A DNA stretch of 64,000 nt from positions 62,001 through 126,000 of the forward strand of contig JABVCE010000016.1 in the NCBI GenBank assembly GCA_014905635.1, given 5' to 3'. Numbering within the stretch: the first letter of the stretch is position 1; the number at the start of each line of letters is the position of its first letter. The notes under the pieces are model-generated. The model was not told where the DNA came from and ran no database searches. It worked only from the letters and a program-made list of their open reading frames with translations. The position numbers and the translations under genes were made by a program. Source of the DNA: Scenedesmus sp. PABB004. Taxonomy: Eukaryota. Shown here in pieces: positions 1-64,000 of this stretch.

Positions 1-32
1 GCCCGCCCGCCCGCCGCGGCCGCCGCGGCCGC

Positions 33-2999
<2,967 letters not shown>

Positions 3000-3306
3000 T
3001 TTTCCGGCGTGCGGCGTGTGCGGGCGCCTGCGGCGGCGGGACGAGCGGGCTGGCGGTGGCGCGGGCGTCCAATTGTGGCGGCGCGCACGCCTGGCGCTCA
3101 CTTCGCGACACTGATCTCGCGGGTAACTTGGGCAGCTGTCATTTTCCTGCGCAGCCGCGCGGCTCCCCGCGCCGCCGAACGCGCGCCCGCGCCCTCAATT
3201 GCCTCGCCACGCTGGCGCGGCGGCAGGCGCGCCGGCGCCGGAGCCCCCCGCGCTGCCGGTGCCGCGGACACCGCCGCCGACACACCGTCGCGCCGCTCAG
3301 GGCCGC

Positions 3307-5176
3307 TCAGCGGCCCTGCTTGGTCTCCTGCATCGCCTTCCACATCGCAGCCACGACTGCGGGGCGGCGGCGGTGACCGCTCAGCACTCGGCCGCTCAGC
3401 GGCGGGGCGGCGCGGCCGCCCGCGCGGCGCGCGGCGCGCGTACGCGGGCCGATGTCGGGGTGCTCGAGCCAGCGCGAGATGACTGCAGGGCTGTTGGGGT
3501 TGTCACTGATCTCCTTGATGGCCTTGTAGAACTGAGGGGGGGGGGGGGGGTGGACACAGCGGCGGCGGCGGGGCGCGCGTCCGCGTTGCGCGGGCGCCGC
3601 GCCGCGCGGGCGTACCAGCACCGCGCCGCGACGCGTGCAGCGCGCGGCGCGCCGCGCGCCTCGGGGTGCTTCTGCGCGGCCGCGACGACGCTCGGGTCGG
3701 CGAGGCGTGAGAGGACGCTCATGTCGATGGCGCCCATTGCGCTCGACCCCCACGCCGCCCGGAAGCGCTGCGCCAGCGGGTATTGTGTGTGTGGGTGGGG
3801 GGGGGGGGGGGGGGGCGTTGGCGAGCAGGCGAGGGCGTGGCGCGCAGGCCCGCTCGCAGGCTGGGGAGGGGAGGGGCGCAGCGGGGCGGGGGTGGCGGCC
3901 GCACCGAGAGGAAGGCCTGGTGCGTGGCGGGGTCGGCGCTCGCGCGGCGCTCCTCCTCCAGGATCGACCGGTACTGCGCCAGGCTCGCCGCCAGCCTGCC
4001 CGGCGGGCGGCGCGCGACGCGCGCGGCGCGCGCGTGAGGCCCCCGCCCCTCAAACACATATGACACGGGGCCCCGCCGCGGCGGCGCCGCCGCGAGCCGC
4101 CGCGCCCCGGGCACGCAACAACGCCGCCGCGCACCCCTCAAACATGACGGCGAGCGTGAAGCCGCCCTCGAGCATCTGTGCGTTGACGTAGCGCAGGTAC
4201 TCGCGCGCCGCGGCGTCGTCGCACAGCTCCAGGCGCTTCATAAAGATCTGGCGGGGGTGTTTTGAGTGTGGCGGAGGGGCAGCGCAGCGCGTGAGTGCCG
4301 AACCGCCGCCGGCGCCCCAACGGCGGCGGGGCGTGCGGGGATCGGCGGGGCGTGTGGGGGATCGGAGCTCCCACCGCCGCGCGCCGCGCCGCACCTTGTA
4401 GCGCTCGGTGCCCTCCTCCATCTGCGGCGGCGGCGGCGGGCGCCGGGCGGGCGGGCGTCGGCCGCGCGGGCGCGGCGCGGCGGCGGCAGGGCCCGCGGCG
4501 GCGGTGGCACGCCGCAGGTGCCGTGGCACGCGCCATCAGCGGCCGTGGCCGGCGCCGCCGGCGGCCGTGGCATGCTGCAGGTGCCGCGTCACCTTGTCCA
4601 GGAACATCTCCTTGCCGGCGAGGTCAAAGTCGGGGAAGCGCGCGGCCATCATGCTCAGCGAGCGCAGCTCCGTCATGATGCTGCGCCAGCGCCAGCGGCA
4701 GCGGCGGCGGCGGCGGCGGCGGCGGCGGTCGCGGTCGCGGTCGCGGTCGGCTCCGCACGGGCGCCCCGCCCCGCGTCGCCCCGCGGCGGGGCGCACCTGT
4801 CGAACTCCTTGACCACCAGCTCGCTCTGGAAGACCTTGGACTTGAAGAGATTGTCATACGCCTCGCCGTAGTCGCCGCCCGCGGCGGGGACGCGGCCTGG
4901 GGCGCGCGCGCGGCGCGGCGCCAGTCGGCGCCGCATGCATGCGGCCTGTCGGTGCCGCGCGCACGCCGCGCCCGCACCGGCGAGCCGCGACGGGCGCAGC
5001 TGCTGCTGCGGCCACTGCAGCTGCAGCGGCTGCCGCCACTCCAGCGCGACGCCAGCGCCGCCGCCACGCGCTGCTGCGGGCGCCGCTGCGCTCGCGCCCG
5101 GCGGCCGCCGCGGCGCGCCGCACGCCGGGCAGAGCGCCGCGCGCGGGACGTGCAACGAGGGCGCCGCGCAGCGCAT
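3307..5176 (-). CDS. Plastid-targeted DUF1825-like protein with a C-terminal STI1-like helical region
   Basis: Transit-like N-terminus, then FKSKVFQSELVVKEFD..FPDFDLAGKEMFLDKMEEGTERYKIFMKRLELCDD, resembling cyanobacterial DUF1825 as recalled. C-terminal exons read FYKAIKEISDNPNSPAVISRWLEHPDIGP. Spliced. Confidence 0.75.
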
Positions 5177-5558
5177 TTTTGTGCTGTCGTGCAGGGCAGG
5201 CGGCGGCAGCAGCGGCGACGCTCGTGTGGCGCGCTCGCGCTCGTGGGCGAGCGGTGGGGCGTGGGCGATCGGCGTGTAGGAGCGACTTGCCGTGAGTGCG
5301 GTGGCGGCTCGACGACCTCTGCGCTCCCCGGGGATGCGAAGAGCCGCGGTGCACCGAGAATCGCTCCGGGCCGCGCACTCCAGGCCGCAGGACTGCGTGC
5401 CGTGGCGCACACGCATCCGCTGCACTGTGTAGATTGCCTCGGCGTGGCCGCCGCGCCGCCTAGCGAGCAGCTGCCCGGCGCGCGGCGGCAGCAGCAGCAG
5501 CGGCGCCGCTGCCGCAGCAGCGCAGCGACCGGCAGCGCCGCCACCCTCCAGGCACGCC

Positions 5559-8291
5559 ATGTACCCGCACATCCCGCAGCCGGGTGTCGCGGGCGGCGCG
5601 TCGCCCTACCCGGCCGTGCCGGCGCCGCTCGCGCCGGCGCAGCAGCAGGGCCAGCCGCACCCGCAGCAGGCGCCGCAGCCTTACCTGCAGCAGCAGCCGG
5701 GGCAGCCCTACCCGCAGCACCAGCAGGCGCCGCAGCCGTACCCGCAGCACCCGCAGGCGGCGCAGCCGTACCCGCAGCACCCGCAGCAGGTGCAGCCCTA
5801 CCCGCAGCAGGCACCGCCGCCGTACTCCCAGCAGCCGCAGCCGTACCCGCAGCAGCCGCAGCCGTACCCGCAGCAGCCGCTGCAGCACGCGGCGACGGCG
5901 CCGCCGCCGGCGGCGCGCCTGTACCCGCCCGTGCCGCCGCCGCTGCCGTTCAGCGCGCCGCCGGCGTCGGTGCCGCACGGCTACGACGTGCTGGTCTACA
6001 TCCAGCAGGCGACGGGCCTGCCCGCGTGCGACTGGTGGAACGGCCTCGCCGACCCCTACGTGCTCATCCACAGCTACACCGCGACCGGCGAGCAGCTGCA
6101 GGAGTACCGGTGCGGCAGATGCGGCGGCCGCGGCGGCGGCGGCAGCTGCGTGGCGACGTGGCCGCGCGGTGGCGGGCGCGCCCGGCGGCGGCGCGGGGCG
6201 TGAGGGCGGCGCCGACGCGCCGCACGCGCCGCACGCGGCGCGCGCGCAGCACGCGCACGGTGCACAAGAGCCTCAACCCGACGTGGGATGAGTTCTTTGA
6301 GCTCGGCAACCTCCCCGCCGGCTCCTACCTGCAGGCGCGGGGACGCGGGAGCGCGGGGCGGGGGCGGGGCCGCGCTCGCGGCTGATCTGGCGGCTGGGCG
6401 GGCTTGCGGGCCGCGCTCTCCCGCGCCCGTGGCCGTCGCGCGCCGGGCCGCTCACGCGGGGCAGCGCGGCCCGCCGGCCGCAGGTGGAGGTGTGGGACAA
6501 GGACGTGGTGACGGAGGATGACATAATCGGCCGCGCCAACTGGACCTTTGCGCCCGGCGCGGTGCGGCCGCGCGCCGCCCCGCCGCGGCCGCCGCGCCGT
6601 GGCCGCGCCCCGCCCGGCGCGAGCGCGCGCCGCGCCGAGCCGCGCCGCGCAGCTGCTCCCGGCGACGACCGCGGGCGGCGGCATCCTCGGCGGTGACGCG
6701 ACGTGGGGCCGCACGCTCGTGGAGCTGCGCCTCGCGCACCCGACCAAGGGCGCGCGCAAGAGCACCGGCACGATGCACTTTGAGGCGCGCGCGCGGCCGG
6801 CGCGACCCCGCCGCCGGCCCCTCGCCGACGGCCCCGCGGCCCCCCGCCCGCCGCGCCCCCGACGCCGCGCCCCGCGCCCGCCGCCGCCGCGCCCCCGCCG
6901 CCGCCGCCCCGCAGGTCGTGTTCCGGCCCTCGGCCGCGCCCGGCCGGCCGCGCATGCTCGGCCCGGTGCGCTTCAAGCAGCACCTCAGCACCGCGGCAGG
7001 CGTGCTGATGGGCAACTGGGCGAGCGCCGACACGATGTGCTTCAGTACATACAAGCTCTACCTCACCCACATCAGCGAGGTCTTTGGCTCCCTGCGCATG
7101 CCCTGGAACAGGCAGTACGACAAGGTGCGCGGGCGGGGCGGGGGGTGGGGGTGTGGGCGTGGCCTGGTGGGCGCTTCGGGGGGCGGGCAGGAGAGGGAGG
7201 GAGGGAGGCGGCGGCCCGCGCGCCGCCCGCCGCTCACGCGCGGCGCGCGGCGGGCGTGTGGCGCCGCGACCGCAGGCGGCGGCGATCTTCAAGAGCCCGC
7301 TGATGCTCGGCACGGTGCGCACGCAGCACGCCACGCTCTACGCGACCACGCTCGGCTCCAGCCGGTGCGCGCCGCCGCGCCGCAGCCGCCGCAGCCGCGC
7401 CGCGCCTCGGCCGCCGCACCGCCGCCGCGCGCCGCGCCGCCGCGCTCGCCGCGCGCCACGCCGCCGCGCTCGCCCCGCGCCGCGCCGCGCCACGCCCACC
7501 GCGCCTACACCCCCCCCCCCCCCCCCGGCACACACACACGCGCGCGCCCCGCAGCTGCGGCGTGCTCACGAGCGCGGCCGACTTCTTCGAGCTGTTCAAG
7601 CACGGCCGCCGCGGCGGGCAGTGCCGATACTTCACATACGCCCTGCTGCCCGACAGCCTGCGCTGCAGCGAGACGGCGCGCGCGGCGGCGGCGGCGCGGC
7701 GCGGGGCGCGGCGCGAGCAGCCAGCACGCCGCGCGGGGCGCGGGCGCGCGGGCGCGCGGCAGCGCGGGCGGCTGGCGACGGCGCGCGCCCGCGCCCGCGC
7801 TGCCGCCCGTCTGCAGGGCGCCGCGTTCCTTCGGGACATGATGTCAAAACACGCGATGCACGCGGGCGGCGAGGAGGAGGTGCTGTACGCGGGTGCGGCG
7901 GCGCGGCGCGCAAGGCGTGCGTGGTGTGTGCGTGTGGGTGTGTGTTTGTGTGCGTGTGAAGGAGAGGGGTCGGCGCGCTCCCGCGGCGCGCCCGACGGCG
8001 CCCGCGCCCGCCCGACGGCGCCCGCGTCCACCGCGCGCTGCCGCGTCCGCCGCCCGCCTCGGCGCAGGCGAGTTTGCGATCTTTGACGCCCCCGGCGCGC
8101 CGGGCGGGTCGAAGCTCGTGGTCGACAACAACAGCGGCACGTACGCGCCTGCGGCGCGCGGCCTGCCCCTCATGGCCCGCCTCTTTACCGCCAACTTCCC
8201 CGACATGGCCGTCGAGGTGCTCGACGTCAAGGCCGACGCCGCCGCGCTCGGCCGCTACCACGCGCTCTGCCCCAGCCGCGCGGCGGCCTGA
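5559..8291 (+). CDS. C2-domain protein with an N-terminal PYPQQ low-complexity region and a conserved C-terminal domain
   Basis: C2 motifs LPACDWWNGLADPYV, TRTVHKSLNPTWDEFF and VEVWDKDVVTEDDIIG. C-terminal FTYALL..SETGAAFLRDMMSKHAMH..AGEF..VVDNNSGTYAP. ATG 5559, TGA 8289-8291. Confidence 0.85.
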
Positions 8292-8380
8292 GGCGCGGCG
8301 CGCGCTCTGCGCCAGCCGCGCAGCGGCTTGAGGCGGGGCTCGCGCTCTGCGCCAGCCGCGCCGCGGCCTGAGGCGCGCGG
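8261..8380 (+). repeat. Three tandem copies of a 40-bp unit spanning the C2-gene stop codon
   Basis: Units start at 8261, 8301 and 8341: cgcgctctgc(c/g)ccagccgcgc.gcggc.tgaggcg... Confidence 0.9.
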
Positions 8381-9045
8381 CGCGGCGCGCGGCGCGGCCG
8401 GCTAAACACTTGTGCGATTCATTCCTTTGCACACGCGCGCGCGCCGTTTGAGGAGGCCGCCCCTGGTTTGTACACTGAACTGTGTGTGAGGGGCTCGCAC
8501 CAGCGCCTGAGGTGACACACTCGCCCCACACTCGCCCCCGGCGGCCGCGCGCGTCCGTCGTTTTGCGAGCGGCGGCGCAGGTCTTTGGCGCACGCGCCGT
8601 CAGCGGCGTCGCCTGAGCGCGACGCCTTGCCATCCCCGCACACCCACCCCCACCAGCGCGCCGCGCGCGCCCGACACGCCTGCAGCGGCGCAGCAGCATC
8701 AGAGTACAGGTGCCGAGTCTGCGGCTCACGCGCGCTCGTCGCGTGCGCATTTGGGGCTCTGAGCATCAGCGCGGGAGAGAAAGCGGCGGGGCGGCAGCAG
8801 GGCAGGCTGGGCGCGCGCGCTCGATCATCACCCGGCAGCGGCGGCAGCTGCGGGCGCCGGCGCCGCCGCGCGACCGTGCGACGCACGCGTCTGCGTTGTG
8901 CCTCCCGCCACGTAGCGGCGTGCCGTCGCCAGCGCGCCGGCGCTGCCGGCGGCGCGCGCCAGGCAGCAGCGACCTAGCGCGCCCGCTGCCCCGCCCGCCC
9001 CGCCGCCGCCCGCGCAGCGGCGGCGCCGCGGCGCCGGGGGGCGCC

Positions 9046-12000
9046 ATGCCGACCACCGACCTGCTCAAGACGTTTGGCCTGAGCCGCAACCCGTTCACGG
9101 ACCGCACCGCGGAGAAGACAGCGCACGATGAGACCAGCCTGTACATCCACTCCGACCTGCGCGCGTTCAGGCCCAACGACACCACGTGCGCGCCGCGGCG
9201 TCGCGGCTGCGCTCCCTCCCGCTGCCCCGCCGGCCGGCACGGCCGACGGCGGCGGCGGCACGGCGCGGGCGTGGGCGCGCGCGGCGGCACGCGCCACACC
9301 GCCGCCGCACCGCGCCGCGCCGGCGCAGGTATGTGTTCTTCGGCAAGCGCGGCTCCGGCAAGACCACGATCCGGCTGCAGCAGGAGGCGGCGTACCGCGC
9401 GCACAACGCGGCCGCGGTGGCGGGCGGCGGCTCGCAGGGCCACTTCATGGTGGACCTCTCAAAGCCCGGCCACCTCACCGCCTGCCTCACCCAGTTCCAG
9501 GCCTGCATAGGCAGCTCGCAGGACAACTGGGACGCCGCGTTCCAGGCGCGCGCCCGCCGGCGGCGGCGGCCGGGGGGCGCCGCGCCGCGGCGCGGGCGCC
9601 GAGCCCCCCGCGGCCCCGCGCCCCGCGCCCTGCACCGACCAGGCTGCCGCCGCCGCCGCGGCCGCCGCCGTGCCGCCGCCGCGCGTGAACCCCTGGACTC
9701 CGCAGGAGGCGTGGACGAGCAGCGACATGGTCGACTGCATCCTGTCTTACGCTGCGACGCGGCTGGTGGGGCAGGTCACGGCCAACGACGCGACGGCGCG
9801 GCGCATGCTCGACGTGCTGCGCGGCGACCCGCGCGCCGCGCAGCAGTTCCTGCTGCTCGCGCACCTCTACGCGCGCACCGACGCCAACACGCTCGCCTGG
9901 CTGCGCGCGGTGCTCGTGCGCGCAAAGTGCGGCGGCGCGCGCGTCGCGGCGCGGCGGCGCGCGGCGCAGGCCGGGCCGGCGGCGCGCCGAGAGCCCCGCG
10001 CCGCGTGCGCCCCCGGTCGGAAGGCGCGTCCGCCCGCTGGCCTCACCGCCGCCCGCCCGCTGCCGTGCGCCGCCGCCGCCGCCGCCGGGGGCAGGTACAC
10101 GCCGACGCAGGTCGCGGCTGGCGTGGGCGTCGCGGCGACGGTCGCGGCGGGCGGGCTCGCGGCGCTGCGCGACCCGGACGTGCTGGACGCGCTGTCGGCG
10201 CCGGCGGAGCGCGTGTGGGAGCAGCTGGAGGCGGTCGCGCCGCCGCTCGCGAGCCACCCCAAGCTCGTGCTGGGGGGGCTGGGCCTCGCCGTGCTCGGTG
10301 GCGCGCTGCTGTGGAGGTGCGTGGCGGGCGCGCGGCGCTGCCGACCGCGCGCGGGCAGCGCCGACGCCGACGCGCCGCGCCGCCCCGCCCGCAGGCGGGG
10401 CTGCAGCGCGGCGAGCATCGGCCGCGCCGCGGAGCTGCAGGCGCAGGTCCGCGTCGTCAAGCAGCAGCCGCCCGCCGTGCTCGCCTCGCTCCTCGACAGC
10501 CAGTTCAGCAGCCAGGTGCGGCGCGCCCCGCCGCCGAGCGCTGCCGCGGAGGCGCCGCGCAGCCGTCGGCGCGCGCGCCGCTGAGGCGTGCCGCCGCCGC
10601 TGCCGCTGCCGACGCCCGCGCCCGCGCGCACGCGCGCCCGCGCGCGCTTGCAGGACAAGCCCGACACGATCCGGCTGCTCGTGCTCGGCGTGAGCGCGCA
10701 CCAGAAGCTGGAGCTGCTGGAGCGCCTCGTCGTGCAGCTCGGCTACGAGAGCGTCACCGTCTTTGGCGACTGCTTCGACGAGGCGCGCGCGCCGGCCGGC
10801 GCCCGCTGCGCCGCCCGCTGCGCCCCGCTCCCTCCCCCCCACCGCGAGCCTGCTCGCGCCCGCCGCGTCGCGTCGACGCCCCCGCGCCGCGCGCCGCCGC
10901 GCTGCCGCGCCGCCGCGCCGCGCACACCGCCGCGCCGCCGCGCCGCGCGCTGTGCCATCAGGTCACGCTGCTCGACCCGGTGCGCTTCCCGGGCGCGATC
11001 AAGGTCTTTGCGCGTGAGATCTGCCGCAACGACCTCCTCAACTTTGGCCGCCTTCACTTTTTCTTCCCAGACTCGCGGTGCGGCGGCGGCGGCGCGCCCG
11101 CCCGCCCGCCGCGCCGCCTGCGGCCGCGCGCTGGGCCGCGCCGCGCCCGCTGCGCGCCCTCTGCCCACGCGCCCGCGCCGCCGCCCACGCCGCGCGGCAG
11201 GCTGGCACTGGACCTGAGCACCGACAAGACGCTCAAGGAGGCGCGCTTTGACCGCCACTTTGTGCGCGGTGCGCCCCGGGGCTTAGGGTTTGACGAGGGG
11301 GTGCCCTGAGCGGAGCCGCCGGGGCAGAGCCCCTCTTGAGCCAAGGGGCCGTCCCGCCCGGCGCCGGCAGCGCGGCGGCGGGCCCCGCGGGTCCTCGTGC
11401 GCCAGCGGCCGATGCTGAGCCCGCTCCGCGCGCCGCGCCGCGGCGCGCAGACCTCGTGTGGTCGCGGCACCAGCTGGAGGAGCTCGCGGAGCGGCGCTTC
11501 CGCGCGGCGCAGGTGTGCGGCGCGCGCGCGCGCCCCTGCCCCCGCGTGCCAAGACGTTCGCCCACACGCGTGCGGCTTCGCAGCGCTCCGCGCGCCGCGG
11601 CCGTCCCACGCGGCCGCGGCCGTGCCGCCGCTGTGCCGCAGGACGCGCTCAAGGCCGAGGCCGCCGCCATGGGCGCGGCGTACCTCGCGGGCGACCCCGA
11701 CGCCGCCGAGGCGGCGGCGACGAGCTTCGCAGACCTCTTTAAAAAGGCACGGCAGCAGCAGAGCGCCGCGCCGGCCCCGGCACCCGCCGGTGCTGGCGCA
11801 GTGCCGCGGCGCGCGCCCGCCCCGTGCCTCTGGCCGCCCGTTCGCTCGGCGCCCTCCTCTCGCCCTGCCGATCGCGCCGCCGTCCGCGCCGCGCGTCCGC
11901 CCGCGCGTCCGCCCGGCACGGCCCGCCCGCCCGCAGGTGCGTGGCGAGGACTTTTCGTCGTACCTGTCCAAGCTCTCCACGCCGCGCGAGCTGCTGATCA

Positions 12001-12283
12001 TGATGACCGAGATGTTTGCGCGCATCGAGGCGCACCCCGAGGGCGGCCTCACGGCGCAGGACATGGAGATCGCAGTCACAAAGGTGGGAACAAGGCGAGA
12101 GGAGGGAGGCGGGGGAGGGAGGGAGGTGGGAGGAGGGGAGGCGGAGGCCGTGCCGCGGCCGCCCGCGGGGCGCTGCGGAGCGCTGCGGAGCGCGCCGCGC
12201 CCTCGGCCGCCGGCCGCCCACGCCGCCGCGTGGCGTGACGCGCCGTCTCGCACCGCCCGCAGGCGCTGGAGCAGGCGGTCTGA
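9046..12283 (+). CDS. Uncharacterised P-loop NTPase (STAND/KAP-like) with hydrophobic segments between Walker A and Walker B
   Basis: Starts MPTTDLLKTFGLSRNPF; Walker A YVFFGKRGSGKT; Walker B VTVFGDCFDE; later LVWSRHQLEELAERRF and LSTPRELL. About 12 exons; TGA 12281-12283; TGTAA at 12367. Confidence 0.8.
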
Positions 12284-12366
12284 GAGAGGCGGGCGGGCGC
12301 GGCTGGCGTCAACGTCGGGGGGGGGGGGGGGGCTCGGCGGGGCTGGCGCGCGCGCGGTGGAGCTGC

Positions 12367-12393
12367 TGTAACCGGTCTACTGCACGAGTTACA
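12367..12393. promoter_or_regulatory. Opposed TGTAA polyadenylation signals of convergent genes
   Basis: TGTAA on + at 12367-12371 and on - at 12389-12393, between the stops at 12283 (+) and 12999 (-). TGTAA is the known chlorophyte poly(A) signal. Confidence 0.6.
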
Positions 12394-12480
12394 GGCGCGC
12401 CTACCCCCCGCCCGCGCTGGCACGGACGTCGGGCTGCAGCGCGCCTGGCAGGCCTCGTGGCGACAAAGAAGCAAGCGACA

Positions 12481-12553
12481 GTGTGTGCGTGTATGTGTAT
12501 GTGTGTGTGTGAGTGTGTGTGTATGTGTGTGTGTATGTGTGTGTGTGTGTGTG
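12481..12553. repeat. Imperfect (GT)n microsatellite
   Basis: gtgtgtgcgtgtatgtgt... run. Confidence 0.9.
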
Positions 12554-12998
12554 CGCCAGGGCCCCCAGGGGGCACCGCAGTGTCGCCGCCCGCCCGCCTC
12601 CACGCCGCCGACCAGGGGGGTCGGCGCATGCGCGCGACGCGCTGCCAGTGCTGTGCGCAGCGAATTGAAGCAGCCGCGTTTAGATTCGCGACACGTCACT
12701 CTCGAACAATTCAAACACTGTGCCGCTCCGCCCCCGCGATCGCTTGGACCCCATTCGCGTGCGGCATTTCCAGACTGTGCCACACGCCTGATTGAGCCGT
12801 CCGTCCCAAGAACCATCCCCGCGCTGTGGCGGCAGAGCCCGAGCCAGCCGCGGTGCTTATTGCCGAGGCAACGGCGCACTGGCCCACCCGGCCGACCCTC
12901 ACAGGTTTGTTGGCACATGAAAAGAACAGAAAACCCTCCGCCGGGGCTCGCGCAACAGCGGTTGCGTGCGCAACAGGCCGCCGCGCGCCGCGCCATCA

Positions 12999-14928
12999 TC
13001 ACTTCCGGCCGCGAGCGCGGCGGGACTTGCCCGAGGCGGCGGCGCCGGCCGCGCCGGCGGCAGCGGCCGCCGCGGCGGACGCGGCGGACGCGGCGGCCGC
13101 GGCGTCGGCCGCGCGCTGCCTCTCCACGCGCTCCGTGAGCTCCTGGGCGACCGCCGACATCGCGGCCGGGTAGCTGCGGCAGCAGCGCGGGGCGGGCGGC
13201 GCGGCGCGGGGCGGGCGCGGGCGCGGGTGAGCGCGGCGCGGGTGGGCGCGCAGGCCGCGCGGCGGCCGCACACGCAGCGGCGCGGCACGGCGGCGGCGGC
13301 GTCGCGGCGGCGGCGCCGTTCGCTCACGGGAAGATTGCGACCATGAGGCGGGCGGACTGCAGCCACGTGAGGTTGGCTGAGACCCAGCCGCTGAGGCAGG
13401 CTTTGAGGAACAGCTCCTGACGCAGGCGCCGGCCGGCCGGGGCGTGCAAACGTTGGCGCCCAGGAGGGTAGGGGGCGTCGCGCGCCCCCGCGGCCGGGCC
13501 GGCCCCGGCCTGGCGCGCGCGCGCGTGTGCCGGCACCGGCGCCGCACCTTCTTGAGCAGCGTGCTGAGGCTGGTGACCTTGCGCTGCTGCTTCTTCAGGG
13601 CCGACGTGCGAGCGGGGAAGCAGTCGGCGAGCTCGCCGCCGCCGCCGCCGCCCGGCGCCGGCGGCGCCGCGCGCGCCGACGTCTCCGCCGCGGCCTGGGT
13701 GAACCCGCGCGTCTGCAGCTGCTGCCGGTCCTGCACGAGCGGGACCAGCAAGCGCTTGAACAGGGCAAAGCCGTCGGCAATGCGCTGCGCCTGCGCGGGG
13801 GTGATGTCGACCTGCGATACCGCGGCCGCGATCGTGTCCAGCTGCGACGCCTCGACTGCGCGGCGGCGGCGGCGGCGGCGGCGGGTGAGGGCGGCGCGGC
13901 GGGGTGAGAGGCGCCGCCGCCGCCCCGCCGCCGGCCGCGCGCGGCGCGCACCGACCGGCGCGGCGGCCGCGGCGCGGCGCGGCGCGGCGCGCACCGACTT
14001 CGCCGGTGAGGCAGTTTGAGACGTAGAAGGCCATCAGCGTGTCGTGCCGCCCCGCGAGCAGGAGGCTGGTCATGGTGCCCCAGTGCCGCATGAGCAGGCG
14101 GCGCAGCGCGTCGCCCGGGCTCTCGGCGCAGCAGCTCGCCGCGACGTGGGCGGGCGAGTCGTGCAGCGCGAGCGCGAGCGAGAGCTCGCAGACCATCGTC
14201 GCGTAGTCGTCCTGCAGCTCCCGCAGCGAACGGCCCGCCTCGTCCGCGCACAGGGGCCGCGTGAGCAGCGTGCGCAGCAGGCCGGTGCCCATGTCGGCCT
14301 CGCACACGGCGTCGTGCACCGACGGCGCGCCGCCGCCCGGCGGCGGCGACGGCGGCCGCTCCTGCTGCTGCTGGTCCTGCTGCTGCTGGCCCTGCTGGTC
14401 CTGCTCCCGCTGGCCCTGCTGCGCCTGGCCCTGCTGCTCGTCCTGCGCCCCTGCCGCGCCCGCGCCGGCGAGCGCGCTGCCGCCGCCGGTGGCGGTGCTG
14501 CTGGCGCTGTTGGCGCTGCTGCTGCGCCGCAGGCCCGCCTGCGCGGGACGCGGCTCGCCGGCGTCGGCGCAGGCGCCCTCAGCGCTCGCCTCGCGTGCCG
14601 CCGGCGCCGGCGCCGCTGCGGCTGTGTCGCCGGCGCTGCCGGTGCTGAGGAAGCTGCTGCTGCACGCCGGCGCCGCGGGCAGGCTGTCGAGCTGCGCCAG
14701 CAGCTCGCGCTCGTTTGCCGCCAAGGGGGGAGGCTCGGCCTGGCCGCCGCCGCAGCCGGCGTGCTGGAGGCGCAGCCAGTGCAGCAGGTCGCAGCACTGC
14801 GCGAGCAGCGCGTGCTGGTAGACCAGCGCGCCGCGCTCCTGCTGCAGCAGCGAGAGCTGGTGCCGCTTCGCCGCCACCTCCTTGGCCATGCGCTGCCGCA
14901 CTTTGGACTGGGGGATCTTGTACGGCAT
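12999..14928 (-). CDS. Chlorophyte uncharacterised protein with an N-terminal basic/leucine-zipper-like segment
   Basis: MPYKIPQSKVRQRMAKEVAAKRHQLSLLQQERGALVYQHALL, then helical C-terminal exons (ITPAQAQRIADGFALF; LTWLQSARLMVAIFP). GT-AG introns join the exons to a stop at 12999. Confidence 0.65.
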
Positions 14929-16133
14929 CGCGCCGGCCGGCCTGCGCGGCCCCTGCCAGCGGCGGGGCGGCGCGGCGCGCGGCGCGGCGGCGTGAGCGGC
15001 GCCGGCCGGCGGCGCATCACCGGCCCGGGGCGCCTGCGCGGGCTGCCGCGGCGCCAGCAGCCGGGGCGCGCTGGCTGGCCCGCGGGCGCGGGGCCCGGGG
15101 GCCCGGCGACGGCGGGGGGCGCGTGCCCGGGGGGCGCGCACCGGCCGCCCGTCGCCGCTCGCGCTCGGTGCTGCCCGCCGGCTCACCCCAGTGACGCGCC
15201 CGTGCGCTGTGCACCGGCCGCGCACCTGCTCGCCTGGCGCAGGCCGCCGGGGAGGCCCTGGTTATGTGCCGATGATGGCGCGGCTGTGCCACCGCTGCGC
15301 GTGCTGACTCGCGGCGGCGCCCCTCGCCGGCGGGTAGATCAGTCGGTCTGCGCCTCAGTCGGTCTGCGCCCACACGGCCACGAACCGGCGCCTATCAAAT
15401 TCAGGTCACAGCGCGTGGCGGAGCACCCCGTGCTGACGGGGCGAGAGCGCGGGCCGACCGCCGGTCTGCGCGGCTCTCGGAGGGAGGCGGCGGCAGGTCG
15501 TCGCGCGGCACCGGGGGCCGCCGCCGCTGCGACGCGTCTAAACCCAGAGTGGGCCTCACAAACGGCGGCGACCCGGGGCGTTCCTGGCGGCGAGCACTGC
15601 CCGACCCAGCGGGCCGGCCGCCGCAGGCCGCCAGCCGGCGAAGGCGGCCGGCCGCGGCGCGCGCCCGCTTGCCGCGGCGAGGGGGGTGGCGCCGTCCCCC
15701 GCGCCGCCGTTGCCAACACCTGGCCGCCGCCGCTTGGCGTGGCTTTCGCTCGTACACGCGCCCGCCTGCGCGTGTGAGCCCTCGGCGCTCATCACAGCGC
15801 GGCGTCACCGACGGCGGGCGGCGTCTGTCCGGGCGCTGCTGCCTGCACACCCGCTCCCAGCCCCAGCGCCGCCGGCCACGGCGCGCACACGCTGACCTAA
15901 ACCGCTCCACGTCCCGCCCTGAGCTGCCGCAGCGCGCCCCTTCGGGTGACACCCGTCGCACCGAGCCCCGCCGGTCGCCCCGTCGGCCTGCAGCGAGGCG
16001 TTCTGCCGTTGGCGTCGAGCTGGGAGCGGTCGCCCAGCGACCGGCGGCCCGCGACGCGCGCGTCGCGTGGCGGGCAGCAGCGCCGTCTGCTCGGCCTCTT
16101 TCTGCTGGAGGCGCCGTGCTGGAGCCGCCAGCC

Positions 16134-17567
16134 ATGGCCCTGTTTGCGCGCACGCCTGCCTGTGGCGTGAATCTGCGCCCGGCGGGGCGGCTCGTGCTGC
16201 TGCTCGCGCTCGCGGCGGCGGGCCCGCGCGGCGTGCGCGCGCACGGGATGCTCACGGAGCCTCCGTCGCGCAACTGGCTCGACTGGGTGAACAACAACGC
16301 CTACTGGCCCGACGCCAACAACGCTGGCGGTGCGGCGGGGCCCCGCGGCGCGGGCCCTGCTGAACGCGGCCGGCCGCGGGCGGGCAGCGCGCGGCGCGCC
16401 AGCGGGCCGCAGGCGCGGTCTCGCCGCGGCTGCACTGCCGCCAAATGCGGCCGCTCGCGCCGCCCCCGTCAGGCTACAAGGCCCTCGGCGCGTACAACGG
16501 CGGCGACGCGCCGACCGCGCGCTGGCCCAACGGCAAGCACAGCCTGTGCGGCGACCCCGGCAGCGGCCCGCAGCCCTACATGACGCCCGGGCCGGTCGTC
16601 GCGACGTACAAGGCGGGGCAGATCGTGGAGCTCCACGTCGCCATTACGACCAACCACTACGGCCGGTTCACCTTTGCGCTCTGCCCCGCCGACGCGACGC
16701 GCGACGAGCAGTGCACGAAGCTGCAGCGGTGAGGCCCGCGTGCGCGCGGCGCGCGCGGCGCCGCGCGGTCGGCGCGGTGCGGCGTGGCCGACGCGCCGAC
16801 GCGCGCCGCGCGCCGCCGCAGCGCCGACGGCAAGGGCGTGTCGTGGGACCTGCCGGCGGTGGTGGAGGGCAGCCGCTTCAACGGCGGCGCGCTGCGCGAG
16901 GCGCTGCGGCCGATGGAGGTGGACGCCTTCTACGCCTGGTGCGCGCCTGGCCGGCCGACCATGGCGCGCGCGCGGCGCGGGGCCGCCCGTGGCCGGCTGC
17001 CGCCCGCGCCCGCGCCCGCGCTCAGCCACGCGGGGCCGCCCGGGCGCGCAGGTACCCGATGGGGCGCGTCAAGTGCGCCACGACAGCGCAGTGCGGTCGA
17101 TTCAACGGCACGCCCGTGTACAAGCTGCGTTTCAAGCTCCCGCCCGGGCGCACGTGCGAAAAGTGCATCCTCCAGTGGAACTACCTGACCGGCCACAAGT
17201 GCCACCCGCCCTGCATCCCCCAGGACCGCTACTACCCCGACTGCCGGGTGCGCTGCGCTGCGCCCGGGGGCACGGGTCGAGGCTCCGCTCCTGGTGCGCC
17301 AGCTGCACCAGCAGCGCCGCCGCCGACGCCGCCGCCGCCGCCGCTGTCGCCCTCCCTGCAGGCCAACCCCAAGTTCCGGGGGACCTACCTCGCGACCATG
17401 GACTACTGCGGCACCCAGTGGGCCGCGTACCCAGAGACCTTCTGGTGCGGCCGCGGCGCCGCGCGGCTGCAGCCGGTCGGGCGGCGCAGGCCCCCCCTGG
17501 GCGCGCCGCCGACCTGCGCCGGCGCCGCGGTCGCAGGAACTGCGCTGACATCGCCATCACGGCATGA
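16134..17567 (+). CDS. Secreted lytic polysaccharide monooxygenase (AA15/AA10-like, chitin-binding type-4 fold)
   Basis: Signal peptide ending VRA, mature N-terminal His (HGMLTEPPSRN, codon 16242), CGDP, second His in ITTNHYGRFTFALC, then FKLPPGRTCEKCILQWNY and ETFWNCADIAI. Confidence 0.9.
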
Positions 17568-17893
17568 CGCGCGCCTGGCGTCGCGCCCGCCGCGCGCTGG
17601 CGGCGGCGCGGCACTGGGTGAGGGGCTGGCGCGGCTGTATCACCACAACGCACGCGGCGCGGTCAAACGCTGGGGCGGCGGCGTCACGAAGACCAACGCT
17701 CGGGCGGGGTGGGCCAGCATCGGGGTTTTGACCGAAACTCAATTTGCAGCAACGTGCGCACGGCCTGAGCGAGCGAGCGAGCGGGCGGCGGGGGTGGCGG
17801 CACTGCGGCGCATTGCACAGGGTTGGCGCGGCGGCGCCTGGCGGGCCGCAGGGAGCGCGACTGCAACAGTCTCGCGCGCGAGCGACCCTCGCC

Positions 17894-19708
17894 TCAGCCC
17901 GCACCCGGATGCTGCTCCTGCTGCTGCTCGGCCTGCTGCGACCGCCCCGACTGCGCCGCCTCCCACTCCCACCAGGCGAGGCTGGCGACGACCAGCCCCG
18001 GCTGCTGCCGCAGCAGCCAGTCGCGGGCGACCGTGCCGCCCAGCGCGCGGTCCCTGCAGTTGGCGGCGACGTGGCTGGGGCCGTCCACTTCGACCGCCAG
18101 CCGCACGCGCGCGCCGCCTCGAGCGCCGCCCGCCGGTGCAGCACGCCGCCACCGCTGCAGCGCCGCCAGCAGGCCGTGCGCCCGCACCAGCTCGGCGAGC
18201 GCGGCGGGCGCGTCGCACAGGATGTCAACCGCGAGCGTGTCGCCGTCTGTGCCGCTGCCCACGCTGACCGGCGCCTCCAGCTCCGGCCGCAGGCCCGCCG
18301 CCGCCAGCTCGTCCGCGACCAGCCGCTGCAGGTGGGACGTGGTGCGGTCAGCGCGCCCCACCGCCGCGCGGCACGCCCCGCGCAGCGCCACCAGCTGCGC
18401 CGGCGCCGCGGCGGGCGGGGCGCGCGCGGGCGCGGCCTGCCCCGTGGCCCGCAGCGCCGCCGCGCTGAGCAGGCGGGCGATGTGCAGCTGCACGAGGCCC
18501 GCAGCGCCCAGGGCGTCGGCGCCGCTGCCGTCAGCGCCAAAGGCCGCGGCCGCCGCACGCGCCTCGGCGTCGCTGCACACGGCCGCCACCGCCGGCGCGA
18601 GCGCGGCCCAGGCGGGCGCCTCGCGGCAGCCGCTGTGCGCGTCGCCGCCGTTGTCGCCGCCACCGTCGCCGCTGAGCCCGCAGGCAAGCAGCACGGCGAG
18701 TGCCCACGCCAGCAGCGCGAGCTGCGCCGGCCCGGCCGCGTCAAGCGCGCGCTGCCCCTGCCCCTGCGCCGCCAGCCGCAGCGCGCCCGCCAGCAGCTCT
18801 GGGGTCGCGTGCGCGAGCGTGGCGTGGCTCCAAAGATAGTTGGCCAGCAGCTGCGGCGTGACGCCGGCCAGGCCGCCTTGCTGCTCGCTCGCCGCGACTG
18901 CCTCGGCCGGCTCGGTCTGCGCCGCTGCCGCCTCGGCAAACCTGGCCGCCGCCGCGCCCAGCAGCGCGACGTCGTGCCACCGCAGCCGGGCGAGCGCCAC
19001 AGTCGCGAGCATTAGCTCCTGCCACGCAGGGGGCGGGGGCCGCGCGGCGGCAGCGGCAGCGGTCGGCGGGCAGGGTGTGGCGGCAGCGGCCGCGCGACGC
19101 CGCGGGGAGCCCACCTGCAGCGTCATGGCCGGCGCCGCGCGCGCCGCCGCGCCCACGGCAGCGGGGAGCAGCTGCTGGGCTTGCGCCTCGCCCGCGCAGG
19201 CCCAGCGCTCCAGGCCCCGCAGCAGGTACAGCAGCTCCCCAGGTGACGCCGCTGCCGCCAGCGCCGCCGCGAGCGACGAGCCTTCTTCTGCGCAGAGCAG
19301 CTGCCGCGCCGCCGCCTGCCAGAGCGGCGTGGCGTTGGCCAGGCCCTGCAGGCGCGGCAGCACAAACGCCATCCGGCAGAGCGACCCCACCGGCAGGCCG
19401 CCGCGCGCCGTGCGCTGCGCGAGCTCGCCGAGCAGCTCGGCCGCCAGCGCGCGCCGCTGCGCCGCCTCCCGGGGCGGCGCGGCCGCGCCGAGCTGCGCCA
19501 GGCGCTGCAGGGCCGCCAGCTGCGCCGCCGCCGGGGCCCGGCCGTGGCGAGCGCGCCGCAGCGCCGCCGCGACGGCCGCAGCGCGCGGCGCCGCCGCGAT
19601 TGCGCTGAAGTCCACGCCCCCGCCGCCGCCGCCGCGCCTGCTGCTGCCCGCGCAGGCCAACACCAGGCACCTCTGGCTCGGCCAGAGCGTGGCGCTGCCG
19701 GGCGCCAT
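17894..19708 (-). CDS. RAP-domain organellar RNA-binding protein (OPR-like helical repeats)
   Basis: C-terminal LAVEVDGPSH...TVARDWLL...LVVASLAWWEW is a RAP signature; PQLLANYLWSHATL is OPR-like. One 96-nt in-frame intron at 19019-19114. Confidence 0.85.
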   Translation of the reverse strand: MAPGSATLWPSQRCLVLACAGSSRRGGGGGGVDFSAIAAAPRAAAVAAALRRARHGRAPAAAQLAALQRLAQLGAAAPPREAAQRRALAAELLGELAQRTARGGLPVGSLCRMAFVLPRLQGLANATPLWQAAARQLLCAEEGSSLAAALAAAASPGELLYLLRGLERWACAGEAQAQQLLPAAVGAAARAAPAMTLQVGSPRRRAAAAATPCPPTAAAAAARPPPPAWQELMLATVALARLRWHDVALLGAAAARFAEAAAAQTEPAEAVAASEQQGGLAGVTPQLLANYLWSHATLAHATPELLAGALRLAAQGQGQRALDAAGPAQLALLAWALAVLLACGLSGDGGGDNGGDAHSGCREAPAWAALAPAVAAVCSDAEARAAAAAFGADGSGADALGAAGLVQLHIARLLSAAALRATGQAAPARAPPAAAPAQLVALRGACRAAVGRADRTTSHLQRLVADELAAAGLRPELEAPVSVGSGTDGDTLAVDILCDAPAALAELVRAHGLLAALQRWRRAAPAGGARGGARVRLAVEVDGPSHVAANCRDRALGGTVARDWLLRQQPGLVVASLAWWEWEAAQSGRSQQAEQQQEQHPGAG

Positions 19709-20001
19709 CGGCGGCAGCGGCGGCGGCGTGCGCCGGCAGCAGCGCGCACGGCAGCGGAGGCAGGCGGCGAGCAGCTGGGCGGTGGAAAGCGCATGCGCGA
19801 TTGGGTTGTTGGCGCGACGGCAGCTGGGGGTTAAGAGCAGGGCGGAGCGCGTCAGTAGCGGTTGGTGGCGCCGCCGTCAGCTGCGCGTGTGCTCGCCGGT
19901 CGAGCTCCTTCCGCCTCGCCGCCGCGCCCAGAGCCTGCCTCACCCGCGAGTCTCAAGATGTGCTAGGGGCCTGCCCGTTGCGCCGGCGTCACCGCTGTGC
20001 G

Positions 20002-20810
20002 ATGGCCTCGCGAGCAGCGGCGGCACCGGCCGTCGCCCACGGCAGCAGCAGCCGCCGCCGGCCAGCGGCCACGCAGCTGCTGCTGGTCCTGGCGCTGGCC
20101 GCCGGCGCGGCGCGATCCGTCGCCGCGGTCGCGCCCGGCGCCGCGCCGTCGTCGCTCTCGGCGGCGGGGCCGTCGTGCGTCGAGGGCTTTTTCAACACCA
20201 CCGCCAGGCACTACGCCGGCGACCCGGAGTGCGCGTACCTGGTGCAGGCGGCGTTCGCGGCGGTCTCGGCGGACCAGTGCCCCGACGGCGGCGGCGGCAC
20301 GGGGTCGCCGCTGCACCGCTGCCTCGCCGCGAGCGAGGTGCGGCGCGAGCGAGCGTGGGCGGGTCGGCGCAGGGCGGGCCTCTGCGCCGACTCCCGGGCA
20401 CGGCTGCGCACGGAGCAGGGCGGGCCTCTGCGTGCGACGACCGTTGCACGACCGCACGCAGGCCACCATCGCCGCCTGGTCGGCCTTCCTCGACCGCTGC
20501 CCGCTGGCCAACGTGCTGCAGCAGGCGCGGGCGACCAGCCGCAGCGGGGCGCGCGCGGCCGGCGCCGCAGCGCGCTCGCGCGCTCACCCGCCCGCTCGCC
20601 CGCGGCGGCGCGCAGGGCTCGGGGCGCCGTGGGGCGTACAGCTGCTTTCCCAAGCTCGAGAGCGTGCAAGCTTTCGAGGACTACGCGCGCTCCAGCGGCA
20701 GCGGCTCGCGCGGCGTGGCGGCCAGCGGCGCGGGCGTGGGCCGGCGACGCGGCGGCGGCGCGAGCGCGGCGCTGGCGGCGGCCGCGGCGGCCGCCGCCCT
20801 GCTGCTGTGA
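20002..20810 (+). CDS. Small Cys-containing secreted protein, probably GPI-anchored
   Basis: Hydrophobic signal-like LLLVLALAAGAA, six Cys in the mature part, a Ser/Gly spacer and a hydrophobic C-terminus AALAAAAAAAALLL*. Three exons. Confidence 0.6.
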
Positions 20811-20932
20811 GCTGCGCGCAGAGAGCAGGCTGCGCTGACGGCGGGCGCGGGCGCAACGAACGAACCGGTTTCCGCTGGAACGCACGTCCGCGGCACACTT
20901 GCCCGTGCGCGGCCGCGCCGCGCACGGTCCGG

Positions 20933-21965
20933 TCACAGCGGCGCGGCGCCGCGGTGCGCCTCGCGCTCGGCGCGGCTGCTGAGCGCGTAGCCGTGCGCCG
21001 CCTCGAGCTCCACCTCTACGCCGTGCAGCACCGCGCCAAACACGGCCGCCTCGAGCAGCAGGCGGCGGAAGAGCCCGAGCTCAAAGCTCACCAGGTCGGC
21101 GTCCGGCAGGCTCCCCGGCGGCGGGCCCTCGCCCGACCAGCCGCGCGCGGACGCGTCGGCGGCGCGCGCGGCGAGCCGCGCTGCGGTGCCGGGCGTGTTG
21201 AAATGCTCGAGCAGGTTCGCTGCGCAGCGCGGCGCGCGGCGGCGGCGGCGCGCTCGGCGGCGGCGCGGTGCAGCAGCTGCTGCGCGGGCGGCCGCCGGCG
21301 CCGCGCGCTGGCAGCCGCGCGCGCGCCCGCTGCCGCCGCCGCGCCTGCTGGCTCCATCTGGATCTGGCTGATTGTGAGTGAGAGGTCGGGGTAGGGCAGA
21401 CCGAAGGAGTCAAACGGATCGTCGTTGGGCTGCAGACCAAACACGAAGCCCGCGTGCCGCACGGCAGCCCACCAGGCGTCCGCGCTGCGCGGCGCGCACG
21501 CGCCGGCGACGCGACGTTGGCCGGCGGCGTGCGCGCGCGGCCGGCGGCCAGCCCGTCCGCCCCCTGGCGCCGGCGCGCACCTGCGCACGGCGCACATGCG
21601 GCGCAGCGCGCCCTCCTCGAGGCCGTCGGCGTGGGCAATCATGGCGGTGCTGTCCGACCCGACCGCCACGCCCGCCGCGCCGCACGCGGCCTCGAGCGCG
21701 GCAGAAAAGTAACCAAACTCTAGCAACCCGGCGTAGAGCCGCGCCGCCTGGCCGCGTTGGACGGCGACGGGCGGGCGCGCGGGCGTGGGCGCGGGCGTGG
21801 GCGCCGGGCGCGCGCTGGCGCCGCGGCGGCAGGCAGGCCCTGCGGCAGCGGACGGGCCGGCGGGCAGCCCCACCTGCACGCGGTCGACGCTGAGCGGCGT
21901 GGTGGGCGGCGCCGCCGCGTCCATCATCGCCGCGTCGCCGCCGCCAAACGTGCTGCGCGCGGCGC

Positions 21966-22001
<36 letters not shown>

Positions 22002-22840
22002 TCGTCGCGCGACGCCCCGGCGGCGCTCGTCGCGCGCGGCCGTCGGCCCTGGGGTCCCACGGAGCTTTGCGGCGCGCCTGAACCGCGGCGGCCGCACCTC
22101 GTCATGAAGCTCACCACGGCGTCCACGACCGCGCCCGACAGCAGCCCGCTCTGCGCGAGCGCGGCGGCGCTGACGAAGCCCGGCGGCGGCGCCGCGATGC
22201 CCGGCGCGAGCAGCGCGAGGTTGCCGAGCAGCGCCACGCCGCCGCCGTGCAGGCGCCGCAGCGCGGCGAGGTAGATGACGTCCGCCAGCACCTGCCCGCG
22301 CTCCGCCTCGCGCACGGCGCGTATGCGCCGCATCAGCTCGCCGTCGTCCCACGTCGACGACGCGTCAGCGCCGCCGCCGCCGCCGCCGCCGGCAGACTCG
22401 CCGGCAGACTCGGCGGCGGCCGCCGCGTCGGCCGCCGCGTCGGCCGCGGCCGCGCGCTCCATCTCCGCCTCGCGGTCCCGCTCCTGCTGCAGCTCGGTGA
22501 GGTAGGTCGTGACCGCGGGGCCGAACAGCACGTCGCGCTGAGTGCCGCCCTGCGTCAGGATGTAGGCCAGCTGGGACCCCTGCGGGCTGCTCAGCGGCAC
22601 AGCGACCTCCAGCTCCAGCGCCAGCTCCTCCTGCTGCTCCTCCTGCTGGCCCGCCGGGCCAGGCTCGCCGCCGCCGCCGGCCGGCGGCGGGCCGGGCTCG
22701 CCGCCGCCGCCGGCCGCTCGCCGGCGGCCGCGGCAGCGCGGCGCGGCGGCGGTGCAGTTGTGCTGCCTGAGCAGGCGCGGCGTGCAGCGCCGAATGCCAT
22801 GACCTATGCGCACGCCGCGCGCCGCGCCGCCTAGCTGCAT
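20933..22840 (-). CDS. DUF760 (UV-B-induced At3g17800-like) plastid protein
   Basis: VPLSSPQGSQLAYIL, LMRRIRAVREAERGQVLADVIY, QAARLYAGLLEFGYF and LFRRLLLEAAVFGAVLHGVE match DUF760 motifs as recalled. Confidence 0.8.
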
Positions 22841-23154
22841 CGCGGCAGCGGGGCGCCGGCGCAAGCAGCAGCGGCGGCGGCGGCGGCGCGCGTGCAGGCG
22901 GGCGGCCGCTTCGCGGCGCGACCAGCGCTGGCGCCGGTCGTGACTGGAGTGCGCCCGGGGCGAGCCCGCGCGGTGTTCTGAACGCGGTTCGCGCCACGCC
23001 TGGTGCGCTTCTGCTGCCCGGGCCCGCGCGCTCCACCTGGCCCCCGCCGCGCCCCGGAGACCCAGTCGAGCAATTCGCTGCCCTCTGCCGCCCCTCCGTG
23101 CGCCGCGTGAGACACCCCGCCACGCTCCGCTCGCCCAGCACCACACACCTCGCG

Positions 23155-23758
23155 ATGGCCGCCCTCGCGACCGCCCCCGCGCGCGCCGCGCTGCAGGCCT
23201 CCACCAGCGGGCGCCCCGCGGTCGCGCGGCCCGCCCTGGCCAGCCGGCAGCGCGTCGTGGTGCCCCGCGCGGCCAAGCTGCCCGCGGGCGTGAGCGCCCC
23301 GCCGCGGACGCCCACCACGCCGCTCGCGCGCTTCGGCTTCGTGCAGTGGGCGGAGAAGATCAACTCCCGCGCGGCCATGCTGGGATTCTTCGGCATCCTG
23401 CTCGTCGAGGCGCTCGCCGGCAAGGGCGTGTTCGAGCTCGCCGGCTTCACCGGTGCGCGGCGGCGCTGCCCGCGCGCGGCCGGCGCGCGGCGGCGGCCGG
23501 CGCGGCCGCCGGCGGCGGTGGCGCCACCGCCAGCGCAGTCAGGGCTGTGCCGGCCAGGCGCGCGAGCGCGGCGGCGCCCGAGCGGGGAGCCCGCCGCCGC
23601 AGCCGGCGACCGCCGCTGCAGCGGTGGCCGGCAGCGTTCGCCGTCGCCACCGCTGCGCGCGCCCGGGCTGCCCGAGCACAGCGCCGCGCCGCCGCTCACC
23701 CGCGCCCACGCGCCCGCCCGCACGCGCAGTCGGCCAGGGCCTGGGCTTCGAGTTCTGA
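23155..23758 (+). CDS. OHP1: One-helix protein 1 / high-light-inducible LHC-like protein
   Basis: Exons 23155-23452 and 23730-23758 encode FGFVQWAEKINSRAAMLGFFGILLVE..GKGVFELAGFTVGQGLGFEF. TGTAA at 24025. Confidence 0.92.
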
Positions 23759-24448
23759 GCCTGTGGCCCGGGCGGTGGCAGCAGAACTGCATCATTCGTT
23801 GAGGGGGCGCAACGCTTTACAATTGGCCGCGTCGCGCGCGGCAGCAGCCTGGAGCGATTTTGGAGCGGCCGCTGCTGCGGCGGGCAGGCGCGGCGGCGGC
23901 GGCGCAGCGGCAACAGTGAGCCGCGATGCGGTCGGCCGTGGGCCCGCGCGGTGGCCGTCAACGAGCGAGCGAGCGGGTGCACTCAGCAGGGGTGCGCGCT
24001 GGCGACGCGCCGCGCCGCGCTGCGTGTAAGGGGCGCTGCGCACGGCAACCGATGCGCAACCGCTTGCGGCGCGGCGTCACCCGTCGCTGCTGTGCGCCGC
24101 CGCCGCGCCGGCACAGCCGCGGTCCAGATCGCCTGTGACGCACACCCGTCGGCGAGGTCGACCGTGATCGGGCCCACCAGCAGCAGGTCGGTCCACACAG
24201 CTCGGCCCCCGCGGCTCGCGCGCTCGCGAACGGGCGGCTGAGCGTGCCGTGCGTCGTCCCTGCTTCAGCCGCCGCGAGCTCGGGAGCGCCTTCCGCCCCG
24301 CGCCTGCGCCCTCCCCACAACCGTTACCTTGCAGGGAGGGCCCACGAAGCTCGCTCGCGGTCGCAGCGCCCCCCGCCGGCGGTTGGGAGCAGCGGGCGGG
24401 CCGCTGCCGCTGCCGCCGGTGCCGCCGCCGCCGGTGCCGCCGCCGCCG

Positions 24449-27138
24449 ATGGCGCGGCCGGCGGCCTGCACGGTCGGTCTGCTGCTGCTGGCCCTGGCTC
24501 AGCCAGCGGCAGCGCTGCCGATCAAAGGCGGCGCCGCGCGGGAGGCGGTGTTCACGCCGCGCGGCAACGTCTCGGCCCGCGTCTGGACGAACGCCAGCGC
24601 GCCGGGCTTCGTGTGGCCGGAGCTCTCGGACACCGAGTTTGGCATGCCCGCCCTGCTGCGCCGGCCCAACCTGGGCATCGCGCTGAGCGGCGGCGGCATG
24701 CGAGCGACGACACTCGCGCTCGGCTGGGTCCGCGCGCTGTGGCAGGTGACCGGCGCGCGCGCGGCGCCGCGCACGGCAGCGCCCGCGCGGCCGGCTGACG
24801 CGCGGCCGGCTGACGCGCGGCCGGCTGATCTGCGCCGCGCGCGCAGATGGGCGTGCTGCAGCGGGCGCGGTATCTCGCCAGCAACAGCGGCGGCAGCTGG
24901 TTCAACGGCGCGTTCAGCTTCACGCAGGCGCCGCTGCGCCAGTTCCTGGGGCCGTACGTGCCGCCCCAGAACCTCACGCTCGCCGTGGCGGGCGCGCTGC
25001 CGTGGGGGAGCTACGCGGCAGCGATCAGCGACGCGCAGCCGGTGCTCGACATCGTCGGCTCGACCGTCGTCGACGCCGGTGCGGCCGGCTGCGCCGCGCC
25101 GCGCCGCGCGCGCGCCGCGCCGCCGCGCCGCGCGCCGCCCATCCCGCGCCCGCGCCCGCGCCCGCCAGTGTCGGCGCGCGAGGACGTGCGCGCGTGGTCG
25201 GACGCAATCGGCGAGGCGTTCCTGGAGCCCTTTGGCGTCGGCGACCACGCGAGCAGCGTGACGACGCTCGGCACGCGCGGCCGCGTGCACGAGCGCGTCG
25301 CGGCGGAGGTGCCGGTCCCCCTGCTCACCGCCGGCACGCAGGAGCGGTGCGCCGCGCGACGCCGCGCCGCGCCGCGCCGTGCCTGCCGCGCCGGCCCGCG
25401 CCGCGAGCGCCGCGCCCCTCCGCCGCGCCGCCGCGCCGACGCCAGGCCCTTCCCCATCCTCCTGGGCAGCCTCATCCTGCGGAACGACTCGAGGGTGTTC
25501 TTTCCATTCGAGTTCACGCCCCTCTACTTTGGCAGCCCCCCGCTCGCGGCCGACGCGCGGCCGGTCGCGGTCGGGGGCGGCATGGTCGAGCCGCTCGGCT
25601 TCAACTCGGCGCCGCCCGGCGCGGGCGTGGTCAGCCCTGACGGCAGCAAGGCGCGCGCGCGGCCCGTTCCGCGGCCCGCGCCGCGCCGCGCCGCCCCCGC
25701 CGCCGCGGGGCGCGCGCCGGCCGCCGGCCGCCGCGCCGCACGCCACGCGTGCCACGCCTCCGCGCCCGCCGCGCGCGCGCGCGCGCAGTCTGTGAGCGTG
25801 GCGAGCGACTACGTGGTCAGCCTCGCGCAGGCGGTGGGCGTGTCGAGCAGCTTTGTCGCGCAGAAGACGCGCGGCGGGCGGGAGGGGCGCGAGGAGCTGC
25901 TGAGCGTGGAGGAGCTGGACTACTGGAACCAGTATGACTTCCGCGGTGCGCCGCCAGCTGGCCGGCGCGGCGGCGCGGCAGCGGCACGGCGGCGGCTTGG
26001 CGGCGGCGCGGTCCCGCGCCCCGAGCGGCCCGGGCGGGCGCGGCGCGCCGAGCGGCGCCGCCCTCGCGCCGCGCCGCGCCGCGCCGCGCCGCGCCGCGCA
26101 GGGACGGAGGATGCGCATTTCGCCGATGGTGGCGGCCACGATAACACTGCAATTACGCCGCTCCTGCGCCGCGGCGTGACGGCGATCATCGCCGGCTGCG
26201 CGACGTCCTGCGCCACGAGCACCAACGCCACCGACTACGCAGCATGTGAGCGCCGCGCGCGCCGCGCCCCGCGCCCCGGCTGCCACTCGCTGGCGTGCCG
26301 GTCAACCTTGCTGCTGCGCCCCCGCAGGCCAGTGGGACATCTCGGGCCTCTTTGGCGCCATCCCGCTGGCCATGGGCCCGATCGACGGCGTCGAGCCGGC
26401 GGTCTACAACAAGATGCTGCAGGTAGGCGCGGCGCGCGCACGCCGTGTGGAGTCAGGGGGCCCTGTCTGCCGCGACCGGGCTGCGCACCCAGCACGACCG
26501 GACCGGTCCGCCGCGCGCAGGTCTTCCCGACGAGCGCGTACGCCCAGTTTTACGCCGCGCTGCGCGCGCGCACCGCGGCCGGCGGCGCGGCGGTGGTCAG
26601 GCAGGCGCTGCCGGTGCTGCCCAACGCGCACCTCGGCGTCGCGGGCGGCTTCACCACGACGCTGCTGTGGCTGCTCAACGCGCCGACGCCGTCGTGGGAG
26701 GCGGCGCTGCCGGACGAGACGCGCGAGCTGCTGGCCCGGCACCGCGGCGGCAAGGCGCTCGCGGCCAAGGTGGATCGCATCAACCCGCTCGCCGCGTCCA
26801 GCCTCAAAGACTTTCCCCTGATCTCCACGTTTGCGATGGACTACACGCCCCAGCTCACGCAGCTGCTGAGCCAGCTCGCGAGCTGGACCGCGACGCAGGC
26901 GGGCGCCGACATGCGCGCGATGGCCGCGGGCGGCGGCGGCGCGCCGGCGGCCGGCGGCGGCGGCGCGCCCGCAGCGGCAGGCGGCGCGGCGGCGGGCGCG
27001 CCCGCGCAGCAGGCGGGCAGCGGCGCGCCGGCGGCGGCGGGCGGCGCGGGGCCGGCGGGCGCGGCGGCCGCCAAGCCGGCCGCGGCTGCGCCGGTGGCGG
27101 GCGCTCCGGGGGCGGCGCTCAACGCCTCGCGCGCGTGA
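24449..27138 (+). CDS. Secreted patatin/cPLA2/lysophospholipase-like hydrolase
   Basis: Signal peptide; GIALSGGGMRA (oxyanion/Arg motif); YLASNSGGSW (catalytic Ser); FADGGGHDN (catalytic Asp). TGTAA at 27151. Confidence 0.85.
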
Positions 27139-27243
27139 GCGGAGGGGCGATGTAACTCGTGGACCGCGTCGCACTCACTGCAGCAACTATCACGGTGGCT
27201 CCGGCAACTCACGCCCGCTCGCGCGCCGGCTCGTGCCGAGCCC

Positions 27244-27274
<31 letters not shown>

Positions 27275-27405
27275 ACCGCAGCAACGCCGCCGGCCCCCGC
27301 CCCTCCCCCCTCCCCGCTCATCGCCCTCATCGCCATCGATCGCCCATCGCCACCCCCTTGCCCGCGCCGAGGCGGCGCGCGCGCGCTCATGAGTACCTCT
27401 ACTGA

Positions 27406-27549
27406 TCAATAGAGGTACTCAGGCACCGCAAACGCGAGCCGCGGGCAGCGCACGCTCAGCGGTGCGCCGCTGCGCTGCATCATGCTGCCCGGCACAAACG
27501 CAAAGCACCCCTCCATGCCCCCGACCACGGCGCCCACGAGCGCGCGCGG

Positions 27550-27593
<44 letters not shown>

Positions 27594-30500
27594 GCTCGCG
27601 CCCGCCGGGCTCGCGCCCGCCGGCGAGGGAGAAGGGCGTGCAGGAGGCATAGGCAAAGTCGCCGCCGCCCGGGACGAGCAGCGGGTACAGCCCCACCACG
27701 CCCTCGCCGCTCACGCTGTCGGCGAGGCCGCCGCGCGCGTCCAGGATGCGCCACGCGCGCGTCTCCAGCTGGCAGGAACTGAGCCCCGCGCCCGCGGCGC
27801 CGGCGGCGGCGCCGTCGCTGCCGTCGCCGTCTGGCGCGGCCGCGGCCCACGCGGGCGCCGCCGCGAGCGGCTCCGGCACGCATGCCGCCCCCGCCGAGGC
27901 GTCGCAGGGCCCGATGACCAGCGCCTGGTGCTGCAGCCCGGCGGCGCCGGGCGCGCAGCGCGCGCCCGCGCCGCCGCCGCCGGCGGCCGCCAGCCACGCG
28001 TCGCGCTCGCGCGCGAGGCGCTCCCGCGCCGCCGCCTCCTGCGCCGGCGTGAGCAGCGCGAAGCGCACGGAGTAGGTGAACATCAGCCGCCCCGAGCGCG
28101 ACTCCTGCGGCACGAGCACCGCCGACCAGGTGACCTGCGGCGGCGGCGACGGCCGCGGCGTCGGCAGCGGTGACGGCCGCGGTGCCTGCGACGTGTTGTC
28201 GCGACGCGACGCCACGCGCGCGTGAACAACGCAAAAGCAGGACGCCCGCAATAAAAACCGCGGCAGTCAATGCCCCGACGATCCGCGCTGGCCACCCCGC
28301 GCCGCGCTGGCCTTCAGCGACCCCGCGCGCCCCCTGCCGAGTTCGTGCTTCCTCCCCGCACCCTCCCGACCCCTCCCGGCCCCTCCCCGGCCGTCCCGCG
28401 CCGAGTCCGTTTCGGTCGTTGCGCGCGTTCGCGCCGCCCGCCCCCCGCGCGCCGCCATGAAGTCGTCCCTGGTGTTCATCGTCGCGGCGCTGGCGCTGGC
28501 CGCCGTCGCCGGCGCCCAGACCACGCCCGCGATGCCCGCCATCACCGGCACCGTCGCGCCCGCGGCCAACGCCACCGCCATCGCCGCGCCCGCGACGCCC
28601 GCGGAGCCCGCCAAGACCGAGGCGCCCGCCACGAGCGTGGCCACGGCCGCCGTCGCCGCCAAGCCCGCGGGTGAGTCCGGACGACTTGGCCGTTGACGGC
28701 CGAGCAGGCCGCCCGGCGCGCCACGCCGCCCGCGCGCCGCGGCAGCCCCCCCCCCCCCGGCAGCTGCGCGGCGCCGGGAAGCGCCAATGAGCGTGCCCAG
28801 GAGCAAGCAGCAACGATGCCGCGCGGCGCCGCGCCTGCGATCCGCCGCCGCTGCAGAGCCCAAGGCCGCCACCACCCCCAAGGCCCCGGCCAAGAAGAAC
28901 GCGGGCGCCAACAAGAAGTGAGCGCGCGCCGCCGCCGGCCGGCCGCCGCCCGGAGCCGCGGCGGCGAGTGCGTGCGCCGGCTCACCGCCGGCCGCGACCG
29001 CAGGAACGCTGGCGCGAAGAAGGCCGCCAACAAGGCTCAGCCCAAGAAGGCCGCCGCCGACAAGAACGCTGCCATCGCTGCCGTGCCCGCCACCACCGCC
29101 GCGCCGGCGACCCCCGCCATGCCCGCCGCCACCGCCGGCAGCCGCCACCTGCTGGAGGAGCCTGCCGCTGCGGCTGCCGCCGCCCAGCCCGTCGCTGTGG
29201 CTGCCACCGAGGCCAAGCCCGCTGCGCCCAAGGCCGCCGAGGCCAAGCCCGCTGATGCCAAGAAGGTGACCAAGAAGGCTGGCGGCGCCAAGAAGGCTGC
29301 CACCCCCAAGCCCGCCAAGAAGGCCGGCGCCACCCGCACCCTGCTGGAGGAGCCCGCCGCCGCCCAGCCCGCGCCCGCGGCTGCCCAGCCCGCTGCCGCC
29401 GCCCAGCCCGTCGCTGTGGCTGCCACCGAGGCCAAGCCCGCTGCGCCCAAGGCCGCCGAGGCCAAGCCCGCTGATGCCAAGAAGGTGACCAAGAAGGCTG
29501 GCGGCGCCAAGAAGGCTGCCACCCCCAAGCCCGCCAAGAAGGCCGGCGCCACCCGCACCCTGCTGGAGGAGCCCGCCGCCGCCCAGCCAGCGGCCGCCCA
29601 GCCAGCGGCCGCCCAGCCAGCGGCCGCCCAGCCAGCGGCCGCCCAGCCCGCGGCTGCCCAGCCCGCTGCCGCCGCCCAGCCCGTGGCTGTGGCTGCCACC
29701 GAGGCCAAGCCCGCTGCGCCCAAGGCCGCCGAGGCCAAGCCCGCTGATGCCAAGAAGGTGACCAAGAAGGCTGGCGGCGCCAAGAAGGCTGCCACCCCCA
29801 AGCCCGCCAAGAAGGCCGGCGCCACCCGCACCCTGCTGGAGGAGCCCGCAGCCGCCCAGCCCGCGCCCGCGGCTGCCCAGCCCGCTGCCGCCGCCCAGCC
29901 CGTGGCTGTGGCTGCCACCGAGGCCAAGCCCGCTGCGCCCAAGGCCGCCGAGGCCAAGCCCGCTGATGCCAAGAAGGTGACCAAGAAGGCTGGCGGCGCC
30001 AAGAAGGCTGCCACCCCCAAGCCCGCCAAGAAGGCCGGCGCCACCCGCACCCTGCTGGAGGAGCCCGCCGCCGCCCAGCCCGCGCCCGCGGCTGCCCAGC
30101 CCGCTGCCGCCGCCCAGCCCGTGGCTGTGGCTGCCACCGAGGCCAAGCCCGCTGCGCCCAAGGCCGCCGAGGCCAAGCCCGCTGATGCCAAGAAGGTGAC
30201 CAAGAAGGCTGGCGGCGCCAAGAAGGCTGCCACCCCCAAGCCCGCCAAGAAGGCCGGCGCCACCCGCACCCTGCTGGAGGAGCCCGCCGCCGCCCAGCCC
30301 GCGGCCGCCCAGCCCGCGCCCGCTGCCGCCGCCCAGCCCGTGGCTGTGGCTGCCACCGAGGCCAAGCCCGCTGCGCCCAAGGCCGCCGAGGCCAAGCCCG
30401 CTGATGCCAAGAAGGTGACCAAGAAGGCTGGCGGCGCCAAGAAGGCTGCCACCCCCAAGCCCGCCAAGTCCCAGAACCGCAAGGTCGCTGCCGGCACCAA

Positions 30501-32602
30501 GCCCTGAACGGGCCAGCCTGATGGAAGGTTTGATGGAAGGTTTGAGCCTCTCAAACCCAACCCACGCGCGCCCTGCACAAGGGCGCGCCCCTGGTTCCCC
30601 GTGTGTGTGTGCTAGCTAGGCCGGTGTGCGTTTGTGTGTGTGTCGGGCCCATGCGTGGCTGCTGGCAGCAGCACCGTGATTGATTTCTGCCGGTGCATGC
30701 CTTTCGTCCGCACGGTGCGCGGGCGACCAGCAGCCAGCGCGGGAGCGGGCAGCAGGCCGGGCGGCCGGGCCCTGGGCCTAGGCGGGCAGCCGGCGGCGGC
30801 GAGGATTTTCCCCGCCCTCTCCTGCCCCGGCTGGGTGCCGCGTGGCCGCATGCAGCGCTGTGATTGCGCCTGCCACCAGACCGGCCCCCCGACTGCGGTA
30901 ACCCCGAGGAGGCCGCGCCCAACGCCACACGCAGCGACCACCGCAACCGCGCGCAAACAACACGACACGCAAACGGCGGCGCCGCACCTGCACGCCGCGC
31001 GTGATCGCGGTCGCCGCCGCGGGGTAGCAGCGCGGGTAGAGGGAGATTGCGCCCGCCACCTGTCGCAAGCGCAGCGGGCGCTCAGCACACAGCAGGCGCT
31101 GTGCCGGCGCTGGCGACGGCAGCAGCATCGCCAGCGGGCAGCGGGGCGCAGCGGCGACGCGCACCTGCACGCCCGCCTCCTCCAGCGAGCCCCTGGCGTT
31201 GGAGTCGGCCTCGCAGCCGCCGTACCAGCCGGCCGCCAGGCGGCGGGCGTACTCCTCAAACCAGCTGCGGCGGGGGCGACCAGCGGCAGCCGCGTCAGCA
31301 TCAGCAGCCGCGGCGGTGGCGGCGAGCAGGCAGCTCGCGCGCCCGCGCAGCGGGCTCCCTGCGCCCCCCGCCGCGCACCGCACGAGGCCGTCGCACGCGC
31401 CGCCCTCGCCGCCCGGCGGCGCGAGCGGCCAGTCCTGCTGCGGCAGCTTGAGGTAAACGTCGCCGCTCTCGCAGTCCAGCACGCACACCTGCGGCGCGGC
31501 GCGGCGCGGCGTCGCTGCTCGGCAGGGCTCGGCGCAGCGCGCCGCGGCCACGCCGCGAGGGCGCCACACACGGCCGGCGCGCGCACGCGGCCCCGCGCCT
31601 TGTCGTTGGGCCTGAAGGAGCGCGCAAACACGACGTGCCCCGCGGGCAGCAGCGGCTGCCGCGCGCCCATCGGCTGCGGCGGCGGCGGCGGCGGCGGCGT
31701 GGGCGGCGGCGCGGGCGCCGCGCCGCGGCGCCGCCCGGCGCCGCCCCTGGCCTCGCCGGCCGCCCGCGCTGCCGCGGCGTGCCGCGCACCCGTATGCTGC
31801 GGTAGAGCAGCGACTGCTGCACCACGTCGGCGAGCGGCTGCAGCGCGTTGCTCGTGACGTGGTCGTAGAAAACGAGGGTGCCAAACAGCCCCAGCAGCAG
31901 CCGCGGCGGCGGCGCGCCGGCGGGGCCCTGCTGCAGCTGCAGGTCCTGCCCGTTGTGCACGCTGCGGCGGACGCGCGGCGGCGGGCGCGGCGCGCGGCGG
32001 CGCTCGGCGGCGCTCGGCGCCGCCCCGCCGCGCGCGGGCCCAGCGCGTGCCGCGCCGCGCGGCGCCCCACCGGTAGATGCAGCGCAGCGCGAGCGGCAGC
32101 GGGTGCCCGAGCGCGGCCTCGGCCTCGGCGACCTGCGCCGGCGTCGCGCCGGGGTTGAGCGTCTCCAGCACCTGGGGCGCGTGCTCGCGCAGCCACGCTT
32201 TGAGGCCGCCCCACGCCGCCAGCGCCCGCGCGAGCATCGGGCCGGCCACGTCCCCGTACGCGCCGCGCCAGGCCGCGTACGCCGCCCTGCGGCGGCGGCG
32301 GCGGGGTCGCGCGGCGGCGGGTCGCGCGGCGGGCGCGCACGCCCGCACGCGGGCGCGCGCCCGCTCTCGCGCGCCCCGCACCTGAAGCCGGCCGCGGGCG
32401 CGCCGTCGGGGCCCGCCGGCGCGGTCGCGGCAAAGTCGGCGGCAAGGTGGGGCCGCCAGACCGCGTCGTCGCCCGCGCCGGCGCGCCAGAGCGGGTGCAC
32501 GCACGCCGCGCGCGCCGCGTCGGCCGGCGGGAGGCGCGCAAAGATGGCGGCCTGGCAGACCAGCTCCAGGTCGTTGAAGCCCGTCGGCGGGGCCGCGGCC
32601 AT
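27406..32602 (-). CDS. SKIP16: F-box protein SKIP16-like (F-box + SMI1/KNR4-like + ApaG), 8 exons, last intron 28135-30987
   Basis: F-box (FARLPPADAARAACVHPLWR); LNPGAT..AEAALGHPLPLALRCIYRVHNGQ; TAITRGVQ spliced GT-AG to VTWSAVLVPQES..FTYSVRF; ApaG motifs CQLETRAWRI..VSGEGVVGLYPLL..GGMEG. Confidence 0.88.
28457..30507 (+). CDS. Secreted Ala/Pro/Lys-rich repeat polyprotein (about 592 aa), nested antisense in the SKIP16 intron
   Basis: Exons 28457-28670, 28857-28917 and 29004-30507 with GT-AG introns in matching phases. Signal peptide MKSSLVFIVAALALAAVAGA. Six repeats start at R[H/T]LLEE. Confidence 0.88.
29143..30467 (+). repeat. Coding tandem repeat, six units of about 190-273 bp
   Basis: RxLL codons at 29143, 29335, 29554, 29827, 30046 and 30265. 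Units are nearly identical and differ mainly in the number of AAQP(A) sub-repeats. Confidence 0.95.
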
Positions 32603-33114
32603 CGCGCCGGCGCCGCTGCTGCTGCCGCGCGCGCCGCTGGGCCTGGGGCGGGCGCGCCGCGGCGCTGCCGGTTCCAAGGCGGTGATAGCCGTTCGCTGCC
32701 GCCCTGGCCGGGCGCGCGGGGCGAACCGGGGGCGCTGGCGGCGGTGCGCTGCTGCTGCTGCTGCTGCTGCTGCTGCGGCGGCGGCGGCGCGGCGACGCAG
32801 ATGTCAACGGGGCGTCGAGAGTGCAGCGTCTGGCGCTGTGCGCCCCATCACAAGGTGCAACCGGCCGCAGAGCAGCAGCAGGACCCCGCCCTGGCAGCTC
32901 AACCGCTGGCCTTCCCGTCGTAGCGCGGCGTGACGCTGCGTGGGAGCGCCCCTCCGCCACTGCGACCTCGCGCGGCCCGCGCGCGCCGCCCCACGCCCCG
33001 CGCCGGCGGCCATCACAGGCGACTGCTCCGCGCCCGCGCCTGCAAGGCGCCTCGCCGCGCTCGCGCACCGTGCGCACCGGAGGGCCGCGCCGGGATCAGG
33101 CCTTGAGGCCCGCC

Positions 33115-36100
33115 ATGGCGGACAGCTGGGAGGACGCGGCGGAGCCGCCCAAGCCGTTCGTGCCCCGGGCAGCCGCGCCCGCCTTTGTGCCGCGCGCCTC
33201 GGCCCCCGCGTTCGTGCCGGGTCAGGCCATCTACGCCCCCGCGCCGGCGGCGCCGCGGGCGCCGCAGCAGCAGCAGCCGCCGGCGCCTCCGGCAGCGGCG
33301 GCGCCGCCACCGCCGCAGCCGCCGGCGCCCGCGCCCGCGCCGCAGCAGGCGGCGCCGCCGCCGCCGGCGCCGGCGCCGGCCGCGCCGCCCGCAGCCGCGG
33401 GCGCCGCCGACGGCCTCGCGAGCGCGGCGGCAGCGCTGTCGCTGTCCGGCGGCGGCGCCGCCGCCGCCGCGCCGCCGCCGGCCGACGACGAGCCGATGCC
33501 CGACGCGCCGCCGCCGGCGGCGCCGGCAGCCGCGCCGCCGGCGGACGCGGAGGAGCTCGACGCGCCGCCCGTGGACGAGGGGCGCGTGATGGACGCGTAC
33601 CGGCGGCTGCTCGCGGAGGACCCGCGGGACCACCTCAACGTCGTGTTCATCGGCCACGTCGACGCGGGCAAGTCGACGCTCGGGGGGCAGATCCTCTTCC
33701 TCACCGGCGGCGTGGACAAGCGCACGATCGAAAAGTACGAGCGCGAGGCAAAGGACAAGAACCGCGAGTCGTGGTACATGGCCTACATCATGGACACAAA
33801 CGAGGAGGAGCGCGTCAAGGGCATCACCGTCGAGGTGACCGCGCAGTGCCCGCACATTGCGCCGCCCGCGCGAATTGCGCCACCCGCGCGCATCGGCGGC
33901 CGCGCACTGGCTGGCAGCGCGGCGGGGCGGCGGGTGCGGGGCGCGGCGGCGCGGGCGCCGACGCCTGCGCCGCCCCGCCGCCGCCGCCCGACCGTGCCAG
34001 GTCGGGCGCGCCAAGTTTGAGACCGAGCGGCGGCGCTACACCATCCTGGACGCGCCGGGGCACAAGAACTACGTGCCCAACATGATCATGGGCGCGGCGC
34101 AGGCGCGGCGCTGCGGCGCGCGGGGCTGCGGGCGGGGCTGCGGCGCCCGGCGGCGCCGGGGCGAGCACGGGGACGGGGCCGCAGCAGGCGGCCGGCAGCC
34201 GGCCGCGCCGCGCCGCCCGCCCCGTCAACGCCTGTGCTGTGGCGCCGCGCCGCGCCGCGCCGCGCGCAGGCGGACGTCGCGGTGTTGGTGATCAGCAGCC
34301 GCAAGGGCGAGTACGAGACGGGCTTTGAGAAGGGCGGCCAGACGCGGGAGCACGCGCAGCTCGCCAAGACACTGGGCGTGGTCAAGCTGGTGGTCGTGGT
34401 CAACAAGCTCGACGACCACAGCGTCGTCGGCCCCGGCGGCGTGTGGTCGCAGGACCGGTGCGCGGGGCCGGCGCGCGCGCCGCGCAGCGCCCCGGGAGCC
34501 GCCGGCGGCGGCGGCCAGCTGCGGCCGGCAGCGGGCGCTCGGCGCGCCGCCCGCTGGCCGCGCTCCTGAGCCGCCCGCTCCCTCGCCCCCGCCCCCGTCT
34601 CCCTCCCTCGCCACCCTCTCCCCCCTCCCGCCCTGCCGCCCTTGCAGGTACGACGAGATCGTCAAGGGCCTCACGCCATTCCTCAAGACCTGCGGCTACA
34701 ACCCCAAGAAGGACCTCACATTCATACCCATCAGCGCCCTGCACGGCCACAACGTCCGCGACCGCGCGGCGCCCGAGGCGCGTGCTCGCGGGGCGCGCGC
34801 CCGCGCGCGCGCGGCGGCGCGGGTCGCGCGGCGCCGCCGCGCCCTGCACTGCCGCTGACGCGCAGCTGACGTGGCGCCGCGCGCACCGCGCCGCGCGCTG
34901 CCACAGGTGTGCCCCTGGTACGACGGGCCGACGCTGTTCGAGACGCTCGACACCGTGGAGGTGCCCACGCGGTGAGACCCCCGCCGCCGCCGCCGCCCGC
35001 GCCGCACCCCCGTCCCCGTCCCGTCCCCGCCTCGCGCTTCACCCCCGCCCGCGCCGCCCCGCCGCGCCGCCGACGCGCCGCGTCGCATCGCAGCGAGCCG
35101 ACCGCGCCGTTCCGCATGCCGATCGTGGACAAGTACCGCGACATGGGCACCATGGTCATGGGCAAGAGCGAGGCGGGGCTGGTGCAGCTCGGCGACGTGC
35201 TGCAGGCGCGCCTCGCGCCGCGCCGCCGCCGCGCAGCCGCGCCGCCGCCGCTGTGCCGCGCCGCGCGCCGCGCCGCCGCCGTCGTCCCCCACGCGCGCGC
35301 CCCGCGCTGCTCCGGCCCTGCTCCTGCACGCCGAGGCAGGGCGGGGCGAGCGCGAGGGGCGCGTGCGGGGGCGACGTGCTGCGCCCCCGCCTCCCTCTCA
35401 CCCTCCCTCACCTCGCCTCGACTCTCTCCTTGCCCGCCTCCCTCATGCCGCCCCTCGCCCCGTCGCCCCCGCGCCCCGTCGCCGCTCTCGCCGCCCTCGC
35501 CCCGTCGCCCCGTCGCCTGAACCCTGGCCCTGGCCCTAAACCCTGGCCCCAGGTGATGCCCAACAAGCTGCGCGTCAAGGTCGAGGCGATCTTCCGGGAC
35601 GAGCAGGAGGGCTTTGCCGCGCGCGCGGGCGAGAACCTGCGCCTGCGCATCAGCGGCGCGGAGGAGGCGGACGTCAACACCGGCTTCGTGCTCTGCAGGC
35701 GCGCGCCGCGCCCGCCACGGCTGCCGCGGCCCCGCGCCGCGCCCGCGCGCCGCCTGCGCCCGGGCCGCCCGCGCCGCCGCCGCGCCGCGCACGCCCCGCC
35801 CGCGCCGGCGCCGCCCCTGACCCGACCCCGCGCGCCGCCGCCGCCGCGCCGCGCCGCGCCTGGCGCCGCGCAGCGTCAAGAACCCGGTGCCGCTCGTGTC
35901 GACGTTCGAGTGCCAGCTCGTCATCCTGGAGCTGCTGGAGCACAACCCCATCTTTACGGTCGGCTACCGGTGCGCGCCGCCGCGGCGCGGCCGCCCCGCC
36001 CCCCTCCGCCTCCTGCGCGCGCGGAGGCCCCTCTGTCTCCCGCGCGCGCCCGCGCTCACACGCCCACACAACCCGCACCGCACGCGCGCGCGTGCGCACG

Positions 36101-36538
36101 CGCGCGCAGGAGCGTGCTGCACATCCACACCATCGTCGAGGAGTGCGAGGTCACCAAGCTCGTGCACGCGATCGACATGAAGACCAAGGAGAACAAAAAG
36201 GCACGGCGGTTTAGGGCAGGGCGGAGCGGGGGTTGAGGGCGCGCCGGGCGGCGGGGAGAGGGCGGCGGGGGCGCGGGGCGCGGCGCGCCGCCGCAGCGGC
36301 GCGGCCGCCACGGCGCCGCCAGGCTGACGCCGCCGTCGTGGCCGCCGCGCCCGCCGCCGCCGCGCCACAGGTCAAGTACGTCAAGAGCGGCGCGATGTGC
36401 GTGTGCCGCATCACGACCGAGAAGCCGGTGTGCATCGAGGCGTTTGGCGACCTCCCCGCGATGGGCCGCTTCACGCTGCGCGACGAGGGCCGCACCATCG
36501 CGATCGGCAAGGTCACCAAGCTGCCCAAGAACCACTGA
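33115..36538 (+). CDS. eRF3: Eukaryotic release factor 3 (GTP-binding subunit), 10 exons
   Basis: MADSWED; PAM2-like FVP repeats; [71 protein letters not shown]. Confidence 0.97.
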
Positions 36539-37224
36539 GCCCGCCGGCCGGGGTCACTGAGCCTGCGCGGCGCCGGGGCGGCGGCGGAGCCGGGCCTGCC
36601 GCCTGGCCGCCGGGGCGCCGAGGGGCCGGCCGGCCCCCGCGCGGCGGCCGTTTTGTTGCGAGGGCGCCGCGCGGCGGCTCCTGCGGGGCCGGGGAGGGAG
36701 CACGGAGCGGGGGCAGCAGCAGGAGCAGCGCAGGGGCTGGCGCGCTGGCGCGCGCCGGGCGTTTGGCAGCCAGCTGCGCGAGGCGGCGGGCTGGCGCGCG
36801 CGCCGGGTCCTAGCAGGCAGCGGACGCGTTGCGGGACGGGGTGTGGGGGGGGGGATTGGCGGCCGGGGGAGTGAGGGCGGCTGCACGCGCGCATGGGCGG
36901 TCGAGCGAGGGCAACGGTGCCCCGCGCGGAGCGCGCGCGCCGCGCCCGGCGCCGGCGGCGCCGCAAGCAAACGCAGCAGCAGCAGCTGCTGGCGCAGAGA
37001 TGATGGGCAGCGCCTGGATCGGCGCGCCCACGCAGCGAGCCGCTGGGCAGCCGAGCGCCGCGCTTTTGCTGCTGCGCCGCGCAAGGCGGCCTCTCGCCGC
37101 CGCCGCTCGCCGGTCCCGCTGATATCAAACCGCTCCGCACGATCGAACGACGCCTGGTTGTCGTGCCCGCGCGAGCCCACTCGCCACGCCAGCGCATCGC
37201 CCCGACTCCGCGCGCTCCCCGGCC

Positions 37225-39525
37225 ATGCTGCGCGGCCAGGCGTCCACCCGGGCGGCGGCCCGGCCGGCGGCTCGCGGCGCCGCGCTCGGGGCGGCGCCGC
37301 TGCGCTGCCGCCGCGCGGCGGCAGCGGCGGAGCAGCGGCCGCGCGCGGCGGCGGCGCCCGCGGTCGCGCCGGGCGCGCCCGCGCCCGCGCCGCGCCGCTC
37401 CGGAGCCGGCGGCGCCCTGGCGCAGCGCCCGGGCGCGTCGCGGCGGCGCGCGCTGCGCGTGGCTGCGGTCGCGCTGATGCCGAGCGCCAAGGACGACCGG
37501 CTGCCCGTCACCGTCATCACCGGCTTCCTGGGCAGGTGCGGCCCCCAGCTGCCTGGCGCATACGGCCCTGCACCGCCGCGCGCCGCGCTCGCACGCCGGC
37601 AGCGGCGGCCGCCGCCGCTGCGGACCGCCGCTCGCGCGCGGCGCCGCCGACGCGTCGTCCGCGCGCGGCCGCCGCGCGCAGCGGCAAGACGACGCTGCTG
37701 AACCGCATCCTCACCGGCGACCACGGCAAGCGCATCGCGGTCATCGAGAACGAGTTTGGCGAGATCGACATCGACTCGGAGCTCGTCGCGCGCACGGGTG
37801 CGGCGGCGCACGCGGCGGCGGCGGCGGCGCGCGGCAGCCGGCGGGGGTCCCAGCGCCAGCGCGGCGGGGGCGCGCCGCCGCGGCGGCGCTCATGCGCGCG
37901 CGCCGCGCGGCGTGCGCCGCGCAGAGACGCTGGAGGGCACGGGCGACGCTGTGACGATGCTGAACAACGGCTGCCTCTGCTGCACCGTGCGCGAGGATCT
38001 CGTCAAGGTGCGGCGGCGGCGGCCGGGGGCAGCGGCGGCGGTGGCGACAGCAGCGGCAGCAGCGGCAGCAGCGGCGGCGGCGGCGGCGGCGGCGACGGCA
38101 GCAGCAGCGGCAGCGGCGGCGGCGGCGGCGGCAGCCGGGGCGGCGCGGCGCGCCGAGGCCACGGCCAGCAGGGAGCGCCGGCGCACTCCCTCACCGCGCT
38201 GGCCCACCCGCCGCCGCCGCTGCGGCCGCGCGCCTGCATCGCCTGCGCCGCGTGCAGGCGCTGAACAAGCTTTACGAGCGGCGCGAGCAGCTGGACCACA
38301 TCATCATTGAGACCACCGGCCTCGCCAACCCGGGGCCGATCGTGTCGAGCTTCTACATGGACCAGCAGGCGCGCCGCCTGGCTGAACGGCGTGGGCAGCG
38401 GGCGGGCGGGCGGCTGGCTGACGGGGCGCTGGGCTGGTGGGGGCCAGCGTGCAGCGCGCGCGGCGGCGGCGCGGGGCCGCCCCGCCGACGCGCGGCGCCG
38501 CGCCGCCGCCGCCGCCGCCGCCGCTGCCGCCGCCGCCGGCCCGCCGCAGCTGCCGGACCGCGTGCGCCTGGACGGCATCGTGACGGTCGTGGACGCGAAG
38601 CACGTGACCCGGCACCTCGACGCCGCGGAGGCCGACCCCGAGCGCGTGAGCGAGGCGGTGGAGCAGGTCGCGATGGCTGACGTCATTGTGCTCAACAAGG
38701 CAGACCTGGTCGACAAGGCGAGCGCGCAGAGCACCCCGCGCGGCGCGGCGCATGCTGCGCTTGTGGTGTGTTGTGCGCGCGTGACGAGTGCGGTGTGTGC
38801 GCGCGTGTGCGTGCGCGTGTGTGTGTGGCGCACTGGCGGCCGGTGCGCCGCCGCGCGGCGCGCGCCCGCCGCTCGCTGACGCGCCCGCGCCCGCGGCCAT
38901 GGCTGCCCGCAGGACTTCCTGGCGTCGCTGTCGCAGCGGCTGCGCGGCGTCAACGCGCTGGCGCCGATCACCGCGACGTCGCGCGCGGAGGTGCGCCGCG
39001 CGCCGCACGCCCCGGGGCCGGCGGCCCGCCTCGCGCGCCGGCGCCGCGGCCGCCGAGCCCCTGCGTGTTCCCTGCGCGCCGCCGCGGCCAGGTGCCGCTG
39101 GCGAGCCTGCTGGGGCTGCGCGGCTTTGAGCTGGAGGCGGTGGAGGGGGCGCTGGCGGGCATGGACAAGCGCGCGGCGCTCGACCCGGGGCACGTGTGCG
39201 GGCCGGAGTGCGACCACGACCACGACCACGCGCACGACCACGGCCACGCACACGCGCACGATCACGCGCACAGCCACGATCACGACGAGCACAGCCACGA
39301 GCACAGCCACGGGCACGGCGAGGCCTCGGCCAGCGGCGCCGGCCACGACCACGACCACGGGCACGAGCACGGGCACGAGCACGGCGCCGAGTGCGGGCCG
39401 GGCTGCACCAACCCCGACCACGACCACAGCCACGACCACGCGCCGGCCAAGCCGCTGCACAACGACAAGGCGCGCGGCGGGGCTGCGCCCTCCCGCGCCC
39501 CCGCCGCGCGCTCCCACGCGCCCGC

Positions 39526-39613
<88 letters not shown>

Positions 39614-40404
39614 CGCGCCGCCGCCCGCCCTCCGCGCTCGCCCCGCGCGCGCCGCCCTCGGCCGGCCGCCCCGGCAGGTCACGAGCATGTCGATCAGCGT
39701 GGAGGGCGACCTGGACCTGGACAAGCTCAACTTCACCATGGGCGCGCTGCTGCAGAGCCGCGGGGAGGACCTCTACAGGCGCGCGCCGCCGCGCCGCGCA
39801 CCGGCGCGCGCCGCACGGGCAGGGCAGGGCACGGCAGAGCCCCCGCGGCCGCGCGCGGGGCGGCGCCGCGCGCGCGCCGCCGACGCTCGTCCTGAGCAAT
39901 TTCAGCTGAACACGATCAACCAACGATCGCATGACGACTAACAACATGACTAACAACATGACATAACATGACTAACAACACAACACGCCCCGCAGGATGA
40001 AGGGCATCCTTGCGATCCGGGGCCTCCCCGAGCGCTACGTCTTCCAGGTGCGCCGCGCCGCGCCGCGCCGCAGGCGCGGCCGGGGCGGGGCGCGGCGGGC
40101 GCGCGCGCGCGCGGGGGCGAGGGCCTGGGCGACGCCGCCATTTGCGACGCCGCGCCCGCCGCCGCCGCCGCCGGCCGGCCAGGCGGTGCACATGCTGTTT
40201 GAGGGCAGCCCCGACCGCCCGTGGCGGCCCGACGAGCCGCGCACGTCGCGCATGGTCTTCATCGGGCGCGAGATCGACGAGCCCGCGCTGCGCGAGGCCT
40301 TCCGGCGCTGCCTGGCCGACCCCGAGGTCACGGTCGAGGGCCCCGGCGGCGAGGCGGTCGCGGGCGCGGCCGCGGCGGCGACGGTCGCGGGCCGCGAGGC
40401 GTGA
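37225..40404 (+). CDS. COG0523/CobW-family metal-chaperone GTPase with a His-rich insert, probably plastid-targeted
   Basis: LPVTVITGFLGSGKTT, IENEFGEIDID, NNGCLCCTVR, IETTGLANP, VLNKADL, a long HD/HE-rich tract and CobW-C (LYRMKGIL..FQAVH..MVFIGR). Confidence 0.95.
39528..39610. repeat. (CT)n microsatellite in an intron
   Basis: Perfect CT run of about 83 bp. Confidence 0.97.
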
Positions 40405-40806
40405 GGCGCGCACCGCGCGGCGAGCGCGGCGCGATTCTTCTTTGTGGCGTTAAACGGTGGTGCGGCTGGCTGGTCCCAGCTGAGGGCTGCCCGGGGCGCG
40501 CGGGGCCAGCCAGGCTCGGGCAGCAGCGCTGGCTAGCGGCGGGCGCCGCGGCGCCGCGGGCGGCCGGCGGGGGCGCTAGCGCCCCCGCCAGCGCTGGCAC
40601 ACCTCCGCCCAGCTCTTGCGCGAGCACTCACACTGGCCCGCGGATCGATCGGGCCGTGACGCCTGACCTCGCGGCTGCCGCGCCCTGAGTCCTGCCCCGC
40701 CTCCGACCCGTGGCGCGCCCCGCCCCCCTCTCCGCTCCAGTCGCGTCGCCGCCAGCTCCCCCAACTCCGTCCGCCAGCTGCCGCGCGCGCTCGCGGCCGG
40801 GGCGCC

Positions 40807-42853
40807 ATGGCGGACGAGCTGCCCATGGAGGGCCTGGTGCGGGTCTTCCACTTCCTGCCCATCAAGCAGCGCAGCCGGCTGGCCTGTGTGTCCAAGGCCT
40901 GGCGCGCCGCGGCGGGGCAGGACGCGGTGGTGATGAGGCTGCAGCAGACCCACGTCCCCGCCTACCTTCATGTCGCCCTCCCCGACGGCCTCGGCCAGGC
41001 CCGCGCCGCGGCGTGCCCGCTGATGAGCCTGGCACGCTCGGCGGACCTCACCTGGGCCAGCTCCGCGACGGGGCACCTGCTGGAGAGCATGTGAGGCGCC
41101 CGAGAAGCCGCGCCGGCCGGGCGGGAAGCCACCCTCGCGCGCGCGCGCGCGCCGGCAGCTGCCCGTCGCGCCGCTCCTGCCTGGACCGACTCACACGCGC
41201 CCGCGCACGCCGTGCCCCGCCCGCAGGCCGTCGCTGGAGCGGCTCGCGTTCACCAGCATGTCCAGCGTCCCCGCGGGCGGCCTGGAGAGCGAGCCGAGCG
41301 GGCTGCAGAGCCTCCGGAGCCTCACCAACCTGCACAGCCTGCAGCTCAACATCAGCGACGCCGCGCCCGTGCTGGAGGCCGTGCCCAGCGCGCCCGCCAC
41401 CCTGCGCGAGCTCGAGCTCCACCTCACGGGCGACAACTGGCGCAGCAGCGTGCTGGACAAGGTCGCCACCCAGCTGGGCGCGCAGGTGGGGGCGCCGCGG
41501 GCGCCGGCGCGGCGCGCGCTGCGCGCACCGGGCGGCAGCGCGCCGCTCCGCTGCCGCGGCGGCGCCGCCCCCTGGCCGCGCGCCACTGCCTGACCCCTGA
41601 CCCGGTCCGCCTGCCGCCTGCCGCCTGCCGCCTGCTGCCTGCCGCCTGGCGCGCTGCACCGCCGCCGCGCCGCCGCGCCCGCGCCGCAGGCGAGCCAGCT
41701 GCGCGCGCTCGTGCTGCGCTGCTCGCACGCGTCGGTCTATGCCGCCGCGGAGTCGCTCGAGTCGCTGTCGCGCCTCACCGGCCTCACGTCGCTGCGCATG
41801 GGCCCCAACCCCGAGGACCTGCACCCGCACGCGAGCCCGCTAGGCTTTCCCCGCCTGCCGGCTTTCCTCGCGGCGATGGGCAACCTTCAGAGCCTCGACA
41901 TCAGCGTCGCCGACTCTGCGAGCGCGGCGAGCCTCGCGGGGCTGAGCTTTGAGCCCATCCGCCACATCCGCGACGTGCGGCTCAGCCTGCGCGCCGACAC
42001 GTCGATTCGCGCCGTCACGAGCCTGCCGCCGAGCCTCGCCGCGGTCGCGGGGCTGTCGAGCCTCACCGTGCAGGCGTTCACGTTTGAGGACCCCGGCGGC
42101 TGGTGCACGCACGCGGTGTTTGACCTGCGCGCGCTCGCGCGCTGCGCGCGCCTCCGCGCGCTCGACCTGCAGCTCGGCACGTGGGAGTGCGAGCACTGCG
42201 AGGCGTTTGAGCTCCCCGGGCTCGGCGAGCTCGGGCAGCTGCACAGCCTGCGCGTCGGCATCACCTCGCGCTCCATCGACCTCGGCGCGCCCGGCGCGGT
42301 GCAGGAGGTGCGCCTCGCGCTGCCGCCGATGCGGCCCGCCGCGGCGGTGCACGTGACCACGAGCATGCGCGTGGTGCTGCGCAACAGCAAGGTCCTCGCG
42401 CGCGCGGCGTCGCCCGGCGTGCTCGCACACAGCATCCTGCTGGAGGAGCCGCTGCCGCAGCGCAAGCCCGCGGCGGACGCGCCTGCGCCCGTGGCCGCGG
42501 GCGCGGACGCGGGCGCGGACGCGGGCGCGGGCGCGCCCGCGCGCGGCGGCGGCGCGGCGGCGCCGGCCGCCGCCGCGCCGGGCTCGCCGCCGGCGCGCCA
42601 GTTTGTGCGCGCGCCGGCGCACGTCGTGATCAGCGCGCTGCGCGACCTGTGGCCCGGCATGGAGGTGTGGCAGTATCCCATGCGCCTGCCGGGGCTCGGC
42701 CCCGGCCAGCAGGTCACGCCCGAGCTGCTGTGCAAGGTCACGGCGCGTGACGAAATGCAGGCGCAGCTCTGGCAGGACCTCGTCGGCGCGGCGGGCGCGG
42801 CGGGCGACGTCACGGGCGTGGACGCGCGCGCGCAGATCGGGCTGTGGCGCTAG
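40807..42853 (+). CDS. F-box protein with leucine-rich-repeat-like region
   Basis: MADELPMEGLVRVFHFLPIKQRSRLACVSKAWR (F-box), then LxxLxL repeats (LTNLHSLQL, LRELELHL, LTGLTSLRM, LQSLDI). Three exons. Confidence 0.8.
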
Positions 42854-43514
42854 GCCGGTGCGTGCTGCACCGCGCGTGGTGTGGTGTCCTTGCGCCCCGC
42901 GCCCCTTTGCGGGCGGTGGGCGAGCACTGCGGCAGCGGCGCGGCGAGAGGAGCGGGGGGCGCAGCACGCGGCGTGCGCGACGTCATTGTGGCTGCAGCTA
43001 GTCGTCGCGCCCGTGCGCGATCGATTCATTGATTGATTGCGGGCCGAGACCCGCATGGCGAGAGCTTGACTTGAGCGCGCGGCAACGCGCGCGCGCGCGC
43101 CACGAGGCGCGCTGGGGAGGGGGGCCAGGCGGTGCGTTACGAGTTGGCGCGCGCGCCACCGGTGTGCCGGCTCACTCAGCAGGTGGCAAGTGCGTGTAGA
43201 AAGAAAAGCGGCGACCAACCGCGGCCGCGTCCCCGCCAGCCAGACGACGACACCCCGACACCCGGCTTGCCTCACACCCAACGGATTCTGCGCGCCAGGG
43301 CAGCAGGCGCGATCCGCCCGCCCGCAGTGCGTGCACGCCCGGCGTGGTGAAGAGCTGCGAGCGATCAGTGTCAGCATGACGCAATGTTGGTGCAGGGCTG
43401 GCGGCCGCGCTGTGTGCGAGGCTTGGAGCCGCACAGCACTACAATTGGCGGGCGCCGTACGGCGCGCCGCGGGGCAGGGGCCTGTCAGCAGACCCCGCTG
43501 CGGTCAATGCAGGA

Positions 43515-46460
43515 TCAGTGGTCAATGCGTCCCAAACAATGGCCGGGCGAACCGGGCTGAGGCGTCCGCGCCGCGCGGCCGCCCGCTCGTGGGCTGCACG
43601 CTGCGGACGTCAAGCGCTGCCCCGGCCAATCCCGCAGCACGAGCGCCACGCCGCCGTCGCTGCCGGCGCCGACGAGCCCCAGCGCGCGGCAGACGCGCAG
43701 CGCCTCATCAAAGGCCTGCGCACGCTGCTCCGCCGGGCCCGCCACGTCCTCGCACAGCAGCCGCAGGTGCGCCTCGCTCATCCCAGTGGCGCCCTGCTGC
43801 GCCAGCCAGCCCACCAGCGCGCCCGCGGCGTCCCACACGCCCGGCTCGAGCCCAGCCAGCGCGCGCCCGCCGGGCGCCAGGCGCAGCAGCGCGGCGCCGC
43901 CGTCGTCGGCGCCGGGCGCGCCGCCGCCCACGGGCTCGGTCAGCGCCGCGTCAGCAAGGCGGCCCACCAGCGCCTGCAGCGCTGAGAGGCTCATGCTCGC
44001 GCCAGGCGGCGCGTGGGCCTGCTGCTGCAGCACCAGCTTGGCCAGGATCAGGGGGCTGAGCCCGGACGGCCAGTCGCACAGCATGCGCAGCGCGGCACGC
44101 GCCAGCGCAAGCGCCTGGCGCGCCGCCGCCGCCTCTGGCGCCGCTGCCGGCGGCCCGCCCGTGGCGCCCTTCGTGTCAGCTGCCGCTGGCGCCGAGCTCT
44201 CCACCTTGGCCGCGACAGGGGGCGAGCCCCCCTCGCGCGCTGCGCCGCCCGCCGGCAGCTTCGGGCGCGGCACCCGGAATGCCGGGTCTGCGCCGGCGTC
44301 GGGCGCGAGCGCGCCCAGCAGCTGCGGCGGCAGCAGCGCCCGCGCGGACGGCGGCAGCGCCGCGAGGATCGCCGCCGCCCCGCTGGCGGCCAGTCCGGGT
44401 GGTGCGGCGGCCGCAGCCGCTGCGGCGGTGGCCGCGGCAGCGGCGGCCGCGCGAGCGCTCAGCTCCGCCTGCGCCGCGGCCTGCACCTGCGCCGCCGCGT
44501 GCGCGGCCTGCGCCTCTGCCGCCGGCGTCTGCGCCGCCTGCGGCGCAAGCAGCAGCCGCCCAATCTGCTGGTGCCACAGCAGCAGCAGCACGAGCTGCTG
44601 CAGCTGGCTCTCCCACAGCTCAAACAGCTGCGCGTGCGACACGACGGGGTCGTCGTCGGCGCCGCCGAGCGCGGGCTGCGGCGCCTGCTGCGGCGCCTGC
44701 AGCAGGCCGATGGCTGTCTCGAGCTGCATCTGCTGGTGCCGCAGCACCGCCGCCAGGCGGTTGGCCTGCTGCTCCAGCGCCGCCGCGCGCTGCTGCTCCG
44801 GCAGGGAGAGGACCGAGGCCGGCCCGCCGCGCCCGCCGTTGCGCCCCGGCTTGACCACGATGCGGCGCGAGCTCAGGTGCTGCGCGGCCGCGGCGGGCAC
44901 GTGCGCCGCGGCGGCGGCGGCGGGGTCCGCGCCGCCGCCGCCGCCGCCGCGCGGCGGCAGCGGCGCGGCGCCTTTGGGCGTGCTGCACGCCGCCACGGCC
45001 TTGAGCAGCGCGTCCATGCTGCCCTTGGCCGCGGCGGCGGCGGCGGCGCGCTTGTCGCCGCCGTCCGCGGCGCCCGCCGCCGTGCGCACCGGCGGCAGCC
45101 CCGGCGCCTCCTCGCGCGGCGCGGCGCCCTGCTGCTCGTCCAGCGCCGCCTGCACGCGCGCAAGCAGGTCGGCGCCCGCGCCTGTGTTGGCGTCGCCGCC
45201 CGCCGCCGCGACCGCCGCGGCGGCCGCGTCGCTCAGGTGCTTTGTCGCGCCCGCGCCGCCGCCGCTGCGGCTCGCGGCGAGCAGCGAGCCGATGATGTTC
45301 GTCCACATGCCCGGCGGCCCCGCCGCCGCCTCGCGCGCGCCCGCGTCGCCGTGCGGCGCCGCCGCCGCGCCTGGGCTGCTGCGCGCGGGGCGGGGCTTCG
45401 CCGCCGCTGCGCCGTCGTGGTTCAGCGCCAGCAGCGTCTGCGCGAGGTCCTGCAGCCCCGAGCCGCCGGAGCCGCCGGGGCTCGCGGTGCGCTGCAGCTT
45501 GGCCGGCGGTCCGGGCGCGGCGTCCGGCGGCGCGGCGTCGAGCGCGTGCGGCGCGCTGCCCGCTGCGGCGCCGCCGCGCCCGGGCAGCGGCAGGCCCAGC
45601 TTCTGCGCCAGCTGCCCCAAGATCTCCGCCGCCGCGCTGCCCTCCTTGGCGCCCTTGGCGTCCGCCGCGCGGGCGGCGGCGCCCGCGGCGCCCGCAGGCT
45701 GCGGCTTGCCGCTCGCGCCGGGCTTGGGCGCCGCCGGCGGCGCCGCGCCGCCGGGCTGGCCGCCGCCGCCGTCCGCGGCGGCGGGCGCCGGGCGCTTGCT
45801 GCGCTTGTGCTGCTCGCTCGCGGCCAGGAGCGCCAGCAGCGTCTCGCGCTGCTGCTGCACCTGGTGCAGCCGCGCCGCTTTGCTCTCCTCGTCGGGCAGC
45901 GCCGCCGCCTTGACCGCCGCCGCGGCCGCGGCCGCCTCCTTGATGTCAGCCTCGCTGGCGGCGCTCGGCAGGGGCAGCGCGGCGCTGCGCTTGCGGCTGC
46001 CGCCCGCGGCGGCCGCCGCCGCGAGCAGCGCGGCCACCGCCTCTGGTGTCCGCGCCGCGCCGTCGGCCGCGGCGGCGGCGCCGTCGGCGGCGCCGTCCCC
46101 CTCCCGCTTCACGCCCGCAGGCGCGGCCGCCGCGCCGGGCACGCCGGCGCGCGACTGCTCGCCCGCGGGCGGGCTGCCGCGCGCGCCCGGCGCGCCGCCG
46201 CTGGACTGCTCCTCCACGCGGCCGCGCTTGTGCGCCGGCTCCTCGCCGCTCGCGCTGGCCGGCTCCGCGCCGCCGTCGCGGGCCGCCGCGCTGCCGGCGC
46301 TGCCGGCGCCGGCGGCAGCGCCGCTGCCGCCGGCCCGGGCGTCGTGTGCGGCCGCCGCGGGCTTCTCCTCCTCGCCCGCCGCGCGCCGCTTGCGCCCGGC
46401 GCCCGTTGTCGGGCTGGCGTCGCCGCCGCCCTGCCCTGGCGGCTGCGCCTTGACCTGCAT
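43515..46460 (-). CDS. Large low-complexity uncharacterised protein, possibly nuclear
   Basis: Uninterrupted ~980-aa ORF with protein-like composition, NLS-like RKRR/HKRGR, Gln-rich coiled coils and a globular C-terminus. Start codon uncertain. Confidence 0.55.
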   Translation of the reverse strand: MQVKAQPPGQGGGDASPTTGAGRKRRAAGEEEKPAAAAHDARAGGSGAAAGAGSAGSAAARDGGAEPASASGEEPAHKRGRVEEQSSGGAPGARGSPPAGEQSRAGVPGAAAAPAGVKREGDGAADGAAAAADGAARTPEAVAALLAAAAAAGGSRKRSAALPLPSAASEADIKEAAAAAAAVKAAALPDEESKAARLHQVQQQRETLLALLAASEQHKRSKRPAPAAADGGGGQPGGAAPPAAPKPGASGKPQPAGAAGAAARAADAKGAKEGSAAAEILGQLAQKLGLPLPGRGGAAAGSAPHALDAAPPDAAPGPPAKLQRTASPGGSGGSGLQDLAQTLLALNHDGAAAAKPRPARSSPGAAAAPHGDAGAREAAAGPPGMWTNIIGSLLAASRSGGGAGATKHLSDAAAAAVAAAGGDANTGAGADLLARVQAALDEQQGAAPREEAPGLPPVRTAAGAADGGDKRAAAAAAAKGSMDALLKAVAACSTPKGAAPLPPRGGGGGGADPAAAAAAHVPAAAAQHLSSRRIVVKPGRNGGRGGPASVLSLPEQQRAAALEQQANRLAAVLRHQQMQLETAIGLLQAPQQAPQPALGGADDDPVVSHAQLFELWESQLQQLVLLLLWHQQIGRLLLAPQAAQTPAAEAQAAHAAAQVQAAAQAELSARAAAAAAATAAAAAAAAPPGLAASGAAAILAALPPSARALLPPQLLGALAPDAGADPAFRVPRPKLPAGGAAREGGSPPVAAKVESSAPAAADTKGATGGPPAAAPEAAAARQALALARAALRMLCDWPSGLSPLILAKLVLQQQAHAPPGASMSLSALQALVGRLADAALTEPVGGGAPGADDGGAALLRLAPGGRALAGLEPGVWDAAGALVGWLAQQGATGMSEAHLRLLCEDVAGPAEQRAQAFDEALRVCRALGLVGAGSDGGVALVLRDWPGQRLTSAACSPRAGGRAARTPQPGSPGHCLGRIDH

Positions 46461-46678
46461 CGCCCGCCTCACCCGCGCGCGGCCGTCTCGCCCGCCGGGC
46501 GGCCGATCAGCGGCCCGCCACGCGCTGCCGGCCCTGCCCGTGGGCCGTCGCGTCGCCGGCTACCGCTCCGAGCGCTGCACAGCCCGCGGCGCGCCCGGGG
46601 TGCGATGCAGGACCCCCGGATGGGCGAAATGCGGTAGAGGACGAGCGGGCTCTCGCTGCCACCCGGAGGCCGCGCCCG

Positions 46679-46987
46679 CGCGTGAGCCCGCGGCGCGCTC
46701 ACGGCCCGGGCGCGCGCGCGGGGCCCATCGCGCACGGCTGGGGACGCGGGGTCGCCGTGGGCATCGTACTCCGCAGCGCTGCACCCCTGCTGGTCCGTCG
46801 GCGCCGCGGGGCGTCTGCGCGCGCTGCCGCCTGCCCCGCCCCGCAGCGCCGCGGGGGCGGGGCGCACGCGGCCCGCGGGTTCCGGGGCGCCCGTAGCGCT
46901 GCCAGGACTGTCGGCGCGGCGCCTCGCCCGCCAGCGGGCGAGGGGCGGCGCGGGTGCGGCGACGGCGGCAGCGGGGAGCTTGCGCGC
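46679..46987 (+). repeat. Left arm of a ~310-bp inverted repeat
   Basis: Reverse complement of 48955-49279 with few substitutions and small indels. Confidence 0.92.
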
Positions 46988-47101
46988 CTCAGCGCCGTCA
47001 CCGCGCGATCGCCGCCGCCGCCCCGCTGCCGGCTTGGCCGCCGCTCCTGCGCGCCGTGCGCCGTCGGGTGCTCCCACGACGCGCACAAGCAGCAGTCAGT
47101 C

Positions 47102-48729
47102 ATGGGGCGCGTGAACTGGTTCCCCGGCCACATGGCGGCGGCGATGGCGACGCTCAAGCGGCTGCTGCGCGGGCCGGTCGACCTGGTGCTGGAGGTCCGG
47201 GACGCGCGGGTGAGCTGGCGCGCGCGCCCCGGGCCCGCCAGGAGCATGGACGGGCGGTCTGCGGCGCGCGCGGGCGAGCAGCGGCGAGCGGCGGCGGCCG
47301 CCGCGCGCTCGCGCGCAGGTGCCGCTCTCCTCCGCCAACCCCAAGCTGGAGGCGCTGCTGCAGGGCAAGCGGCGCATCGTGGTGCTGAGCAAGGCCGATC
47401 TCGTGCCGCGCGGCGCGGCGCAGGTGCGACGGCCGCGCCGTCGCCGAGCAGCCGGCACAGCCGCGCACCCCGCCGGCGGCGCCCCTCACGCGCGCGCGCC
47501 GGCCGCCGCCGCCGGCCGCAGGCGGCGCTGCGGGCCCTGGAGGCGCAGGGCCTGCGCGCGCTTCCGGCGAGCGCCGCGTCGCCGCCGAGCGTGCGGCGGC
47601 TGCTCGCCGCGGCGTCGGGGTGGCTCGCCGCGGAGCGGTCGGGGTGCGAGCTAAGCATAATGATGGTGGTCGGCCTGCCCAACTCGGGCAAGTCGAGCCT
47701 GATCAACGCGCTCAAGCTCGCCGCGCGCTCGGCCGGTGCGGCGCGTGCGCGCGCGGCGGCGGCGCGCGGCGCGGGGCCGGCGCGGCGCCGACCGCCGCGC
47801 GCGCCGAACGCCGCCGCCGCCGCGCGCCGCCGCCGCCGCGCCGCCGCCGCCGCCGCAGGCGCGCTCGGCGGCGAGCAGGCGCACCAGCGGCGCGCCGCGG
47901 TCGGCGCGGCGCCCGGGCTGACGCGGCAGGTCAGCGGGTTCCAGGTGTGTGCCGCGCCGTCGCCGGTGTACGTGCTCGACACGCCAGGCATCATGCCGCC
48001 CAACGTGCCCGACGACGCGGCCGGCTTCCGGCTGGCGCTCGCGGGTGCGGGCCGGCGCGCGCCGCAGGCCTGCGGCGCGCGCGCGCGCGCGCAGGGGCGC
48101 TCGGCGGCGCCGCGGCCGCCCGCGCACACGACGTGCCCGCCCCGCCGCGCAGGCGCGGTGAGGGACTCGGTCGTCGGCGAGGAGGCGATCGTGCGCCAGC
48201 TGCTCGCCCTGCTCGCCGCGGCGCCGCGGCACCGCGCCGCGCTGCGGGCCGCGCAGGCGCCCGGCTTCCGGCCGCCCGGCCGCGGCCCGCCCGGCGGCGC
48301 GCGGCCCGGCGGCGACCGGCTCTCGCCGCAGCGCGTGCGCGCGATGCGCGCCGCGCTCGCGGATGCGGCCGACGCGCTGGCGGGCGTGGCCGGCCACGGC
48401 GGCGCGGCTGGCGCGGGCGGGGCGTGGCACCCGGGCGTCGACGACGCCTCGTTTGACGCCAGCGACGTGGCGCTCGACCTTCTGCTGAGCCGGCTCGGCG
48501 CGGCCGGCGGGACCAACCCCCAGGTGGAGACCGGCGCCTACATCCGCCTGCTGCAGGTGCGCCGCCAGCGCGTGGGCCGCGGGCCGCGCGCGGGGCCCGC
48601 GGGCGCGGCGCGCCGCGCCGCCGCGGACGCCGAGGCGGACGCCGAGGCCGCCGCCCCGCCGCGCACGTGCAGGCCTTCCGGGCGGGTGAGCTTGGGCGGT
48701 ACATGCTGGACAACCTTGACAACCGCTGA
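47102..48729 (+). CDS. YlqF/RbgA-family circularly permuted GTPase (organellar ribosome biogenesis)
   Basis: MGRVNWFPGHM, LEVRDARVPLSSANP, LSKADL, VGLPNSGKSSLINAL, PGLTR, VLDTPGI; last exon AFRAGELGRYMLD, TGA 48727-48729. Confidence 0.93.
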
Positions 48730-48954
48730 CCGGCCGCGCGGCGGCGGCCAAGACACCCCAAGCCCTCGGCAGCACACCCGGGCGCGGCGCGGCGGCGTGA
48801 GTGGCGGCGAGCGGCGCCGGCCGGCGCCGCCAGCTGCACTGCCCGTGGCACGCCCGGCGCGCGCCGCTCAGCTCCCGCCTGCGGCTGCACCACGCCCGCA
48901 GGCCGCCGCTGGACCGGCGCCCGCCTGCCTGCTGGCGCCACGCACAAGCAGCGC

Positions 48955-49279
48955 GCACGCAAGCTCCCCGCTGCCGCCGTCGCCGCACCCACGCCGCCCC
49001 GCCACGCTGGCGCGGCTGGCGGGCGAGGCGTGGTGCTGCCGCGCCGACAGTCCTGGCAGCGCTACGGGCGCGCCGGAACCCGCGGGCCGTGCGCGCCCCG
49101 CCCCCGTGGCGCTGCGGAGCGGGGCAGGCGGCAGCGCGCGCAGACGCCCCGCGGCGCCGACGGACCAGCAGGGGTGCAGCGCTGCGGAGTACGATGCCCA
49201 CGGCGACCCCGCGTCCCCAGCCGTGCGCGATGGGCCCCGCGCGCGCGCCCGGGCCGTGAGCGCGCCGCGGGCTCACGCG
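48955..49279 (-). repeat. Right arm of the inverted repeat
   Basis: Reverse complement of 46679-46987. Confidence 0.92.
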
Positions 49280-49408
49280 AGGCGACCGGGGCGTGGCGGC
49301 AAGCGCGGCGGCGCGGGATGACCCCGCCTGACGCGTGGCAGCAGGCTGTGGGGCGCGGCGAGCGGGGTCGCGCGTGTTGCAAAGAGCCCCGCGCTTCGGC
49401 GCCGCCGC

Positions 49409-51108
49409 TCAACCGTCGTCGCCCGGCAGCGGCAGCACACAGAGCCAGACCTCCGGCGCGTGCCGGTGAGCCAGGCCCCGCGCGCTGCCCTGCTCGCCAC
49501 CACCGCCGGCCGCGTGCTGCGGCACGGCGTGCACGTGCTCGCCGCCGCGGCCCGGCCCAGAAACAATCAGCGCGCCGAGGCCACGCGCGCCAGGCGCCAG
49601 CTGCGCAGCGGCGCCCTCCAGCGCCGCCCAGGCCACCGCGTGCGCCGCCTCCGCCGGCTTGACGTGCAGCGCAACCACCTGCCCCGCCGCCGCGCCGCGC
49701 GACAGCGCGCCCGCCAGCGCCGCGGCGTCGGCGTGCGCGCCGACGCGCAGCACGCGCAGCGCACCTGCCGCAGCGGCCTGCAGCAGCGCCGCGCTCGCGG
49801 AGCCGCCGGCGGCGGCCTGCAGCAGCGCCGCCTCGGCGGAGCGGTCGCGCGTGCCGCCGCTGCTGGCGCCCGCGCCGCCGGGCGCGTCGTCGTCCAGCGT
49901 CGCGGACCACAGGCTGGCCGGCAGCGCGCCGTCGCCGCCGCTGGCAAGCGCCGCGCCCGCGATCGCTGCCGGTGCCGCCTGGCCTGCCGCCGCGACGTGC
50001 TGCTGCCGCTGCGCCGCGAGGCCCTGCAGCAGCTCTGTGGGCACGGACGTCACCCACAGCTGCAGCTCGCCCACGCTGCAGTCGGCCTGGCCGTGCCCGT
50101 GGCCGTTGCGGCGGTGGCCGTCGTGGTGGTGGCGACCGTGGCCGTCGTGGTGGCGCCCGTGGCCCGCATGGCCGCCGGCGTGCGGTGCGGGCGCGCCCGG
50201 CGCTGGCGGCGCCAGCCACCCGCCCGCCGTGCACAGCACCGGCTGCAGCAGCAGCGCCGCGCCGGGCGCCTGCGCCCCCGCGGCCGCGAGCAGCGCCGAC
50301 AGTGCCGCGCCCTGGCTCGGCAGCGCCGACACGAAGCAGCCGCCGTCGTCGCGCACGTGCCGGGTGAGGCGTTCGCGGGCCTTTGCGGCGCCGCCGCCCG
50401 CGCCCAGGCGCAGCTGATAGAAGTGCGGCTCGCCCGCCCCGTCCTGCTGCCCCTGCTGCTGCTTCTGCTGCTGCTGCCCCTGCTGCTGCTGCTCCGCGTC
50501 GTCGCCAGGCCCCGGGCCGCGCGGCCGTGCGCGAGCCGCCGCCGCGGCGGCGGCGCCGCGCGGTCGCGGAAGACGTGCCGCGCCTTCTTCTTGCCGCCGG
50601 CGGCCGCCTCCGCCGCCGCCCGCGCGTCCAGCTGGGCCTGCATGTGCTCGATCGCCTCGTCCATGTGCGGCAGCCGCGCGCGCACCACGTGGCCGCCGCC
50701 GGGGCGGCGCGCGTGCTGCGCGCCCGGCGGCGGCGCGGCGCGCGCGTGGAGCTGCTCCCCTCCCGCGGCCTGGGTTGGAGCACCCCTCAGCCTGCGCCGG
50801 GGACGCGTGGGAGGGAGGCGGCGGCGCGTGGGCGGCAGCGGCGCGTGCTGCCGCGTGCTGTCGCGTGCCGCTGCACGCTGCGCCGGCCACCGCGGCGCGC
50901 CGCCGGCCGCCCGGGCCGGCTACGGCATCACAGAGTTGCGCGTGGGCGCTGCGACGGGCTCGGGCGGGCCGCCGGGGCGTGCCGGAGCGCGGCTGCTGCG
51001 TGCGCCCGGCACCGGCGCCTGCGGGTCCTGGGCAGCGCACCGTGATGGCGCGGAGGGCACCGGCACGGCGTGGAGCGCGCCCGCGAGCACGGCGTGGCGG
51101 CGTAGCAT
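49409..51108 (-). CDS. Uncharacterised protein with two SpoVS/Alba-like repeats; 5' structure uncertain
   Basis: LRVLRVGAHADAAALAGALSRGAAAGQVVALHV..AHAVAWAALEGAAAQLAPG resembles SpoVS, with a weaker upstream copy. Candidate ATG at 51108 (gcaaaATG). Frame break near 50510. Confidence 0.45.
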
Positions 51109-51266
51109 TTTGCAGCCGTTGCCGCCGCAGAGAAGGTGCAGGTGCGTGCGCAACCCGTGCGGGTGGCCGGCCTGGCCTGCCCGGTGTGCGGCGACGGCGC
51201 CGCGGCGGCGGCTGTGCGGCGGGGCGGCGGTGCAGCGCGGCTGGGCCCTGCTGCGCGCTTCACCGC

Positions 51267-52856
51267 TCACTCCGCCCGGCGCGCGCGCTTGCCGCCGCCG
51301 CCGGACCGCAGCCCGGTCATCGCCGCCGCGGCCGCGGCCTCCGCATCGTCGCTCGGGTCGTCGCCCACGTCGGCGGCGCCGCGCCGCGCCGCCGCGCGGC
51401 GGCGGCCCTTGTAGTCCTGGTGGTGCAGGCGCTGCGGGATGCCCATGGCCGGGTGGCGCTCGCCGGCCATGTTGGGGTGGCGCGCGAGCAGCTCGAGCGC
51501 GTGCTCCAGCAGGAGCAGCCGCCCGGGCGCGGCGGCGGCGTCGCGCGCGGCCGGCGCCTGCGCGGCGGCGCGCGCGGCATGGGCGGGGTCGCGGCGCCTC
51601 TGCTGGGCCCCGCGCGCGCCGAGCCGGGGCCCCCGCGCGGCCCGGCCCGGCCCGGCCCGGCCCGGCCCGCACCTCCTGCATCTTCTGCACCAGCCGGGCC
51701 TGCGCCTCCAGCAGCCCGCTCACCGCCCTGTGGGGCCAGCGCCGGATGCCGAGCTCTCGCAGGAGGGCCTTGAAGCGCGTCGACCCCACGCCCAGCGCGC
51801 CCGCGGCGGACGCGTCGGCCGCCGTGCCGCGCGCGCCCTGCGCGGGCACCGCGGTGCGGCAGAACAGCTGCGCGCGCCGGCGGCGGGCGGGCGGGCATGG
51901 GCGCGTCACGCACAGGTCGTGGGTGCAGTGGGGGGTGCCGGCGTCGGCGCCGCGGCGGCCGGCGTGCTGCAGCGCGGCCACGCACCGGCACCAGGTCGGC
52001 GTACGCCACGGTCGCTGGCTGGCCGCCGCCGTCCCGCTCGCCGCCGTCGTCGCTGCCGGGCCCGCTGCCGCCCGCGCTGCCGCCCGGGCGCCGGCGCAGC
52101 ACCACGACCGCCGCGCGGTCGACGGGCTCGCCGAGCGCCCCCTCGGCGCGCAGCGCTGCCTCGATGGGCTGCAGCTGCTGCAGCAGCGCGGCGCTCCGCG
52201 CGGCGCCCGGCAGTAGCGCCGCGAGCGCCGGCACCGCCGCGTCGGCCAGCGCCTGCGCCTGCGCGATGCCCAGCACGGGGCCGCGCGCCTGCTGCTGTTG
52301 CTGCGCCGCCGCCTCCTGCGCGCGCCTCGCCCTCCTGCCGGGCTGGCCGGGCGGCGGCGCTGGAACGTCAGGACCCGGCGCGGCCAGCTGCTGCGCCATG
52401 AGCTGCGCGATGCTGACCACCAGCTGCACGTCGGGCGCCTGCACGTCTGCCAGCTGCTCGCGCGCCGCGGCGCCGCGCGCCCGCCGGGCCGGCGACGCGA
52501 GCTGGCAGGGTCCCATCAGTCTGCTGCGGCCGCCGCGCCTCGCCGGCTGGGGGACCTGCAGGCAACGGGGGGTGTTGCACGGTCAGCAGCACGTCTGGCC
52601 GCGCAGCAGCGATCCGCGGGCAGCACACGCTGCGCTGGTGCCGTGCCGGCGCGCGCTGGCGATCGCCCACGACTACTCGGACTTCAGCTGCGCCGCATCC
52701 ACCGCGTCCTCGCAGTTCTGAAACGGCTCCCGGGCAGCTCGCGCGCACCTGGGTGAGCGCAGGGGCCGCAGGAGGGCGTGCCAGGCAGCAGCGGCGTACG
52801 AGGGCGTCGACAGTGACCCTGAGCAGCTTCGGGCGGTGCGTTGGCGTGTGGAGCAT
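51267..52856 (-). CDS. RWP-RK (RKD-like) transcription factor
   Basis: VAYADLVP..AAGALGVGSTRFKALLRELGIRRWPHRAVSGL, then a helical exon ending QRLHHQDYKGRRR. First exon and start are tentative. Confidence 0.7.
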
Positions 52857-53737
52857 GGAGGCATCTGCGCGCCTGCGCCGGTGGCGGCCCGCCCGGCGCA
52901 CGGCGGGCAGCGCTCCGCGCCATCAAAGTTGCGCCCCCTCGCGCCCCCGCCCGCACACGCGCCCACACGTCGCCAGCGCGCGTTCGGAGGCTGTAAATGA
53001 GATGTAAACGATGTTGGAATGACAAAACCGGCGTGTTCGGCACGGTCGTAGCGGCCAGTCACCCGGCAGCGCGCTCAGCGGCGAACGGCGGCAGCGCCCG
53101 GCCAGAGCGCTCGTCTCAACCGCGTGTTGTTACACGGATCCTCCCCCAGTCAAGTGCTGCCCACGCAGGCACGGCCGCGGCCGCGCCGGCGCAAGGGTGG
53201 TCACGCAGGAGGCGCGCACGCGGGGCGCTGTGCTGCCGCGCCCCGGCGGGCTGGGCGGCAGCAGCGCCCGTGCTCGCGCGCCGCCGCAGCGTGGAATCAG
53301 GGTGTCGTGCAGCCCCCCGGTCACGCAGAGCCCATCCATCGCGTCATATCATGCACAAAAAACAAGGCCTCCTGCAGAGCCGGCTGCCGCAGCGCGGCCG
53401 CGCGCCAACGCGGCGCGCCGACGCCGCCGGGGTGTGCGTCGCGCGTGCCAGCGGCCCGCTGCACTGGCGGAGCCAGTCAAGCGGTGCGTGCGTAAGTGAA
53501 CCCCTCAGCCCCCACAAGGCTGCACGTGTCGCTCCGGCGCCCTCACTGGGCTGGGAAGTGAGCGCCGCCGCGGGTCGCGGGGACGCCGCGCCGCCCCGGC
53601 CCGCCGCCGCGCAGTGCGCCCCGTGCCCGCCCCTCCCAGCCAGCCACGTTCCTCGTGTGTGTGCGTGCGTCGCCAGCCTGCCCCACACCGGTGCGCCGCG
53701 TGCCCCCCGCCGTTGTTTGCAGCTGCGCCGCCGCCGC

Positions 53738-54849
53738 TCACACCTCCTGCCCAGCGTCCTGCATCGCCGCGTCGCCGCCCGGCTCCTGCTCCTGCTGCTC
53801 CCGCCCCTCGCTCCCCGCCCGCCCCGCCGCCGCGGCGGGCGCGCCCGCGCGCGGCGCCGAGCCGCCCGCGCCCGCGGCCGCGCTGGCCGCGGCTGCCAGG
53901 CTCGCGCGCACGTCCATGAGGCGCTGCAGGTGTGCCAGCAGCGCGTCGCCGTCGGCCGCGACCGGCAGGCGGCAGCCCATGGCCGCCGCGCCGGCGGCGA
54001 GCTCGGCCTCGCTGAACGCGGCCGGCGGCGTCGCCGTGGCGGCCGCGGGGCCAAACAGCGCGATCGCCGCCAGGTCAAACATGCGGTTGAAGTAGTTCGC
54101 CGCCGCCGACGCGGCCTCGCCGGCGGTGTCGCTGGCGCGCGCGCCCGCGGCAGCGCCGGCCGCGCCGCCCTTGTCGGAGCCCGCCGCGGCGGCGCCGCCG
54201 GCGGCCTCGTCGCCGGCGGGGCCGTCCGCGCCCGCGTCGGCCGCGCCCGCGCCGTCCGCGGCCGCGTGGCTGCCGCGCGCGCGCTTGCGGCCGCGCGCGC
54301 GCCCCGGCGGCTCCCAGCCCGCCTCGCCGGCGTCGTCGCCGGCCGCGGCGCCGCCCTCGCTGTCGGCCGCCGACGCGCGGCCGCCGCCGGCGGCGGCGGC
54401 GGCTGCTGCGCGCGTCCCGCCGGCGCCGCCGCCGGCGTCGCCGCCGGCGGCCGCCGCCGCCGCCGCCGCGCCGAGCAGCTGCTCCGGCGCGAGGCCCGCC
54501 AGGAGCGGGTGCTCGAGCTGCAGGTGTGGGTGCTTGGACAGGATCTGGCACGCCGCCGTGAGGAGGTCGGCGCGCGTGTAGGTGTCCTCTGGGAAGTTGA
54601 GCCGCGCGCCGCACGGCCCGCGCAGCGCGAGCGCCGCGGCGTCGCGCGCGCGCGCCGCGACGCGCGGGCAGGCGTAGCAGCACCAGAACGCGTAGGTCCC
54701 GTCGTGCCCGAACCGCACCGCCGCCTGCCACTTGCCCGCGCGCTTGCGCGACACGCCCAGGTAGTTGCACGACGTCGGCGGGCCGCTCGCCGCGTCGCCG
54801 TCGGCGCTGTCGTACTGCGGCTTGTTCACGACCCGGGCCTTGCCGCCGC

Positions 54850-54884
<35 letters not shown>

Positions 54885-56744
54885 CCGTGCGCCGCGCCGC
54901 GCCGCCGCCGGCGCGCGCGGCGCCGGCCTTGGCCGCGCCGGCGCCGCCGCGGCGGCGCGGCTTGGCGGGCGGCGCGGCCGCCCAGTCGCCGGCGTCGTGG
55001 TCGCCGTCCAGGTCGTACAGGCCCTCGTCGTCCTCCTCCTCCTCCGCCCCGCCGCCGCCCAGGTCGTCGGCGGCGTCGTTCGAGACGTCGTCGTCCTGGT
55101 CGCCCCCCGCGCCGCGGCCGGGGCCGAGGTGGCTCGCGCCGGGCGGCGCGCGGCGCTTGCGGCGGCGCGCGCCGCCGCCGCTGCCGGCGGGCCAGCCGTC
55201 CTCGGAGCCGTCGCCGGAGGCCTCGTCCCAGTCGGCCGAGCCGGCCGCGCCGCCGGCGTGGCTCGCGCCCGGCGCGCTGCCGAGCTCGCTGCTAACCATC
55301 TGGTCCAGCATCAGCAGCTGCTCGCCCCAGCGCTGCGGCTTGCGCTGCCGCTTGCCGCGGCCGAGCTCGCCGGCGCCGTCGGGCGCGGGCGAGGCGCCGC
55401 GCGAGCCGCGCGGCTCGTCGCGCGCGCCCGCGCCGCCGACGACCGTCGGGCGCAGCGGCGCGAGGCCCGACTGGTGGCATGGCTCGCTGCCGCCGTCCTC
55501 GCTGCTGCGCCGCCGGCGGCCGTCCGCGACGACGCCGGCGGAGCCGTACGAGTCGCGGTCGCTGCCGTCGTGGCGCAGCGCGGCGACGCGCGCCTGCGGC
55601 GCAAAACCGGCGCCCTTGGGCCGCGCGGCCTTGCCGCCGGCGGCGGCCTTGCCGCCCGCGGGGCCGGCGTGCGCCGCCGCCATGGCGCCCAGCATCATCA
55701 GCGCCTGGCAGCAGCCCTCCAGCTCCTCGCCGCCCGGGCTCAGCAGCGTGCCCTGCAGCGCCTTGTGCAGCGCGACAGGCGAGGTCACGTCGACCTGCAG
55801 CCCGCTCTTGGCCGCCGCCTCGGCGACCGCCGCCATCAGCTCGGGCGGCACGGCCACCCCGCCCGCCGGGGGCGCGCCCGCGCCGCCGCCGGGCTCGCCC
55901 GCCGGCAGCGCCTCGGCCTCGCCGGCGGCGCGCGCGTCGCTCGCCGGCTCTGCCGCGGGCTGCGCAGCCGCCTCGCCCTCTGCGCCGGCCGCGGCGCCGA
56001 CGCCGGCCGGCGCGGGCGCGGGCGCGGGCGCCTCCGCGGCCGCCGCGGGAAGCGCCCCGGCGGGCGGCTCCGCGGCCGCCCGGCGGCGCTCGTCTGCTCG
56101 CCGCCGCGCCCGGGCGCCACGCACTGGCTGCTGTTGGGGCTGCTGCTGCGGCTGTCGCCGTCGCGCGGCGCGGCGCCGACCACGCCGCCGCGCGCCGGCG
56201 CCGGCCCGTCCGCGGGCGCGGTGTCGGCGCTCGGGGAGCGCAGGGCGTCCATGAGCAGGCTGTGGAAGGTGCCGCCGCCGGGCAACTGTCCCGCCGCCGC
56301 AGCGGCGGCCGCCGCGCCAGGCTGTGCTGCGGCCCCGCACTGCTGTTGGGCGACGCCGCCGCCCTCGGGCGCTGCGCCGCACTGGTGCGGCTGCACAAAC
56401 ACGAGCTGCGGCCCGTAGCTGCCCAGCGCCCAGTGCTGCAGCTGCTGCTGCTGCTGCTGCCCCACCGCGGGCGCCAGCATCGCCGCCGGCGGCCCCGCCG
56501 ACGTGGCGGGGATGAAGAGCGGCGCCGGCGCCGGCAGGAACGCGAACCCCGTGCCGCGCAGGCCGGCGGCGAGCTGCTGCTGCTGCTGCTGGTGCTGCTG
56601 CTGCGCCTGCTGCTGCTGCTGCGCCTGCTGCTGCTGCTGCGCGGCCAGGAGCGCCGCGGCGAACGCCGCGCCGTGCGGTCCCGCCGCGCCGGGCCCGCCG
56701 GTGTGCGGCAGGCCGTGCTGTAGGCCCTCCAGGGCGTTGGACAT
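53738..56744 (-). CDS. AP2/ERF-domain transcription factor with frame discontinuities
   Basis: NYLGVSRKRAGKWQAAVRF..AARARDAAALALRG..ARLNFP; poly-Q N-terminus from MSNALEG. Coding signal moves across three frames. TGTAA on - at 53130-53134. Confidence 0.75.
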
Positions 56745-57632
56745 TGCCACGCTGTCGCCGCGCGCGGGCGCGCGCGGGCGCGCGCGGGCGCGCGCAAGCC
56801 TGGGCGCGCGCGCCGCTGCTGCCGGCCCGCGCCGCCGCTGCGGGCGCGCCGCCGGGCGTGCGGTGGCCTGCCGGGCCCTCAAGCGGCCCGGGGCACGTCA
56901 CTGCGCGCGCGGGCCCGGCTCGTCGGCGGGGGCGCGGGGCGCGGCAGCAAAGTGGCGGGGAAATCGCTGACCGCAGGTAGAGCAGCGCTCGGCCGGCCTG
57001 GCGTTATTCCGCCTGCGTGGTGGGTGCGGCCGAGAGGAGGTAGGTGTCAGGGGCCGGCCAGGCGGGCGCGGCGACGCGCGTGCGCGCGGGTCGGGCACGC
57101 TGGCAGTCGCGGGCCTTGCCGGCCGGCCGGCGCGCGGTCAGGCGCCCTGCCGCTGCTGCAGCGCGGGCGTCGGAGCCGCCAATGCGTGATGTAACGGCCC
57201 AGCCCGGCCGCGCGTCGCGAGCGCGCCCCGGCGCGGCGCACGGGCCGGCAGCAGCGCGCGGCAGCACTGCTGCTGCGAGCGGCGCGGCCGCGCACCTGCG
57301 TGGCGTGCTCCTGGAGCGCCCCGTGGCGAGACTGAGCGCGAGCGAGGCGGCGGCACACGCCGGGCGGCCCGCAGGCGAGGCGGGGTGCAACCACCCCGCG
57401 CCGCGGCGGTCTGCTGAACCCAGTCGCCCTTGCTCGCCGTGCGGTCCTGTTGCCCGATGCGTGACGAGCTCACGCCGCCGCCGGTCGGAGGTCTGCGCCG
57501 CGGCCGCCGCTGCCGCCGCCGCTGCCGTCGCTGCCGCCGCTGCCGCCGTCGCCGCCGCTGCCGCCGCTGCCGCCGCTGCCGCCGCCGGCGCCTGTGAGGC
57601 CGCACGCAGCCGCCGCCGCGCCAGTCCCGCGC

Positions 57633-58739
57633 ATGGCGCGAACGTGGGACCGCAGCCGCAGCCGCAGCCGCAGCCGCCAGCGTGGCAGCAGCAGCGGCCG
57701 GCGCAAGCGCAGCCGGTGCGCGCCGGCGCGCCGCTGGCCCTCGCCTGCGCGGCGGCGGCTCCGCCACGACCGGGGCTCCGCCCTTGCCCCAGGCCGCCGA
57801 CCGCCGCCGCGCAGGACGCACAGCGGCTCACCTCGGCGGTCGCCGGCGCGCCCGGCGGCGCGGCCCGCCGGCAAGCGGTGCGCGCCACGCACGCGCTCAC
57901 GGCGGGCGGAGAGCGGCGGGCGGGCGGCTGGCCCCGTGCCGCCCGCCGGCACCGACCCCACGCCGCGCGTTTGCTTGCACCCGCGCGCCGCAGGCAGCGC
58001 AACTACCGCAAAGCCACCCAGAGCGAGGCGTGAGTGGGGCGGGGAGGGGCCGGCGGGCGGGCGGGCGGGCGGGCGCGCCTGGGGCGCGCGCGCCGCGCCG
58101 CGCCGCGCGGCGCGGCGCCCGACGGCGCCCGGCGGCGCCCCGCAGCGACGCGGCGCAGCGCGCGCCCGACGCGGTGCAGCTGGAGGAGGAGGCGCTTACA
58201 CGCATCGCGGCGGCCGTGGCGGAGCGCTACGCGGCGGCAGTCGCGGGTGGGCGCGCGCGCGGCAGCCGCACCCAGGCGCCGCCGCGCGAGCCGAGCCCCG
58301 CCGTCGCGCGAGCGAGCCCGGCCGCCGCCGCGGGCCCCACCGACCGTTGGCCAGGCCCCGAGGTCGCGGCCCGCATCCAGGCGCGGCTGAAGGAGGAGCG
58401 CGGCCGGCTGGAGGGCCGGCTGGAGGCGCAGCTGGAGGAGGAGCGGCAGGCGCTGCTCGAGAGAAAGCGCAAGGTCGGCGCGGCGCGGCGCGGCCTGCGG
58501 GCAGCAGCAGCGCGCGCGGCGCGCGCGCCCCGGGCGCGACCCGCCCGCCGCCGCCCTAAACCCTGCGGCCGCAGGTCCGCGCGGAGGCGCGGCGGCAGCA
58601 GGAGGAGCTGGAGAAGATCCTGGAAGAGAATCGGCGGCGAGCCGTCGAAGCAGCGCAGGGCGGGGCGGCGGGCGGGGCGGCGGCGGCGCCCGCCCGCCCC
58701 GCGCCGCGGAGCGGGGGCGGCATGATCCTGGTCGAGTGA
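57633..58739 (+). CDS. ARGLU1: Arginine/glutamate-rich protein 1-like
   Basis: RS-rich N-terminus, then LEEEALTRIAAAV..IQARLKEERGRLE..QLEEERQ..EELEKILEENRRR. Six exons with consistent phases. Confidence 0.75.
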
Positions 58740-58893
58740 CCTGCCGCGCCGCGCTGGCCAGCGCCGGCCGCAGGATGATGAAACCGCGGACCCCACGTTG
58801 CAAGCGCCGCGCGCCGCGACCGGCCGCGCCGCGCGCGCGCACACGCCGCCGCCGCCGCCACGCGCAGCGCCGCGCGCCGCGCCGGCGCCCCGC

Positions 58894-61280
58894 TCACATG
58901 TCCTCCTGCGCCCACATGCGCGCCTCGGCCTCCTGCGCGGCGCGCGTGTTCATCTGCTTGAACATGTTCTTTTCGAACCCGTTTGACCGGTCCACGCCGT
59001 CCCAGTGGCGCCCGGGGCGCAGGCCGTAGCGGTTGGCCGCCGCCGCGACGCCGCGGCGCAGCCAGCTGTGCGGCGGCACCTCCTGCGGGATGTTGAAGCC
59101 TGGCGCGGCACGGCGCAGAGCGGGGGAGGGCGGTGACGGCCGGGCGCGCGCGCGGCGGCGGGGCGCCGGCCGGGCGCCGCGCATCCCCCCGCGCGCCAGC
59201 CCGCCCGCGCGCCGCGCACCCGACTCCTCCATCGCCGCGCGGTTGGCGTCGGTGATCAGCGGCGGCGGCAGGTCAAACGCGTCGCGCTTCTTCTTGAGCT
59301 TGCCGGCCATCGGGTCGCCCCACCTGCGGCAGCGCCTCCGTGAGCGCGCGCGCTGGGGCAGCGGGCCGGCGCAGAGGCGGCCGGGCGCGGCGCGCGCGCG
59401 GGCCGCCCGCGCAGCGGCCCACCGGTCGCGGCGCTTGTAGTCGGCGTCGGCGTCGTCGTCGAAGCCCCTGCAGCGGCGGCGCGCGCGGAGGACGGTGAGG
59501 CGGGCGCGCGGGCGCCGCCCCGGGCTGGGGAGGGGTGGCCGGCCGGCGGAGCGGCGCGGCGCGCGCACGCGCACCGTGCGAACGCCTTGCCCGCCTCGGC
59601 CGCCGCGCGCTGCGCCGCCTCGGCCGCGGCGCGCTGCTGCGCGAGGCCGCCCTTCCACGCGACGTTAATCTCCTCAGCCGCCGGCTTCTTCTGCCGCGCC
59701 TTAGCCGTCTGCGCGGCGGCGGCAGGCGGCAGGCAGGCGGCGGGCGCGGGGCGCGAAACGTGGGCGTCGGTCGGCCTGCGCGCGGCGGGCGGCCGCGGCG
59801 GCCGGCCAGCGCGCAGAGCGGCGGCGGCGGCGGATGCGGCGCGCAGAGCCCGGCGGCGTGCGCCTCTCGCCTGCTCCGCAAACTCCTCGGCGCTGATGAC
59901 GCGGCCAGTCTCGCGGTCGCGGTACACGGTGGCCTCGCCCCGCCCCGACGCGTTGCGCCTGCGCGCCGCGGCGGCGGCGGCAGCGGTGTTTGCGGCGCGG
60001 CGCGGCCGGCGCGCGCAGCCGCCGCCGCGCGGCGCAGGCTGGCGAGGCAGCGGCCCCCGCCGCGCCGAGCCGCCGGGCGCGCCTGCGCTCCTCCGCCTGC
60101 GCGCGCAGCCGCGCGGTCTGCTCCTCCAGCTGCTGCGCCGTGACGAGGCCCACCGTGCTGCCGTCCGCCATGCGCGTGGGGCCGCCGCGCCGGGCGGGGC
60201 TGGCGCTGCGCTCGCGGCCGCGCCGCGGCGGCGACGCGTCGGGCGGGGAGTCGTGCCGCGCCCGGCCGCGCCGCGGCGGCGAGAGGTCGCCGCCGCCGGC
60301 TGCTGCTGCTGCTCCCGCCGTCGCCGCCGCGCCGCGCCGCGGCGGCGAGAGGTCCCTGCCGCCGGCCGCCGCTGCTGCCGCGGGGGAGTCATGCCGCCGC
60401 CGCGGCGGCGACGCGTCGGGCGGGGAGTCGTGCCGCGCCCGGCCGCGCCGCGGCGGCGACAGGTCGCCGCCGGCTGCTGCTGCTGCTCCGGACGTCGCCG
60501 CCGCGCCGCGCCGCGGCGGAGAGAGGTCGGGCGAGTCGTGCCGGCCGCGCCGCGGCGGCGAGAGGTCCCTGCCGCCGGCCGCCGCTGCTGCCGCGGGGGA
60601 GTCGTGCCGCCGCCGCCGCGGCGGCGACGCGTCTGGCGAGAGCGAGCGCATTCGCCCGCGCCGCGGCGGCGAGAGGTCGCCGCCGCCGGCGGGCGAGTCG
60701 TGCCGCGCCCGGCCGCGCCGCTGCTGCTGCTGCTCTGCGCCGGCGTCCACCCAGCCGCTGCCGTCCTGCTGCACCTGGTAGAAGTTCTTGGCCTGCGCGC
60801 GGCGGGGCGGGGCGGGGCGGGGCAGGTGAGGGCGCCGCGGCAGCGCCGGAGCAGCAGCGGCGCGCAGCGTGCCGCTGCTGCCGGCGGCCGCACCTTCTCG
60901 ATTTGGACCTTGAAGGCCTCCACCTCCTCCGGGTTGGCCACCACGGGCTCCTCCTCTGCGGGGCGGCGCGGCGCGGTCAGGCGGGGCGCGGGCCGGGGCA
61001 GCACGGCCGGCAACGGCAGCAGCGCCGCACCGTCGGCGTCGCCCGCCTCCCGGGCCAGCGCGCGCGGCTCGGGGTCGCCCAGGTTCTCGAAGCCCGTGAC
61101 ATCGCCGTCCACAATGGACACTGCGCCGGGCTGCGGCTTCCTCTTCTTGCGCCGTTTCTTGTCGCCATCGCCGCCGTCGCCGTCGGTGTACTTTTTGAGG
61201 TAGTCCTGCAGCGCCTTGCCCTGCGCGCTGAGCTCCTTCTTGGGCTCGTCCTTGCGCAGCGTGCTGAGGCCGCTGAACAT
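58894..61280 (-). CDS. BUD13: Pre-mRNA splicing factor BUD13 (RES complex)
   Basis: [20 protein letters not shown] repeats, [40 protein letters not shown]. Confidence 0.95.
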
Positions 61281-61545
61281 TGCTGCCGCGCCGCGCCGCG
61301 GCGGCGGCGGCCGGGCAGCAGCGGCAGCGGCAGCGGCAGCGGGCTCGGTGCGCGCGCTCGTGCGGGGCTGGCGGGGAGGGGGGGGGACCAGGCGTGGGAG
61401 TGTGGGGCAGCGGCGGCGGCGCCAGCGGCAGGGCGGCCGGCGCGCAACGTGGTGGTTCAGCTCGCAGAGCCCCGCGCTGCGCGCCAACTCGCGCCCCGCG
61501 CCCCGCGCCAACTCGCCGCCGTGGCGCCGCGGGCACCGCCGCCGC

Positions 61546-62228
61546 TCAGTGCGTGTCGGCGCCCTCGTTGGGGATCGCGTGGCCCTGCCGCGTCTCTTCG
61601 GGGTCGACTCGCCGCTCGCCGCTCGGGTCCCCCCCAAACTCGGCGGTCGTCGACGTCGCGTGCCGCCCCGCAGACTCGGCCGCGCGCAGCGCCGCGCCCG
61701 CGCGCGTGCCGGGGTCAGCGCCGGGCAGCCAGCGCCGGTTGGCGTCGTCCGCGCGCGCCGCGCGGCCGGCCTCGCCGCCGCGCGCCGCGGGCTCGCCGCG
61801 CGGCCCGTGGCCGCGAACACCCACCAGGGCAGGTCGCTGTGCTCAGCGCCGTAGCCGCCGCCACCGCCGTCAGCGCTGGGGGGCTCGGCCGCGGCCGGCT
61901 CGCCGCCGCGCGGCCGTGCTGCGCTCGTTGCGCTCTCGAAATCGCCGTCGCCGGGGCTGAACAGCGGCTCGCCGGCAGTCGCGCACGCAATCTCGTCCGC
62001 CTCAATCTCGGTCGGGCTGCGCGCCGCGCCGCCCTCCACCTGCCCGAGGCGCGCAAGGTCCGCGGCAATGGAGCCGCTGGCGGGGCGATCGCCGCGGTCG
62101 CGTGGCGGCGACGCCGCGGCCGCCGACGCCGCGATCCTGCGCGCTGCGGCGGCGGCGGCGGCGACAGCGGCGGGGCGCGCCGCCGCCGCCGCGCGCGCGG
62201 CGAGGGCGAGGGCGGGCAGGGCCACCAT
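61546..62228 (-). CDS. Small hydrophilic protein with a mitochondrial-like targeting peptide; apparent frameshift near 61828
   Basis: [19 protein letters not shown].. N-terminus and an acidic body. The protein-like sequence continues in another frame to ..NEGADTH*. Confidence 0.45.
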
Positions 62229-62531
62229 GATCGTGGCGGGCTGGGGGCGGTGGGCGGGCTGCTGCACTCTCCGCGCTCGCGCGCCGGGCTCGGCAGCAGC
62301 GGCGGCGGCCTTGTGCTCGCGCGTGCGTGCGTGCAGTGGCTGGGCGCTGCCGAGGCGGCGTGGGGCGTGTGCAGGCCGCGCCGCGGCGTCGGGGCGCGGT
62401 GTGGGCACCGCCGCCGCCGCAACGCGCGCGCGCTGGGCCCAGGACTTAACGCGCGGCGTGTTGCAGCCGCGCCCCGCGCACGCAGGGGCGTCCGGGGTAA
62501 AAGAAGTGGCGCGCAGCGGCGCACCGCCAAC

Positions 62532-64000
62532 TCACGCGGGCGTGCCGGGCCTGCCCGCGCTGCGCCGGCGCTTGCCGCCGCCGCCGGGCGCGCCGGCCGC
62601 TTCTGCAGCGGCCGCCGCGTCGCCCGCGGCGCCGTCCGCGTCGCACGCGTCGCCCAGCGAGCGCTTGCGCGCGCTGCGGCGCGCCGGCGGCGCGGTCGGC
62701 GATGGAGCCGCGCCGCCCGCGCCGCCGCGCGGCGCGCGCTCCCCGCCCTTGCGCTCCTGCTCATTCGCCGCGCCCGGCTGCACCCGCCGCTCCGCCGCGC
62801 CGCCGCGGGGGCTGCGCGCCGGCCGCCGCGCGGCCGCGGGCACGGGCGCCGCGCCGCCGCCGGCCCCCGCGCCGCGCCTGCGCCCGCCCGGCGCCGCCTC
62901 GTCGTCGCTGCCGGCGCCCGGGCACTCGCCGTTGGCGCTGCTGCTGCGCGCGCGCCGCGACCGCGCGCCGAGCGAGGCGGTCCCGCCCTCGACACAGCCG
63001 CTCGAGTGCTGCTCCGCGGGGGCGGCAGGGGCCTGCTGGCGCTCCCGCTCCGTCTGCTCCGTCTGCTGCTGCTGCTGCGCCGCCCGCGCATCCTGCTGCT
63101 CCGGCTCCTCGCTGCCCTCCCCCGCCGCGCGCTTGGCGCGCCGGCGGCGCGGCTTCGACGCCGCCGCCGCCGGCGGCACCGCCTGACCGTCGCTGCCCGC
63201 GCCCAGCACGAGCTGCAGCCCCGGCAGGCGCCGGCTGACGGGCTCGCCGGCGCCGGCGGCGCCGCCCTCGCCCTCACCCTCGCCCGAGGGCGGCCAGAGG
63301 CCGTTGGCGGCCATCACCGCGCGCACGGCGGGCTTGCGCGCGAGCGAGCGCCGCACGGCCACAATCTCGGCCTCGTCCCGGTAGCGGCTGCGCGGCTCGA
63401 TCGTTGGGATGCGGCTGCCGTACGCCGCCAGCACCGCGAGGTCGCGCGCGTGCACCGCCTGACGCGACGCGGCGCGCGGCGCGGGTCAGGTCAGGTCGGC
63501 GGCGGCGGCGCGGGCGCGGCCGCGCACGGCGCGGCGCGCTGCGGGCCTCCACGCGCGCGCGCGCGCGCGGTCGGGACGCCGGAGCCGCCCCCACCTGGCG
63601 CAGGTCCTCGTACTGCCCCACATAGAGGTACTTGAGGCCCTGGGCGCACAGGAAGACCTGCGAGCGCGCGGGCGCGGGCGCGCGCGGGCTCGGCGCGCGC
63701 CGCGCAGGGCCGCGGCGGCGAGGGCGGCGCGCGCAGGCGCGCGCCGCGCGCACCTGCCACTTGCCCTCGCCGCGCGGCTTGATGCCGGGCAGGTGCGCCC
63801 CGAGGCCGGCGCCGCCGGAGGAGGCGGCGGCGGGAGCGCCGCCGGAGGACGCGGCGGCGACGGCAGGCGCCGTGCCGGCGGGCGCCGCGCCGGCGGGCGT
63901 CTCGCGGGCGGGCGCCTCCGCCGGCGCCTCCTCGCCCGCGCCGCCGCTGCTGCCGTGGCTGCTGCCGCGCGTGCGGTGGGGGTGGGGGCTGCCCGCGGCG
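62532..64000 (-). CDS. Divergent AP2-like domain protein, 5' end outside the window
   Basis: Spliced LPGIKPRGEGKWQ|VFLCAQGLKYLYVGQYEDLRQ|AVHARDLAVLAAYG fits the AP2 pattern; low-complexity C-terminus. Confidence 0.6.

Follow-up and report, generated by a model that had tools for sequence, protein, structure and literature searches.

Silaffin units are 15-33 aa long and rich in Ser. The silaffin precursor Sil1p of the diatom Cylindrotheca fusiformis is described as a protein with a signal peptide, a non-repetitive N-terminal region and a basic C-terminal part, the latter consisting of tandem Lys-rich units bounded by a cut motif of the R-x-(I/N/L)-L type (PMC4557024). In the grasses, sorghum Siliplant1 (Slp1) is reported to be secreted, basic (pI 9.28) and disordered; a region rich in Ala, Ser, Gly and Val precedes seven zwitterionic repeats rich in Pro, Lys and Glu, and RXL is found at some of the repeat ends (bioRxiv 10.1101/518332). 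Here, a 64-kb stretch of DNA (the window) was analyzed, which harbors a gene whose predicted product is of similar design. With middling confidence we propose that it is a lineage-specific, secreted, polycationic and disordered matrix or wall protein, encoded by a gene nested in an intron of an F-box gene.

Gene model and nested location

Sequence analysis placed the repeat-protein gene on the + strand at 28457-30507, with three predicted exons, two GT..AG introns and a product of 592 aa. The spliced CDS would comprise 1779 nt without an internal stop, from the start ATG at 28457 to a TGA stop. Exon 1 (28457-28670, +; GC3 1.00) encodes the signal-peptide-like residues 1-20 (28457-28516) and, after them, an Ala/Pro/Thr leader that contains one NAT sequon. 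Intron 1 (28671-28856, +; 186 nt, GTGAGT..CAG, phase 1) is followed by exon 2 (28857-28917, +; 61 nt), which is rich in Lys, Ala, Pro and Thr and shares its composition and C-ending codons with the flanking exons. Beyond intron 2 (28918-29003, +; 86 nt, GTGAGC..CAG, phase 2), exon 3 (29004-30507, +) completes the leader and encodes the six repeat units as well as a short unique C-terminus, before closing with the TGA stop. If intron 1 were left unspliced, a stop would be reached soon past the end of exon 1, and the frame reopens only at 28675. That a single frame results from removal of two canonical GTGAG..CAG introns, and that all three exons are alike in composition and codon style, argues that the gene is real. 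The outer coordinates given in the initial annotation, 28457..30507, hold, but the two introns that they require had not been mentioned. Downstream of the stop, the GC content of 30508-30700 (+) is 0.61-0.64 compared to ~0.78 in the surroundings, which fits the expectation for a UTR, and this segment is probably the 3' UTR; a TGTAA poly(A) signal was not found in it, a point against the proposed gene.

The entire gene is enclosed by an intron of an opposite-strand gene. This host intron (28135-30987, -; 2853 nt, GT..CAG) interrupts the ApaG domain in an F-box gene of the FBXO3/SKIP16-like type, the last exon of which (27406-28134, -) encodes the bulk of the domain (Pfam PF04379, E 9e-12). The ApaG exon has no upstream in-frame Met and begins directly past the CAG acceptor, and the upstream exon ends at a CAG/GTGCGG donor. 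Among PDB entries, the last exon matched F-box only protein 3 best, in its ApaG domain (E 3.9e-09), and algal homologues were found at E 5.8e-54 to 2.5e-26, the sole organism-named match being Tetradesmus obliquus. An F-box-like segment of the host gene at 32453-32548 (-) matched Pfam PF12937 weakly (E 0.0014, 18.8 bits, under the 24.3-bit cutoff). The window also carries DUF1825, RWP-RK and Bud13 genes as well as intron-split genes, in line with a green-lineage host.

Repeat architecture, composition and predicted structure

The leader, which is rich in Ala, Pro, Thr and Lys, is followed by six units of 64, 73, 91, 73, 73 and 80 aa, respectively, headed by RHLL at residue 139 and by RTLL at residues 203, 276, 367, 440 and 513. 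Unit 1 (29143-29334, +) is the one that starts with RHLL, and units 2 (29335-29553, +), 3 (29554-29826, +), 4 (29827-30045, +), 5 (30046-30264, +) and 6 (30265-30504, +) start with RTLL. In each, the motif is followed by an EEP head, an (AAQP)n spacer that varies in length (48-129 nt) and a core of 48 aa closing in a Lys-rich tail. The spacer of unit 3 is enlarged by a 15-nt microsatellite of 6.9 copies (29570-29673), and the tail of unit 6 diverges to a unique polar C-terminus without a hydrophobic GPI-type end. Apart from a single synonymous position and the end of unit 6, where the sequence has diverged, the 144-nt core is the same in all six units, and every unit and spacer length is a multiple of 3. 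Tandem Repeats Finder detected a 219-nt period with 98-99% matches and scores of 836-1799, which place the repeat far beyond chance. The near-identical DNA of the copies is uninformative on purifying selection and inflates codon counts. The architecture that had been described for this locus, a leader with six RHLL- or RTLL-headed units of 64-91 aa, was thus borne out, as was the polarity of the units, each of which has an acidic EE head, a basic tail and a net charge of +8 to +10.

Ala (39.5%), Lys (14.9%) and Pro (13.0%) make up 67% of the 592 residues, Thr a further 7.4%, and the protein has a pI of 10.3 and a net charge of +61. Cys, Trp and Tyr are absent, the single Phe lies inside the signal peptide and the single His inside RHLL, so that the mature part is free of Cys and, as had been stated before, of aromatic residues. 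Ser occurs five times in the 592 residues, and just one of the five falls within a unit, namely in the C-terminal tail that is unique to unit 6; units 1-5 are free of Ser. At the N-terminus, one Lys and a 15-residue hydrophobic stretch are followed by the small residues A-G-A (small at -3 and -1) before Gln21; the Kyte-Doolittle maximum over 11 residues is 3.12 at residues 5-15, compared to at most 1.55 anywhere past residue 25. By this hydropathy heuristic the N-terminus is signal-peptide-like, in agreement with the initial annotation. AlphaFold2, run as a single-sequence model, yielded a mean pLDDT of 38.6 and a pTM of 0.17 with neither helix nor strand, and the chain is predicted to be intrinsically disordered.

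In being basic and disordered, with near-identical repeats spaced as in a linker, the repeat protein resembles the pyrenoid Rubisco linkers EPYC1 and CsLinker, and it might be their functional analogue, in which the RxLLEE element would bind Rubisco at regular spacing. In addition to the disorder and the high pI, the repeat spacing of 64-91 residues falls inside the 20-120-residue window of FLIPPer as given in PMC11570498, and RxLLEE mixes hydrophobic and charged residues like the linker helices. However, a signal peptide is present in place of an algal chloroplast transit peptide, the N-terminus being neither Arg-rich nor amphipathic, and in a host that looks like a primary-plastid green alga a signal peptide would lead to the ER. 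The repeated helices used as a criterion by FLIPPer are also not predicted, as no helix of at least 4 residues appears in the AlphaFold model, although a single-sequence model is weak evidence on this point. We disfavor a linker function and regard it as highly improbable. A histone H1-like or AKP-rich DNA-binding protein was rejected, since no Pfam domain, and hence no globular linker-histone domain, was found and a signal peptide is present.

Codon use and reading frame

As the DNA is 78% GC, long ORFs are no evidence of a gene; 281 stop-to-stop ORFs of at least 150 aa lie within the 64-kb window, and across the repeats the three minus-strand frames are all open as well. The synonymous-codon score was highest for the proposed frame (0.372, at most 0.137 in the other five frames) and reached 0.896 for exon 1 alone. 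GC3 did not discriminate, the proposed frame and one antisense frame being tied at 0.872. Among the Ala codons of the repeat-protein gene, GCC (146) and GCT (52) exceed GCG (35) and GCA (1), whereas Pfam-confirmed neighbor exons contain 48 GCG, 33 GCC, 3 GCT and 3 GCA. These counts confirm the unusual, C/T-ending codon use noted earlier for this gene. AAG is used for 88/88 Lys, CTG for 15/15 Leu and GGC for 23/23 Gly codons. From the codon bias alone, high expression would be suggested.

A strong strand asymmetry restricted to the gene was detected (AT skew +0.34, GC skew -0.15 at 28-30 kb). A contig of a freshwater metagenome, from a near-identical strain, differs from 28295-28522 by 5 changes and 2 gaps, and the changes in its signal peptide are all conservative (Ser-to-Thr and Ile-to-Val), which favors a real gene. 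Four sequencing runs contained parts of the locus; all were DNA metagenomes, with no RNA run among them.

The abundance of open frames in this GC-rich DNA bears on a further explanation, namely that a tandem repeat expanded in the long F-box/ApaG intron and gave rise to a young ORF that is non-functional or barely functional, with no + strand transcription or no translation. The position of the ORF, wholly within the 2853-nt intron of the opposite-strand gene, where an ORF might have arisen de novo, would be in line with this, as would the lack of a homologue in the collections searched (see below) and the 98-99% identity of the repeats, which marks them as very recent. A signal peptide, two frame-preserving introns, a distinct and uniform codon style and length variation in whole codons are, however, jointly improbable by chance, and the gene-confined AT/GC skew fits a transcribed, selected coding strand. 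We hold a non-functional or barely functional ORF to be a decidedly unlikely explanation.

Searches for relatives

A Pfam search of the repeat protein returned nothing significant. In two protein collections (5.8 billion clusters and 1.84 billion representatives) no relative was found. Of 7,995 scored candidates, 0 had E<=0.001. A phmmer search of the 1.84 billion representatives gave 33 matches at E<=1e-3 (best 1.5e-10), and the 13 of these 33 that were examined all matched solely via (xxQP)n or (AAKP)n low-complexity runs. The ESM Atlas yielded no relative either, JGI metagenome contigs gave 601 pattern matches of which none was confirmed, and the 64-kb window contains no paralogue. On the basis of these searches, this may be a lineage-specific nuclear gene, an orphan of a green alga that is very GC-rich and of chlorophycean type; judged jointly with the whole of the proposed explanation, the chances for and against are about balanced.

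RxLL as a candidate processing site

Downstream of the signal peptide, in the chain predicted to be disordered, an R-x-hydrophobic-L motif occurs five times as RTLL and once as RHLL, and contains all Leu and 6/7 Arg of the mature protein. Given the near identity of the units, these six motifs are not six independent observations, and only about two can be counted: RTLL, and RHLL with its unrelated flank upstream. Motifs of this kind are known from S1P autoprocessing (RRLL, RSLK; PMC3497046), from the pro-regions of plant PMEs, where RRLL or RKLL is cut by subtilases (PMC13477033), and from the diatom RXL motif, with RRIL or RRNL closing each silaffin unit (PMC4557024). RTLL and RHLL resemble these published motifs, in line with the initial annotation. 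Substrates of S1P/SKI-1 and plant subtilases share with the repeat protein the R-x-hydrophobic-L tetrapeptide within a protein of the secretory pathway, but P3 is Thr or His here and Arg, Lys or Ser there. From its sequence, RxLL is the best candidate short linear motif for recognition by a secretory-pathway subtilase, of the S1P type or another. If used, it would allow the precursor to free about six peptides of 64-91 aa, a tentative proposal that we consider somewhat doubtful.

RxLL could also be merely a part of the repeat in a wall glycoprotein that remains uncleaved, a green-algal analogue of Lys-rich AGP/HRGP types in which the intact chain would be hydroxylated and glycosylated at non-contiguous Pro. 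A signal peptide is present, PAST accounts for 61.4% of the mature protein, and 80 AP/PA/TP/PT glycomodules but no contiguous PP occur in 572 residues, which agrees with the >50% PAST and in part with the glycomodules (AP, PA, SP, PS, TP, PT) set out in PMC5266747, where Lys-rich AGPs are a known subclass. Seed-plant Lys-rich classical AGPs likewise have a signal peptide, >50% Pro/Ala/Ser/Thr, AP/PA/TP glycomodules, non-contiguous Pro and Lys-rich subdomains, yet they contain one short Lys-rich block, compared to six long ones here. With 0.14, the glycomodule index is at the borderline, and every unit has Pro-free gaps of 18-22 residues (18 residues in six cases, and also 22 residues), exceeding the about 11 residues that the definition in PMC5266747 allows. 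The C-terminus is polar and, with the low hydropathy past residue 25 (11-residue values <=1.55), shows no hydrophobic GPI signal. In the account of PMC5266747, Lys-rich classical AGPs are first seen in Picea, which puts a green alga beyond the range reported for the subclass, and the AGP-like proteins of Chlamydomonas rely on Ser-Pro repeats, whereas the SP dipeptide is absent here. An uncleaved AGP-like glycoprotein is, in our judgement, unlikely.

Comparison with silaffins and Siliplant1, and proposed function

The likeness to Sil1p (PMC4557024) is one of design, not homology, and no sequence similarity to Sil1p was found in the protein-collection searches. The units of the repeat protein are 64-91 aa long, rich in Ala and Pro and devoid of Ser in units 1-5, their motif is RTLL or RHLL instead of RRIL or RRNL, and the host is a green alga without evidence of biosilica. 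As a silaffin-like candidate, as which the initial annotation had proposed it, the protein retains the signal peptide and the six Lys-rich, RxLL-bounded units, but the phosphoserine half of the silaffin chemistry, which gives zwitterionic silica-precipitating peptides, is absent. Taken as a whole, the earlier interpretation as a silaffin- or prohormone-like precursor is partly supported, and a silaffin-like polyprotein is possible, since RxLL fits S1P/subtilase and diatom RXL motifs. Slp1, as described in bioRxiv 10.1101/518332, differs in being rich in His and Tyr, of which the repeat protein has one and none, respectively, in its KPKP-type motifs and in carrying RXL in only 3/7 repeats; it is not homologous to the repeat protein.

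For the proposed secreted matrix or wall protein, the cleavable signal peptide would take the product into the ER, from which it would be exported as a disordered, strongly polycationic block-repeat protein. Each unit would be a small polyampholyte that opens with the RxLL-EEP junction, hydrophobic as well as charged, and passes through a Pro/Ala/Gln spacer and a mildly acidic middle to a Lys-rich tail; in the spacer, which varies in length, prolyl hydroxylation and O-glycosylation may take place. The likeliest role would be extracellular, namely the electrostatic binding or bridging of anionic wall or mucilage polymers, or of mineral or polyphosphate anions.

More speculatively, the gene might be an independent invention of a freshwater chlorophycean alga in the style of silaffins and Siliplant1, young and born or expanded within the F-box gene intron, with a Golgi subtilase cutting at RxLL to give about six polar peptides, acidic at the head and polycationic at the tail, that organize anionic wall polymers, polyphosphate or silica extracellularly. 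We consider this improbable; if true, it would represent a third, convergent case of Lys-rich mineral or matrix peptides that are delimited by RXL, after those of diatoms and grasses.

Gene model and coding evidence

The repeat gene was modeled on the plus strand with three exons. Exon 1 (28457-28670) starts with the ATG at 28457 and encodes a signal-peptide-like N-terminus; when left unspliced, its frame meets a stop soon after 28670. It is followed by intron 1 (28671-28856; 186 nt, GTGAGT..CAG), the 61 nt exon 2 (28857-28917), intron 2 (28918-29003; 86 nt, GTGAGC..CAG) and exon 3 (29004-30507), which carries the long frame. Both canonical introns keep the frame, the spliced coding sequence of 1779 nt encodes 592 aa, and composition (Ala, Lys, Pro, Thr) as well as codon style are common to all three exons.

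Since the DNA has a GC content of about 78%, 281 stop-to-stop ORFs of at least 150 aa are found in the 64-kb window and all three antisense frames (28270-30615) stay open over 520-780 codons in the repeat region, ORF length is no evidence for this gene. GC3 was dropped as a frame discriminator due to a tie between the repeat gene frame and one antisense frame, and a synonymous-codon score derived from 681 training codons of Pfam-confirmed neighboring exons was used instead. With this score the frame of the repeat gene ranked highest (0.372 vs. at most 0.137 elsewhere), and exon 1 reached 0.896. Lys, Leu, Gly, Arg, Gln and Glu are each encoded by one exclusive codon. An unusual codon use compared with the neighbors had been proposed in the initial annotation, and this was borne out by the counts for Ala (GCC 146, GCT 52 and GCG 35 in the repeat gene; GCG 48, GCC 33 and GCT 3 in the neighbors), Pro (CCC in 70/77 vs. 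10/22) and Thr (ACC in 40/44 vs. 11/33), in which the six repeat copies are non-independent samples. All unit and spacer lengths correspond to whole codons. The G+C content is 70-84% throughout the window, GC falls to 61-64% in the 3' flank of the gene, and strand asymmetry is restricted to the gene.

An A-rich element, AATAAAAA, is located at 28240-28260, approximately 200 nt upstream of the ATG and surrounded by GC-rich DNA, and may serve as a TATA-like promoter element. In Chlorophyceae the poly(A) signal is usually TGTAA, which occurs between 26000 and 34000 once on the plus strand (27151) and not on the minus strand, and none is found near the stop of any gene in this region.

Genomic neighborhood and metagenomic occurrence

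For the neighborhood, 273 of the 281 ORFs were subjected to a Pfam scan from which six ORFs overlapping the repeat gene were left out; three of these six were scanned separately and a fourth, 28675-30504 (plus), from 29005 onwards. The frames at 28545-29036 (minus), 28791-29252 (plus), 59259-62531 (minus) and 60144-63632 (plus) lie outside these scans. The neighbors identified by Pfam are intron-split eukaryotic genes. On the minus strand these are a class-III aminotransferase (1-3194, split over three or more frames or exons and truncated at the window edge), whose residues resemble glutamate-1-semialdehyde aminomutase, DUF1825 (4053-4535), RWP-RK (50923-52515) and Bud13 (58897-59664). The plus strand carries an EF-Tu-family GTPase (32689-34566) and CobW (36561-38876), each in three exons; a further Pfam match on this strand is to an MMR_HSR1 GTPase (46454-49318). 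Taken together these genes indicate a eukaryote of the green lineage and, along with the algal ApaG homologues of the gene at 27406-32700, point to a primary-plastid green alga of chlorophycean type, in which a signal peptide leads to the ER.

Parts of the locus were found in four runs (X1-X4), all of them DNA metagenomes, with small word shares of 0.08-0.19; among the runs listed for it, none is of RNA. They derive from freshwater and other metagenomes of three studies. Assembly of their reads was limited to 27300-29345, which includes one repeat unit and avoids the long repeat. The resulting contigs were short, with 2-4x depth, and identical or near-identical to parts of this stretch, which none of them spans; as DNA contigs they carry no information on splicing. 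These matches indicate that the organism or a close strain was apparently present at low abundance. One of the runs contained a near-identical strain whose signal peptide differs at two residues, through Ser-to-Thr and Ile-to-Val changes.

The repeat gene is probably nested in an intron of an F-box/ApaG gene

The repeat gene lies opposite to a minus-strand FBXO3/SKIP16-like gene (27406-32700), in which a weak F-box-like match (32453-32548, E 0.0014, below the Pfam cutoff) is followed by an ApaG domain. No in-frame Met precedes the ApaG exon (27406-28134), which starts immediately behind a CAG acceptor. This exon also carries long insertions rich in Ala and Gly, 14 consecutive Gly among them. 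Among solved structures, its closest match is the ApaG domain of F-box only protein 3 (E 3.9e-09). The upstream exon, which ends at 30988 with a CAG|GTGCGG donor, looks like it provides the first ApaG strand. Based on splice-site logic and the FBXO3-type ApaG match, the two exons are probably joined across an intron of 2853 nt (28135-30987) that holds the entire repeat gene on the opposite strand. A search for longer proteins found no full-length F-box/ApaG homologue for this join, and the PDB matches of the short piece of upstream exon were all due to chance. The spacing of Pfam-matched exon stretches suggests that other introns in the window are only a few hundred nt long. That the repeat gene is a silent young ORF within this intron is considered improbable.

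The ApaG exon has algal homologues, among which Tetradesmus obliquus is the only match with an organism name. This protein (P0038) starts with Met-Gln, and the residues next to it are those with which the ApaG exon opens, so that its start falls exactly on the exon boundary; the same intron may have led to a truncated gene model in this species.

Architecture of the encoded protein

The N-terminus reads like a signal peptide, with a single Lys ahead of a 15-residue hydrophobic core and A-G-A preceding Gln21; 11-residue hydropathy reached 3.12 here vs. at most 1.55 anywhere downstream. A leader of 118 residues, composed of Ala, Pro, Thr and Lys, precedes six units: unit 1 (29143-29334, 64 aa), which starts with RHLL, and units 2 (29335-29553, 73 aa), 3 (29554-29826, 91 aa), 4 (29827-30045, 73 aa), 5 (30046-30264, 73 aa) and 6 (30265-30504, 80 aa), which start with RTLL. 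In each unit RxLL is followed by an EEP head, an (AAQP)n-type spacer of 48-129 nt and a 48-residue core with a terminal Lys-rich tail. The 144 nt encoding the core differ between the six units only at a single synonymous site (GTC/GTG) and where unit 6 diverges at its C-terminal end, and Tandem Repeats Finder detected a 219 nt period with 98-99% matches. The elements described in the initial annotation (signal peptide, leader, six units opened by RxLL, and composition) were thus all recovered.

Ala (39.5%), Lys (14.9%) and Pro (13.0%) dominate the protein, which lacks Cys, Trp and Tyr and has its sole Phe in the signal peptide and its sole His in RHLL. The pI is 10.3 and the net charge +61, with +8 to +10 per unit. 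Each unit runs from an acidic head through a neutral Pro/Ala/Gln spacer, whose length varies, to a Lys-rich tail, and the protein is a block polyampholyte. In the mature protein, bulky hydrophobic residues are limited to Val, a few Ile, two Met and the paired Leu of RxLL; since RxLL holds the Leu pairs and six of the seven Arg residues, it is the one plausible short linear motif. AlphaFold returned a pLDDT of 38.6 and no secondary structure, and the chain is predicted to be disordered. A function as Rubisco linker is contradicted by the signal peptide as well as by the absence of predicted helices, and is regarded as very improbable.

Search for relatives

Pfam gave meaningless matches for the repeat protein (best E 0.31-0.74). 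None of 7,995 candidates from a word-indexed search of 5.8 bn protein clusters was retained at E≤0.001, the ESM Atlas contained no relatives, none of 601 pattern matches in JGI metagenome contigs was confirmed, and no paralogue was found in the window. Rfam detected no families in the whole window. Exhaustive phmmer against 1.84 bn representatives yielded 33 matches at E≤1e-3 (best 1.5e-10); as none reached 1e-30, the protein itself is absent from this library. The 13 of the 33 matches that were examined are all unrelated proteins, in which low-complexity runs of (xxQP)n or (AAKP)n align to the spacer of unit 3. Among the other 20, the best-matching stretch of P0005, P0010, P0023 and P0030 reaches from the AAQP region well past it, with 25-50% identity. 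The protein belongs to no known family.

Putative function and comparison with known systems

A clean architecture and a curious nested position mark this gene; the function proposed here is, at present, argued wholly from sequence logic. After entering the ER via its signal peptide and being exported, the protein would bind anionic polymers of the extracellular matrix or wall electrostatically. We give an even chance to this reading, in which the polycationic, disordered repeat protein is secreted and belongs to the matrix or wall. An uncleaved AGP-like wall glycoprotein would agree with a PAST content of 61.4% and 80 glycomodules; however, the protein shows only some of the AGP criteria, has long Pro-free gaps and lacks a GPI signal and an SP motif, and we consider such a glycoprotein unlikely.

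The initial annotation had further proposed a silaffin- or prohormone-like precursor. Cleavage at RxLL would release unit peptides, a step that we put forward tentatively. The motif has the same form as several described sites: the S1P autoprocessing sites RRLL and RSLK (PMC3497046), the subtilase-cut RRLL/RKLL of plant PME pro-regions (PMC13477033), the RXL that closes each repeat of diatom silaffin precursors (PMC4557024) and the RXL at the ends of some repeats of sorghum Siliplant1 (bioRxiv 10.1101/518332). The layout is likewise shared with silaffin/Slp1-type precursors. In contrast, Ser is one defining chemical feature of silaffins, whereas units 1-5 have none and the sole Ser of any unit lies in the unique C-terminal tail of unit 6. 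The protein can best be classed with secreted low-complexity Lys-rich repeat proteins or polyproteins, a known kind to which it adds a variant of unrelated sequence.

Algae commonly have orphan secreted proteins of low complexity, and the gene would be ordinary if it encoded a purely structural wall protein or were a silent ORF. As an intron-nested orphan repeat gene it is a clean case, useful for studying the origin of new secreted proteins. If made and processed as proposed, the protein would show the silaffin/Siliplant1 design in a green alga without any relationship to those proteins: a signal peptide and, behind it, repeated polycationic units with an R-x-L-type site at their borders. It would then offer a simple sequence for polyanion or mineral condensation tests.

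Follow-up and report, generated by a model that had tools for sequence, protein, structure and literature searches.

The window analysed here is a 64-kb stretch of DNA that is, judged from its sequence, part of the nuclear genome of a scenedesmacean green alga. One eRF3 exon is 100% identical to P0001, a protein listed at NCBI under Scenedesmus sp. PABB004, and the GC content per 2 kb lies at 70-84% across the whole window; that of the Scenedesmus sp. PABB004 genome is given as 78.5% (PMC12571836). Introns were followed in four genes. On the reverse strand lies a glutamate-1-semialdehyde 2,1-aminomutase gene (42..2909), whose 5' end is not delimited and of which seven introns were examined. 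The other three are on the forward strand: a phospholipase-like gene (24528..26912), traced by summing local alignments over 15 homologues (30-52% identity); an eRF3 (GSPT) gene of 10 exons and nine introns (33115..36538), with an exon 82-95% identical to green-algal eRF3 proteins and a spliced CDS that is open from ATG to stop; and a COG0523/CobW-type G3E GTPase gene, also of 10 exons and nine introns (37225..40404), whose protein carries a His-rich insert and, at its N-terminus, a plastid-like extension.

Junctions were placed by spliced alignment to the proteins of relatives and scored with BLOSUM62. The homologue aligned was P0003 for eRF3 (repeats with P0012 and P0009) and P0123 for COG0523 (repeats with P0124 and P0122). 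Scanning again with a second and a third homologue returned identical junctions in 48 of 48 cases. Proteins of close relatives that are encoded on short, apparently intron-free contigs (such as the 515-aa P0003, from a contig of 2441 bases) are colinear across the junctions. The alignments confirm that ten introns start with GC and end with AG at the exon junction, and colinearity with relatives' proteins is what indicates that splicing would take place at exactly these ten sites. Each of the ten junctions aligns free of gaps with two to three homologues, and for nine of them GC..AG is the sole option beginning with G and ending with AG among the top-scoring gap-free junctions.

In eRF3 a preliminary description of the window had placed GC donors in five of the nine introns, and all five positions are exact by homology (a caret marks the exon-intron boundary). 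They open the introns 34103..34269 (cag^GCGCGG, gap-free with three homologues and with GT-AG pairs absent from the range scanned), 34778..34906 (gag^GCGCGT, scoring 293, where the best GT-AG pair reaches 268 and requires a 15-residue insertion), 35206..35552 (cag^GCGCGC, 289 against 263, with a 3-residue deletion required), 35699..35873 (cag^GCGCGC, 275 against 232) and 36201..36370 (aag^GCACGG, 309 against 272). At the remaining four introns (33835-34000, 34458-34647, 34972-35093 and 35970-36109) GT-AG is among the top scores and the best GC-AG alternative falls 12-16 points below.

The four GC donors claimed for the nine COG0523 introns were likewise borne out by homology, at 38369..38549 (cag^GCGCGC, scoring 279, with the best GT-AG pair at 227), 38718..38912 (aag^GCGAGC, 253 against 235), 39470..39677 (aag^GCGCGC) and 39779..39995 (cag^GCGCGC), the last two lacking any GT-AG pair in the range scanned. 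The donor at 38718 is, on these alignments, the most loosely placed of the ten and the exception among them, as a non-canonical CA..CC pair scoring 256 exceeds GC-AG by 3 points. The five GT-AG introns of this gene, placed by homology, are 37536-37681, 37798-37924, 38008-38257, 38991-39091 and 40048-40182. The intron at 39470..39677 carries a (CT)n microsatellite. The public gene model P0001 has all nine GC junctions of eRF3 and COG0523.

The tenth GC-AG intron belongs to the aminomutase gene, where the donor claimed at 1458 on the reverse strand (intron 1316..1458, cag^GCGCGG, scoring 299, with the best GT-AG pair at 244) falls at the same junction with three homologues. The other six introns of this gene are GT-AG by homology (reverse strand, donor to acceptor 2858-2531, 2396-2279, 2154-1986, 1762-1623, 1225-1082 and 777-257). 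In the phospholipase-like gene four of seven introns were resolved, all of them GT-AG by homology (24746-24846, 25347-25445, 26246-26327 and 26423-26520), and those after about 25078, 25650 and 25945 were left out of the count.

The counted sample is therefore 29 introns from four genes of a single 64-kb window, of which 10 (34%; 95% CI 18-54%) are GC-AG as resolved by homology. GT donors make up more than 98.5% in most eukaryotes (PMC10639083), and 10 GC donors among 29 introns have a probability of P = 9e-12 at an expected share of at most 1.5%. The share is uneven across genes (five of nine introns in eRF3, four of nine in COG0523, one of seven in the aminomutase gene and none of four in the phospholipase-like gene), the region first flagged, that of eRF3 and COG0523, being the richest.

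Eleven further GC donors had been listed in the preliminary description; the one at 1458 stood, as shown above, and the one at 31598 on the reverse strand is doubtful (intron 31489..31598), with an in-frame consensus donor, cgc^GTGCGC, 12 nt downstream. This site and eight others are ab initio predictions. Five of these, all on the forward strand, have no plausible GT nearby: 6335..6483 (cag^GCGCGG), which belongs to a gene with a C2 domain, lacks a GT between -30 and +93 and has flanking exons that match C2 profile positions 39-56 and 69-87, compatible with a direct join; 6785..6914 (gag^GCGCGC) and 7676..7816 (acg^GCGCGC), both with no GT from -30 to +120; 9546..9705 in a P-loop gene (cag^GCGCGC), where the sole GT, at -7, is out of frame; and 10783..10961 (gag^GCGCGC), where the nearest downstream GT, at +84, has a poor consensus. 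The claimed introns at 11747..11936 (forward strand, aag^GCACGG) and 3532..3659 (reverse strand, donor 3659, gag^GCGCGC) have an in-frame alternative, GTGCCG at +54 and a GT at +27 respectively. That at 20525..20615 (forward strand, cag^GCGCGG) is weak, with an in-frame GT at -12 and flanking coding scores of only 6 and 11. The last claimed intron, 25651..25788 (forward strand, aag^GCGCGC), lies in a variable region of the phospholipase-like gene covered by 15 divergent homologues, where the best GC-AG donor is at 25657, the best GT-AG donor is at 25666 and an in-frame GT is found at +15.

An ab initio gene finder called all 20 of the listed GC sites, and it recovered five of the six aminomutase introns with splice-site matrices trained without the aminomutase gene. 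A loose filter gave 90 introns, 42 of them GC, and a strict filter 65, of which 24 were GC. When decoy dinucleotides were allowed, decoys accounted for 12 of the 43 strict calls made beyond the four genes checked by homology, and a GC donor called at 26432 was overruled by the homologues, which place a GT donor at 26423. The decoy calls and the overturned site show that GC donors are over-called, and for this reason we take the gene finder as soft support; it suggests a modelled GC-AG share for the window of roughly 22-37%.

Apparent GC donors could also arise if base calling or polishing had systematically turned T into C at +2, or if junctions were misplaced and the real GT donors lay elsewhere. 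The in-frame GT alternatives at the claimed sites 31598, 25651, 20525 and 3659 are what such an artefact would look like. However, at the ten verified sites the GT-AG alternative is either absent in the scanned range (34103, 39470 and 39779) or scores 18-60 BLOSUM62 points worse and requires an insertion or deletion in a conserved protein segment. Random errors are also not expected to pick the exonic AG contexts described next, and for the verified sites we find an artefact hardly credible.

Each of the 10 verified GC donors follows an exonic AG, compared with 10 of the 19 GT donors (Fisher P = 0.011). This agrees with two earlier remarks, that nearly all GC donors follow an exonic AG, which is true of 19 of the 20 listed sites with 7676 as the only one lacking it, and that GT donors have a freer exonic context. 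Downstream of the junction the two classes are similar, with G at +3 in 9 of 10 GC and 18 of 19 GT donors, C at +4 in 9 of 10 and 14 of 19, and G at +5 in 10 of 10 and 17 of 19, giving a common donor frame of G^G(T/C)GCG. The ordinary GC-AG introns of animals and plants have the intronic consensus GCAAGT, where here it is GCGCG. Matches to the U1-complementary consensus at positions other than +2 average 5.35 for GC donors and 4.84 for GT donors (one-sided Mann-Whitney P = 0.017). The acceptor is CAG in all 29 introns. U12-type introns were ruled out, the ATCC donor being found in none of the 29.

We consider it probable that these are U2-type introns in which a GC-biased substitution at +2 is tolerated through compensating pairing with the exon. 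GC-biased substitution, whether by mutation bias, biased gene conversion or both, would repeatedly turn the T at +2 into C. This C would be a mismatch with U1 snRNA, acceptable only if the other donor positions still pair, which would require an exon ending in A (-2) and G (-1) and an intron with G at +1, +3 and +5. Because the mismatch needs this pairing, GC donors would build up at exons ending in AG and GT donors would persist elsewhere, with selection for T at +2 losing strength against the bias but still present. The GC pressure invoked in the preliminary description fits the data, as the window is GC-rich throughout and the interiors of the verified introns are 47% C (47.2%) and 7.5% T. 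The same explanation has been published for Emiliania huxleyi (PMC4028052) and for pelagophytes (bioRxiv 10.1101/2024.10.30.620910). There are counterpoints to it. Interior GC is alike in GC-donor and GT-donor introns (83% and 81%), and the GC content of a lineage does not predict its share of GC donors in the figures reported by these sources, 14-17% for pelagophytes and 56-60% for E. huxleyi with its 65% GC genome.

If +2 were free to vary between C and T at intron composition, about 86% of donors would be expected to be GC. Set against the observed 34%, this neutral value means that T at +2 is favoured about 12-fold. This bears on the idea that the spliceosome itself has adapted, with changes in the U1 5' end, the U6 ACAGA box, U1C or PRP8 such that C at +2 is read nearly like U. 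The share seen here (CI 18-54%) is higher than the published pelagophyte value of 17% (P = 0.018), and by a rough estimate composition bias accounts for about 2.5 of the shift of about 4 log-odds from the typical 1%, both of which would favour such a change. Against this, the restriction of GC donors to exonic AG is what a persisting mismatch predicts, and together with the over-representation of T it argues against U1 reading C at +2 as a match; exonic AG at GC donors is the classical compensation for a mismatch. An adapted spliceosome is thus unlikely in our judgement, and we give equally little weight to the wider possibility that the splicing machinery co-evolved with the GC-rich genome and made GC-AG introns a second canonical class genome-wide. 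A search for snRNA genes in the window gave no Rfam match at gathering score. A metagenome scan for the eRF3 of relatives kept 80 loci, which are mostly intron-poor and too distant (best-segment identity 42-74%) for a comparison of orthologous introns.

Another explanation is that selection keeps GC donors for their weakness, which would serve regulated splicing, alternative splicing or the retention of introns. The accumulation of GC donors in mammals has been interpreted this way (PMC2490688), and in E. huxleyi they come with heavy intron retention (PMC4028052). The sites in our window, however, are in housekeeping genes (eRF3, tetrapyrrole synthesis) and within conserved domains where retention would disrupt the protein, and a share of one-third is hard to square with gene-specific regulation. 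This makes regulated splicing very unlikely as the cause, and the tolerated mismatch under GC bias the reading we prefer.

Non-canonical GC and GA donors are both common in dinoflagellates. GC donors are common here as well, but donors other than GT or GC, GA included, are found in none of the 29 resolved introns. The ordinary, rare U2-type GC-AG introns, reportedly described by Thanaraj and Clark in 2001, share with ours the same dinucleotides, the spliceosome type by sequence criteria and a stronger consensus at the other donor positions. They differ in frequency, which is 15- to 100-fold higher in this window than in animals and plants, where GC-AG introns are quoted at 0.3-2% (bioRxiv 10.1101/2024.10.30.620910).

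The lineages with high rates named earlier also include the pelagophytes. Aureococcus anophagefferens and Pelagomonas calceolata are reported to have 14-17% GC-AG introns, credited to high GC, and their lower-GC relative Aureoumbra lagunensis 0.32% (bioRxiv 10.1101/2024.10.30.620910). As here, an elevated share goes with high genomic GC, but these are stramenopiles with few introns per gene and a lower share, where our genes have 7-9 introns. The closest precedent, missing from the lineages first named, is Emiliania (Gephyrocapsa) huxleyi (Feldmesser et al. 2014, PMC4028052), which like this alga combines a large share of GC donors with an AG acceptor. There GC donors are reported at 56% of 241 manually mapped junctions, with GC/GT at about 60/40; the authors credit high genomic GC and state that GT-biased gene predictors mis-model the junctions. 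E. huxleyi differs in being a haptophyte, in having a higher GC-donor share at a lower genomic GC (about 79% here) and in the EST and RT-PCR verification of its junctions, where ours are known from protein colinearity. The traits of such GC-rich lineages, namely high GC, at least 10% GC-AG introns (10 of 29 in this window) and an AG acceptor, are all found here. The high GC-AG share is thus of a kind already known from E. huxleyi and pelagophytes, and this alga is an added case. A literature search, judged mostly by title, found no report of frequent GC-AG introns in Scenedesmus or another green alga.

With this a chlorophycean green alga joins the few lineages that have GC-AG as a major intron class. 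It provides a data point at an extreme nuclear GC of about 79%, which helps to separate composition bias from tolerance of the spliceosome. In practice, gene predictors that favour GT mis-model such genomes and a naive acceptance of GC over-calls, and both were seen here. Should the machinery after all prove to have co-evolved with the genome, this alga would have the highest GC-AG share in the green lineage and would be a natural model for donor recognition.

All junctions were placed on the evidence of the 64-kb window and the proteins of relatives. For each intron, codon-anchored flanks extended up to 30 residues to either side, and all donor and acceptor positions within -24 to +75 nt of the conserved cores were enumerated without a splice-site prior. 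Each joined stretch was then translated, and global BLOSUM62 alignment of its peptide with the corresponding homologue segment gave the score. Equal-scoring junctions differ only by the sliding of shared bases; among such ties a pair starting with G and ending with AG was sought, and it was compared with the best GT-AG and the best GC-AG pairs anywhere in the scanned range.

The eRF3 gene (33115-36538, forward strand) was aligned with the homologue P0003 (515 aa, coded on a 2441-base contig and hence apparently intron-free) and has nine introns, four of them GT-AG (33835-34000, 34458-34647, 34972-35093 and 35970-36109) and five GC-AG (34103-34269, 34778-34906, 35206-35552, 35699-35873 and 36201-36370). 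Replacing these five GC-AG junctions by the best GT-AG alternative costs 25-43 points and brings an indel into conserved sequence, and for 34103 the scanned range holds no GT-AG alternative at all. The COG0523 gene, which codes for a CobW-type G3E GTPase (37225-40404, forward), also has nine introns when aligned with P0123, with GT-AG donors at 37536, 37798, 38008, 38991 and 40048 and GC-AG introns at 38369-38549, 38718-38912, 39470-39677 and 39779-39995. The least tightly fixed of these is 38718, where the GC-AG pair reaches 253, as against 256 for a non-canonical CA..CC pair and 235 for the best GT-AG. All nine eRF3 junctions were reproduced with the homologues P0012 and P0009, and all COG0523 junctions with P0124 and P0122. 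The five and four GC donors that the preliminary description had listed for the two genes thus match exactly, each set fixed by three homologues. Within the intron at 39470-39677 lies a (CT)n microsatellite about 80 nt long (39528-39610, forward).

Two further genes served as an unselected check on the GC-AG share. In the glutamate-1-semialdehyde aminomutase gene (42-2909, reverse strand), one of the seven introns examined is GC-AG (donor 1458, acceptor 1316; score 299, best GT-AG 244) and six are GT-AG. Most of the last intron of this gene (257-777, reverse; 521 nt, 57% GC) is taken up by a (CA)n microsatellite, about 380 nt long, that reads as an open His/Thr-rich frame and misled both tblastn and the codon score. 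In the phospholipase-like gene (24528-26912, forward), summed local alignment to 15 divergent homologues (30-52% identity) fixed four introns, all GT-AG, at 24746, 25347, 26246 and 26423.

Across the four genes GC-AG accounts for 10 of 29 homology-fixed introns (34%, 95% CI 18-54%), a count that leaves out three phospholipase-like introns, including that at the previously listed donor 25651. Against an expectation of 1.5% this gives P = 9e-12. The share is uneven, at 5/9 in eRF3, 4/9 in COG0523, 1/7 in the aminomutase and 0/4 in the phospholipase-like gene, and 33835-39995, the interval originally singled out, is the part of the window richest in GC-AG introns. The frequent GC-AG introns are real and had been correctly placed.

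G at +1 is common to both donor classes, and the 29 introns have G at +3 in 27, C at +4 in 23, G at +5 in 27 and a CAG acceptor in all; none has a U12-type ATCC donor, and every donor is GT or GC. An exonic AG precedes 10/10 GC donors and 10/19 GT donors (Fisher P = 0.011), which bears out the earlier claim that almost all GC donors follow AG and GT donors have a freer context. Outside +2, GC donors also have more matches to the U1-complementary consensus (5.35 versus 4.84, one-sided P = 0.017). A branch-like CT[GA]A[CT] motif lies within the last 80 nt of only 7/29 introns, and the branch-site signal may differ from the usual consensus.

Each 2-kb bin of the window has 70-84% GC, and the genome (39.8 Mb, 77 contigs) is reported at 78.5% GC (PMC12571836), thus the window is typical in composition; in the text of that genome comparison the words "intron" and "splice" are absent. 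Over the whole window GC content is about 69% in exons and about 85% in introns, and the interiors of verified introns are 47.2% C and 7.5% T (28 introns, before the last was added). On sequence grounds the junctions, the donor frame common to both classes and the AG restriction are secure, and GC-biased substitution would turn T into C at +2. Judged by intron composition, a +2 position that could freely be C or T should give about 86% GC donors; with 34% observed, T is still favoured about 12-fold. An adapted spliceosome, in which changed U1, U6, U1C or PRP8 read C at +2 about as well as U, would sit poorly with this preference and with the AG restriction, which a persisting C mismatch with U1 would predict, and we consider it improbable. 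Together the two observations favour a tolerated, compensated mismatch over a U1 able to pair with C. A sequencing artefact behind the GC donors is unlikely, because random errors would not pick AG contexts and the conserved proteins allow no GT alternatives at the ten verified sites.

The window contains 27,436 GC but 4,639 GT dinucleotides, a sixfold difference, so unverified GC donor calls need caution. GC is present at all 20 donors of the preliminary description, after AG in 19, and homology verified ten. Of the 11 sites outside eRF3 and COG0523, 1458 (reverse) held up, and 31598 (reverse) is doubtful because a consensus GTGCGC sits 12 nt downstream in frame. In-frame GT alternatives exist for 11747, 20525, 3659 (reverse) and 25651, and no plausible GT is within reach of 6335, 6785, 7676, 9546 or 10783. 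A gene finder using codon log-odds and splice-site matrices from 24 verified introns, with GT and GC equally weighted, regained 5/6 aminomutase introns after that gene had been left out of matrix training. Its calls that passed strict filters comprised 24 GC and 41 GT introns, of which 13 and 25 lie outside the four homology-checked genes; once decoy dinucleotides were admitted, decoys made up 12/43 strict calls outside these genes. This census puts the GC-AG share of the window at about 22-37%, which is soft support. Its GC donor at 26432 was overturned by the homologues in favour of a GT donor, cag|GTAGG, 9 nt upstream (intron 26423-26520, forward), which illustrates how GC donors are over-called in such DNA. 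It also cuts, by dubious aag|GCCGGCG "introns", a tandem array at 29173-30468 (forward; 219-bp period with one 273-bp unit, copies 98-99% identical) that codes six Lys/Ala/Pro-rich 49-residue units, five identical and the sixth with a different tail; the array has no Pfam match and is preceded by a signal-peptide-like start at 28457.

The 60-residue eRF3 exon 34270-34449 is 100% identical to the NCBI protein P0001, "Gspt2 [Scenedesmus sp. PABB004]", and 86-95% identical to the next dozen matches, of which the named ones come from other Sphaeropleales, Monoraphidium and Tetradesmus among them. The P0001 model (1715 aa, 33115-42853, forward) is chimeric, merging eRF3 and COG0523 with an F-box/LRR gene. 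Left out of it are the C-terminus of eRF3 with its stop (VTKLPKNH*, stop 36536-36538) as well as the COG0523 start (ATG 37225) and stop (end 40404), the points at which the homologues end or begin. Elsewhere, no Rfam family reaches its gathering score in the 64-kb window, and the last exon of a gene at 58894-61280 (reverse) matches the Bud13 family (Pfam E = 1.2e-15), a subunit of the RES pre-mRNA splicing complex; although this is a splicing factor, nothing ties it to donor choice.

GT is reported to start more than 98.5% of major introns in most eukaryotes (PMC10639083), and GC-AG is quoted at 0.3-2% in plants and metazoans and 4% in Cyanidioschyzon merolae, in a study that found 14-17% in pelagophytes and credited this to GC content (bioRxiv 10.1101/2024.10.30.620910). 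The 34% seen here exceeds the 17% of pelagophytes (P = 0.018). In E. huxleyi GC-AG made up 56% of 241 manually mapped junctions, thirteen verified by RT-PCR, with GC/GT at about 60/40 overall, and the authors credited this to 65% genomic GC (PMC4028052). In a literature search, with subscription journals outside its coverage, none of the titles listed pointed to frequent GC-AG introns in green algae, Scenedesmus, PABB004 and Chlamydomonas reinhardtii included. P0001 already contains all nine eRF3 and COG0523 GC junctions; these data are thus public but apparently undescribed. The frequent GC-AG introns of this alga are a phylogenetically new example of an already known phenomenon that has already been explained in the same way.
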